From positions 2,229,738-2,293,737 of the forward strand of contig BFEA01000004.1 in NCBI GenBank assembly GCA_003427395.1: DNA of 64,000 bases, read 5' to 3'. The DNA is from Chara braunii (Eukaryota > Plantae > Charophyceae). The notes under the pieces are model-generated. The model did no database searches and was not told the DNA's origin. It saw only the letters and a program-made list of their open reading frames with translations. The position numbers and the translations under genes were made by a program. Shown here one piece after another: positions 1-64,000 of the stretch. Positions within the stretch are counted from its first letter, which is position 1. Every line of letters starts with the position of its first letter.

Positions 1-154
1 CTATAAGTCTCCAACCTTGGCCAACAGCCAAGTCACCGACGCGCGCCTCGCCGTACGTTGCTTGGATCGATAGAATGAACAATCAAAAAGTGGCAGTGTA
101 TATTTCACGTTTCAGCGGAAGATTCATTCCGTTTTGCTCATCCTATCGATGGTA

Positions 155-221
<67 letters not shown>

Positions 222-247
222 CTGCACTTCCGCACACGACTGTGCCA

Positions 248-300
248 GACTGTTTCGTTGTACTTTCACCGACTCATCAGGAGGTTCATCCCCGACAGTC
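248..300 (-). ncRNA. Type III hammerhead ribozyme motif, copy 1 (stem II damaged)
   Basis: Minus strand: GACUG-UC^GGGG-AUGAA-CCUC-CUGAUGA-GUCGG-UGAAAGU-ACAAC-GAAA-CAGUC. Full catalytic core with stems I and III intact; predicted cleavage between 294 and 293. Confidence 0.85.
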
Positions 301-1772
301 CACCCAGGATACCCCTGACAAAAGTGGTGTGTGGGTGTGTGGGTGTCTGGGGGGGAGTGTGTTGTAAGTTTCCCCACCACAGCCTCTATTCTACCCAGAC
401 AAGTAGATTCGAGTTGAGCCAGCCCAACAACTAAAGAATTCACCTCTTTCGTAAGCAACATGAATCATAATTGAACCATTTTGAATTGTGTTTAGTTGGG
501 GTTTCTTTGGGGCAACAGTTCTATTATGCCTCCCGCGTACAAGGCTGCCCACGTGTGTGTGTGTGCGCGCGCGCACACACACATGTGAGTCTGTGTGTGT
601 GAGCACGCGCACGTGTGTGTGTGAGAGTGTGCGTGTGTGTGTGTGTGAGAGAGAAAGCCACTGCAACCATTGTTTCAACGCAGCCGGCCAACGGCGAGTT
701 TGACGGCGAGCTCAAACAGCCATCGCCATGTGCAATGGGATCTGATGAGTCGGGCCGTGCTTCACTTGGAAGGACTTGTGAGGGCTTGTTGATGTTTTGA
801 GAATCCACCGGTCCCTGCCATGTGATCTGAAAAATCGCACAAACACAATCCCCCCCCCAAAAACCGGAATGGGCCGATACTGGGCCTCGACGCACCACTG
901 ACCAAGTGGTGCGTCGAGGCCCAGTATTGGCCCGGTTTCATTGTTCCCCCCCCCTCCCCTCTCCTTTTTCCCGCCTTTTGCGACAGCTCGTGGGCAGAGC
1001 ACCGGGGCCCATCACGGCTTCGTTTTTTTCTTACGCGGTGAGTCATGGCGCTGCCTGTAGCTTCTGTTTTTTCAGTCCCATTTTCAGGCAAGCCATCGAC
1101 AGAGGCCACAAAATTTGCTGCTGATCGGACTGCCCAACTCACAGATGGGCAGAATCCGGTCGGGGTAGGTCATGACGCAGTGTCACACCTGACTGCATTA
1201 CACCCGACCAGAAGAAACTTAAATAGAAGGTAGTAGATGGCAAAGTCCTGTAGGTAGTGGTGAGACTCACACCGGGCAATATCAGCCTGGTCCACAGATC
1301 CAATGAGTGCTGAATAAGATACAGGCTGTCAAAAACGCCAAGCAACACCTCTTTCGTGCAGCAATGACAAACAAGGGAAACAAAGAAAACAGGCAAGCTG
1401 CCACATCCACGGAACCTATGCTTGTTGTTGGTCGCTACCGACTGCACTGGTTTTCCATTTGTTTGCTGAACTCCGATCCCAATCAAATGGCCAAACGCAG
1501 GCGCAGGAAGAAGGGGCAACAACTAACCTAAAGTGGGACAGGATAAATAATTGAATCACAAGATTGGGACAAGATGGGCCCAGTGAAATTCTATCCACTG
1601 CATTGGCAGCTGGAAGGTTGAGAGACACATTACCATAAATAAGAAGCAGCAAAACCAAGAGCAAAATGGAAAATGATGTCCTATCCAGACACAAGGTTAG
1701 AATACCCTTGAACACCACACGCACTTACAGAAGGTCGTTAAAGTGGCAAAGGAAGTCCCAGCCAGTACTTAC

Positions 1773-1902
1773 CTTCTGGAAGTTTATCTGAGCCTGCTCA
1801 ACAGTCAGCATTGTCAACCTTCCGCGCTTCATCATGTTCTCTATCTTAGTACTCAGTCTCCACTGCCGACAAGTCTCCAATGCCAGATATGGGCAGATTG
1901 CG
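1773..1902 (-). CDS. GLU1: Fd-GOGAT exon 15
   Basis: (S)[17 protein letters not shown]...EQAQINFQK|gtaagt. Confidence 0.95.
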
Positions 1903-4900
1903 CTGTACAACGAGTGGGGACCACACAAGGATCATCAACCACACATCAGATCGAGCTTGGCTCACTGTTATTATCATTAAAGAACAACAAAAAGAGTGCA
2001 ACGCTCCCCACGATAAGTGGAACCACACTCTTCTGGTGTATACTTAACTGCCATATCTGGTATATACTTTATCTGGATTTAAAATCCACTAAGGAGTGAG
2101 GACCAGTTCAGTGTACCGAATACAAGGACACATCAGACGAAAGGTTCACTGACGAATGTGTGCTTCACTTTTTTGAAGCTTGCTTGTGGAATAAAAAGCG
2201 AGGGTGGAGAATAGCAAATGTAATATGTAATATGTATATAATTTATCTGGATTTAAAATCCACGGAGGAGTGAGGACCAGTTCAGTGAACCGAATTCAAG
2301 GACACGTCAAAAAGACAACAGGTTCACTGATGAACGCATGCTTCACTTTTATCAAGCTTGCTTGTGGAACAAAAGGCGAGGGGATGGAGAATAGCAAACA
2401 GAATAGGACCAGCAGTAAACCCATCCTTGTGGCTGAATGATCAGTGACGTTGATAAAAAGACTAGAAGCTTAAATCCTAACGAATAGAATAATGCTAAGC
2501 GCTGCCCCCCTCCAAAAAAAAGAACGTGAAAAAGTAGTGACAGGACATAGAAATAGGTGGGAGGATGCCTCTGTGGGTTAGCAAATGACATGGCCGTTCC
2601 TGTTCTCTTTGTTTCACAAGTTTCTCAAAACAAGAAAGAAACATGCTAGGAAGGCTAGGCTGCCTGAGGACAAGGAGGGAGGGAGAGGATAAGAGAAAAG
2701 AACAAGTGCCTCTCAGCTAAACTGATGTGATCGAACTGGAGGTAAACTTTCTCTCATAAAATATGCAAGCAACAGACAGATAGGAGGCCCAAAGACAAGC
2801 TCTGTTCACCAACCAAAGGATCAAGATTCAAGAGCGAACAGGCTCTCCTTGGAACATTGATAAACAAAGAATTACACAGATGATTGCTATAGGTGAGGAA
2901 AGAGGTGAAGCAGATCTGGTATAGGAAAGAAAAGAATGAAACAGTGCACAAACTTGAGGACAGAATAGAAGCTCGAGTGCCAGTGAACTGGAATAGTCTC
3001 CAAACCATCCCTAAATGACTTAAAGTGAGGAAGGGAGAAAACCCGGCATAGACTCCGACATCACTAACAGCAGAAAAGTTGCTATGCACAGAGGCTGTGA
3101 GCAACTCACTATCATGCCTGTTCATACTGATAATACCAATCTGTGTCGGGTTTAACTTTTCAACATAAATGGTGGACTAATCCCATCCATGTGGTAGATT
3201 TCGATGGGCAGGATTGCACATTTATCAAAGGATTTAAGGTAGGGAGAAGTCGGGGGAGGGGGAGGGTAGAGCACATCGCCTTCTCCTTTTCAAGACGGCA
3301 CTGATCAGGCCCAGGTAGGGGAAGGGGGAGAGTGGGGAAGCGGGGGAGGCAAGGGAAAGGGTTCATTAGGGAGGTTGCTGATTCCGAACCTTGCACCATA
3401 TCCGATCAAGCATGCAAAGTGATGTGTGCTGAAGCACTGTGCGGTGTCTGCTACAATGGAAGCACTCAAACGGACTCCCCGCTGGATCAGATGGTGGTGT
3501 ACAGCTCCAACAGCCAGAAGAACAGGTATTGCCGGCCTCGAAGCCTCCTGCAAGAAGAGGGGAAGATTTATCATGGGATCAAGACTTTACCAGAATAACA
3601 ACCTCCATTGCGGGCGGGGAGGATTGACTGTCTGTGTTTTGCACATATTGGAAGCACAACCCCATCCTCATCCTGCTATCTAGCACCCCCATCCTTAGAG
3701 AAAGCAAATTTACCCGCAGTTCCTCTCAGCGTTTAGAAAGGCTGCCTAATTTCACCTTCGACCCTGGAATTACCAACTCCTCAGAGCAATCTCAGGGTCT
3801 CCTGACAGTGACTAGGGGAAAGGCCCGGGTGGGCTATAATTTTTTCCTATTTGCTCTTGGAAGAGGGACCCTACTGACACTGAAAATAAAATCATGCAAT
3901 TAAAGCAGCAATTTGGTACAATAACATAACTAGATTGCCTGCCCGAATAACCTTTGACAGCCGAATGAATAACAACAACTTGCTTCAATCAAGATTGGAC
4001 TAGGGGCCTCGCTCCACTACTCTCCAAATGTGAAAAACCAGACTGAATCCTCCACCAGGACATGGAATGATACATTGCTATATTTTTTGTCGTTTGTGCA
4101 TGTGGAGCATAGTAGAGCGAGGCCCTATATTGTGGTTGTTTCAACACTTCTGTTGGTGTTGGTTCTGGCATTTGTGTGTAGGCTCCCAACTTCCCAAGTC
4201 TAATGAAGTGCAGACAGGCTAGGTAGTCAGCACCGAAGGATTAGAGGATTGCAGCATTTGATTAGCACGGCCCCACCAAAGCCATCTCATTTTATGCATT
4301 GCGTCAGGCCTTAGATATCACATTGTGGCCCATACCTGGCCATACCCATGTCTTTATCGTGCGACGTGCATGATGCCCAGGCACACTAACTGACACAGAA
4401 CATTTGGATTGCTAGGACTGCAAGACTGCAACCATATAAATCTTCCCACTATGCAAAAGAAGATAAGATTGTCATAGGTACATGGACTGGCTTGCAATAT
4501 ATTTTCAAGGAGTTAAATCCTGAGATCCCTTGACATATCGTCCAATAAGTGCAAGCTCTGATGGCATCATCACCACATGCGTGACGGTGATGAATATCTG
4601 CGAAAAATGAAAAGGTGATGGCTTTGCAAAAGATGGAAAATGCAAATCAAGACCCAATAGAAGTTCTTGCACTGTGTCAACACACCTGCCATATACAAAG
4701 ACAAGGACGCCACATATGCCACCTCATTAGGATGCAAAGTTGCAAACTTTATTGCCTGCAATAAGGGGCAGGCCTCACTAACAGACACTGCGCTCATGCT
4801 TGGAACCTGGCCGTGATAACAATGTCATACAGGTTTGTGCTTTCATCTGTGCTTTGATATGTGCTTTCATATGTGCTTTCAAAGCATGAACATGGCACCA

Positions 4901-6297
4901 AATGGGGCCTGGCCCCACCTGACAAAACCCATGGGCTAAGAAGGGAGCGCATGCTTTGATAAGAGGAAAGAGGAACTATGTCCTTCATTCCTCCCCCCCC
5001 CTTTGAATAGGGGTGTTGACGCCTTTTGCTAAGCCCTCATCGTTTTTGCCCCCGTTTTCCATTTGTCTGACAACATGTGCTGTGGCATATTCATTGGCAT
5101 GGTTTCGTTTCGCTCTATTGCTTTTAGTATCTCTTCCAAATGCTTTGCTCGTACACAATCTGGCCACGATTTCTTGTCCGTACTTTTAGCGACTGCCATG
5201 GAGACATACTGTGTAGTAATTTACGACATCATTATGGCTCACCAGCTGTGGTGTCTGATCGCTGAGCACAATGAGCTTTGATCCATTCCTAACGGCATTC
5301 TCTGCGTCTGCACAGAGCTGTTCCAGGGCCTTGCCCAAAGCACCCTCCAATCCTTGAGAGATGTCAAAGAAGATTGGCAATGTCGCAGGCTTCAGCTCAG
5401 GGTCCGCCTTAAGCTCCATCAAATCCTGCTCATTCAATATCGGGGATGGAAGCCGCACCTGCCAAGGGACACCAAATACAACAGAGGCACATACCTCAGC
5501 AAAAGAAAAACAGAGCACTTCACCAGTCCCCTACAACATTTGATTAAGAAATCAGCAAGGAGAAGAGAAGTTGCAACCTGAAAAGTACTACATAGATCAA
5601 GCACTTGCTTGATCCAAGGTAAAAATGAAAAGAGAGGAAGGAAAGCACACACTGAAGTTGAATGAGCAATCAACTGAAAAGAGAGGGAGAAGCCACAAAT
5701 CCGAATGCATGATATAGATAAAACGGAGAGCGAAGAAAAATGCAAATCTGAATAAGCATTTCTTGAGCATTCGTCCTCTCATATGGGCCCTTCCCTTCTT
5801 CCTCGTCCCCACGCTCCTCTCCTACCCTTCCCATGACCATCTCTAAATGCAGTCAGCCTCTGGTGCCCATCAACTCTTTGCTACCTCTCAGAGGAGAGGG
5901 GGGGGGGGGGGTTAGACTTGGGGTTGCTGACCCCACAGTCGTCAATTCATCTTCACCGGGAATCAAATGGTTGCCGGCATTCCTGCAGCAGAGTGTACTT
6001 TTGCGTTGTCATGTTCGCTATACACACCTTCGCGAAAAAATGAAAGACTGTGCCAAACTGTTTCGTCGGACTTTCACCAACTCATCAGGAGGTTGAACCC
6101 TGACAGTCTTCCCAGGATGCATTTGACTGATGAATAAGGACTCACAATTGCCCAGAGTTAGAGATACCCCTGAGCAAAGCGGTTGACTTTACTCACACCA
6201 ACCCTACTAGCAGTCTGTTGGTCCAAGCACCTGACAAGAAATGGCAGTAAGTCTGCAAAACTAGTCTATCATTATTAGCATCATATGCATGTGTCTG

Positions 6298-6347
<50 letters not shown>

Positions 6348-9300
6348 GAATGATGGGATGCTTTGAGGAGCTTCTTGTTGTTCATTCAGCATATATATTC
6401 AATCTCTTCGCTTGCGAGCAAATGTCTGACTTCAGTGTCTGCAGTGTTACTAGTTGAATTTTGAGTTGTGAGAACTTGTGACCAAGTTCATTGCAATTTC
6501 TGCGGCAACCCCAACTGGCATCCCATGCCTACCTGTCTTGCATTCTCCGGTCCAAGGTTCAAAATGTTGCCTCGCTCGCCGAGGTTCATTTCCAATGACA
6601 TTACCAACCCTTCTCTCAGGGGATCAATGGGGGGATTCGTCACCTGCCACACAGTTAATGAGCAAAATCATTATACAATAATCCATCAGTGCTCGTGAGA
6701 ATGCCTAGAAACAAGAGGTGACTAAGAAGACGAGCACGATGGCAGTGTGTAGCCCTGTCGAGTGAAAGTGTAAGGGGGAAGAAAGGGAGTCGGGGTGAGA
6801 GGGGATCAGGACAGAACTTTGCGTAAATCACCAAGGACAATCGCATTTTACTGCTCCATGAGACACCGACCGATTTACAATGAGATGCATGCAAGGATTA
6901 AATGATTTTGAAATTTAAATCACATTGATGATAAAGCAGACAAAAATTCACAAAACAACATACACACGTACTCTGCTCTCAGAAAGAGGGAAAGATGGAA
7001 GGACGGGAAGTTGGGAACTGAAAAAGAAAGACATACACCCAATAGCATTGCCCATAGCAGCTGACAAGTTTCTGGCCAAGACAGTAGCTAACAGAACCAA
7101 GAACGTTCCAGACAAGGGCTTTCATAACAATTTTTACAAGGGGTTTATATGAGGGAGATATCTACTCGGTAATAACAAGCCCACACAAAGTTTGCAAGCC
7201 GATACTCCTCAGTGGATGAGGGAGAAGGGATAACCACAAGCTCAGCCGAAGCAGCAAGATGCAAGTGCGGCCAAGGAAAAACAGATGATGCCATGCACAT
7301 TGCTCCTTTGACTGTGACGACGTAGAATGCTCTCACATAAATCAGAAAGACATGAGACAGACTACCAGAAAACCCTGTTGCTTTCTAAAAAGGACCAGGT
7401 ATTCTGAACACTCCCACAATACCTTAAAAAGAAAAAAGAAACGAAACTCAGTAGAAGACTGTCTCTTGGCGCTTGACCATATATATAAAATAATGCCAAA
7501 AAGACAATTCAAGATGCATAATGGAAACAGAGATGCCGACGGAGGGCAACGGCACAGTTGGCAATGGAACAAACTCCAAACAATACAGAGAAAGCACAGG
7601 AAATAAGGCACGCTAGGAAACCAAGCGGATAGCAAACAGCGAGGTGGTGACCTACCATTCATTGCAAAATATGGTTCAAGGATTGGTGTAGATCAGGAGC
7701 TTCGGGAGACCAATCACAGAGGAAGTTGCAAATATGAAGACGAAAGTGACAGCACTGACACGGCAATGGAGCACTGGCAGGGACGGACGAGCTTGCTGGA
7801 TCCTTGGTATGGTGGGAGCAATGCTCGGAGTTGTTTCCAAAAGAAAGGAAACAAACAGTGCATCCTTCCACTAAATGAAATCCTCCCAGAAAAGAAGCCT
7901 AGCTGATGCTCCTCAGTACAGAATGGAGCCGAGTCCGTATGGGGAAAAAGCTTGCAGGCTACCTGGAGTATATTTTTTCTGGCCCCATTGAAGTCCCTCT
8001 CATGACATGCTTGTGGATGAACCCTTAGTGAAAAGGGGAGAAAGTTCAAACGCAAAAGATGGGGGCGAGGGCATAGATGGGGAGGGCGTATCAAGCACCA
8101 GCTTTGCTTGACTGGCAACAATCTCCAGCCATGGCAGTTCTTGCAAGGCACAGAGGCTTGCGTCAAGGCACAGTAAATGTCACAGAAGAGAGAGGCAAAA
8201 TGCTCACCTGGGCAAAGCGCTGTTTGAAGTAATCAAATAGCAAATGTGGGCGTTGCGACAGTGCTGCAAGGGGGATATCGTCACCCATACAGAACGTCGG
8301 TTCCTTGCCTTGTGCAGCCATGTTCTCTATCACGAGTTGTACATCTTCACTTGAGTATCCAAATGCACTGTTGTGTTGTTGAATCACCATGATAACGAGG
8401 CCGCACCATCAAAGTGCATACCATGGGTAGCATCAGTCAAGATCACATCACAAATATGGACAAACAAAGAGCAGCCGTCAGAAAACGTTTTTTGAGGACA
8501 CGAGTGTCATCCATCTACTCCCCTCTGTTGAATAAAGACAAGCGCAGGTAACAGCATGCTGGACTAGATCATCCTCATGTGTGAGACTGTCCGCACAAGA
8601 ACATGGAATCGGTAGTCGCAAGGCTGTATGGCATAGAATACGCGAACAAGAGGAGGTGGAGAAACAGGGAGGATAATTGCATACCAAGCACCCAATATTC
8701 ACTACCACCATCACCAAAGGTAAGGGGAGAAGAACCATCACAGCAACCACCAGTCACCACAAGCAGCCAATCTTCACCACCACCATCATGAAAGGCGAGG
8801 TGAGCACACAACCATTACAGCAACCATCACCACATGGAATGATTACGTACAGAGGCTTATATTTATCACCATCATGAGACGTCACCATACCCATAACCAC
8901 CACAATCACATCCAACCCTGCCATCATCACCCATCACCACCATCACCACCATCATCATCATCCTCCCATCCAATCCCACTCCGACCACCATCACCACTAC
9001 CATCATCTACAACGTTCTTGTCATCATCATCATCATCATCATAACCATTTAGAATTCCCAAAGCAGACAGCATACAGAGCAGCTCAACCCACACCCACGC
9101 ACAAAATTGTTGCTGCTCCACAGATTTTTTGCTACACATTTGCTTTATGAGCAATGGGTTGCAGATATGAGGCATAGCAATGATGCTGAAAACTCAACAG
9201 TGCTACATTAGAGCTGATATGAATTGGCCTCCGTTAAGAGGATGAAACAAGGGGAGAGGAAGAGAGAGACAGGGTGAGGGATGCCGAGTATTGGAACGGT

Positions 9301-10179
9301 CACACAAAGACATACAGGGTAGCAATCCTTCATGCACATACAATGCTGCTGAACAGGTGATTACAAAGGTGCATGACAGTGAGTACACAAAATATTCTAG
9401 CTCGCCACGTTCTCAGGTCATTTGGAAGACACCACCACACTACTGAGACACTCACTCACTTTTGCCTCGTAAGGAGACCATTGCCATCTAATGTAGAAGA
9501 CATTGGATATGGTGCCGGTTCATGTACACGGCTGGACTTCAGCCAATCGCCATATGGGGCAAGACTTGCCACACGCTTTTTGATATCACTATTGTACAAA
9601 ACCTGCACAAATATACACATATCGGCCAAACAAACCCTCAGCAATACATTCAGCACACAAAGCAAATATAATAACACACAAATAGACACATCAATTCCCG
9701 GATTTTTCTCCCAAAAAGGACCTAAGTCCAGAAGACAGACATAAATAATACAAACATGATCAAACATAATTCAAGTTCAAAATTTCAACAATTCCTATAA
9801 CACATAGACAAGAAGATAAGTGCGGAAGCAGCCACAGCTGGCATCATGATGCTGTTCATAGGAGAGGGAACGACACACATGCAGAGACTGGTGGATGCAG
9901 CAGGAATGAGAAGACTCAGCCTAAGAACGCACTAAACTCGACAGGACTCCCATCAACCACAGGGCTTTTCTAGCAGCACAACATCACATGAGAATAAATG
10001 CAAGAGAAAAGGAATGGCTAAGCATACACATCGTGAGGAGGAAGTATGTGCATGCAAGATAAGCAGATTGATGGCAGAAAGTGCAGAACACCTAACTGTG
10101 AGAGAGGGGTCTGAAAAGGTCTACACAACCAATTTGGAAAGCACACAGCAGGGTACCTGTCGTAGGTCACGTCTGTGAA

Positions 10180-10223
<44 letters not shown>

Positions 10224-13200
10224 GCACTTTCAGACTGCATATGAAGGGAGAGGGGAGAGAGTTTGAATGGTTTTCAATATCTCATGCTCCTCTGAAGTAT
10301 TTCGATAACAGTATCATGTTTGCTGTATCGACTGCATCAACCAGGTACCCAAGTTGTAGATGCCAAGCAGATCCTCAACTGTGGTAAGAGTCATAATACA
10401 GGTGGTCTTCACATCACTTGACAGTTTATCGATAACCAACACTACAAGTAGACTATGACAGTGACGTGAGACTGATTGCCACCGATATTTTTTCCTTGAA
10501 AGATTTGAAAGAACATAAAGACAGACTGCGACTGCAAAGTGTAGTATTTGTTCCCCAACTCTTATCTGATCCGTGGTTCATTAGGCCAAATCAAAAAGAG
10601 AAAAGAGAGAGACAAATGGATCATAACATAAGATTCATAAGAATCGCAACACAATGCTCACCCTGCTAACATGAGTTCCAGACTCGCTTCGTCAAAGAAA
10701 ATAGAAGCATGCATGTCATACCCCACTGGCATGACTACAACATGCAGTGCGCATGTGTGTACAGTGGGAACGTCTTCCGTCTTTACTCCATGTTCTTCCT
10801 GCATTTTATTCATGTCTTCGCCCCCTTTCCTCTGTCTTCAAAAAAATCTAGACAGTCAAGACTCTAAAGTCTTTGCTTGCACTTTAAAGTCTAGACTCTA
10901 GACTTTAAACAGAAGCACACACGTTTGAGAGGAACCAAAATAATCACAAATTCACAAGGGGGATTCCCAGACAGCAACGACAGATGCTTGCAAGATGACA
11001 CAGTTCTATATCGGCAGGCTGAACGTCTTGTCATTCATCACCTCTTCAGGCTAGGCTAGTGGTAAATTAACGGTGATGGCAACATTTATTTTGTAACTGA
11101 CAGACCGCCTCATGGAAAGATCCTCAGTAAGTAATGGGATGAGGACAAAACACCCGTGAAAACAACAAATAAACTTCAATAAAGTAGCGCCAACAAAATC
11201 ACAAGAACAACTGGAGCGTACCTCTCCAGTCTCCACGTTGGCAATGACCATCATTCCTGGGCCGAGCCTCCCTTTGGACAAGATGGTGGAGTCATCAATA
11301 TTGAGCACACCAACCTGTAGAAACAACAAGCATGGACATTGGATAAGTGTGTTTATAACGTGTTCACAGATGACCAACTGAATCATCCTTCAGCACATAC
11401 CACTGCTGTGTTCTAAGATTGAGAGTTGTGCTTCTGTTAGAATGACTAGGCACTGGACAATAGGCGATATGTAACAAATATACCATGCCATTGGCCTTCG
11501 AAAATATGTTTTCAATAGCCCTGTCTTCAAAACAATGAGACACGACACAGAGTGACAAACACACTACGGTAGTTGATAATAGGCATCTCCTATACTGTGC
11601 AGGTGTAATCCTTCTCACGAGGATTGAAATTCATAGAATTGAACTTCCCAAGTGGTACGAACGTTCATTATGAATCGCTCCTTTGCCTATATAAATGAAG
11701 TCTACATTGTAGATAAAGTAACCCCCTCGGTTCCGTAAACAACTGTCATTGCAGTCAGTCTTCTCGCAGTCGGTCTCCTTGCGTACCATGAAATGCTCAT
11801 CTTGACGCCGAAGTTGACGGTTAAATTGTGTTAACGCATCCGCATACCTGGCATACCTACAGGACCCAGTCTGCAAAGGTCCATAGAGGATCTGAAGCAA
11901 TGTACAGTTTTCATTCCCCTTGCTCATAAAACAGCAAAAGCGCCGCCTGCTCATTTCCAGGCACTCCAATTTCATTACCTCTGATGCTACATACAGCATG
12001 TCGTCAGATGTTCTCCAGAAACGAGCGGGTCGAAGTCCATTACGATCAAGACAGGCCCCCACAGTTTTTCCATTGCTGCAAAATATAAGGCAAATCACAG
12101 AGCCATAGCAAGCCAATCAGTATCACAGGCGTATCGATCAACTATAAGAAAGCACTTTCCAACACAGATGAAGGAAAGAGCATACACTTAGGGGTCCTTC
12201 GGCCAGACGGAAGGATGCGTGTGTGAGTCCCAATGATGTATTAATTCTTGACTTGCCGGTGGAATAGGAACCGGACTGACGCTCCCCAGAATAGAATGGA
12301 GCCGGGACCATAAGGCCCCGTTTATAAATTAAAAAAAAAGGAAAGAGCATACAGCATGAGGCATGCTGAACCTGTTTTTCTTTCTTCTCTGGAGTTCCCT
12401 TTGTTACCTTTTTTTTTCAGCATATGGGCCTTTGGACCATTTCTCAATTTGTGAGTTTAACTATGCCAGGGGGCATGCCACTCTTCTTTGTATTGCAACA
12501 ATTATGACGGATTAAAAAGCACATTTCTTCCGTCCGTCTTTCACGGTTTCTCTTCCCATTGCTTAGCTCTCCCTTTTCACTGTGGCTCTCCGGTGCAAGG
12601 CTCAGCACGTTGGTGTATTTCGTACACTGGTCAGCAGTTTGCAGGTGATGTTTCAAGTGTTGAATACCCCCTGGGCTGTGTCCTGTGCAGTGATCTCCAC
12701 CCTACAGGGCCATCATCATGTAAGCAAAGCGATGCTCCAAGTGTTGAATACCCCCAGAGCTGCATCCTGAGCAGGGACTGAACCCAGCACAGCAGGTGGC
12801 CTGAGCCTTCACCGCCTGGGAGGATGAATCACATTCTTGCAACTCGCCAGCACGAGGACAGCAATTTGGGCATTGTCATCTGGAGGAAGGCAACAGCAAG
12901 AAGGTGCAGGAGAAGCACAGAGAGAACCGGGCAAGATAGAAAAACAGGCTGCTGATCTCCGGATGAGTGATGAAGCAGTGCATGCCATTGGCAATAAAGA
13001 GTTTGTTGATTGGCATCACAAACTCGAGACGAGCATGGTGGCAGCAATGGGGATGGGATAGTAGAAACAAAAGATTCTGTACCCAAACGAGACTGTGGAG
13101 GAGGCAAGAGGGTTTCTAGTTTATCTGTAGACAAACAGGAAAAAACGCAAGAAGGGTCAATGCACGGGTTAGAGAGAGCACGAGGATGGTAGGAACAAGA

Positions 13201-16200
13201 GATTCTGTACCCGAAAGAGACTGTGAAGGAGGCAAGAGTCCGTAGACAAGCACAGGAAAAGAGGCAAGGAGGGTCAATTCACGGGTTAGAGATAGCACGA
13301 GGGTGCCTGAGAGATGGACACTGTAATAGTGTCAACACAGGTAGTGAGACTGGGGCAGAATGGTCACCAAAGGAAACCTTATTTTTTGTACTTCATATCA
13401 AACTGAGGACGTAGGGGTAACCTCCGGGGTGTGAGCAGCAGAGGAGAACCCTGGGTGTGTTGTGTATCCAGCAGAGGAATCTGAGGGGTACTACAAATGA
13501 GCAAGAAGCGGCAAGATGATGATGTCAAGGGGGCAAGGAAGGGTGGACATGGATGATGGAGGGACTACTGCGGCGTATGTCAGAACCACTGAGAGGGGAA
13601 CATCAGATGTATAGGACGGGTGCATAGCAGGTAGACCCATCCCTTATGCAGCAAAAGCGCATGGTGAGTAGTGTTCTCGCTGCAGGTTTTTTTTTTGTTT
13701 TTTTTTTTTGGGGGGGGGGGGGNTGGTGAGTAGTGTTCTCGCTGCAGGTTTTTTTTTTTTTTTTTTTTTTTGGGGGGGGGGGGGCAAGGAGGGCAGGAGG
13801 GTGGGGGTATACGCGCACAGAGAAAGAGGGCAGCGGTGACTGTTTCCTCTCTTTTCTCCCTCATTGTTCTGCGCATATCTTTTCCTTGTCTATGGGCAAA
13901 GCTTAGGTTTTCTCTTTTCTTTTACAGACAGCTTAAACAGTCCATCCAGTCATTAATGCAGAAGTCCACTGGAACGAACGGTGAGAATGCTGGGACCGTA
14001 TACCTGAACACAAGCAATGCTGGTCCATCCCATGCCTCCATCTGCCCCTTGTAGTACTCGTAAAAGTCAATAACCTGCATAAACATATACAACATTAGGA
14101 ACACACTCACTCTCTCACGTGCATGTACATGCACACACACAAACACACACGTGTACAATACCAAACACACACATAGACACACACAAGAACTCAAGTCACC
14201 TTTCTGGGAAGGCCATCTGCACCTTGACCTCTCCTGCGTGTCTGTGCATGCTAACACACACTACCACACAAACTTGGGTAGGCATTTGATTGGAGATATT
14301 CATGAGTGAGGATGCCCAATTCCCCTGGTTTCCAGGTGAGTTCTTCTGGTCCCCCTCATCTTTTATTAGTTGGGGGGTTACCACAGAAGAGGGGTCCGAG
14401 AACGTCCTCTCTCCATCTTTCCTCTCCAGATCCTGATTAGCGTTGTCCAGTATGGAATGGGTTACGGGTTTTCTTCAGAACATGAGAGAGACGGTTAACG
14501 GGGGCCCAAATATTCGCCGTTTTCGTTGGCAATTGCGGTGCGAATTTCATCAAAATTTTTAAAAACAAAAAAAGGAAACACGTGTGGAACATGAACCTCT
14601 CATTCTTCTTCTTCTTCTTCTTCCTGTCTCAGTACTCCAAAGAGACTATTTTTAGTTCATGATCTGGAAGAGGCAGACATGCTGAGCAGTGATGGCGCCG
14701 GTGCAATCTTCCTGAGCCTATTCACTGTTAGGCATGTCCACGGTATTAGGTTGTACGTAATGACATAAGTAATGTGATGATCCACTTACGTTGGGTGCCG
14801 TGGTTCTTGTTTGGAAATTGGAATCAATAATTCCCAGTCCCCCCCCACCTTGATTGCTTGCTTAGGATCCAGGCTAGCTTTGTATACAAACATTTAAAAT
14901 TTCCCTTGTTTGGATCGCCTGACCGTAGATGCGCTCTTACCTTTCAAGTTTCTTGACGTTCAACTGGGAGTCAGTGCAGTCTGGCAGAGTCCAGATTGGA
15001 ACTATATACAGCTACATACCAAAGAATGCCGCGCACCACTGAGGGCCCAGAATATCCTACCCAGTTCGATTAACAGATTAGTGTTTATACTCTTTTCCTT
15101 TGTTTCAATCTATTGCCTTCTGAAGTTCTGATCTCTTTTCTTTGTTCCAATCTATTGCCTTCTCATTTCTTTAACTTGCAATATTCCTCATTTTTTTTCA
15201 CCTGATTGATTGTACCGGGATGATGGCATTTATCATTCCTCCCTGTGGAAGAATTCACTTTTGGTTGAGGGAAGGGAGGAACCTGGTCAGCGGGTAGTTC
15301 CGGTGCATGCATACCTCCGGGTACTGCTGTCGTAATGTCGGATTGTTCTGATAGGCCTCCGGAACCAAGATCATCAAAGTCTCTTCTGGTGTCTTTCCAC
15401 TTAGTAGAAGAACCTGTTCACATTCACAGTCACCATTCACATCAGATGTGGCTTCCTACAAGTCAATGGCCATCAAAACCATGAATCGCTCCTCCACAAA
15501 TACTTTCATCAGTGAGTTTTTTTTTTCAACAAATCAATTGGCTGATGGTTTTCATTCTCCATAGGAACGAAAGTAATCGCATATTCTTATGGGGAACACG
15601 AGGTAGGGAAGCCCCACAATTGCAGAGATAAAGCCAGGTCATCAAGGCTCAGAGCAGGCAAACTTCATCTCATCCAATTCCATTGGATTTCAAACTAATC
15701 CCGTAGCAGACTTCATCTAATCTTAGATGCATTCATTGGAATTGCAAACCGATCCCATTATTTCACATACAGCTATACTAGCCCGTGTGATGGCCAGTCT
15801 GGCACCCACATGTTTTTCTTTCATTCAGAGAACCCCACACCCAGAGGTGGGCTGGGAAAAAGGGAGTGCTGGCTTTAAAAGGAAAACGTGCCTTGAGACG
15901 ATCAACAATAAAGGAAAACGTGCCTTGAGACGATCATCCCATCAACTGGGGTTGTAACTCAGTTGAATCATTCATGAATCAATCAACGGCAGCAGGTGTG
16001 CACCATTGAGCCAACTGCCAGCAACTCTATTGAATTCAATCTCCACACACACAAGTATCAATTTAGTCCAGGTTGCATATGAAGTAGCCAATTTTAAACC
16101 TAAGATTTTGAGATGGGCATGTATAACCAATGTGGTTCAGAAATCCCATCCATGGTTCAATCGTCGATGCTGCAGACGTATGCAAATCATGGGCCTCGCT

Positions 16201-17477
16201 CCATTACTCACTACATGCACAAAAGATGAAAATTGTGGCGGTGCATTTTCCCATGTTCTAGCGGGAGATTCATTCTCATTTTGCGCATTTGGTGAGTAGT
16301 GGAGAGAGGCCCCATGTATGAACATCACATTCATCCCTTATGCATGGAGAAATGGTCTAGAAAAAATTGAACTAACAATGTGATAAGCCGAATGCGAGAA
16401 AACAACAAATAAAATGACAATGCGCCTGACGACGACAAAACGACAGCGCGCCCAACCAAAGCGATGCGGGCTTGCTATCCAATGGCTCGCGTTGCGAGAT
16501 ATTCGACATCATCAGCGCTCCTAGCGCACCACCTGGACAGCTGCCGTCCCCGCGCTCACCCTCGAAAGGCTCGCCATCTACGTGCTTACCCTCCGGCGAA
16601 CACCATCTTTCTTATTATGTATGGTGTGCGTTAATTGAAATCGAATAGAAATGGGGGCATAGTTTCTTTAAATAAACAGGCCTCTGGAGGACTACAGCAA
16701 TAGATCGCTGTAGTCTGCTTGCTCTGGCCACAGACCTTTCTCTCAGGCATAATTTAATTGATTTCCAAAGGGTATGAAGTCGGTAGATGCCGAAGCAACC
16801 AATGGCTGTTTAGTTAGTCTCACCCGAGTGACCGCCCACGGATTCGTACTGCTCAAGTATGCGATGTGCTTTTTAAGTCCATCAATTTAGGCTCCTTCCC
16901 ATCTGCTGACTGTGTACACAACCAGACCAGTGCTGCGCTGCGCGCCTATTCCTAGGCCGCCGATCGACCCGATCACACCGCTGCAACACATTTTCGCACC
17001 CCACCCCCGCCGCGGAGCGTGCCATGGACCTCCCCCAAAGCGGTCCACTGGTTTGGCTTCATACAGCCACACGTTTCTTTTCTATATCCCGCAGTTGGAC
17101 AAAAGTCTCAGGTGGTGGTCGTTTAAATCAGCTCAATCATGACCAACACAGACACACGTACACCTGTCTGCCAGGTGTATACTTTCTTGAGCCCCCATGT
17201 ACGATGGACATTCCAGGAGTCACCCTTCTTCTCAGCAGGGGACAAATTACAAACAATTTCTTACATCAAATGAGCAAAATATCAAAACTAGGCCATTGCC
17301 GCAGGCATAAAAAAGCATGTGGGAAACGACCGCTGCTTGCGAAGGGTTTTGCTACTGACTACAGCAAAAGAACAAACTAGAAGCACTGATGGCAGCTTAT
17401 GTTGCCATTTACCGCAGAGCACATCGTGCAAACAGAAGTCCAGACAACAATATCAATTCCGACCGAGACACACACAG

Positions 17478-17558
<81 letters not shown>

Positions 17559-20500
17559 TGCAACCACATTGACTTCACCTCTGCTGCGCTATCAAGATTT
17601 GCAGAATCCGAATTGCTTGCATTTCCAATTGGCCGAAACTCATCTTCTCGACCTTTCCAATCTGGATGTGTCATCACACTTTCTCGTGACCTCATCCAAT
17701 TCAGATTTCCCTGAGCACACAAGCAAAGCACAGTCCCATACCACACAGGAAGCCTCTTTTAAGAAAACTGGACCAGAGACCCCTCACCAAACATCCAAAA
17801 ACACCATAACTAAGGGAACAAGAGCAAATACAAAGCAAAAAGCAGTGCCCACCACAGCGTCACTACCGTAAAAATAAGGTTGGGAAACTCGTGGAGCAGC
17901 TTGCAAGTTTGCAGAATAAAATAGTGTGTACGAACAGCCTCTCATGATGGGACAGCTGAGAAACCAGTGCCATCAAGAACTGGTACAGGACCTAGCCCAT
18001 GTAGCTGAATGCTGCACACATGTAACTGTTGTTCAACAGGTCAGGAGCTCAAATGTTGAATAGTAAGGTGAACACAACAATGTTCGGGGGCAGACCCTTA
18101 TAGTCTGATATGCCCTTGAAAAAAAGAGGAAAATTTCAAAAATAGTTTAAAATACAAAGAACTGGAGGTTATGGAGTCATATAGACTCGAGACTCAAGAG
18201 TCGAACAGAATGAATGTCCCATTTACCATTTGAGAATACCAGAACAGACCATTCACCAATGGCAAAACAGCCCTTCTGTTTTCCCAATTCATTCGGACTC
18301 CTCTCCTGTATCTCATTTCCAACTTTCCACGTCCTCCAGTGTGTGCACGCACATTTTTAAAAAATCAGAGCAGTTCACAAACAGGAACACATCATTACAA
18401 TTATAACAATCCCTATTTCATAGCACATGACCAGCAGCCGATCTGGGGCCTTCGTTTCCTTGGCGCGCGATGGTCCAGATTGGATGCGTTTTCAATGTCA
18501 TCAACTCACGATCTGCACTGTTGTTGGCGTTGTACCACATGGCCCTTGCGGGCGGAGCCGCAACAGGTAAGCTAGTGGACTATACAAACCGCTCACGAAA
18601 AAGGGAAGGAAGAAACTATCAGAACTGATCCCTGAAGGGAAGGATCGAAGGAAGGAAGAGGCAGCGCAGAGCAAGCTAACAAAGCAAGCTAACTACATAG
18701 CGAAACCCCTTCGGCAGCCCCCATTTCCCTCTCGCCGTTCGTAACCCATCTTGACACTCCCCCTCTACCTGCCATGTCAATTTCCATGGAAACACCTTGC
18801 AACCCCTCATCAAACCTTCCGATCCTCTCCCCATTGGCATGATCGCCTGGTGGCACGGCACTGGTGCAACCCTCCTCGACAACCGACTATCCCACTACCT
18901 TGGACGGGTGATGTATTTTAAACCCCCTCAACACTCCGCATTACCACACCTGACATGGATGATGGATAGCATCATGGAACAAGAAGGCACACACTCAACA
19001 TTTACCTCTCCCACCCCAAAATCCATCCCATGGATAGCATCTTCTCACCGCCTCGACTTTCCCCCTAACCCTGCCTTGACCTGGACAGAATCTGGAAGCC
19101 TTCATCAACACTTCCATTCCTTCACCTGCTGCATTTTATGGCAAGATGCATCACCCCGTAAACAACCGCCACCCCACCCAGCTACCCCCAACCAGGTGGC
19201 ACTCAGCACAGGGCAATGGAAAAGCTCGGTCTGCCAGACCAAAAAGGCTGGGAGTGCCCAGTTGGCCCTTACCCCCTGAGAGTTGGTTGAACACTCCCTT
19301 GGCCACTCCCTCGCATGGATAGCCTCTTTTGGTCCCCTGACAGCTCTGTAATCCAGGGGCAGGCAAAATTGAGCATAGGGAAAAAAAGACTTACGTATCA
19401 CTTGTTTAACACTGCCTTGTCTCTCCCTTGCATGAGTAGCATCTCTTGACCCACCCTCAACGTACCAACATTTCCCCCCACCCTCCCCCTCCACCTCTCT
19501 TGCAAGGAGGCCATCTTACCAACACCCCACCCCCAACCCTACCTCCACGATTTGGATTAGCATCTTCCAATACCCCTAGACGCTCCTCCCCTCCTCCCCT
19601 CTCTCCCCCACAGCTAAACCCCGCCCTGCATAGGTAGAGTTAGTGTGTTACAGCCCCCTCTACACACTACTACTCTTGTGTAGATGAAAAGCCTTGCAAC
19701 TGCTTCAGCGCTCACCCTTCTCACCACTCTATCATGCATAACATTCTACAAGCCGCCTTGAACGGATAGCATCAACCCGCATCAACATTTTCAACATTTC
19801 CCCTTTCCTTTTTTATACGGACAGCATCTCGCACCCTCCCTCAGCAGTGCCTTGTTCCTTCTCCACCATCAGACGGGTTGCATCTCGCACGGTTTTTTCT
19901 CCACAATGCAGCCCACACCAGACCTTGACACCGCCTCCTGTGTGGATAGCACCCTGGGTCCCCCTCAACAATCTCCCTGACCCCCTGAAACACTATTACC
20001 CTTCCGCACGTTTTTTTCTCCACAATGCCCACACCAGACCTTGACACCGCCTCCTGTGTGGATAGCATCCTGGGTCCCCCTCAACAATCTCCCTGACCCC
20101 CTGCTGCATACATAACGCATTACAGTCATCCCTTAACATTCCGTTCCCGTGTCCGTTGCATGCATGAATGACCCCTTGCTACCAACCCTCAGCACTCGCC
20201 CCCCAGCCACCCCTTGCATCAATTGCACCTCAGGACCCCCTGGGCAGTTCCCCGTCCCTTCTCATTGTGCAAGGCATATATGTACTCCCTCGACGCTCCT
20301 ACCCTCCCGCCCAATCCATGGATGTTACTATCCCGTAGCCTCGTTACCCTCCTCAACACCTTCTCTCTGCCCTTGATCTCTCTCCCCACCCTCCTCCCCT
20401 TTTCGTTGTGGATACCATCTTGCAACCCCTCAACACTACCATTACATTGCTTGCAATTCGTTGCACAGTGCACATTGAATTGTGACCTGCAGCATGCTCT

Positions 20501-23500
20501 TTCGACCACATGTGTATCGTTTGTGCATCATTGACTGCAAGCCAACCGTTGATAGGAAGCTCGGCATGCAACCTCTCATGAAAACCAACAGGATCCACAT
20601 CCACCTGACATTCATCTCCACCAGCTCCTGCAAGGCTGCAGCTAGTTAACTCCTCGGCTCAGCAGTGTGACCCCTTCTAGTTTGTTCTGGGAAATGGTCA
20701 GGCTGCCTTCAGTCCTCGATGCCTTAAGTTGCTGCCCTTGATTGCACTTCCACTGCCTTTGGTATCCCAGTGTCCGCGCCTTCACTTCCCTACATTACAT
20801 TTTATACTCACTTGCCTTTTTCTTTTTCTTCCCTCGCTTCCACCAATGGCTGTTCCATGTTCCCTTTACGAAAAAATTGAGGGCTGCTTGCCGATGGCTC
20901 TTCCATGTTCACGTCTGAAAACTCGATCTCTGGCTGATTTGTTAGACTGCCCTTCCTCGATACAGTTCACCTGCCCGTCTATCCACCCGGATAGCCTGGC
21001 ACTCACGTACCATCCTAACAGGCTGATCGTTATCAGTCCTCTTGCTCTTTTTTAAAAAGGCGATGGCCTTGAGATATCCTCGTGGATCTGACCGGCCCCA
21101 GGTAATTCAGAATTATTTATTTCTGTGCATCTGACTGGAGCTGGATTCGAGCTTGGGTCTGTATTGAACAGTTCATGTGGTGTACCAACTGAGCTAGGCC
21201 TGTTGGTTACTCTTGCTATTTGTCTTCACTGTTAGTTTCCTTGGGTTGAATTATGGCAGGGACCTTAAGGCACCCAGCAAGAGAGGACGGCAAGCATGCT
21301 CTTTCCTCTTCAGCACCCCACAACAGCCACCATTGTCCTGAGGCACTTTTGCCCTTCCTCACTGTCCTGACATATCATCGTTGAGCTGACCGGCCCCAGG
21401 TAATTCAGAATTATTTCAGTCTGTTCATCTGACTGGAGCTGGATTCGGGCTTGGGTCTGTATTGGTGTACCAACTGAGCTAGGCCCGTTGGTTACTCTTG
21501 CTATTTTTCTTCACTGTGAGTTTCGTGGGTCGAATCATGGCAGGGACCTTAAGGCACCCAGCAAGCAAGGACGGCAAGCATGCTCTTTCCTCTTCGGCAC
21601 CCCACAATAGCCCCCACTGTCCTGAGGCACTTTTGCCTCTCTCTTCAAAGCATGCATGTATGCAGTGGTGCCGGTCTGCACAGAAGCACCAGTACTCCTG
21701 CAATTTCCTTTTTTATCTGGAGATCATTGGCATCTCCTTTTTTGGATTTCATTGGCACCTCTTTATTTGGATTTCGGGTTTTTTCTGTACGATTTTGTAC
21801 TTTTTGTTCCTTTTCCTCCTCTGCTGTCGAGTTGAAAATTGACACCATCACGGCACCGTCATTTAGATCCTCGGCCGGAAGGTCATCCGGATGTCCATTG
21901 TGTTTTAAAAGAAATTGCTGCTTTTTCCAGAGGCAGCTTGGGGCTACCGGACCACGATGGCTGGCGGCCCCAGCCAAAAAAAGAAAAGACATGCACCGCT
22001 GGCAGTTCGGCAAAGCTTGGCGTGCACTGCAAGTCTGGCAGGCTTGTGTATTCTGGTGGTTTTAAGAATGCAGACTCAGTAGCAGGCAACCCAGCCCATA
22101 TTCGCACAGTAAACATCTAGGAGATCACTTTCAAGAGCGCCTTTGAATCGCTGAGAGCAAGAGACTGAAAATACTGGCACATGCAATTCACCAGATTGTT
22201 AATGCCCACATGGTATTTATTCGTCTTTGCCATCCAAATATCCATTAAAAGTTGTCATGAGCATAGAGGCTCTTTTCCCCTTTTTTTTACGTACTTGCAA
22301 AGTGTTGATCTCTCCATTATGCCCCAAGAAACGCATCGGCTGTGCAAGCGGCCACTTTGGATTTGTATTCGTGCTGAAGCGACGATGGTAGATTGCGAAC
22401 GACGAGGCGTAAAGATCATTCTTTAGATCCTGGTAGAACTCGCCAAGAGCAGCCGCCATCAGCATTCCCTTATATACAATCGTTTGACTGGAGAGGCCAC
22501 AGAAATACAGTTCACTCCCCCACTCCTCTTCCTTTGCCGCCTTCTCGATCTTCTTCCTTGCAATGAACAACTCCCTCTCGATATCTCCAACATTGTCCCA
22601 TCCTGCCATCTTCACAAAGACCTGCTCATCATCACCACGAAACCTTAAGAGGGGCCATCAGAACTTGAATTTAATCATCCACATTTCCACAACTGTATCA
22701 CTACTATTCATCACCGTTTCATGAGACACCATTCTCTGGCACTGCTCTGTTTTGTTTTGACTTCATAACTGAGCATCTCAGGTGTGTTTCATCTTGTACC
22801 GTCCTGTTCGAACTGACCAATCAGGGTGTGGGAAACTATCCAGATTTTTCAATGAAGCACTGCCACCTAAGCAGCTTCTGATCCAATGCAACTTGGTAGT
22901 CTTGTAGAAGCATACAAACGGGTCTCCTGGACGCATGCTAAATGATTTAAATAAAAATAAAAATGGATGCGTAAGTCAGATTATGCATCCACTTAGACAC
23001 CCCAAACTCTAGGTCAACTCTCTTTTTGAAAAGAGAACTTTAGGTGGAAAGGGGGTGAAGGGGTGAGGGGGTGCATCTGACTTAGACACCCCAAACTCTA
23101 GGTCAACTCTCTTTTTGAAAAGAGAACTTTAGGTGGAAAGGGGGTGAAGGGGTGAAGGGGTGAGGGGTGAGGGGTGGGAACAGGGGAAGAAATTATTTTG
23201 ATTTCACCCAGTCCAAACAACAAACTTTTCAAGCATCAAATGTAAGACCCCCAGAGAACAAAAGACCCAAATCTATCCAATATTCCCTGCAAAACATAAC
23301 CCCATGTCAAAATACCTGACAATAGTGATCACTACTGATCAACAAATTCAGTAATATGTCTGAGGCGGAAGGATTGGATGATGCAGAAAAGCCGACGCAC
23401 ATGCAGCACGACCATCAATAACATAATGCAATGATAGCAGCATCAGCGCACAGAGAGAAGCTAGAGACACAGAGAGAAGCTAGAGACCTCATCATGCAAA

Positions 23501-26500
23501 CCAACTTAAGCTTATCAACACAACGGATGACTGACAACCTGTGAAGTACTGCAGGAATGATAGGGCGCCATGCAAGGTTTCCTACATCCTTTTTTTTTTT
23601 TCTTTCCCTGGCCCCATATGCCCTGAATCACCTACCACAGGCTACCAATATTTTGTCAGCAGTCATGCTCCAACAGATGAGCCACACTCGAGGACAGCAC
23701 AAAAGAAAGATCATCGGGGAAAAGAAAGGAAAACGAAAAAAAGAAGAAAAGAAAGGAGAATCAATCCGTCAAGGCTGCATCAGTGAGTTTGGTGCGAGGG
23801 TCTACTGCCACCTCTTCATCCAAGTCATTTACTTGTTGGGCCCTAAGTTTGGTCAGTTTTGGCACCAAGTGATATTTTTTGGCTTACCCGACTTTGGTAC
23901 CAAGCCACAATGCTTGCTCAACTGTGGCACAAAGCCCGATGAACCCACTTCCCCATAGCAGGCTGTTTGGTCAGAGTTCCCAACTACTTTCACGAACTTT
24001 ACAGCATGTTGCTTCACTTTTCTCTGAAGTCCTAAAACCTGGCAATTCGCTGTGCCGAGCAATTGGTTCATCAACTCTCTCTTTCTCTCTCTCTCGCGCG
24101 CGTGCGCGCGCCTTAACGTTGTTCTGTCTTCTCCTCACCCTCACACATCCAGGTCAACTCTTAGAAAAAAGCCACATGCACCAAATGGAACCACAACTTG
24201 GATGAATGGGTTCTCGAGGCACTACTTGATGCAATCTACACACCTGTCGAATGGTCGGCAGTGTGGCCTTGGCAAAAATACCGCAAACAGATTCTGTCAC
24301 TGGGACCTCTCTCCACCCTAGAAGCTCAATACCCTCTGCTTCCAGAACTCTTTTCACCACTGCAATAGACACACCACGCATTGTTGTGGACATATAAGAA
24401 GCACAGCAGCTGACCCGCAATCAGGACACACAATACATAACAAGAAGCGAGAGTGTGCAAGAGAAGCAGACGTTCGACTCTCACGCACACAAACTCAACA
24501 CAAGACTCAAAGCATCTGAGAGTGACAAGCACAGAGGAAAAATAACAACAGACTAAATACTAAACTCAGCACACGAAGAATCCAGCAGCGCAGTGAATTG
24601 CCTTCAAACTGAGAACAGAATGAATAAGCAACAAGCCCTGGCGCAGGAGCAGCTTCCACAACTTTCCGGTTACAATCTCGTTCACTTCCTGCCGTCTGGC
24701 CTCTGCATGAACTCCCCCAAGTTCCGCGTAGACACCCCCTTCAAGACGTCACATCCTTCAGACATGCACTGTTTTGGGGGTTGGCCTGCTTTCGCTCGAG
24801 GGCTACAATTGACAAACTCCTCTGGCTGGCTGGGAAATGCGACCACGACTATCGGCTGCTGGCTTGTTTTCTACTCTATGGCGATCTGCCTCTCTCAGAT
24901 GGTTGGCCTCTCTGTTGCATACTTTTCCTTCGCTCTCTAACAAAGCCGGGTGCTGAGTACGGGCTTTGCTATTTCGTTTGAACTTCTTTCGGGATAGGCA
25001 GAGATTTTATGGTCGCCTCCTGATTAAGCAGAGCACGCTACACCTAGTTTCAATATCAACTGTCTAGGTTCGGCTATATGGCTGTTTGTTGGGTCATATT
25101 CTCCTACAGCCTGGACAGTTGTCCCCCGGGGGTCCCCCAGGGCATGCTTTTCAGCAGGACGTCGCACATTCGCATATATTTGGTGCCTTGTTCGTTTTCA
25201 CAAGGATGATCCTGGTCAGTTAATCCCCGGGTCTCCGGGCGATCAACGCTGCCAGGACAAAATGAGATGTTGGTGTTGTCAATTCTCATGCTACGCTTGC
25301 AGTGGTTGTATGTGGGATGCTGTGCAGGTGGCACATTTCTTATTTAAAAAATAAATTAAAAAAGGAAGAAGAATGAATCAATAGTTCGGACCTGGACGCT
25401 CTCGCCCTAAAAGAGCTAAAAAAGAAAGCAACAGCCTATCTGTCCGTCGCAGACCCCTCCAAACAGAGATTCATCACCAAGGTAGCCTGGAAACACGTGA
25501 CCCATAAAAAGCACCAGGGAATTCTTGGAATTTTGGACCCATCGACGCAGGCCCTCCAGACAAAATGGGTTTCGAAACGAATCCTGACCTAGGCAAACTT
25601 TGGGTCATGGGATGGGCCCCATCGACCCAGACAAAGGACCCATCGACCTAGGCAAACTTTTGGCCATGGGATGGGACCACAACCCCGTGTCTGAAGCACC
25701 CTCCACTGCATCAACTGGTGACCTCTGGGAGTCCCAGCAGTGACCACAAACAAAGAGCAGCAGAGATCCCAGCAAAATCCCCTACCCCATGGCTCCAGGA
25801 GGGATCTGGGTTCCCTCCAACGCCCAGTGCTAGTCTGTCCTAGATGAAGCACGGGGCCAGGGACCCAGGATAGAGCCGAAGGCACAGTGAAGCACCACGA
25901 ATGCCTGGCTTACGGAAGATAGCGCTACCGCATCTAACGAGGTCACGCTGCACTCTAGCAGTGGTAATAGAGAGTACTCGTCCACTGGCATCCATTCTAG
26001 ATGAGAGGAATAGGGGGGTGATAGAATTCATGTAGAAGGTGGTGACAGCATGGTTCCCGCCGGAGTATTATCTGGGCGAGAGAGTGGAATCATCCATTTG
26101 ATCTATTGATTTACTATGATTATGATCTGCACTCGAGTTCTTTTTTATTCAATTATTTAACAGAGGAACAAAGCTGATTTTTGCAGTTGTTATGCTTTGT
26201 TGAGCCTTTTTCATCATTCTCTCCTTTCATTAATCTCTTCTCTCTGCATCAATGTGATGCTGGCTCCTCTTGAGAATTTGCTGGGAGAGAGAATCAATGC
26301 ATTCTTGCATTCTATTGATCGTAATGATTTCGTAAAGCTCCCACATTAGCTTTTTCTCAACCTCTGAATGATGATGATGATGAAATCAGATGAATGAATG
26401 AGAGGCGGAGGAGCTGCTGCTATGCTCTGTACCGCTTTCTTCTGATCTCTCTTTTAATGTCCTTTTGTTCTGCCTCAAGGTGATGCTACGCCAACTTCCG

Positions 26501-29500
26501 AATGTTGTCGACTTACGTTACAAATATGCTTTCGTGCAAGCATGCTTTCGAATGTTATAAATATGCTCACATTCAAAACACTGACGAATAATGTAAATAG
26601 TGTGTCTTTCCCCATTGAATTAAAGATCTAGCATCATAACTGATCCTCCGCCTTCACTGCCAAGAGTCGCTTGCTGTTATGCTCATATCGCTAACTGTGT
26701 TTTCACTTCACTTACTCTCATGATGATATCGCTCACTCGACCTCACTTTGACTGATTTGACTGATTCCTTTCTTTTTGTTGTTTTTGCTCTGTGATCTTC
26801 CTTTCTTTTTTCTTTTTTTTTTTTTCCTCTGTGGTTTCACTCGCTGTCATGTTGATATCAATCACTGTAATTTCACTTCATGCCAACGCACGCCATCAAG
26901 AGAACAAAGTTCTTTTGAAGTCACAAATCACTAGCAACCCGGAGCAAGAAGGCAACATAATTATAAATTGTAGTCTCATGCAAGCAGAATCACTGGATGA
27001 GGTGCAGAACAGTGAACTGACCCTCCTGCGCTGCAGCTGCCTTCTCCAGATCTCTTGGTAGAAACACCATCCCCACTCCGGTGTTGTTTTCATCCAAGGG
27101 ATCAAGGCCCTTCTCCTTCGCCCACTCATTGAACAGTGCCCAAGGAATGCGAGTCATCACCCCAGCGCCATCTCCTGACCTGTTATCCGCACTGCACGCC
27201 CCTCGATGCTCCATACATCCAAGTGCAATCAATGCCTGCTCTACAATCTTATGGCTTGCCTTGTTCTTCAGATTGGCTATCACTCCGACACCACATGCAT
27301 CCCTCTCCTTCAAGAGATCCTCCATGTCCACCACCTGTGCACCACACCAGCATGCAAGAAACCCAAAACATAAACCACCACATGTAGCGCATGCGCCACA
27401 CTTAACCGAGGAATCGGATTTTTCCAACAAGAAAGAAAAAAAGAAGTGCATGCGCACCACTAACCGAGGAAATGGATTTTCCCAACAGCCGAGGAAACAG
27501 GTTGAACAGAATTCTGAGTACTGTGGCGCAGAGTGAGAAGGAAAATGAGAAAGGATGAACTCAAAGCAGCAGAGCACAAACAGATCTTGGAGAATAACTT
27601 CCTGGCAGGGGATAAGATTGCAGCAATCAAGGGACACAGCCTAGTATTGGCAATATGGGAGGAGGGCACAAATGCTCCACAAAGTTCGGCGCAAACAGAA
27701 ACACATTCGCTCAACACGAATCGTTCGGCATCCACATGGAATCCTCGTAAAAAAGAGCAATGGACCGATCGACCACACCGCTAGGACACAGGTAGTACAC
27801 TAAACAAAACACAGCACAGTAATTAGGCAAGACCTAGGAGCATAGACAGGTTGTGGAAATAGCTCGGGCAGGGTAAAAAGTCTTAGCAAAGTCACCAGAA
27901 CGCAGCATTCCAGACCAGTTCAAGCTTCGCCAACCACATGATATTGATAAGACCTAGACAAAGGACCACCAGGATTAGGGTTTAGCCCATCCAGCAGCAA
28001 GTAGCCAGGCTAGCACGTCCGGCGCTTCATGTAGATCCGACAGCCAAACAGCTGAGAGGAACAAGTTAGACCAAGCCCGGATAAGACGGCTACAACAGCA
28101 AGCGGACAGAGAGGTACAATGACTGGCAATCACAGATCCAAAGTAAGTCTTGTTAGCATAACTTAGGCAGGGGTGAGGGGTGGTACATCCTTCCCAAAGG
28201 GAAGTAATCAATGTCGTCCACTCGGGCCTCTTAATCTTAATGGAGAGGAGTGTGTGTGAGCTACCTCTTGTAACAGCTTCTGACTTACCGGTGGAATAGG
28301 AGCTGGCCTGCTGCTCCCCAGAATGGAAAGGAGCCAGAACCTTAAGGTTCTGCGCATGGACTACCAAATCCGAAGCGGATCTCAACCAAAAAAACAAAAG
28401 AAAGCATAGGTGGGGAACAGCCCACAACAATCGGATTCAGTGGTGCCCACAGCTCCCCCCTCCTCCCCCATATCCAGCCTATCATCGAGTGGGAACCGTG
28501 GTTTAGATCTCTGTGGATCAGCAGCTGCCACGTTTCCGTTTATTTAAACCACCAGTACCTTTCCCCGCTTGAAAATAGAAGTCGCGCCTGAAAGCAACCC
28601 TGTGGAGACAATTCCCCGAGCTCGTCTATTATTTGCAAATCACCAGTCCAACCAAGCCTATCGTGTCCAACGTCGGTTTACACCAACCCTGGCTGGACAT
28701 CCCACACTTTATTCACGACGGTTACCGGACTCCTACCGTTGTTGGGGTCCGAGGGTCGGGGGCTGACGTCATTTTCCAACGCAGTGACCTCACCCGGCAC
28801 TGCCCACAACCTCCATTTGCCTAGATGGCAGTGGATAAGGCCCCACTATGGGCTGGTGGTATAAACCACCACTACCTCTGAGCCTCTTTTTGCCAAGGCG
28901 GAAGAGAACCGTGTGCCAAACCCCCATATGCCTGGATGCCAGTTTAAGGCTTTAAGCCACCGCTACCTCTTTTTGCCAAGGCGGAAGAGAACCGTGTGCC
29001 AAACCCCCATTTTGCCACGGCCAAAAAGAAATGCGTACCAAGCTTTGCCGAAGCACCACTGTGATCTTTCTCTTTCCTTTCAGCTGGCACGGCAAGACAT
29101 TGTGATCCAGCAACACTGCTGCAACACTGTTCACCAGAAGAACCCAGAATGTTACAATTCTGATTCTCGACATTGCCTGGGAAAGGTAGTGGTGGTTTAA
29201 GCCTTGGGGCAATTCCAAAAATACAGCCCCAGTTGATTTCCCACTTGTGTCCAACTGTACCCAGATACACAGATGCCATTAATAACAATTAATATAGGTT
29301 ATGAACCTTGATGTTTCCCATTGTCCCGATACATGTTGACAGGCAACTATCCAAATATTCAACCTTCTCGGGGATATCTATCTTGCCATTCCCCCCTGCA
29401 TTATATCATTCAGCTACACCATAGGCAGGGACAGCCCCTTAACTTCTTAGGGTACCCACTCGAATTTGTTTACCAAGGTCACAAGGGCATTTGTGAAATT

Positions 29501-31518
29501 TACCTTTCTAGGGCACCCACTGAATTCTGGTCAAGGGCATTCATTGGGATTTTGACCCCTTCAAGATTTTGACCCCTATTCGCTCCAATTTGCATGGACT
29601 ACCCTAAGGACCACCCCCAATGGAATTCAAATTTCGAACTGTGTATCAACCGCTCTGCAAGTTCTTCATTCAGCCACTGACAATGGGATTCCGTCCCAGT
29701 AGGTGCCTCTTTTTCCCTCTTTTTTTCCCTCTTCCCTGCTGGGACCACGGTAATAACAGAGGTCCCCTGGAATGATCCAGCAATGCTAACGATCTTTTGT
29801 CAAGGCCATGGTAATAACATCCTCTGCAAAGAATCCAAAGCTGGATATGAACAGAGCACCCTAGGGCATAAACTTCACAATGAACCACATACCTAGTATG
29901 TCACTGCCCAAAACTACATGAACTATTTAACCCCGAGTACATTTCCCAGCTATTTTTTTCTGACGCAGCTGTTCCCCCACTGTGTACTTTGGGGCTCAGC
30001 CTACCAAACAGAAAATCTGACAAAGCAGTACCGCAGCGCGAGGCTACAAAACACTGGAAATCAACATCGGAAATAAGAGCCCCGGACGGGGTGCTGCAGA
30101 AAAACTGGCAGCATGGTGCACGGTTCCCAGAATTCATCGGTAGCAGGGTGTTTGATCTGATGGATCACCAAGAAACAGGCACAGCCTCCTCCATTCAACC
30201 CGGCGCACGTGACAATCAATCGGCTTAGGCAGGTACAAGCGTATCTCAGTGCTTGGTAGTAGTGGGCCAGTGCCTCTGATGGCAGGTGTTTTTTTTTTTT
30301 CGTCTTTTCTTTTTTGGGCATGTGTTTTCCATATGATTCTTCGTTGCTTACCTTGGCACTCGTAATGTGATACTTACCATTTCTCATGTCGGTCTTACCA
30401 ACGACCCTTGTTTGAGTGTTTCTAGTAACTTTCTACTCTACCCTCTGACTGCAGGTGTTTTCCATATGATTCTTAGGCAAGAGGGCCGGAAAATGCAGCA
30501 CAAAAGGCACCAAGAGAGAGAGGGAGGGAGGGAAGGAGAGGAGAGTACATGAGAGGGGGGATGGGGCATATGCATGGGGCGCATGGAGAGGAAGCAAAGG
30601 AATGTACTGATGGCGGACACTCAGGCTCTGGCGACTGAGACACCACGGCCCTCCCTGTGATGCCAATCTACTCCCTGTTAGAGCTTTCAGAGTTATGCCG
30701 CAGCTTTAAGTCCAGGATTTAGAGTCTTCGGGCTTGAGCCCTTCCCAAACAGGGCTACCAGCGGAGCATTTTGGTTTTGGCACAGACGTCTTCAGCAGCG
30801 ACCACCGCATAATGCCCAATTTTAACCTGAAGAGAACTCCCATAGAGTAGAAATCGAACCAGCCACAGTCAGGCTGGTGTTACCAATTACACCCTCCCGG
30901 TGGACGACTGCAAGCGTCAGCAGGGGGGGGGAGGGGTGCAAGGTGCTGGTTTACGAAGGACAAGTACGGGCCTCGTTTTGCCAGCTCTTGGATTACTGAC
31001 CATAATGGATCAGGGTGTTCAACTTCGCCGGCCTGCTCCTAGACTCCCGAGACCAGCACCTCCAGGCCTTGTCTTTTACCTCATCCTTGCACAGGAGGGC
31101 ATGCTAAATTTCTCCGTATCATTCTAATTTCTACAGATATCCCAAAGGATACCAGTACACCCCAGCCTCTTTTCCATTGCCCTAAACCTGTGCCTGCCGC
31201 CTGGACTACTGACCATCATGGTCAGGGTGCTCAATTTCGCCCGTGCCCCTATGCTACCAACCGCCAGGGTGCTCCAATTTCACCCGTCCCCCTATGCTAC
31301 CAACCATCAGGGTGCTCAATTTCGCCCGTGCCCCTATGCTATCAACCATCAGGGTGCTCAATTTGACCGGACATGGGCTACTGACCATCATGCAGTCAGG
31401 GCTCACTGAGGGTCACCAGTGTTTTTGCTCCGACAGGTCGAACCTGATCGCAGCACTCTGCTACGTGGGGCCTGGCGCAGAACAGGAGCCTTGCCGTGGC
31501 GTACTGGTGGTCCGGGGA

Positions 31519-31557
<39 letters not shown>

Positions 31558-34500
31558 CCCCCCCTGTCAGCTGTTTCCGATTTCTTTAACCACCCTGCCA
31601 AGACTATGTGCAGCTTCGAAGCTTCCCTTTCCCATCTGTTATTTTCCAGTTATGTTTCCCATTTTCTTCAGAGATTCTAACACAGTGGTAGTTTAAGGTC
31701 TAAGGCAACCCATGCCACACACACCACATCACACAGTAAATGTATCTGGATCGTCACGCCCATGCTCTATTATATATCAAAGTGTATCCCACTGCTGGTG
31801 GCCCATTCCGCCAACAGCACGTCCAGGCCTACAGTAGGACCCCCTAGCAGCAGCCATAAATATATAAACATTCAGGGTTGACAATCACTCGGATCGAATT
31901 CGAGTGTATTCCAGTGCAACCGTGCAAGTGGATTCTAGCCCTCAATCCTCATGGCCGTCAAAAACACCAACCTCTCATTTTCCTAGTTCTCTTCCTGTTC
32001 TTTCTTGGTAAGACAACAGAGAAGTCCGTTCAGGTTCCGAAAGGACAAAATTTGAGCCTGTCAGATTCCCTGTGAATCCACAGATAGGCAGGTGCATTCC
32101 CACAGAGCTGGTTTCTGGATTTGCAGATGGAAGTGGGGCCCCTTTTTTCTCACCTGGCCCTGAAAGTGGCCACGTAACTGCCATTTTTAGGGCCCTTTTT
32201 TCTCACCTGGCCCTGAAAGTGGCCACGTAACTGCCATTTTTATTACATTCGCGTCCCCGGGAGCCCAGTTGTCGAGAATTCTTCCGACAGAACATCGAAC
32301 CTAACTGGCATTTTTATTACCTTCGCGTAGCCGGGAGCCCAGTTGTCGACAATTCATTGAAGACTCGACGGTGAAAGAGCAGCTAAGTGAGTGCACCCCC
32401 CGCCTCTTCACAAAATTGTACATACTATCAGATTGTAAGAGGCCACAACTCTTTTTTTCTCCCCATTTATCTTTCAATAACTTTCCTAACAAAAGAAAAA
32501 AAGCAACCAAAGAATCATTTGTGAAAAGCAGGTTGATGGGATGCCACTCCCTGTTGTTACTTTGGCAAAAATGAGGGCATGCTCACAGTCAAGACTTTTT
32601 TAAGTTCTCTCGGTGTAATTGAGGTTAGATGCGTTCAGGCCACCAGTCAGTCGCCTCTACTTCTTTCAATTTGCCTTCCTGTAAATTTCAAAAAAGGAAA
32701 AAAAAAAAAAAAATCGTCCTGGAAACAAGAAATAGTCCTGCAGCAAGGTCCCACTAGCAAAGAGGATTGGATTTAACGCCTGAATGTGGACGTGTTGGAG
32801 GAGAGGGTGCAGAGAATCGCAATTCTTTTTCTGCTTTTCCGCATCTCTTTGTAAACCACATCCATATTCAGGCGCTTACTCCAATCCTCTTTGCTAGTGG
32901 GACCTCGAACCTGGGGTGCAGTTCCACTACCCAGCGAATATGATGGGACTCTCCCCGTGCAACTGCCATGTGACACCCAAAAAAGGTAACCAAAGCATTT
33001 AAAAAACAGTGAATGACGTGGAAAAACAAAAAAACAAGATGGTTATTTCTTCCTTTCCTGCCGGCATTGTGCCTGTGATGTCAGCCCACTCAAACCTTTG
33101 TGGCTCATAATAGGCTACTGCTAAATTCTTGCAAGGTTTGGATATCGCTCCCTCTGACACATCCAATTCTTACCAGAATCCAAATACCTTTGTGCTTTTT
33201 ATTTCCGCTTTTCACTTGGAACGTGACTGGCTTCTTATGTGAGCTCCATTGCCATAGAAATCAGTCAGGAAGTGACAGGAAACCGAAATGTTCAATGAAT
33301 TTGAAAAATCCAAACGACAAATGACATAGCATGCATGCTGTAAACCGCAATATGAAAAATGATGGAACACACTAATGGGCCTTGCTCCACTAGGCACCAC
33401 ATGTGCAAGAGACAAACAATATGGCGGTGCATCGTCCCGTGTTCTAGCCGAAGATTCATTCTCATTTTGCACACTTGGCGAGTAGTGGAGCAAGGCCCTA
33501 TACCTGCACATCCACAGTCATCTCTCCATCAGGCAGGGTTGCCAAAATCCTATTCTACGTTTCGTCCTACAGGAGGTAGTGGAACCCTTCTTATGCACAC
33601 CATTTTTTTTTAGCGCCGATGACAAGGCACACACACCTGCCAAGAGGGTATCCCAGCCATTTAGACCAAAAACGAAAAACAAAGAAAGTGTACCCAGCCA
33701 GGTGGCTTCAGCAACATGCAGTCAGGATAAGCTCCACTATGACAGAGCACACATATAGGGCCTCAGTGCATCTACCCACAGAAGGTGGCAAGACACATCG
33801 GTCACTTTTAAATAGTAGCGTATGCAAAAGTAACAGATGCACCTTGCCACTTGCATGACAACATGCACTCACATTTTTATCGTTTCGATAGTCTGGGAAC
33901 AGATGCACCCTGCCACTTTCATGAGAGCATGCACTCACATTTATGATGTTTCTCGTTTCGAAAGTGCGGGAGGCCCGTAGGTCGAGAGGCAGACAGCACA
34001 ATAGCAGGACAGACAACAAAAAGATCGTCCAAGTGGCTTTGGCCGAGTGGTTAAGGCGTGTGCCTGCTAAGTACATGGGTTATACCCGCGAGAGTTCGAA
34101 TCTCTCAGGCCACGGTGCGGGGAAGTCAAATAGTCCCTCTCACAATTTTCCTTCACTTTCTTCTTCATTTCAGGTGAAACGTCCCCAGGGGCCTCGTCCC
34201 ACTTCCTCAAAGCCCGGGTCTGGACATGCTTGTGGAGACGTGCAGAAATGGTGTCGAGCTGACTCAACCGCGCATCTTCACGAACACGTCCAGATTCAGG
34301 CAATGACATGGGATATACCCACGAGAGTTCGAATCTCTCAGGCCACGGTGCGGGGAAGGCAAATAGTCCCTCTCACAATGTTTCTTCATTTTCTTCTTGG
34401 TTTCGGGTGAAATGTCCCCTGGGACCTCGTCCCACTTCCTCAAAACCCAGGTCTGGACATGCTTGTGGAGATGTCCAGAAATGGCGTCAAGCTGCCTCAA

Positions 34501-37500
34501 CCGTGCATCTCCACGAACACGTCAAGATTCAGGCGATGAGAAACCTCAACGCTGCTAGCGGAACGAGGCCCCTGCAATATTCATCACCATGGCGAGTGGT
34601 CAAACCACCAGTACTTGGGCCATACATTGGCCACCGGCCCCTCATGTAAATGCCCCTGACTTTTGGGTTGGGGCTCCGAAACCGGAGCAAAATGGCTGGC
34701 AGCGCGAGCCAAAACAAAGTTGTGCCGATTCGGGGCTTGGTGCATTTCCAGCATCGGGAAGTAGTACTGGTGGTTTAAGGCAGTGCCTGCTAAGTACACG
34801 GGTTATACCCGCGAGAGTTCGAATCTCTCAAGACATGGCGTGTGAAGGCAAGTAGTCCCTGCCATGCTTCTCCTAATTTCCTCTTTTCCTTTTCTTTTCC
34901 ATTTCAGCTGCAGTGTTCCCCTGCAATGTTTGCGACCATGGTGTGTCCAGAGACTGGTCTCCGATAACAGCACCCTTGCAGCACAAGGCATATAAACCAT
35001 AGGGCAGCAGAAGAGCGGAGGATTAGTCAGAACAGAGGAGTCGGAATCAAATAGGGCAAAAGAGGAGGTCAGTTGCGACAAGAATGGCATGGATGATGAT
35101 GAGGGGGTCTCAATGGATGCACTCGTCACTACAACGGCACGACCATGCCCTCACACACACAAAAAACAAAAAAAAACGCAGAAAAATAAGCAGGCCAGGC
35201 AAAAGAGTTAGTTATATTGCCAGTTCACACATGGCAAGAAAATTGGCAGCACCCTTCGCAACTAAGTGAACACGCTACGGGCCTCGTAGCACCACTCGAC
35301 AAATGTGAAGAATACAAAAACTACGGCCCTGTCGGGACATCCATTAAAATTGGAATGATACAGAGAAGCTTAGCATGGCCCCTGCGCCCGGATGACACAC
35401 ATAAATGGAGAAGTGGGGACAGATGATTGGATCGAGACTGGGATAAGCGCATCTGTTCAGACTTACTCATCTGATTGGGGATATGTGGGACAAGTTTGTC
35501 GAGCCATCATCATGAATGCCATGCCATATGGCATTCCAGGAATACTGCATTATTCAAAGGTGATCTTCCTGGCTAAGGGTCAGATGCAGGCTCAGATCGG
35601 GAGGCAGCTGCGCCTTACGATCCTGGTGGACCGGAAACGAAAAGGTCCGATTTGGTTCTCAAAGGCATGAGGAACAGAAAACAACCTGGCTACTTTAGGT
35701 ATTAACCAAAAGGTGATCCTGGGACCATGGTTGTGTAGGAAGCTGTAAACTTCGATAGATAGAAAGCCTGTGCAGTTTTGCACTAAGTTCTCCTGGATTT
35801 TGGTTCTCTCGAGTGCCGAGATTTTCCATTTTTGCCTGTGTAACTAGATAGAAAGCAGATTAGACATCCGCAAGACTGAGAGGTTCAGCAGGCAGAGGTT
35901 AGATCACTCTTTGAGACGGTTTTTGCGACGCTGGACCTTCTCTCCAGCCGGTTAAGTTATCCACAAGCGAAGCCGGCTAATGCTCTCGGTATCTCGCCAC
36001 TTGCTCTCCCGGGTAGACTGTGGGGACCCTGGCCCCGATCCTTCATCCTACGTTTATAAGGTACACAGTGGTGTTTCTTGCCGCATTGTAAGAGACACCT
36101 AGCTGGGTGTTTCTTGCCGCATTGTAAGGTACGCAGTGGTGTTTCTTGCCGTTTATAAGGGATCCTAAGATCCTTAGCTTTAAAAAAAGAAAAAGAAAAA
36201 AAAAAACTCACGACAGTGGGACCACCATGGTGGGTGTTTCTTGCCGCATTGTAATAGACATTCTCCACTTTAGCCAGGCCCCTGTGAACGGGTGCATGAA
36301 GAGAGGAGTGTATACGTACAATGATAAAAGAAGCAGACCAGGGAAGGACGAGACTACCATCTCCCCCCCTATACAACGCTCTCCTGATCATGAATGTGTA
36401 CAAGTGTACAAGCTATCTTTTCTTTTTTTTTTTTTTTTTTTGGGCGGGGGGGAGAGGGGGGGGGTCCACTACAGTCATGATGAGGGTGCATCGAAGACAG
36501 TAGGAAAGAAGAAGATTTAGGAAAGAAGAAGATTTAGGAAAGAAGAAGATTAGAAAAAGAGAAGATCCCTGTGCGCTTATATGCCCACGGAAGTCGTTTT
36601 CTGAATGGAGTCTGACAGAGACACCATTGTCCACAGCCTGGGGTAACCTGTGTACGTGTCAGCTCAGAAAGGATGGGCACAGAGGACAGGTGGTTCAATA
36701 CCGTTCACTGCTTCACCATAGAGGATGTGTGATCCACAATAGCAGAAGAGCATACAGACCGTCTAAGGGTTACAATTTCTCCCCTCGCTACCTGCTAGTG
36801 CTTAATTGATCTATGTTCTCATGCTTACCGGTATTAAACCACCAGTACTTGCCCCATATATCGGACTCGGACCCTTTATCATATACACGCCGCGCTAAGC
36901 AGGCTTCGGGCCTACCAGACCACAATGGCTGGTGACGCCAGGCAACCGGAAAAAAAAAAACCTGCTCTGCCGAGTCTGGCGGTTCAACAAAGCTTGGCAC
37001 GCAGGGTGTTTCCAGCATCGGAGAGAAGTGCCTCGGCTCAGTGGTGGAGGTGAAAAAATATAAGGGCTGCATTATTGTGAAGAAAAAAGAATGGCTAAGA
37101 TCAAGTGTAGTATCTGTTCTGATCAGTTTAATATCTGATCCGTGGTCCATCGGGCCATATATATATATAAAATAAAATAAAAATAAAAAAAGAATACGAA
37201 GAGCATGCAGACAGTCTTCTTAGGACAATATTCATACATCCAAAATTCGGTGTCTGAACCACAAATCCGATCAAATTTCATGGAAAAAGCACTAGTGTGA
37301 GGGTTTTAGATAGGAGATCTGTACCATTGTGAGGGAAACCATAAAAACGAATCATGGTGTGAACCATCAAGCCATAGCCCCGTTGTCAGAGGCATGAGCA
37401 AGGGCAATGTTAGTGGCCAGGTTCACACACAGCTGGCAGATGGACAAAAACGCGGCTGCCAGCCCTCCAAGGCTGGCTCTCACCGGACAAGCACAACATG

Positions 37501-40500
37501 GCTCAAGTTCGCAGTGCCTCCTTGCAACCTATGGGATCCACATAACGATGCTCCCTTGGAAATCTACACATGCTCCCTTGGATATCTACACAGCGGATGG
37601 ATAGTTGCAGAGAGTAGCAGTTCAACTCACCTGGAGAAGCACCACTCTCAAGTTAGCAGTGCCTCATTGCAACCTATGGGATCTGCATACCGAGGCTCGC
37701 CTGGATAAATGCCGTACGTGTCTTGTGCCTCTACACAGCGGATGGGTAGTTGCAGAGAGTAGCAGTTCAGATTACCAGAGGCAACCATGCAGTAGCAGCA
37801 GCAGCCAGATCACAGAGTGAAACCGCCAAGATCTCCAACAAAATTAGAGGCAGAGGATTGCACCCATGCTACACCCATTTGTACGTGGTATGGGGCCATC
37901 TCCCCATCAGGATATCAGGAGGTGGGTACGATCTCAAGAGTCCAGGGAGGGACGCATAGTGGGTTTTGGGAAGTGCATAGATGGTGTGTACAGCAGGAAG
38001 GGGCTCAACACACTCTGGAGCCAGTGGAGAAGGTGGTCACGATCTGGAACAATGTGCAGGTCATCATGGCAACGCACCCACGTAATGTTCCAAGCCTGCC
38101 TGGATGTCCTGCCTGCTTTGCGATAGGCGAGCCATGCTCACTCCCCCACTTGTGTAGTTGGTGAGTTATGATGAACTGCCAACCGTGCATGGAGCGAGTG
38201 AGATATGAGCGGCCAACTGTGCAGTGGTGAGTTATGAACCTGCCCACTATGCAGCGAGTGGATCAAGGAGATTTCAACTTGCAGCAGAAAGCCACATGCC
38301 CAATGACTGTAAAGCCCGGGGGGTTGGGGGGTTGGGGGGTTGGGGGGGGGGGGGGCAGCAAGATCATGGAAACGGAGCAAGTCGAGAGAACACAAATTTT
38401 GAGCGCCCATCGCGCCCAACCATAGGCAATGGGGATATATTATCTGTTTATTCCCATCCAAGACAATTGTTTAGGTGTTTGCCTGACAAATTGTGTTCGA
38501 TTCAAGACCATTGCCACCGAGGTCGCCAGGAATTGCTCAAGGAATTGCCCATGCAATTGACTTGCTCAAGGAGTACCCAAGCAATTGAACTGCTCACGGC
38601 TGCGGAAGGAATTACCAAAGGAGATTGCTCCAGGGACTGCTCAAGGAACTTGCACAGGCCGTAGAAAAGCCTTTCAGGCCGAAATGAAGTCCAGGCATGC
38701 AGCTAAATCCGGAAATTATAGGCAAGCATGCCTTTAATACCAGGAGTCCTTAATAGGGGCATGCCACAGATAACATGAAAATGTAGAGGTAATAGACAAC
38801 TATCCAGAACAAAAAAAGGGAGGAGTTCCCTACCATGACAGCTATTGCCACAGATCACGCTGTGTGTGAGTTCTTCACTTTCGGATTTCATTTTTATTTT
38901 TATCAAATTTTATGTTCATTTTTTTAAAGAAATCCCAGGTTGTTGTAGAGGTCGGATTCCAGACATGCGATGGATGCAGCATCAATCAGTTATTGGTTAT
39001 CCCGACAATTATCACCTTTGTGAGGCTTACCTCCCAACCCATCCTCTCACCAATGCTCCAAGCGCATCCCCTATCCCCACTATCCTACCTCCATGTGCAT
39101 CACTCAGGACTATCATCCTACCATCTAGGAGGGTGACTTGGACCGAAGAGCACCAAGTCTAGGCAGGCTAACGCCCACGGACAAGTCCTGACTGTCCTAG
39201 CTTACCCAAGGCTAGGCGAATCCCGAACGAGCTGGAGGGACTTATATCCCTACCTAGTCCTCGTTGAAGGGAAATTGAATGAGCCTTGTCATGAGGGAAC
39301 TTTGGATGCCAGTCTCAAGCATTCTACTACCAGCCCCCACAGTCAGAGGTTCTACCCATATCAGAGGTGACTTGGACCGAATAGCAGGCATAAGCACCAC
39401 GTCTAGGCAGGCTACCAGCCACCGGAAGGTCCGGACTTTCCTGGCTTCTTGCCCAAGGCTAGGCGGATCCCGGACGAGCGGGAGGGACTTATATCCCTAC
39501 CCAAACCTGGTGCCCTATCCAACCTACCGGTTCCTACTGAAGCATGTACTTACACATGTTCTCTTGACAACCACTGCCACAACAGTATTGACTACGAACA
39601 AACAGACCATGCTTCCCCATGCCTTTAACAATTTTGACCCAAAAGTGCGTGCTCGTAACTTTCAGATTCTTGCGCATGTTTTTCTTGACCCAAAAGTGTG
39701 TGATCTTAACTTTCAGATTATTGTGCATGTTTCCTTGACAACCACCTCCGCAACGGTATTGGCTGAGAACAAATAGATCATACTTCCCCATGCCATTAAC
39801 AATTCTGGCCCAAAATCTACTCTGGAAATTGGGCCAGGCTATTGGCGGTTCAACAAGCCTTGCATACAGCAGTACTTGCAACATTGGGCAGCCCAGCCCA
39901 GCCCAGCCCTACCCAGCACTTCCGCCGTGCATAGAATCTCGGCGTGAACATTTCACCGATCAGGTTTCAGGTTTCCTACCCAGGTATTAGTTGGGCATCG
40001 GCCGTGCATAGAATCTCAGCATGAACATTTCACCGATCAGGTTTCAGGTTTCCTATCCAGGTATTAGTTGGGCATCCGCCGTGCATAGCATCTCGGCGTG
40101 AACACTTCACCTATCAGGTTTCAGGTTTCCTACCCAGGTATTAGTCATTTCACCGATCAGGTTTCAGGTTTCCTACCCAGGTATTAGTTGGGCATATTTA
40201 AAAAAAGAAGAAGAAAGTACCCTATCAGTTCCGCAACCATGTCCCAAAGCAGGACAACAGAGTACGGGTAGATTTCAGGTCCCTGCCATCCGATCTGAAA
40301 ATATCATGGCCATACTGTGGCCACATTGAAAGCTACTCGAACTTGCTTCAGGATGACATGCACAGATTGAGAAAACTACTCAAAACCTCATCTATCCTCA
40401 ACCCACCGTCATCATGACTGTACTGAATCGGAAAGATACCTTATATACCCTTGCTATTCTTGCAGGCTACGATAGTGGGATCTGCTTACTCCCAGTACCC

Positions 40501-43500
40501 GGTACAGGAAATTCCCCCTCCTCCCCCTCACCCACATGTCAGACACAACGGTGGACTTTTCTGGTAGGTCGACAGGAATGGCCAGTCAGATATCAGTTGA
40601 TAGTCAAGGAACTGAGCACTGCGTTGGCGGTTGGGATGCAAACACCTTCAAGACTGACAATCAAGGAACTAGGACTGCACTGGTGGTCGGAACGCAAGCG
40701 CCTTGAGAACTGAACCCCTACTCCTGGGTTGGTCGATCTCCATGGCTAAACAATCCTTTATTCATCTGCTCCACTTCAGGAGAAGCATGGGGGTGACAAT
40801 ACTGGGAAGTGATGTAAAGATGATTCCTATATCGAGAGTTCTTACACATTGTAGCAACACACGTTGTAGACTATGACAATACTGGGAAGGGAAGTAAAGA
40901 CGAGTCCTGTCTTTTGAGTTATCACGCATTGTAAACTCCTATATTTAGAGTTACCACGCATTGTAGACTACTATATTTAGAGTTATCACGCATTGTAGAC
41001 TATGTACCATTGTAGACTATGTACCAGGAGCACTCAGCTAGCAACACGCGTTGTAGACCATGTACCGGGCGCAATCAGCCAGCAACACACATTGTAGACT
41101 ATGTACCAGGAGCACTCAGCCACGAACATTAGACTAAGTTCTCTGCACAGATCCACCAGATTCCCTCAGAGATGGTAGCCAGCCAGTATTCTATGGATGC
41201 AACCTCAGTAGTATGGCTACCTCCCCAAGGAATGCAACTCCCCTTCTCCTACTTGCACTCTGCAGATGGTTGTGGGAGACAACCACCCACGTTTGGGTCC
41301 ATTGCCTGTTTTCCAGACTAATCTGGTCTTGGTGGAGTGCGCACTGGATCAACAGGATCGACTTCACTAGAACTGTTTCGAAATCGTCAGATAGGTAGAT
41401 CTTGACCAGACTTGTGCTTGCCAACCTCTCCTTGGAAGCATCGCCGCTGCAGACAAGTTATTTCGGATGCTGTGGTCCTCCAGGATGGGCAAATTGGTGC
41501 GGCCAACCACCTCCAAAATATTACATCAAAACTCATACTCACACTAAGACTTTTCCCACTTCTCTGCGGATTTAATTGTGGTCCGATTTAGCCAGGCCAC
41601 GTCGGGCATACTCACACTAAGACTTTCCGCACATCTCTGTGGACTTGACTACGGTCAGATTCGGCCAGGCCAGGTCGGAAAAGATCTGTCGATTTTTAGA
41701 TAGTCCACAGACTATTTTCTTGTCTTGTTAGGGCCCTGGCATTGTGCAGTCCACAGACTAGTTTCTTGTCTTAGGGCCTTGGCATTGTGCAGTTGTGGGC
41801 CCAACATTCGAGCGAGGGGGCTGGGGCATGGTAAAAACAGTTACTACTTAATCTGCTGGTATGCTCTAAGTTCTGTGCTCATCAAGGGGCCTTTGCCCTT
41901 GGAGCCGAAGCTGGGTAGGGCCCCCCCTAACGGGGTAATGGTTCTAACCCCAGTAATTCAATTTGGATGCCGGTCCCAGTTCCAGTAACTGGATACTGGT
42001 CCCAAGAACTCTCCGAGCTGTTTTTTGAGGGGGGCTTAGCAACCCACATATCGCTAACTTACCGAAGTGGAAAGCCAGCCAAAAAAAGACAAATCTCTCG
42101 CATAGCGCCCCAGCAATCTGTCTCTGTCTCGGGAGAAGAGGCTCGGAGGACCATGTCTCCGGAGAAGAGGCTCGGAGGACCATGTCTCCGTCTGTGCTAG
42201 TCACCCTTCATTCATTCCACACAGGCCAAGTTAATCTTCTCTGTTTCGTTCCAGTTCTTTTTCCTTTTTTTCCTTTGCTTTTCTTTTTTGTCCCGTTCCA
42301 GTTCCAAATATGTCCCGAAGGGCCAAAAAGGTGTTGGGGCTTGCACTACCCTTACGCACAGACATGCTACACCTTTTGATCAACGAACAGACAGATAACC
42401 AGTTGGAATCCTGGGGCCGTGCTCCACTTCGGGAGGTTCAGCTCTCGTTTCGAGCATTCAGGGGTCCCTGCCATCCGATCTCAAATTCTCACGGCCACAG
42501 TGTGACCACGTTGGGAAAAACTCGAAGTCAGAAATAAACTTCCCCAAGTGGGATAGTCGATTCAACAAGTCAGGCACATTTCCCCCTTCAGGAAAAAAAG
42601 GAATAGATAATCTGCATTCGACTGGGGCCCATGACCCACTAGCGTAGCTGGGAAATAGATCAGTTTTTCGATTAGTTCCCGACGAGGTGACGGACAAGGA
42701 AGAGAAAAAAAAAAAAAAAAAAAAAAAGAACACAACGTACCCAAACCCACCAGTGCACCTAACAAAAGAGGAGATATTTTATTGGAGGGCCCAGTGCCCA
42801 AGGCTTACATAAAGTCCACATTCCTGGGACGCCGCAAGGTATTTTCACAGTCAGTGCGTCCGCGACCACGTCGTGAACTAATCGAAAAACTGATCTATCT
42901 CCCTGCTACTGTCACACTGCGGCCGCGATAATTTGAAAATCGGATGGCAGCGACCCCTGAATACTCGAAACGAGAGCTGAACCTCCCGAAGTGGAGCACG
43001 GCCCCAGGATTCCAACTGGTGATCTCTCTGTTCGTTGATCAAAAGGTGTAGTATGTCTGTGTGCCGCACCGGGCACACAGTAGGACTGTTCCCGACTCAC
43101 TGTGCGGTCAGGTGCATCAAGGCCTGGCCGTGAAAGAAGTCAGAAACATGCAGAAAAGTCGTCGTCTGGGAATGGCCTCACTCATGCAATTGGCGTAAGG
43201 CGCCTATAACAAATACCCTGTAAGCCGGGCCGATGACAATGAATCTGGACGTCAACAGGCCCGAGTGCAAATCAGGCACCGCGTTGCCTACGCGGCTGGC
43301 ATCTACAGACTTGAATGCTGCCCTCTCCAAATGTTAACCTCAAAGAAAAAAGAAACAAAAGTAAAAATCTGAACTCCACAGGAGTCGGATGGGGTGTGTT
43401 TAGCCATACAACATTACGAAGCTGTAAGTACTACTCTTGGAAAGAAAAAAAATGAATGCGATCAAATCTGGCCCCAATTCTCTTTCCTTTCTCTTTTTTT

Positions 43501-44391
43501 TTCCGTTTGAAAGGCCGATGGCCTTCGGATGCCATTATTGAACTGACCCACGCCAGGTAGTTCACCGAACTTAGCGAATATAGTTCAACAAACACGTGAA
43601 GTTCATGAATTGTTGAAATACAGATCCGGGTTCATCGGCGTCCATCTGGATTCGAACTCGGATCTGTATTTCAACAGTTCATGGTTGTACCAACTGAGAT
43701 AGGGGGCATCGCTGCACTACTCTCGACATGCACAAAAGACAAAAATCATGGGAGCGTATCTCGCCATGTTTCTAGCGAAGATTCACTCTCGTTTTGCACA
43801 TTTCGAGAGTAGTGCAGCGAGGCCCAGGGTCTCGCTCCACATCTCTCCAGAATCCGTCTACAGCTCTGACGGTCTATTCCTTTTTTCTTTTTTGTCATCC
43901 ACTCGCCTTCTGTGTTGTGGTACAAGTGGTTGCAAACGTGCGATCGACTTTCAAACCCGCGACACGTGTCCTTTTCATATTCTGTAGGCTTTTTTCTTTT
44001 TTTTTTAATTCTGTAGGCTAATCTCCACTGTTGTCACAGTTTTTTTTGTGTTTTTTTTTTTTGGCCACAGTTTTGGCTGTCTAGAAACAACATACGTCCA
44101 ACCCGTGAAGGGAGCTCCGCTGCACTCATTCTAAATGTATGTGGAGCTAGTAATGCTCCCAGTGTATTCAAAATGTTCTGAATGCGTCTGGTCCACATCC
44201 TAATCCAGATACCTGTCGAATGTGAAGTACCGGAGCGAGACCACATGTTTGCGGAATTTTACTTCTCTTTGGGAATTAGCCCCTACTGGATCCATGTGAG
44301 TATAACATTCAACCACGAGGCTGGTGGGTTCTGAGCCACAATACCAGCCTCACCGCTCCCCCCCCCCCCNCTCCGCCACAATACCAGCCTC

Positions 44392-44465
<74 letters not shown>

Positions 44466-44481
44466 CCACAATACCAGCCTC

Positions 44482-44562
<81 letters not shown>

Positions 44563-47500
44563 CCTGTGCATCTCGGCCCTTTCTTTTGCAATCTCCTCTC
44601 TTCTCTGGGCATCTGGACGTGATTGCAGTCATACTAATCCAAGTGTGGCAACCACTGGAGTGAGATGCATTTCGGAAAGTGCTAGTGTTAGTGTGGCCTC
44701 TACTGTATGTTCCCTCTGGTCATCCCCCCACCCCAAACTCCAACAACCCCCCAAACTCCACCCTCTTTTCCTCCCTGTGTATGTTCTTATGTTACGATCG
44801 TGGCGTGAAGCAGCGCCTGCTTCCATGAAGCAGTGCTCCGGCAACACATGGCGAAATCGCCGATTTCGCCGGCTTCCACAGACTGCACGATGACTCACTG
44901 AATGATAACCAGTGCTGAAGGCGCCTAAGTGGAATGGATGTAACTGAGGGCATACGACACCGGGACTTTTTCAACCGAATATGGTCATAACTACGGAATA
45001 TCCAGATTCATTCGCGAAAATACACGTGTGAATATGCCCTGACCGAGTGTGGAAGAATACGCACGGTGATCATCATCATCCTGTAGGCGGGCATACTCGC
45101 ACTGAGACTTTTTCGACAAAGCTCTGGACGTGAGGGCCGTCGGATTCATCCAGGACTGGCCGTAATTGCAGTTACATGCATTCTGGAAAGTGCTAGTGTG
45201 ACTATGCCGCCGTGAAGCGAGACGCGATCGTCATCCGCTAATTCCGTCTTATAGCCGTGAAAGGACGGTGAAACAAGCGATTGGAAAAAAAACAAAACAA
45301 AAAAAAAAAAGGGTGATGCACAAGCACCGCTGCTAGAGCCGCACATTTATAACAGTACATTGTGCTGGGGGGCGCGCATTCGCTGGGGCGAGTATCGATA
45401 TGTTTGTTTGTTCGGATAAGTGTGTTTGTCAGGAGATTGGCGGGAGGGCACCGCTGCAAGCGCGTGCTTCTTCTTGTGCGCGTGTGCGCGCATGCGCATT
45501 TACGTGTTCCAGCATGCGCCTGCGTGCGGGCGGGTAGTTCGCGTCACTGAGATGCATGGCAGCAAGCGCCACGCATTAGTGCCATTTGGGACGGCCCGGT
45601 GAGGAGGCGTGAAAAACACAAGGGTCTTGAAACGCCCAACCCCCTTGCCGTCTTTGCGACTATATTCATGTGGCATCCAAGCGTCGGTCAGCTTGCTAGG
45701 GATACTCTCCTCAAAACATCCGTTTTTTCTTTTCTTTTTTCCTTTTTACAATCGACTCTGTCTCGTTCCAATTTTAATGGATGCCCGAAAGACAACAACA
45801 CCATGTCCTTTTTGTTTCACCTCTAATTCACAGAATGAACGAAGTCTGCAAACCTTTCTGCCTCGCGCATCTTATAGCTGGCACACGGGATGCCATCACG
45901 CGTAGCCGGGCCCTTGCTACCGGTAATTGTCAGTATCTATACTATTAATAGTATAGTCCCTTCGGTTGTGACTCAACCAGACACCGACCACACTCCGCGC
46001 CATCTTCTTATCCAGTTCCAGTTGTTCACCAAGTTGAACCTGGTTTGCCAGTTGGGACCCCGCGCCTATAATCATAGATTCTCAATTAGTAGAAACCGTC
46101 CAGAGCTGAATTGCGTAGAGGGAACTCTGACGCTCTGGCTGTACTTCCCATACCCCAAAAAACTCCTCTCCTCTACCCTGCTCAGTGCTCTGCTCCCTGC
46201 TCTGCTCTCTGCCGTGCTCTGTTCTTCTCTCCGCGATGCTCTTAACTCTGCTGTCTGCTCTCTGCTCTCTCTGCTTTCTGCTCTGTTGTCTGCTCTCTGC
46301 TCTCTGTTCTATTCTCTGCTCTGCTTTCTCTGCTGTCTGCTCTGATGTCTGCTCTCTGCTCTGCTCCCTGCTCTCTCTGCTGTGTGCCCTGCTCTCTGCT
46401 CTCTGCTCTGCTCTCTGCTCTCTGCTCTGCTCTCTGCTCTCTGCTTTCTGCTCTGCTGTCTACTCCTCCACTCTGCTCCATTGGGAAGGCTGTTTCAAGT
46501 CCCCTCCTGCGAGAGCATCACACGCATACACCGAGAAATCGAACTTCCCGACCATTCACAAGTGCGCACCTCTACCAACACTTACACGAAATCCCGCTAC
46601 TACTCCACACACGCTGCGGCGTATTCTCCCTACCATGATCGTTTTCCCACTAACGGATCGCATATTTAGATTTCCTTTCAATTTAGTGTACTGTGAATTA
46701 ACTCCTGGAGGACACAAAGGTTGACAAAACTGACTAAGGTGACGAATGTAGGAAGTCAAGCAACAATCGACGTCCTTTTTTTTTCTTTTTTTCTTTTTTA
46801 AATTCTGTTCGACGACACAAAAGCGCCAAATCAGACTAAATGGCGGACGATCCCACACAGCAAGCAGTTCATGTACCGCTGACCGTGGTTCGACATCATT
46901 GTATCTTTTTGGCGAAACTTTCAAGGCTACTTTCGTCATTTGAAGCAAGAAGCGAATCTGTTGTTTCGGAATTAGTTCTCAAGAGGCTCTGCTGTCAGAG
47001 TTCTTGACATGAAGCAGGATTAAAAAAAAGAAGAAGAAGAAGAAGAAGAAGAAAAAAAAAAACGATAAGCCGCACGTCGTGCAGGCCGGTGATGTGACGT
47101 GAATACCCACAAGAAGGAACGGGGACATACATTATAACTCATAGAAAGAGCGCGTACACAAAAATTATATTTACATGCGATATTATAAACAAAGCGCCAC
47201 TTTATCCGGCTTCTCTGGCACGCCTGAGTTCTGGCCACCGACGATAGAGAAGGCCAAAGAAAGGGAACCGTGCATCAACGCACAAAACGGAGCGCCTCAG
47301 TGTGCAGAGTGCCCACCCGGGGGGTTGCGCCTTTCCGTTGTAGGAGGCTACCTACCACGAAGCGACCGGCGGGCGTCTAGGGACCATCGATTGTGTCAAT
47401 CCATGGTCCTTAGGCGCCCGCCATTCTCTTCGTGGTAGCCTCCAACGACGAAAACGTGCAGGTGGGACCGAGCCCCGGGGGGCAGCGTTACGGTTAGTCA

Positions 47501-49749
47501 AGCGAAGAGCGAAATCAGGCAGGCTGTGCTCACCCTCGCAGAAGCTGTGCCAGGCCTGCCCACCCTCGGAGGACCTGCTGTTATAGCTCCGGGATAGGCT
47601 CGGGAACCGGCATGGAAGGTCAGCCGTCCTGCAGGGATCCTTCGGGACATCTGTTAAAATTGGAACGATACAGAGATACACACTTGCAATATTGGCCCCT
47701 GCGCAAGGATGACACGCATAAATCGAGAAATCCTGCAGGGACATCCGTTAATATTGGCACAATACAGAGAAGGAAGATTAGCATGGCCCCTGCGCTTTCA
47801 AGGATGACACGCATAAATCGAGAAATGGTCCATTTTTTTCAGAAAAAGAGAGGGGGCGGGGCAGGGGGAAGGGGGGGGGGGGGGGGGGGGGGGGGGGGGA
47901 ATCCTGCAGGTTACCAACTGGCGTAGCTCAGTTGAAATACACCCTTGAACTGGTGAAATACAGACCCGAGTTCCAACTCCACTGGAAACAAACGAGTAAA
48001 ATAGAACAACAATTCTGAATTACCTACGGCCGATCAGTTCGATGACCTTATTCCAAGGTCGTCGACCTTTAAAAAAAAAGTTACTGCAGGCCTGCTCCCA
48101 TGGGCAGGACCTGTGCCCAGCCTGCTCATCCTCGGAGGACCCGCCGTTCTAGCCACGGGATAGGCTCGGGAACGGGCATGGAACGGTCAACCGAGACGCA
48201 GCGTTGCGGTCGGTCAAGCGAAGGGGAAATGTTGCAGGCCACAGCAGTCATCAACGGGGAAAAAATAAAAATAAAAAATCAAATATGCAGGGTCTGCTCA
48301 TCCATCCACGCAGGACCTGAGCCAGGAATGCTCAACCTCGGAAAGACCTGCTGCGGATGTAGCCTCGGGATACCTCAGGTGGTCCCCACCCACCGACTGT
48401 TGCAATGCAGACCCAAGTTTAAATCCAGATACAAACAGATGACCACAATAAAATCATTCTGAATTACCTGGGGTCGGTCAGTTCAATGATAATATTGTGT
48501 CATCCTTGCGCAGGGGCCATGCTAATCTTCATTCTCTGTATCGTTCCAATTTTAACGGATGTCCCGAAGGACAATGATAATATTTCAAGGCCGTTACCCA
48601 TTTTATTTTAAACAAAAAGGAAAAAGACGAAAAAGGAGGAATTCAGAAGAAAAAAAAAACGAAGAAAAGAGGAAAACTTAGCGTTGACGGCGAAAGGCCG
48701 GTCACGGGAGGAATCAATTCTCATCAATGCCGCCGCATTTTGGAAAGCCTCTCTCTCGATCACACACGTCGTTAAGGCTTGGAGGATGGACAGCGAGCTT
48801 GTTAACTGACCTGCTCCACCACGACAGGGTCAGAGGGGGTCAGCCATTCACCAGCGCTGGTGCGCCGCAGACAGCAGAGTCTCAAAAAAAACAAATACAA
48901 GAACGCGCGCGGTCGACAGCAGAAATTCACAAAAAAAAAGAGCTAACACGCATATCCATGAAAATGGGAATAATTCCTACTAAAAAGTTTGACGTCTACT
49001 GTCATCCCTCGTATACAACGCAGTCATCATGAATGGATACCCGCTAGTCTTTGGGTCAAATACAATCATGACAAGCGGCGACCGTTGCGTTCGAGGGAGA
49101 CGGCAGCCTCAGTATTGACTACCCCGCATAAGCATACATCCCGCTGTTCTGTTTCCTTCCTCCCTGAGCTACTCTTTCTCAATCCTCGGGTCGTAGCGGA
49201 GGATAAGTACGACTGGAAGAATGTCCACTGCAGTTTCTTGACGAGAAGTTGAAGCGAAGAGGACAAATACGACTTAGTCAAGTAGTCGATAATGGGCCAT
49301 GATGGCAAAGCTCGTGACATCTACTTCGATATTATTACTAGTCTTCCCCCTAATACAACGCACGGTCATTATAGCTGAATGCAGACTGAAAGATACACCA
49401 AATTCAGCTATAATGACCGTACGTTGTATTCGGGGGAAGACTGTAGTATGTGTTCAATCATTCATGAATGGGAACGAGCGGGAAGAGAGAGCAACAGGGA
49501 GGCGGCGACTACGACCTGCCTCCTTCCAGCGTTTGTGCAATCCGCCGGCCACAATCCCTTCAACAGCCCGCGTGACTACGACCTGTCTCCTTCCAGCGCA
49601 CCACCAGTCCTGTGTTGTTTTCTTTTCCTTGCGATTCCGGGGGGGGGAGGAGAGAAGAGGCAGCGCCGCAAAAAAACAGGGGGCGCGGGGAATTAGGACG
49701 GGGGAGGGCGGCGCTGGCCGACGTGGGTGGGGAGGGAGACGGGAGCGAA

Positions 49750-49842
<93 letters not shown>

Positions 49843-50845
49843 CGTTGACATTGTGAGCATGCCAGGCTGGGGATTCCGAACGACTTGGACTTGGAGCACT
49901 GTGCAAGAGGGCAGAGATAGAGGAGGGGAGGGGAGAGAGAGAGGGAGAGGGAGAGGGAGATAAGAGAGCGAGAGAGAGAGAGAGAGAGAGTGTGAAAGGA
50001 GGTTATCATTATGGGCATGCCAGGCTGGGGATTCAGAACGACTTGGACTTGGAGAACTGTGCACTTCCTCCTATGCGACTCCGGACACTGGTGCGGGCGA
50101 GCTCCCATTCATCCATCCCTCATGCTACATAAAGTAGATTTAGGAGCTGTAATAAACTTCAGATCCATAGCATGGATTGCTTTTCCTCTTTGTTTAGAAG
50201 AACCACCGGTTTTCAAGTGGTACCCCCGGGCCGCATTCCATTGACATCACCAAGATCGGTGATCGCCTTGCGATCTGGCGCGTCTGTATTGCCCCTACAT
50301 TCATGGTCCTGATGTCCATGCTTTCATGCTTGCCTGCGTAAAACCTGCGTTCCGCGATGCTCTCTCAGTCCGTCTTCTGCTCACGCGCAAGAGAGAGAGA
50401 GAGAGAGAGAGAGAGAAGGGGAGAGAGAGAGAGAAACACAGAGAGAGAGAGACGAGACGCTCTCCCTCAAGGTGTCCCTCTCTTGCGCGTCCTTTCTAAT
50501 ATCCTTCTGTTCTTTCACCTCTTTCTTTTGCCTATTTTCTTGCGAACAAAGCCGCAACAACAACCCTCTGCCATGCTAGAGGACACGGGGGGACCGATGC
50601 TGCCAGAGGGTAGATCCACCCTCCAATATTGCGGCCATCTTCCCTTTTTCCCCCCCTCGGCAACTTCCCACCCTTCTGCCATGCCAGAACATTTTTCCTC
50701 TCTGATTGCATTCTGGCTTATAGGCTTTCGTCATTAGTTTTAAGTAAGAAAATACCTTCCTATAGGCGTATGCATGTCTGTGTGACTCCTGCTATGCAAG
50801 TCAATGGCATGCGAGGGTCTCCCATATACAGCACCGAGCAACGGT

Positions 50846-50891
<46 letters not shown>

Positions 50892-52299
50892 CCGCACCGA
50901 ACGAGTTACCGTTTACTGTTCGGATCTTAAATCTTGACTCCTCCCACTTGAGGTGAGGCGGCGTTAGTGGCCACGAGTAATTGCACTCCCTACACGAAGA
51001 CAGTTTAAGGCCCGCTGTGACTGCTAGTTTCTCATCTAGCCATGCAGTCGAACTTCCTTCAGCCATGCAGTGTGTATGGGGGTTAAGTCGGTAACAAGCC
51101 AGGAGGAGAGAGGGACCGCAGTTCAGACGGAAGACGGGAGAGAGAAACACTACCAGGAGCTCCGCTTGAAGCGCCAAAAATTGAGAGTCAAGACTATAGA
51201 AACAGCACTAAAAAAATTGACGAAAAAAATTGACGAAACGTAGATTCTTCGTGTTCGTGTGTACGCGCGCGTGAAAATCTATGTGTGTGTGCGTATATTT
51301 CTGTGCACGTGTTTGTACGTGCCTACATGTGTGTGTGCGTGTGTGCGTGTCTTGTGCCAGACTGTTTCGGCGGACTTTCATGGACTCGTCAGAAGGTTGA
51401 TGTGTGTGTTCTTGTGTGCTCGAGTGTACGTTCGATTAATTACGTGTGCAAGTTAGCGAGGAGAGAGAGAGAGAGAGAAAGAGGGAAAGGCAGTGGTGAC
51501 AGGTGAGTGAGGCGCCCAGTGTTAAACGTACAAGTCATCACCCGTTCTAAAGGTGGGAGTTTCAACTGCACGATAATTTAATGTAGACACAGACGAAAGA
51601 GAAGGCACGGATGAAGGTGTGGCGAGAGCATGATCGACAGAGATGAGCAGGGGAAGGCGGGAGAGGAGCCGTTCAAGTGGGGGTAGATGGGGCGTTCTAG
51701 TGGGGGTAGATTTTCGGGATGGGGACCTGAGGGTGGATTCACACCTCAACGCCCATTTCCTTGGTTTTGCCGGCAGCCTTTCCATGACCATTTTGTGCAA
51801 ACGATGAAGCTCGAATGACTGATCGCCTCGTGGCAGCGAGGAAAGGCCACCATTTGCGCTCCCCATGAGTCTGCCACCTGAGTTGTTGATTTCTCTTTCC
51901 CACTCCCTCATTCACCGACGACGCCCTCCTCCTCAATCCATCAAAGGCGGCGAAATGTTCTGCCCAAGAACCACTGACACCCCGCCGACGGTGAAGCCGG
52001 TCTGTAAGCGGACAACAGCTCCGAGCGGACGCGACGAAGCCCGAGCTGCTGCCACGTGGCAACGAGAGAGAGGCCGATCCAGCAGCAGCAGCAGCGTAAT
52101 TACCAACAACCGGTGCGACGCCAAGAATGGTCGATTGTTTGCCCGAGGACTGCGCAGCTGGTCTAGAAGAGCGCCGCGACGAGGAGGCAGAGGAGGAAGT
52201 CGATGACGACGGGGACGACGAGGCGGAGGAGGGAGGAGAAATATGTGCTCGATACCCGAGAGAAGAGAGCAGCTGATTCGAAGTCACAACATGCGCCAT
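1773..52299 (-). CDS. GLU1: Ferredoxin-dependent glutamate synthase (Fd-GOGAT), plastid-targeted; exons 1-15, 3' part outside the window
   Basis: The spliced translation (907 aa) contains ERDA|CGVG (Ntn-amidotransferase Cys1), [91 protein letters not shown] and [28 protein letters not shown], typical of plant Fd-GOGAT. All 14 introns are GT-AG with matching phases. The symbol denotes a GLU1/GLU2-like homolog. Confidence 0.96.
2068..2400. repeat. ~175-bp tandem duplication
   Basis: TTATCTGGATTTAAAATCCAC...GGAGAATAGCAAA occurs twice. Confidence 0.85.
3390..3547 (-). CDS. GLU1: Fd-GOGAT exon 14
   Basis: [22 protein letters not shown]...[10 protein letters not shown](S). Confidence 0.95.
4004..4125. 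mobile_element. 122-bp MITE, PIF/Harbinger (Tourist)-like
   Basis: TIR GGGCCTCGCTC(C/T)ACTA; flanks TAG/TAT. Confidence 0.8.
5243..5458 (-). CDS. GLU1: Fd-GOGAT exon 13
   Basis: [10 protein letters not shown]...[18 protein letters not shown]; 216 nt. Confidence 0.94.
6055..6109 (-). ncRNA. Type III hammerhead ribozyme motif, copy 2
   Basis: Minus strand: AGACUG-UC^AGGG-UUCAA-CCUC-CUGAUGA-GUUGG-UGAAAGU-CCGAC-GAAA-CAGUUU. Core and stems II and III intact; A.C mismatch at the base of stem I; predicted cleavage between 6102 and 6101. Confidence 0.85.
6533..6643 (-). CDS. GLU1: Fd-GOGAT exon 12
   Basis: Manual translation [37 protein letters not shown] (not in the ORF track); cag|GTG and CAG|gtaggc borders. 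Confidence 0.95.
8208..8367 (-). CDS. GLU1: Fd-GOGAT exon 11
   Basis: [30 protein letters not shown]...FKQRFAQ. Confidence 0.96.
9460..9602 (-). CDS. GLU1: Fd-GOGAT exon 10
   Basis: [20 protein letters not shown]...LLTRQ; ends in phase 2. Confidence 0.93.
11222..11314 (-). CDS. GLU1: Fd-GOGAT exon 9
   Basis: VGVLNID...KGRLGPGMM...TGE; 93 nt. Confidence 0.95.
11979..12075 (-). CDS. GLU1: Fd-GOGAT exon 8
   Basis: (S)[20 protein letters not shown]...YVASE. Confidence 0.95.
14004..14074 (-). CDS. GLU1: Fd-GOGAT exon 7
   Basis: [23 protein letters not shown](S); ends in phase 2. Confidence 0.95.
15315..15413 (-). CDS. GLU1: Fd-GOGAT exon 6
   Basis: [21 protein letters not shown]...YPE; 99 nt. 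Confidence 0.95.
16191..16312. mobile_element. 122-bp MITE, same family
   Basis: GGGCCTC TIRs; perfect 3-bp TSD CAT. Confidence 0.85.
17579..17710 (-). CDS. GLU1: Fd-GOGAT exon 5
   Basis: [10 protein letters not shown]...[11 protein letters not shown]; 132 nt. Confidence 0.95.
18680..20640 (-). mobile_element. Degenerate retroelement remnant, possibly the C-terminal part of a LINE ORF2
   Basis: Purine-rich minus strand with frameshifted Trp/Cys-rich fragments (e.g. FACPWITEL) and an internal ~120-bp tandem duplication (19870-20100); family not secure. Confidence 0.35.
21047..21209 (-). mobile_element. tRNA-derived SINE (family A) with 8-bp TSD
   Basis: A box TAGCTCAGTTGG, B-like GCTCGAATCC, body CTGAATTACCTGGGGCCGGTCAG, T/A tail; TSD CTCTTGCT at 21039-21046 and 21210-21217. 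A partial duplicate lies at ~21372-21494. Confidence 0.8.
22295..22621 (-). CDS. GLU1: Fd-GOGAT exon 4
   Basis: VFVK...IVYKGML...HNGEINTLQ; 327 nt. Confidence 0.96.
22991..23170. repeat. ~89-bp tandem duplication ending in G-rich (GGGGTGA)n
   Basis: ACTTAGACACCCCAAACTCTAGGTCAACTCTC... occurs twice. Confidence 0.85.
24244..24359 (-). CDS. GLU1: Fd-GOGAT exon 3
   Basis: [21 protein letters not shown]...TLPTIRQ; AG/GT borders, phase 1 to 0. Confidence 0.95.
25389..26060 (+). mobile_element. L1-clade LINE ORF2 remnant
   Basis: 25389-25591 translates [11 protein letters not shown]...[30 protein letters not shown], matching the post-RT L1 motif VAW..v..pK..GGLGi.D.....AL..KW. The downstream extent is approximate. 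Confidence 0.7.
27022..27334 (-). CDS. GLU1: Fd-GOGAT exon 2
   Basis: cag|GTGGTGGAC...GAG G|gtcagt; [17 protein letters not shown]...AAAAQE; 313 nt. Confidence 0.95.
28548..29196. mobile_element. Stack of ~3 TTAA-family TIR elements
   Basis: TTAA-ACCACCAG...CTGGTGGT-ATAA-ACCACCACTACC...TTAA-GCCACCGCTACC...GGTAGTGGTGGT-TTAA. Confidence 0.7.
31200..31410. repeat. ~42-bp minisatellite
   Basis: Repeated CAGGGTGCTCAATTTCGCCCGTGCCCCTATGCTACCAACC. Confidence 0.88.
33377..33498. mobile_element. 122-bp MITE, same family
   Basis: GGGCCTTGCTCCACTA TIRs; flanks AAT/TAT. Confidence 0.82.
34033..34114 (+). tRNA. tRNA-Ser(GCT)
   Basis: 82-nt GTGGCTTTGGCCGAGTGGTTAAGGCGTGTGCCTGCTAAGTACATGGGTTATACCCGCGAGAGTTCGAATCTCTCAGGCCACG. 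Paired acceptor stem, A and B boxes, GCT anticodon, long variable arm, discriminator G; CAA immediately upstream and T4 about 30 nt downstream. Confidence 0.9.
34306..34347 (+). pseudogene. tRNA-Ser 3' half within a ~233-bp tandem duplication
   Basis: ACATGGGATATACCCACGAGAGTTCGAATCTCTCAGGCCACG followed by a copy of the downstream flank (34073-34305 duplicated at 34306-34538). Confidence 0.8.
34590..34837 (+). pseudogene. tRNA-Ser pseudogene interrupted in the D-loop by a TIR element
   Basis: TGGCGAGTGG-TCAA-[171-bp element]-TTAAGGCAGTGCCTGCTAAGTACACGGGTTATACCCGCGAGAGTTCGAATCTCTCA. Confidence 0.75.
34604..34774. mobile_element. Non-autonomous TIR element, TTAA-flanked family
   Basis: TIR ACCACCAGTACT/AGTACTGGTGGT; flanks TCAA/TTAA. 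Confidence 0.78.
35326..35416 (+). pseudogene. U6 snRNA pseudogene
   Basis: GGGACATCCATTAAAATTGGAATGATACAGAGAAGCTTAGCATGGCCCCTGCGCCCGGATGACACACATAAAT; several substitutions, no U-tract, no evident USE/TATA. Confidence 0.85.
36838..37053. mobile_element. TTAA-family TIR element (right end degenerate)
   Basis: TTAA-ACCACCAGTACTTG start; shares internal AATGGCTGG and TTTCCAGCATCGG with the 34604 copy. Confidence 0.62.
37092..37158 (+). pseudogene. U2 snRNA fragment, retroposed
   Basis: TGGCTAAGATCAAGTGTAGTATCTGTTCTGATCAGTTTAATATCTGAT (branch-point pairing GTAGTA, stem IIa), then a (TA)n/A-rich tail; flanked by AAAAAAGAAT at 37083-37092 and 37186-37195. Confidence 0.88.
39923..40195. repeat. 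~56-bp minisatellite
   Basis: Repeated CATTTCACCGATCAGGTTTCAGGTTTCCTACCCAGGTATTAGTTGGGCAT. Confidence 0.9.
40860..41125. repeat. Degenerate tandem repeat (CATTGTAGACTATGTACC core)
   Basis: Core motif recurs many times over ~260 bp. Confidence 0.8.
42356..43061. repeat. Long inverted repeat (two copies of a dispersed element, tail to tail)
   Basis: 42356-42507 mirrors 42911-43061 and 42650-42696 mirrors 42858-42903; partial copies at ~750-835 and ~40277-40325. Confidence 0.8.
43510..43700 (-). mobile_element. SINE family A copy with internal inversion
   Basis: A box TATCTCAGTTGG, B box GTTCGAATCC, same 3' end as the other copies. Confidence 0.7.
43704..43825. mobile_element. 122-bp MITE, same family
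   Basis: TIRs; perfect TSD AGG; abuts the 5' end of a SINE. Confidence 0.82.
46175..46480. repeat. (CTCTG/CTCTCTG)n simple repeat
   Basis: Explains the LCSL-rich spurious ORFs. Confidence 0.92.
47636..47730 (+). pseudogene. U6 snRNA retrocopy a
   Basis: TCCTTCGGGACATCTGTTAAAATTGGAACGATACAGAGA...GGCCCCTGCGCAAGGATGACACGCATAAATCGAGAAA; the AGATTAGC segment is replaced. Confidence 0.88.
47740..47839 (+). pseudogene. U6 snRNA retrocopy b (5'-truncated, with U-tract)
   Basis: GACATCCGTTAATATTGG...ACAGAGAAGGAAGATTAGCATGGCCCCTGCGC...GAGAAATGGTCCATTTTTTT. Confidence 0.88.
47911..48079 (+). mobile_element. SINE family A copy
   Basis: TTACCAACTGGCGTAGCTCAGTTG...GAAATACAGACCCGAGTTCC...CTGAATTACC...CCTTT-A9. 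Confidence 0.8.
48365..48617 (+). mobile_element. SINE family A copy (host of U6 retrocopy c)
   Basis: CAGACCCAAGTTTAAATCC...CTGAATTACCTGGGGTCGGTCAG...TCAAGGCC, interrupted by U6. Confidence 0.72.
48497..48572 (-). pseudogene. 3'-truncated U6 retrocopy c with 12-bp TSD, inserted in a SINE
   Basis: Minus strand GTCCTTCGGGACATCCG...GCAAGGATGACAC, flanked by AATGATAATATT at 48485-48496 and 48573-48584. Confidence 0.92.
51353..51401 (-). pseudogene. Truncated hammerhead motif, copy 3
   Basis: Minus strand AUCAA-CCUU-CUGACGA-GUCCA-UGAAAGU-CCGCC-GAAA-CAGUCUGGCAC. Lacks the 5' stem III strand and the GUC site; embedded in degenerate (TG)n. Confidence 0.7.
51745..52299 (-). CDS. GLU1: Fd-GOGAT exon 1 (185 aa, Ser/Ala/Arg-rich plastid transit peptide)
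   Basis: ATG at 52299 (MAHVVTS...), Ser/Arg-rich and acid-poor. Donor GAG|GTGTGA, phase 0, joins in frame to [14 protein letters not shown]. The link across 24 kb is inferred from composition and phase. Confidence 0.8.
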
Positions 52300-52861
52300 G
52301 ATTTCTCCCCCAGCTGGTCTACGTTCAAGTGTCGCTCCTCTCCGCGCCCCGCGCGCATGCGGCAGGCCAGGAACTCCCCAGCGCACCGCACCGCACCGGG
52401 TCAGAAATGCGCCAGCCCAAGCGCACCGGGCTAGAGACTCCGCTACCTGTTATTGCTCGCCAGCCGGATGTCGAGCACAGAAAGCGCACTCGAGGATGGT
52501 CAGGCGGGCTCGTCGTCCTTCTTTTCCCGGCTATGGCGGCTCGTCAACCGCTCCTAACAGCCGTCCCCTCACTGGGTCCTCCTCCTCCCTTTCCTAAGAT
52601 GCGCGCGAGCCAAGTGCCCTTTTGTTGGGTTTAGATGGGAGACGCAAATGCACAGCGCGCGAAGCCAGTCGCCCACCGCGAAACCGACCGCCAAAAAAGC
52701 CCACCCCGCATTTTCTGATCGACAGTTCTCCTCATGCCCCGCCTTGCCGCCCCAGTTCCGACCTTGCGCGTCCGAAAAAATGACGGGTCACGTGGTAGCG
52801 CCAACAAGCAACTACCGCTGCCCAGAATGGGACTGTTTGTCCGGACTACCGGGTGCGACTT

Positions 52862-53108
52862 GGGCCTCGCCACACTACTCTCGAAATGTGCAAAATGAGA
52901 ATGAACTTCCCGTTAGAACACTGCCAGATGCGCCGGCCACAGTTTTGTCTTTTGCACATTTCGAGAGTGGTGTGGCGAGGCCCTATGGGCCTCGCTGCAC
53001 TGCTCTCGAAATGTGCAAAACGAGAGCGAATCTTCCGCTAGAATATGAAAAGATACGCGGCCATGATTTTTGTCTTTTGTGCATGTCGAGAGTAGTGCGG
53101 CGAGGCCT
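52862..53108. mobile_element. Two tandem 122-bp MITEs (52862-52983, 52987-53108) upstream of Fd-GOGAT
   Basis: GGGCCTCGC TIRs, separated by and followed by TAT. Confidence 0.85.
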
Positions 53109-56100
53109 TATATTGGCCGGCAATTGCGGCTGAATGCCACACACGTGCAACTGTTATTTAATAATAAGCACGTCGGGAGCTCGAAGACTCGCCTCGTAGT
53201 CAGTTCTAAGGGCTTTACCCTTGAGTGGGGCGAGAAGGATATAGCGCAGTTTCGAAGGAAGGGGGGGGAGAACAAAAAAAAAAGCGACCCACCCCATGTG
53301 GCTGAATGGTACAAAAAAAAAAAAAAAAGAATGGTACACACACGCAACTGGTACGCGTCAGGAGCTCGAGCCTCGACGATGGACGATGATGGACGATGAT
53401 GGACGGGATAAATCCGTAATGATCGCCCCCACCTGACCACGACTATTCGCGCGCTTCGGCAAATGGGTTCTTTTTTTTTTGGACCAGTTTTCGCTTCACT
53501 TTTCCTAAATGCCACGCGCGGCGCGGTGAGTTCAGTTGACGCCGCGTGGCGAAGTCGCACTTTTCCAGATTAGCCATTTTGTGCCGTCGATTACGAGGGT
53601 CGACGTAAGTGGGACGTCTCTCCCGTATGAAGCCGCGAGAGAGAAGAAAGGAAAGGATGAGATTTTGCGGTGGGGGAGGAAACCGAGGTCCGGCACTCCG
53701 ACACCATGCCCTTGCTTTAGCCTGAACGCCTCTCTGCGCCCGCGCCACACCATAATAACTGATCCACGGTCTTTTGCAGTCGCCGCGGTTTACCCCATAC
53801 ATTACATGGACAACTACCGCAGACCTGCAGGTGGTCGGTGATGACCACAACCTCCCTTCACCCCCTCTTTGGCCTCCTCTGCCTCCCTCCCAACCCTACT
53901 CCGCCTCCTCCATTTCTTCTATCGACCCTGATCACCGCCTGGTCGTTGAATTGAGCCTTGATCGATCGTCTCTGCACCTGTCAAGTGGGTGCGTTCTGCA
54001 TCTGTCCAAATTCATATCCCTCTGGTCCATAAATGCAGAAGGGCAGCCGTTCACATCTGGCTCCATTCAAGAGACTACACCCGACCTCGTTCTTCTACTA
54101 CTCACCAAGTGCGGAAGTGGTGCGTGTAACTTGCAGCAGAGCGTGGCAACATGCATTCGTAACTCGTACATTTAGCGAGCGTCAGTTTTCATCATTCATT
54201 TATGATCCTCGATTATGGAGACCGACGACCGTTTCGGTTCAGACTGGTCGTCGGCCAGGCGGAACTACCCTTCCTTTCCACTACATGCGGCTGCGGGAGA
54301 TTTGCTGTCATTCCCTGCTAGCCACATCCTCCTCTCCATACGTAGTCTGCGGCACCTTGTACCTCCGCCGCGTGCTACTGACCTCCCATTCCCACACAAC
54401 ACTCGCTTGCCTCATCGCAGCGCAGCGCAGAGCCTATTTTCTGCAATTTTTCTGCAAGTTCCCCCTCGCAACTGCATTACTTGATTTATATTCGGGAAAG
54501 GGAAATCCATGGAAGTAGCCTGCACATGTTGGCAAGAGACAAAAACACCCTGGTCAGACCAGATGCAGGCACTAGAGTGAGTGAGGTGCAGGCCATGCAC
54601 CTGTGCACTACAGAGACGCAGGTTCGCCGAGGGGCGAACAATTAAAAAAGGGGGGGGAAAGGGTCGCTGAGGGACATCCAGGTTTCCCATTCAACCTTAT
54701 AATATTTTGTCACTCCAGAGTGTCGGGTTTACTGGGGGGCCTGAGGCCTTTCTAGGCAACGTTTCTGTGTTCTCCCTTTTTATTTTGGTGCAGCATGAGC
54801 TCCATCTCTTCACTATTCCCAAAGTAGCCCTTCACTTACCTCCTGAGTTGCTATCCAGCCTCTCATCACATGATCTACAACACTATAGTATTCCTCAGTA
54901 TGTGGCAGTGGGAGGAGGCTGTGCTCCATTATTTTGATGTATTGCCATCTCCCGAGTAGAACGCATGGTCACAAACTAGAATTGCATGCCAGATACGGTT
55001 CTAACCACCATGTCTTCTATACTGCTCCAGCTAAATAGGTGTGCGGTCAAGCCTTTTGTGACTTATAAGATGTCCAAACCACTAGTCTCTCCGAGGTGAT
55101 GTTCACCTGATGGAAACCTTCCCATCAAGGATGAACCAAATGGGCCGCCGGCAAGCCACTACATCGAAAGTGCAGCCTCCATGTATAAATCCAAAGACTG
55201 GGGAAGTGTCTGGTGGCTCTGTCCAAACACGTCAGAGAAAACAAAGACAAGAAAGTTATAGCAAGATTACGAGTGTGTGTTGAGTGCACCACGCGACCCC
55301 CCCTGGCAGGGCTGCTGATTGTGCACCATCATAAAATAGACCTGTTCTGGGAAAGACCCTTGACACAATGAATGCTCTGTAAAACTCCCAAACATTGATT
55401 CAGAAGGACTGTGATAGGGGGCTTCGGTGATAACAAAAAGGTTTGTTGGTGGAGCAAAACGAGCATTTTGCATACAAAAAATAGAGATGAGAGATCCACT
55501 TTTGACCACCATGAGTGCATGTGTGGTTTCCTTGTAAAAGTATAGAATGACTACTTTACAAGATGCGAAGTAGAGAACGATTGGAACTTGCAGGTTCGTT
55601 CTGTGGGTCATCACCGCTGCCGGTGTGCAGAGAATAGATTGAACCATGGCAGGACAGATTTCTGCACACTTGGGGGTTGGCCCGAAACGGGCCTGTGTAC
55701 TGTTAAGGGGGCTGACCTTCCTTGTTGCCCCTATCTTATGAAAATCGTTTTGCAAAATGTACCTACTCCAAGTTGTAATATACAAGGGATATTTCTGCAA
55801 CTTGTAACATGGTTGGTTCTTGCAGTCAGGATGCACCTTAGGGAGCGCAAATAAAAGATGACGTGTCTCTCTTCCTACTTCGGAATTTTGCATGTTCAGT
55901 GCAAAGTTTTGGCATGGTACTTCGCGTGGAATGGCACTCAAAATTTGAATTCTTGGTAACCACTCAGTAGCTCGTGTGTATAAATGGATTTTTTTTTGGA
56001 ATCAGGATTTGTTATTTTTATTTTTTTTAAAGACACAAAGCCCCATCTATTTTGGGGGGCAGCAGTCTGGTTGCTCATCACCGGCAAGCAGCAACAGGCA

Positions 56101-56506
56101 GAAAAGTCAGAAGGGAGGGGGGAGGCGGTTGGGGGTATTGGGGGGGGCATTCTGTGGGTCGGAAGGCAGTTATGCACCTAGTCACCCACGAACCAGGCAG
56201 GGAGAGGAGCCAGCTAGGGGCCGCAGCAGGCCCTTCGCTCCACACCAAGAACGCGTTGCTAAACGGTCTCAATCTATGTACCTTACGAATGTTCCCTCAA
56301 GTTTCAGGTCCCCAAAATCATCACCAGAATTCCTCTAGTTGCCATATTCTCAGTCTTGGCTTTATTGCTCCTCCTTTGATCCCAGCACTCCCCCCCCACC
56401 CCCCACCTCTTTTCCCCCCAGCACTCCCCATTCCCCCAACCCATAGCCCTTTCTCCTGTAGAGCACCTCCCCCTACGGTATCTATCCTACTGCCGAAAGT
56501 TTTTGT

Positions 56507-58050
56507 TGTCGGGCACGGCGGTCCCACACCCTGCGGTAAGTGTCAGACCTCACGGTCGTGTCACGCAGGAGTAAGCTATTGCGTTAAGTTAGCGGAGATA
56601 CCACTCTGACAGTGTGCGCCAACTATACCTCTCATGGCTCCTTGCGATAGGACCTGGTTCCGCAAGGTACAACTCACTTTTACCTGAGGGGTTATCACCA
56701 CCCTTAGATAGGTGTATCCCCGTTGAGCTACTAACTCACGTACGAAGGTTTTTACTTGCAATCGCAGAGGTAAGTCAATCAATGGCATTTGCTCGATCGA
56801 TGTAGCATAGGCACACGCACGGTAGAACTCATAAAACTGAACCGTATATTTGTCAAGCATCGAGGCACTTATCACCTGTACCGACTTACGATTCATGTCG
56901 ACTTGACAAGTCGTTACGGATAACATATTCTTCCATCTTTGATGTGGTCTTCTTATACAACCCGCAAAGTATCTGTCAAACGACTTAATTCAATATTGAT
57001 ATAAAAGAAGTAAGCACGTTTGACTTCAGAATAGGTTCTTACCACGGCGTTAATTTCACCTTGTACATGAACTTTGCGCGCACAACATTTTAATTCATAG
57101 CTCTTAACCCTTTAAAACAATTTTTAAACAATGTGCGTACGATAAATAGATTTCAAGCACTGAGACATAAAAGCAGGGAAATGTCTTTACATTTTTACAA
57201 AGGCAAACATCATAATGCACAAATTTTTTACTTTTGGAAGAAAACAAACATATATTGCATTTCAATCATGCATCATAAATCAAGATAGGCTCACGACCTT
57301 TCAATAAAATATGAAATGTATAAGGTTTTTAGCCTTGCCAATGATCATAATCTATTTAACATCAAGAAAAATAATTGTAGGATATTCAAATCAAATGTAC
57401 AAAGGGTACGTGTCAATGAAGTGTTTCAGTCAAGGTCCTGAGGAACATAAATTTATCAATGCGAGTTACGTTGTGAATAATACATGGATGGTTGTTTTAT
57501 TGACCATCTGGTTCCCTGCCTCCAGAATTTCACAAAAACTCCGGTAGAACTTGTATTATCGATAAGCAGTCTGATGTCCCACTTGATATAGTCTCGGCAC
57601 AATTTGGTCCGAGTGACATTTTGTCAGCGGTCTTCTCGTCAGAGAAACCTCATAGATAGTAATGCAAGTTTGAATAAGAATAGAACACTTAGACTCTCAA
57701 GATACTGGAGAGGTCACTCAAAATCTGATAGAGGGTCTTGAAAACTCTTGGTCTGGAGAAACACTATTGTCGGGCATGGTGGTCTTACACCCTGCGACAA
57801 ATGTCGAACCTCACGGTCGTGTCATGCAGGAGTAAGGCATTGCGTTTAAGTCAGCGGAGATACCACTCCAATCGTGCACGCCAGCTATATCTCTCACAGG
57901 GTAAGTCAGTCGAGGGCGATTACTCGATCGTCGTAATAAAGGAATACGCGTGGTTGAATGTCTAAAACTGACTCGTATATATGTCGGGCATCGGGGCGCT
58001 CTTGGCGTGAATACCCTTACAAGGGTATCTGCCCTGATTTTTACGAGTGA
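56507..58050 (+). mobile_element. Two related LTR-like segments starting TGTCGGGCA (56507, 57768); related piece at ~61708-62000
   Basis: About 130 bp of clear similarity (ACACCCTGCG...CCTCACGGTCGTGTCA.GCAGGAGTAAG...AGCGGAGATACCACTC). CCCTTACAAGGGTAT is shared between 58014 and 61723. No gag/pol is recognisable. Confidence 0.45.
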
Positions 58051-59409
58051 CAGGAATGAGGTGATTAAAAATTAGATGCGAGATTCAGCGGTTCATGCGA
58101 GTTGCGGTCAGTTTTCTTCCTAACCGACTGACAGTTCAGAGGAAAATGAATGGAGTGTATGGGCGCGCAAGTTTGATGCGCGGGCAGTCTTTTCTTGATT
58201 GATATTATAGAACTACCATAACTACTGGTTGACTTTTTATTTCGAGTTAATTAGGACTAAGAACGATCGTTTTGTTTTTGGTTGAAATGTCTGTCTATGG
58301 CGCGCACACCTACACGTGGCTTACAGTGATCAATATCAGGTTTGATTGTTGGTGCCGCAGATTTTTTACCTCGGCGTAGCATGGGATAGTGGTGGAATGA
58401 CTTCAACAGGGAGAGCAGAGCACACTGCGACTACGACGGGGCCTAGGTCAACCGACACTGTCGTTCGACGGTTGGGGTTAGCTTTGTTGCGTCTGTGCCC
58501 ACGTAGAACCTCTTATATGAAAAACCGCATGTGAGAGGCTTAGACTTGGGCCTAGCCCTGTAGGTTATAGCTTTGGACTGATACTACGAAGATACGAGGA
58601 TCGAGACCGACACATGGCGGCGAGGGAGCAGTGGCGCATATTAAAGGAACGGAGGGGTTGAGGGTCTGACAAGGCTATCCCCCTTAATTTTTTCGACGGC
58701 CTCGGGTTTGAGATCGACCAGTGGAGCAAAGGGCTGCCAGCAGTCCCCTCTCTCCCTATATCCCGTTTTTCTTCCATTTTTGTTTTACATTATTATCAAC
58801 ATTTTTTTTTTTTTTACTACTTTAAATCAGAGTCGGTCTTGGTGCTGGTACCGGAACCGATCGGGTGACCAACAAACCTGAGCTTTGTTGGTACGCCTGT
58901 GAATTGTTAGGGACGTAGGGCCGAGGAGTTCAGCGTGCATATAGGCCAGGTGAGTGCCTAGCCCACGTGGCAAAAGAAACCTGAGTGACGGAGCCCCGTT
59001 GTGGGTGTATCGCCCACCACCCTCGATCTGTCGTAAGAGGTACGAGTGCGAGCATACCCGTTCGGGTCCGTGAGGGACAAGGCTTGTCACACAAATTTTG
59101 TTGAAGTCCTCGATGTACCATTTTGTGTGCCCATTTGTCAGGTGCCTGTGGAGCCGTGGGGACAAGGAAACTGCGGTCACCGCTGGAGGTGACCGCAAAT
59201 ACCCCATTTTTTTAAGTTTGTTTTTAGCATTATCTCGTGAATTGGTGAAAATTTGTTCACGAGAGTTCTTGCACAGTTTGTGGATGGCGCCGTGTAACCA
59301 GCAAAGTACCAATTTCCCATTGTTGCAGATGGCCAGGGCCTTGTTCTGTCTGAAAGGGTACAAAAGTGCGACCTTTACCATGCCCAAAACCTCACATCGG
59401 CCCTTCCCA

Positions 59410-59468
59410 AAGGGTCGCAGTGTGAGCATGTCTGTTGGGACCCGAAAAATGGTGAACTATGCCAGAGC
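59410..59468 (+). pseudogene. 28S/25S rRNA fragment
   Basis: GTGTGAGCATGTCTGTTGGGACCCGAAAAATGGTGAACTATGCC matches the conserved LSU motif GACCCGAAAGATGGTGAACTATGCC. Confidence 0.8.
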
Positions 59469-59473
59469 AAGAT

Positions 59474-59620
59474 GGGCCTAGCTCGATTGGTACACCAAAG
59501 AGCTGTTGAAATACAGACTCGAGTTCGAGCCCAGATGCAATTAGTGGGACTGAATAAGTTAAGTCTGAGTTGCCCGGGTTAGTCTCAGACCAGTGTGCCC
59601 TTGATCACGTAAGCCGTGAC
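59474..59620 (+). mobile_element. SINE family A copy (diverged)
   Basis: GGCCTAGCTCGATTGGTACACC...CTGTTGAAATACAGACTCGAGTTCGAGCCC. Confidence 0.7.
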
Positions 59621-60903
59621 CAGATCCTAATGCATGTAGGCAGAGGGCTTGGCCTGTTTCATATGCAGAAAAGGGGAGTTGGCCGGGTTGAAAGTGGAGA
59701 GGCCGAGAGCGCATTTTGCAGGCTCAGCCATAATAAGGCGTGATCCAACAGACCACGGGTAATTGGAACTTTCAATTTTTTAGGCCTGTTGGACCGGCTG
59801 GTAAGAGGACACTTGAGCTCGGAGGTTACGAGGAGGATTCGATGGCAAAGAGGTCGAAGACGGGAAGGTGAAGACGAAGGAGAGGAGAGAGATATGACAT
59901 GGCAAATAACTCATATCTCGCCCGTTTCTGAGCGGAATCGGGTGAGTGAGGGACGGGTCTTGGGGGGTTGGGGCTGGCGACCCGAACTCTGTAGTCAAAT
60001 TTGTACGAAAGTTAGTAAAATAGGAGTTAGAATAGAAACAGAGTGGGTGAAGGACACGGAAGATTGGATATGGCAGGGAAGAGAAACTTCTATCTCGTCC
60101 GTTTCTTGACGGAAACGGGCGAGTTAAGATGCATTTTGGGGGTTTTCGCAGGCAACAGGACGATTGGTGGACTCAAGTCCTTGATTCATGGGGCGGTCTG
60201 GCCGCTACTAAGTGTAAAGTCTGCGCAAAAAAAAAGGGGGGTAAAAGTGTCTTTCCCTGTTTTACTAGAGGATTCATTCGACATTTTGTGTAATCGATGA
60301 ATAGCGGGATGGTGACATGCAAGGTTGTGCTCACAGCCTCCATCTGCCGCGATCCTGGTCTAGTTTGCGACTGTGTTCATTGTTGTTCCGGATCATGGTC
60401 TTCATCGTTACCGACCATGATCACCCTTCCCTCGTGGCTATGCTCGCCAGCAAGTCGGGGCCAATGCTACTCGTGTTGTTGGTCTTCCTCGCTTCCATTT
60501 CAGAGTTGTTGCTCGTCTTGTCTACAATCATCGTTCCGCCATTACTTTCCCGTCGGCTTCAGGTGAACCTTCCCTCATCGATGGCCAGGGGGATTCCGGT
60601 ACTCGGATATGCTGCCTGGAGAGAAAGGGGAGCGGGGTCATTATTGCTCCTTGTGCTCGTGTTCGTGCTCCCTCTCGTGCAAATGGGGAGCTTCTTCGTC
60701 GTAATCGTGACACCTCTCATGTTCGTTATATTGTATCTCACCCTGGTGGTCTTCGGGGTGTTGCGCCTCGTTTCATCGGTGCTCATTCCAGTGAGTCAGT
60801 TCCTCCCTTGCCTTTGATCGAACCTAGCTGAACAAAAGGCCATGTACGTTCATATTACAACATTAAAGTAAGAAGCAGGGTAGGAGCCCACGTGTGTGTG
60901 TAT

Positions 60904-61001
<98 letters not shown>

Positions 61002-63289
61002 TTACCTCGAGAGTTGTCGATGCAGATTGAACAAAGAATCGAGCATGCGGGAAAGAGGAGGCAGCAAGCAGTGAAGGGGGTTGTGCAGTAGAAGGTGCAT
61101 CTACCCGCGTTCTAGAAGAAGATTCATCTGCTAAAGCAGCAATCCATCCCCCATGTTCTAGCGGACGAACCACTTGATATTCTGATGGCGTATCCTACCG
61201 TGTTCTAGTGAACGAGCAGCTTCTTCATCCTCGCAGGTTCGACACCAGTTTGGCGGTGCTCGCTTTGTGAGGATGATACTTATCGATGGGAGCTTGTTCG
61301 TAGTAACATTACTTGTTGCTCTTCGCTGTATTTGGAGGATTCTTCCTCCGACTTTGAGTTCCTTCTTAACTGAACCAGGTTGTATGAGCGACCAGGTGCG
61401 TGCTTGGATTGGTTGCCATTACAGAGAGAGTTGGGGAGTAAGGGAGATTGTGGGATAAGTCATACTTACCCAATCAGAGCACTCATCCTTGCGGAGGCAC
61501 AAAATCTACTACAAGGTCTGAAAGCGGATCATTATGTATTAGGCCAACACAAAATGGTACATGGTCGTTCTTCGTTGGTGGAGTTATTACTGCCTCACGT
61601 CGGAGTTGCCGATTTCCTCCAGGTTAGAGTCCTTGCCACTAATCTCAGGCAGGAGGGGTTGCTAGGTTCCAAGAGAGTGCAATTGATGTTATGACAGTTA
61701 ATAGCGGTGTCGGACCAAATGCCCTTACAAGGGTATTTGACCGTGATTTTGCAATCGACAAGTCGGTTACGCTGACCACCTCGAGGAAATTAGTCTGAGC
61801 TTAGAATGTCGTATGAGCACGCGCATCATCATGGCGCACTGTAATAATTAGGATTGACACTGATACCCTTCGACCGGGAAAAGGCCGAGGGGTTGAGTTG
61901 GTTACTGTCATGATACGCAGAGTGTCGGCCTTGCTTGATCGCAGATACTCAACGCATCTACCTTTACTTAGTATAGTGCCATTCTACCCGCCACTTGATG
62001 TTCTCCCCACGGCGACCCTCGATGACGCAACCATGGGTAAAGTATCGGCCCTTCGGACCTTCCGCTCGGTCGAGCGCCCTTGCGGGTCATGCACGTACTC
62101 AAAACGGCAAAATACTTAGTCAGACACACAGACAAGCTACTACGCACACACGAAGACTTAGCAGGAAACGAGTTTGGGCCACCAGGTGGACAAGGCCCCT
62201 GTACTACTTATGTACTGAGTTGCTCCCCTTCTACTCAAAGTGGGAGCTAGCTTAGTAAGTTTCGGTGTTTTTCTTATAAACAAGGGATGTGGGGATCGAG
62301 GATGAGAGACTACTGGATCTAGCTCCCTTTTGGCCAGGAGCCCGCAATATTTTTTTTTTTTTTGACCGGGAAACAATTGGTCGGGGCTCGAACCCGCGAC
62401 CTCAGTTTCAGAGTTAGTTGAGGCCGAGTGCAGCGGGTTGACACTTGGCGAGGTAGGGGAGTTTGTAGTTAGAATTTTGTTAGATTTTGTTATTTCAGTT
62501 TCTTTTGTTTCTCTTATTAAGTTTTATTTTCCCTTCTTTTTACCATTCTCATCTTTATCATTAATTTTATTTGTTTTCTTAACGGCCTACCTACCCAAGG
62601 TGCCTAAATGAATCTCGCCTCAATACTGGGGCAGATTCATCTAGTAGAATGCCACCCCGATCGCGGCCGGTAGGACTTCGCCGCAGGCGAGGCAATGCGA
62701 GTAAGGGGCGCGGCGATGCTCCGACAAGAAAACAGAAAGGGGCACGGGGAGAGTTGTGCAAAGATAGGAAGCATTCTCGACCAAAGACAAAAGGACTGAC
62801 GAGAAAAGGAAAGACGCAGGAGGAAGAAGGAGAAGCAAAAAAGAAGGAAAAGAAGAAGGAGGAGGAAGAAGAAGAAGGAGGAAGAAGAAGAAGGAGAAGG
62901 AGGAGGGAGAAGAAGGAGTGGGAAGGAGGGAAGACTTACCTTCCTTGCGATCGGCAGCAGCGACGCTCAGGCGTGAGTCTTGGGACCTCGTACTTGAGTC
63001 GCGAAGGGTATATTACGATCCTCTACGACTACTACGACGACCACAAGGAAGTGATAGAGAGAACAAGTAGGTTTCCTATCCCACTACTAGCCTCGCCCGA
63101 CTCCATTGAAAGAGATAAGCTTAAACGATCGAGTCTTCGGCTACAACGTCGCAATATTCACTACTGCACATGCGTGTGTGTGTATGAGTGTATGTGAGTG
63201 TAAGCATGTGCGTGAGAGTGTGTGTGAGTGTAAGCATGTGCGTGAGAGTGTGTGTGTGAGTCAGTGAGTGAGTGAGAGAGAGAGAGATT

Positions 63290-63321
<32 letters not shown>

Positions 63322-63393
63322 ATCGACTCATTGAGCTTAAACGATCGAATCTCCCTCTAGAACGTCGAAAAGTTCACTACTACCCATGTGTGT

Positions 63394-63434
<41 letters not shown>

Positions 63435-63553
63435 TGTAAGAAAAATAGAGAGAGGGTACTTCGGTTAAGTCGCCCCGAGGCCGCGGTTGGCCTCGCGCAA
63501 CCTCCATCGAAAAGATGAGCACGAATCTTTTACTACAACTACTACACATGAGC

Positions 63554-63586
<33 letters not shown>

Positions 63587-64000
63587 GCGGATGCATAGTA
63601 GTTCATGGGCACACGTGGCATCTGTGTGGGGGATCGAGGTTGTGAGAGGTGCGAGAGACATACCCGGTGCGCGAAGCTTGCGGCATTGGCCGCTATCTGC
63701 TCATACTTCAGGAGAGCAGTTGTCATCATCATCATCAAAGTATAGGTCAGACAGGATCTGTCACCCGTAGTCTGGGCAACGAAGCACCAAATAGGATAAC
63801 GACATTGGTTCTGTATTGACGATGATGAGACTATACCAGCATTGTCAATTGTGAGCTTTGGCTGTGTTCCTATTTGAGGGAGAGCAGGTTAACCGAGCAC
63901 TCATTTTTCAGGCCCATTTATAAGAAAACCAGACAGTCATTTTAACAACACTTCACACCAATCTATAGAGTGCACTTCTTACGACCCCATCACAGAAAAA

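Follow-up and report, generated by a model that had tools for sequence, protein, structure and literature searches.

The window, by which we mean the whole 64,000-nt stretch of Chara braunii DNA analysed here, contains exons of a glutamate synthase gene and three copies of a short repeat, all of them on the minus strand, together with a very decayed candidate for a fourth (Table 1). The initial annotation had described a repeat of about 90 bp that recurs at 6046-6185 and partially at 51353, and this arrangement was recovered by both blastn and nhmmer, the second copy matching at 6046-6118 (88% identity) and again at 6163-6183. Copies 1 and 2 begin at the same 5' start in the alignment, the 3' ends of the three copies read GGCACA(GTC), and the copies differ from one another by 12-16%. 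The fourth candidate has no intact hammerhead (HHR) core.

Table 1. Features of the window with their positions, strands and supporting evidence. The parts of the copy 1 ribozyme are given in minus-strand order.
Feature	Position	Strand	Evidence
(TG)11(GA)22 compound microsatellite, 17 nt past the 3' end of copy 1	155-220		TRF
TG/CA-rich tract directly 5' of copy 1 (element orientation)	326-351		TRF, sequence; richness 0.61
Copy 1 of the repeat, ~91 nt, ends with UGGCACAGUC	238-330	minus	blastn within window; nhmmer E 2.9e-25; alignment
Copy 1 HHR motif	247-301	minus	Rfam RF00008 Hammerhead_3, 40.7 bits, E 2.2e-5 window-wide
Copy 1 stem III, GACUGU / ACAGUC	300-295; 3' strand CAGUC 252-248	minus	read from sequence
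Copy 1 C17	294; predicted cut between 294 and 293	minus	read from sequence
Copy 1 stem I, GGGG/CCUC; loop 1 AUGAA	293-290 / 284-281	minus	read from sequence
Copy 1 core, CUGAUGA and GAAA	280-274; 256-253	minus	read from sequence
Copy 1 stem II, GUCGG/ACAAC; loop 2 UGAAAGU	273-269 / 261-257; loop 2 268-262	minus	read from sequence
Copy 1 tail after stem III, UGGCACAGUC	247-238	minus	read from sequence
Copy 2 of the repeat, longest copy	6046-6209; rarer 3' extension to ~6002	minus	read/contig depth and loose ends; blastn
Copy 2 HHR motif	6055-6109; predicted cut between 6102 and 6101	minus	RF00008 42.8 bits, E 5.6e-6 window-wide
Segment absent from copy 1, present in copy 2 and most family members	6119-6164	minus	alignment; loose-end consensus at 6145 and 6150
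Copy 3 of the repeat, 84% identity	51353-51401	minus	blastn; nhmmer E 8e-15; sequence
Possible fourth copy, very decayed, weak evidence, near (GA)n/(GC)n tract	23959-24011	minus	nhmmer E 0.044
Glutamate synthase exon, central domain, downstream of copy 2	5189-5530	minus	Pfam Glu_syn_central E 1.5e-11
Glutamate synthase amidotransferase-domain exons	26993-27640, 11634-12116, 11054-11389	minus	Pfam GATase_2 E 6e-31

Read directly, positions 300-248 of the minus strand in copy 1 present the complete layout of a type III hammerhead, and the conserved core CUGANGA...GAAA, the A15.1-U16.1 pair and the GUC cleavage triplet are present in copies 1 and 2. In type III topology, copy 1 forms 8 bp in stem III and 4 bp in stem I, with stem II unpaired at two of its five positions, while copy 2 forms 7 bp in stem III, 5 bp in stem II and 3 bp plus an A.C in stem I. 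The overall layout of copy 1 and its loop 2 (UGAAAGU) match the Rfam type III consensus well. The type III hammerhead that had been proposed for the minus strand is therefore borne out by direct reading and by the RF00008 matches, a check that was run within the window. Since both scores fall below the gathering cut-off of the model (48.5 bits), neither copy is annotated automatically, and the annotation of the window lists no hammerhead. Chance as the origin of the motif was considered and ruled out, given E-values of about 1e-5 obtained twice and a 73-nt repeat shared by the copies; a 43-nt pattern allowing up to 3 mismatches matched none of 100 shuffles.

The lesions of the three copies are of different types, namely internal deletion in copy 1, point mutation in copy 2 and 5' truncation in copy 3. 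In copy 1, stem II contains two mismatches (C.A and G.A) and stem I is intact; about 46 nt that are present in copy 2 (6119-6164) are missing, with two short motifs that resemble each other on either side of the break. In copy 2, stem II is intact (GUUGG/CCGAC) and the lesion sits at the base of stem I, where pair 1.1-2.1 is an A.C. The two copies complement each other's lesions, as had been noticed from the sequence beforehand, with stem II broken only in copy 1 and the A.C only in copy 2. Copy 3 starts, at its 5' end, inside loop 1/stem I and has lost the cleavage site; it keeps GAAA, its core reads CUGACGA and its stem II is broken. Differences in stem III among the three decayed copies are one-sided only (G-C/G-U and G-U/A-U). 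For neither copy 1 nor copy 2 is the hammerhead the most stable fold. For copy 1 it reaches -8.6 kcal/mol against -14.0 for the MFE structure, which is a different fold, and the MFE structure of copy 2 is a register-shifted fold in which C17 and part of the core are paired. These lesions should weaken or abolish cleavage. Cleavage by copy 1 in particular, a decayed and internally deleted copy, is unlikely, and this copy is a dead fragment that probably has no function of its own.

We aligned reads from the same organism to the region around copy 2 (5850-6290, 441 letters), accepting at least 80% likeness. The datasets comprised one DNA run and one probable RNA run, both as contigs, and two oligo-dT RNA runs as raw reads. 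The majority letters of the family were taken position by position rather than from an assembled consensus. At 6101 the majority changes A to G on the element strand and so restores G1.1-C2.1, at 6079 it changes U to C and gives stem II as GUCGG/CCGAC, and at 6071 it turns loop 2 into UGAAACU; the majority also departs from copy 2 at 6053, 6110 and 6133. Since the majority letters restore the lesions of both copies, the consensus of the family is a type III hammerhead free of lesions whose stem III is long, in agreement with the intact consensus, including stem II GUCGG/CCGAC, that the initial annotation had put together from the window copies. Most contigs are 90-95% like copy 2, close to the score expected of the majority sequence. 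The letters of all three window copies at 6071 and 6053 are those of the minority and, with the 12-16% by which the copies differ from one another, this suggests that they belong to a minor sub-family and are old.

The depth of these alignments speaks for a very large family. Summed over the contigs of the DNA run, depth reached ~758,000 at 6060-6074, whereas the unique flank had ~4-9. Such a sum should not be read as a copy number, but it exceeds the flank by a factor of about 1e5, in line with three copies per 64 kb if the genome is taken to measure ~2 Gb, and we place the size of the family at roughly 1e4-1e5 copies. Read depth and the three copies per 64 kb thus sustain the earlier description of an abundant, dispersed mobile family. 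In element orientation, depth declines stepwise toward the 5' side, from ~550,000-760,000 over the ribozyme body and tail to 70,000-160,000 over 6090-6134, ~23,000 over 6135-6149 and 1,000-7,000 out to 6209, with ~100 beyond 6209. This profile is consistent with massive 5' truncation, several sub-families that have only the ribozyme in common, or both. The repeated extent in family reads stops near 6205-6209, with diverse flanks beyond. None of the three window copies begins exactly at the cut site, and at 6101, where breaks in the reads are frequent, the upstream side shows a conserved consensus and not random flanks. Exact patterns of the family core gave no match and then a single one in a metagenome collection, and no match in a viral collection; the metagenome match (L001) was rejected as an AT-rich chance match with no Rfam hammerhead.

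Glutamate synthase exons lie on either side of copy 2 and on the same strand, which places this copy in an intron and in sense orientation. Further exons must follow beyond the window, so that copy 1, which lies more downstream, is probably intronic too. The intronic position that had been attributed to the repeat thus holds for copy 2 and is only likely for copy 1. A role for the ribozyme in regulating the glutamate synthase pre-mRNA from within its introns would be in keeping with the location of copies 1 and 2 on the sense strand of the gene, but we give this explanation next to no credence: both copies are lesioned with respect to the family majority, they are two of the dispersed copies of a family of this size, and only 1 and 3 reads with at least 99% likeness to the copy 2 locus were present in the two RNA runs. 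A bacterial-type scan detected no promoter or terminator near copy 2, a result that is uninformative for a eukaryote.

In the orientation of the element, an imperfect (CA)n lies directly ahead of copy 1 and (CT)22(CA)11 comes 17 nt after its end, and copy 3 has CA-rich tracts on both flanks. These tracts corroborate the statement of the initial annotation that copies 1 and 3 adjoin microsatellites. CA/TG-rich 24-mers make up 0.38% of the window, and against this background it is unlikely (roughly 1e-3) that two of the three copies would abut CA-like tracts by chance. Among the family reads, a (TA)n precedes members that are truncated at 6092, as seen in the loose ends.

Plant LTR retrozymes have LTRs of 300-400 bp that carry hammerheads and flank 300-600 bp of non-coding sequence, with PBS/PPT, 4-bp duplications and circles of 600-1000 nt (PMC4918200). 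The type III hammerhead, its fit to the Rfam type III consensus and the streptophyte host would all suit such an element, or a solo LTR left by one, mobilised by Ty3/gypsy machinery via circular RNA. The surroundings of the copies do not: no second hammerhead-bearing repeat lies within 2.5 kb, the nearest copies being 5.8 kb and 45 kb apart, the repeat measures only ~90-208 nt, the depth profile is one of 5' truncation, and the flanks are microsatellites without 4-bp duplications. Besides the microsatellites, we detected no LTR-like direct repeats around the copies, and a tRNA-Met PBS-like 12-mer had no match in the window with at most one mismatch. We consider this explanation very improbable and do not retain the plant-retrozyme reading of the initial annotation, since there are no hammerhead-bearing repeats of 300-400 bp, no PBS and a unit that is far shorter.

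Rather, we propose, with a probability of about 70%, that the copies are dead insertions of a very abundant non-coding retroelement whose RNA has its type III hammerhead close to the 3' end and which would be either the 3' part of a Chlamys-type Penelope-like element (PLE) or a non-autonomous derivative of one. Chlamys-type PLEs in Chara braunii have very high copy numbers, are frequently 5'-truncated and target (CA)n/(C)n (PMC8557442). Both traits are found here, the bias towards (CA)n-type microsatellites in the flanks of copies 1 and 3, and the frequent loss of 5' sequence in copy 3 and in the depth profile. Canonical hammerheads occur in two groups of C. braunii elements, Chlamys-2_cBra ('canonical 3'-HHR') and the PLE-X-type families, and in Chlamydomonas non-autonomous Chlamys elements share their 3' ends with autonomous ones (PMC8557442). 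It has been argued that the non-LTR retrozymes of animals derive from PLEs and are non-autonomous (bioRxiv 10.64898/2026.07.22.740005). Of the two names under which the repeat had been filed, retrozyme and PLE-like, it is therefore the second that better fits these (CA)n-flanked, 5'-truncated insertions, while the remark that such a family was not described in charophytes does not stand, canonical hammerheads of Chara braunii Chlamys-type PLEs having been published already (PMC8557442). An insertion history of this kind would also be of use in annotation, as it accounts for a large class of short repeats located beside microsatellites and inside introns.

The link to PLEs is circumstantial, and several observations run counter to it. 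The common 5' start of copies 1 and 2 suggests a short element with definite limits and not a long one truncated at random. The hammerhead is of type III, type I being the usual form in PLEs. The 3' boundary varies among family members, and the window contains no RT: among its 113 open frames of at least 98 aa, RT, GIY-YIG, gag-like and zf-CCHC domains are absent, and the search for such a frame returned glutamate synthase exons only. Both the type III topology and the extreme number of very short copies depart from the usual picture of a PLE.

The heterogeneity at the 3' boundary is such that in many members GGCACAGTC is not the end but is followed by ATGC, a T-run and then more conserved sequence. 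After the ribozyme, these members read GGCACAGTC-ATGC-T(9-18), as seen in the loose ends at 6046 and 6057, and the 3' extension of copy 2 to ~6002 is a diverged version of the same continuation. A T-run in this position could be the RNA polymerase III terminator of a SINE-like element that depends on a LINE for its mobility, a reading that would agree with a short, non-coding unit. However, none of the three copies has a poly(A) or A-rich tail at its 3' end, the Rfam scan revealed no tRNA, 5S or 7SL-like head, sub-family sequence runs past the T-run, and the microsatellite flanks suit PLEs better, so that we regard a SINE-like origin as quite improbable.

A closer competitor is a self-standing unit of ~100-210 nt, that is, an independent type III non-LTR retrozyme that would be transcribed from tandem copies, cut itself, circularise and be copied in trans by the RT of a PLE or of another element. 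The defined 5' start of copies 1 and 2 would fit such a unit, as would the end of the family extent near 6205-6209 with its diverse flanks. Further, head-to-tail joints are found in single contigs, mostly of the DNA run, with units of 61-219 nt, self-complementary segments surround the ribozyme, and ~0.03% of the sampled polyA RNA reads carry the family. Between 40 and 45% of these polyA family reads share one 3' flank, with 91-92% agreement, which indicates that expression is dominated by a single locus or by a small number of identical ones. On the other hand, every copy in the window is a single unit rather than a tandem, and since the back-joints and skips occur in single contigs, mostly of DNA origin, they suggest that head-to-tail copies occur now and then in the genome. 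No circular-RNA back-joint was supported by raw reads from the two oligo-dT RNA runs, although oligo-dT selection means that small circles could have been missed, and no pile-up of RNA ends was observed anywhere in the aligned stretch, including the cut site at 6102/6101.

The self-complementary segments deserve comment in their own right. The segment 6119-6164, missing from copy 1, contains UUCAUCAG, complementary to the core CUGAUGA(G) of the ribozyme, and in MFE folds both UUCAUCAG and an upstream UCAGGGG pair with CCUCCUGAUGA. Fold energies compared with those of shuffled sequences gave z-scores of -0.26 and -1.58, which are not significant, and the pairing of the ribozyme into a hairpin is therefore an observation and not a statistically supported structure; this, too, weighs against the independent unit. 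On balance we judge an independent retrozyme unlikely. A combined form of the idea, in which a streptophyte alga harbours a type III non-LTR retrozyme of ~100-210 nt that cuts itself, is perhaps circular and has been pasted into microsatellites by the enzymes of Chlamys PLEs to about 1e5 copies, we regard as doubtful. If true, it would be the link missing from the proposed line of descent that leads from PLE hammerheads to plant LTR retrozymes (PMC5680766).

Under the reading that we prefer, insertions of a PLE 3' part or of a non-autonomous PLE derivative, the life cycle of the family can be sketched by analogy with PLEs and retrozymes. The reverse transcriptase/GIY-YIG nuclease of a PLE would nick microsatellite DNA and copy the element RNA from its 3' end; reverse transcription would often stop early, and the ribozyme would thus be retained even in tiny copies. 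Transcripts of intact source copies, whether multimeric or read-through, would be trimmed to unit length through ribozyme cleavage after GUC, and the core-complementary UCAGGGG and UUCAUCAG upstream could then inactivate the ribozyme by refolding the RNA.

The closest known relatives by this reading are the Chlamys-type PLEs of Chara braunii itself (PMC8557442), with which the family shares the host, a hammerhead in the 3' end or terminal repeat, a very high copy number, frequent 5' truncation, (CA)n-type insertion and partial tandems. The likeness considered here is one of features, and the window copies have no linked coding part. The main text of that study does not give the type of the hammerheads and describes no short non-coding derivatives in Chara (PMC8557442). 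The non-autonomous Chlamys elements of Chlamydomonas reinhardtii, such as MRC1, are likewise non-coding; their 3' ends are common with those of autonomous Chlamys PLEs, and they form pseudo-LTRs or head-to-tail copies, but no hammerhead has been reported for them (PMC8557442).

The family resembles the plant LTR retrozymes described by Cervera, Urbina and de la Pena (2016; PMC4918200) in its type III hammerhead, in being non-coding and non-autonomous, and in the self-complementary sequence around the ribozyme. It differs from them in a unit of ~100-210 nt compared with 600-1000 nt, in having neither LTRs nor PBS/PPT nor 4-bp duplications, in insertions that are microsatellite-flanked and 5'-truncated, and in that no circles were seen in oligo-dT RNA. 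With the metazoan non-LTR retrozymes and the hammerheads of PLE pseudo-LTRs (PMC7229834; 10.64898/2026.07.22.740005) it has in common short non-coding hammerhead units that are presumed to be non-autonomous partners of PLEs. The metazoan retrozymes, however, are type I and consist of tandem units of 150-400 nt, while the Chara family is type III and is made up mostly of dispersed single fragments.

PLE hammerheads have been proposed as the ancestors of plant LTR retrozymes and, via these, of hammerhead viroid-like RNAs (PMC5680766), and the Chara family would offer a concrete system in which to test such an origin. As these elements are currently sorted, plant LTR retrozymes carry type III hammerheads and animal non-LTR retrozymes and PLEs carry type I. 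A streptophyte alga in which a type III hammerhead of the plant kind belongs to a non-coding, hugely amplified element that targets microsatellites in the manner of PLEs would sit between both groups.

Among the reads of two polyA RNA runs placed on the copy 2 region of the hammerhead repeat, a dispersed family carrying a type III hammerhead ribozyme, a large fraction (1005/2196 and 2172/5197) continued after GGCACAG, where the window copies of the repeat end, into a common C/T-rich flank, on which those reads agreed at 91-92%. Since all these reads share the one flank, a single locus, or a few identical loci, must account for nearly half of the polyA RNA that the family produces. This dominant member sits outside the window and is visible as loose read ends at window position 6048; it could be either a source copy or the 3' UTR of a host gene.

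Other features of the window are collected in the table below. The glutamate synthase (GOGAT) gene, whose exons are split by very long introns, extends past the window start. Microsatellites of the compound (TG)n(GA)n type are found repeatedly across the window; one of them is no more than about 100 nt away from hammerhead copy 1, and the same holds for copy 2.

Features of the window
Feature	Position	Strand	Remark
GOGAT gene	5189-27640	-	
GOGAT amidotransferase exons	~27.0-27.6 kb, 11.6-12.1 kb, 11.05-11.39 kb	-	
GOGAT central-domain exon	5.2-5.5 kb	-	
(TG)n(GA)n microsatellites	155-220, 6291-6345, 17470-17556, 60890-60990		compound
tRNA-Ser(GCU)	34033-34114	+	
Tandem duplication	34073-34538		233 nt; downstream of tRNA-Ser(GCU)
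Third tRNA-like copy	34770-34838		700 nt farther along
U6 snRNA	35325-35427	+	full-length; Rfam, above cut-off
U6 snRNA	47730-47839	+	full-length; Rfam, above cut-off
U6 snRNA	48462-48572	-	full-length; Rfam, above cut-off
U6 snRNA	31081-31150, 12426-12528, 42175-42263, 45712-45796		partial/weak
U2 snRNA	37091-37262		
Hairpin	871-933		29-nt arms, 5-nt spacer
Hairpin	52862-52983		34-nt arms, 54-nt spacer
125-nt repeat	4003-4127, 52861-53110		three occurrences
77-nt tandem repeat	39921-40194		3-4 copies, 88-95% identity

Three U6 snRNA matches in the window are full-length and exceed the Rfam cut-off; together with the partial or weak ones and the single U2 match they are spread over ~36 kb, and the group is either a cluster of snRNA genes or a set of U6 copies that arose by retroposition. 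The 3' half of tRNA-Ser(GCU) is repeated inside the tandem duplication, and this array could be a SINE of tRNA origin or the result of local duplication. Both hairpins are near-perfect and start with GGGCC, and the second is contained in the 125-nt repeat; they possibly belong to a MITE-like foldback family.
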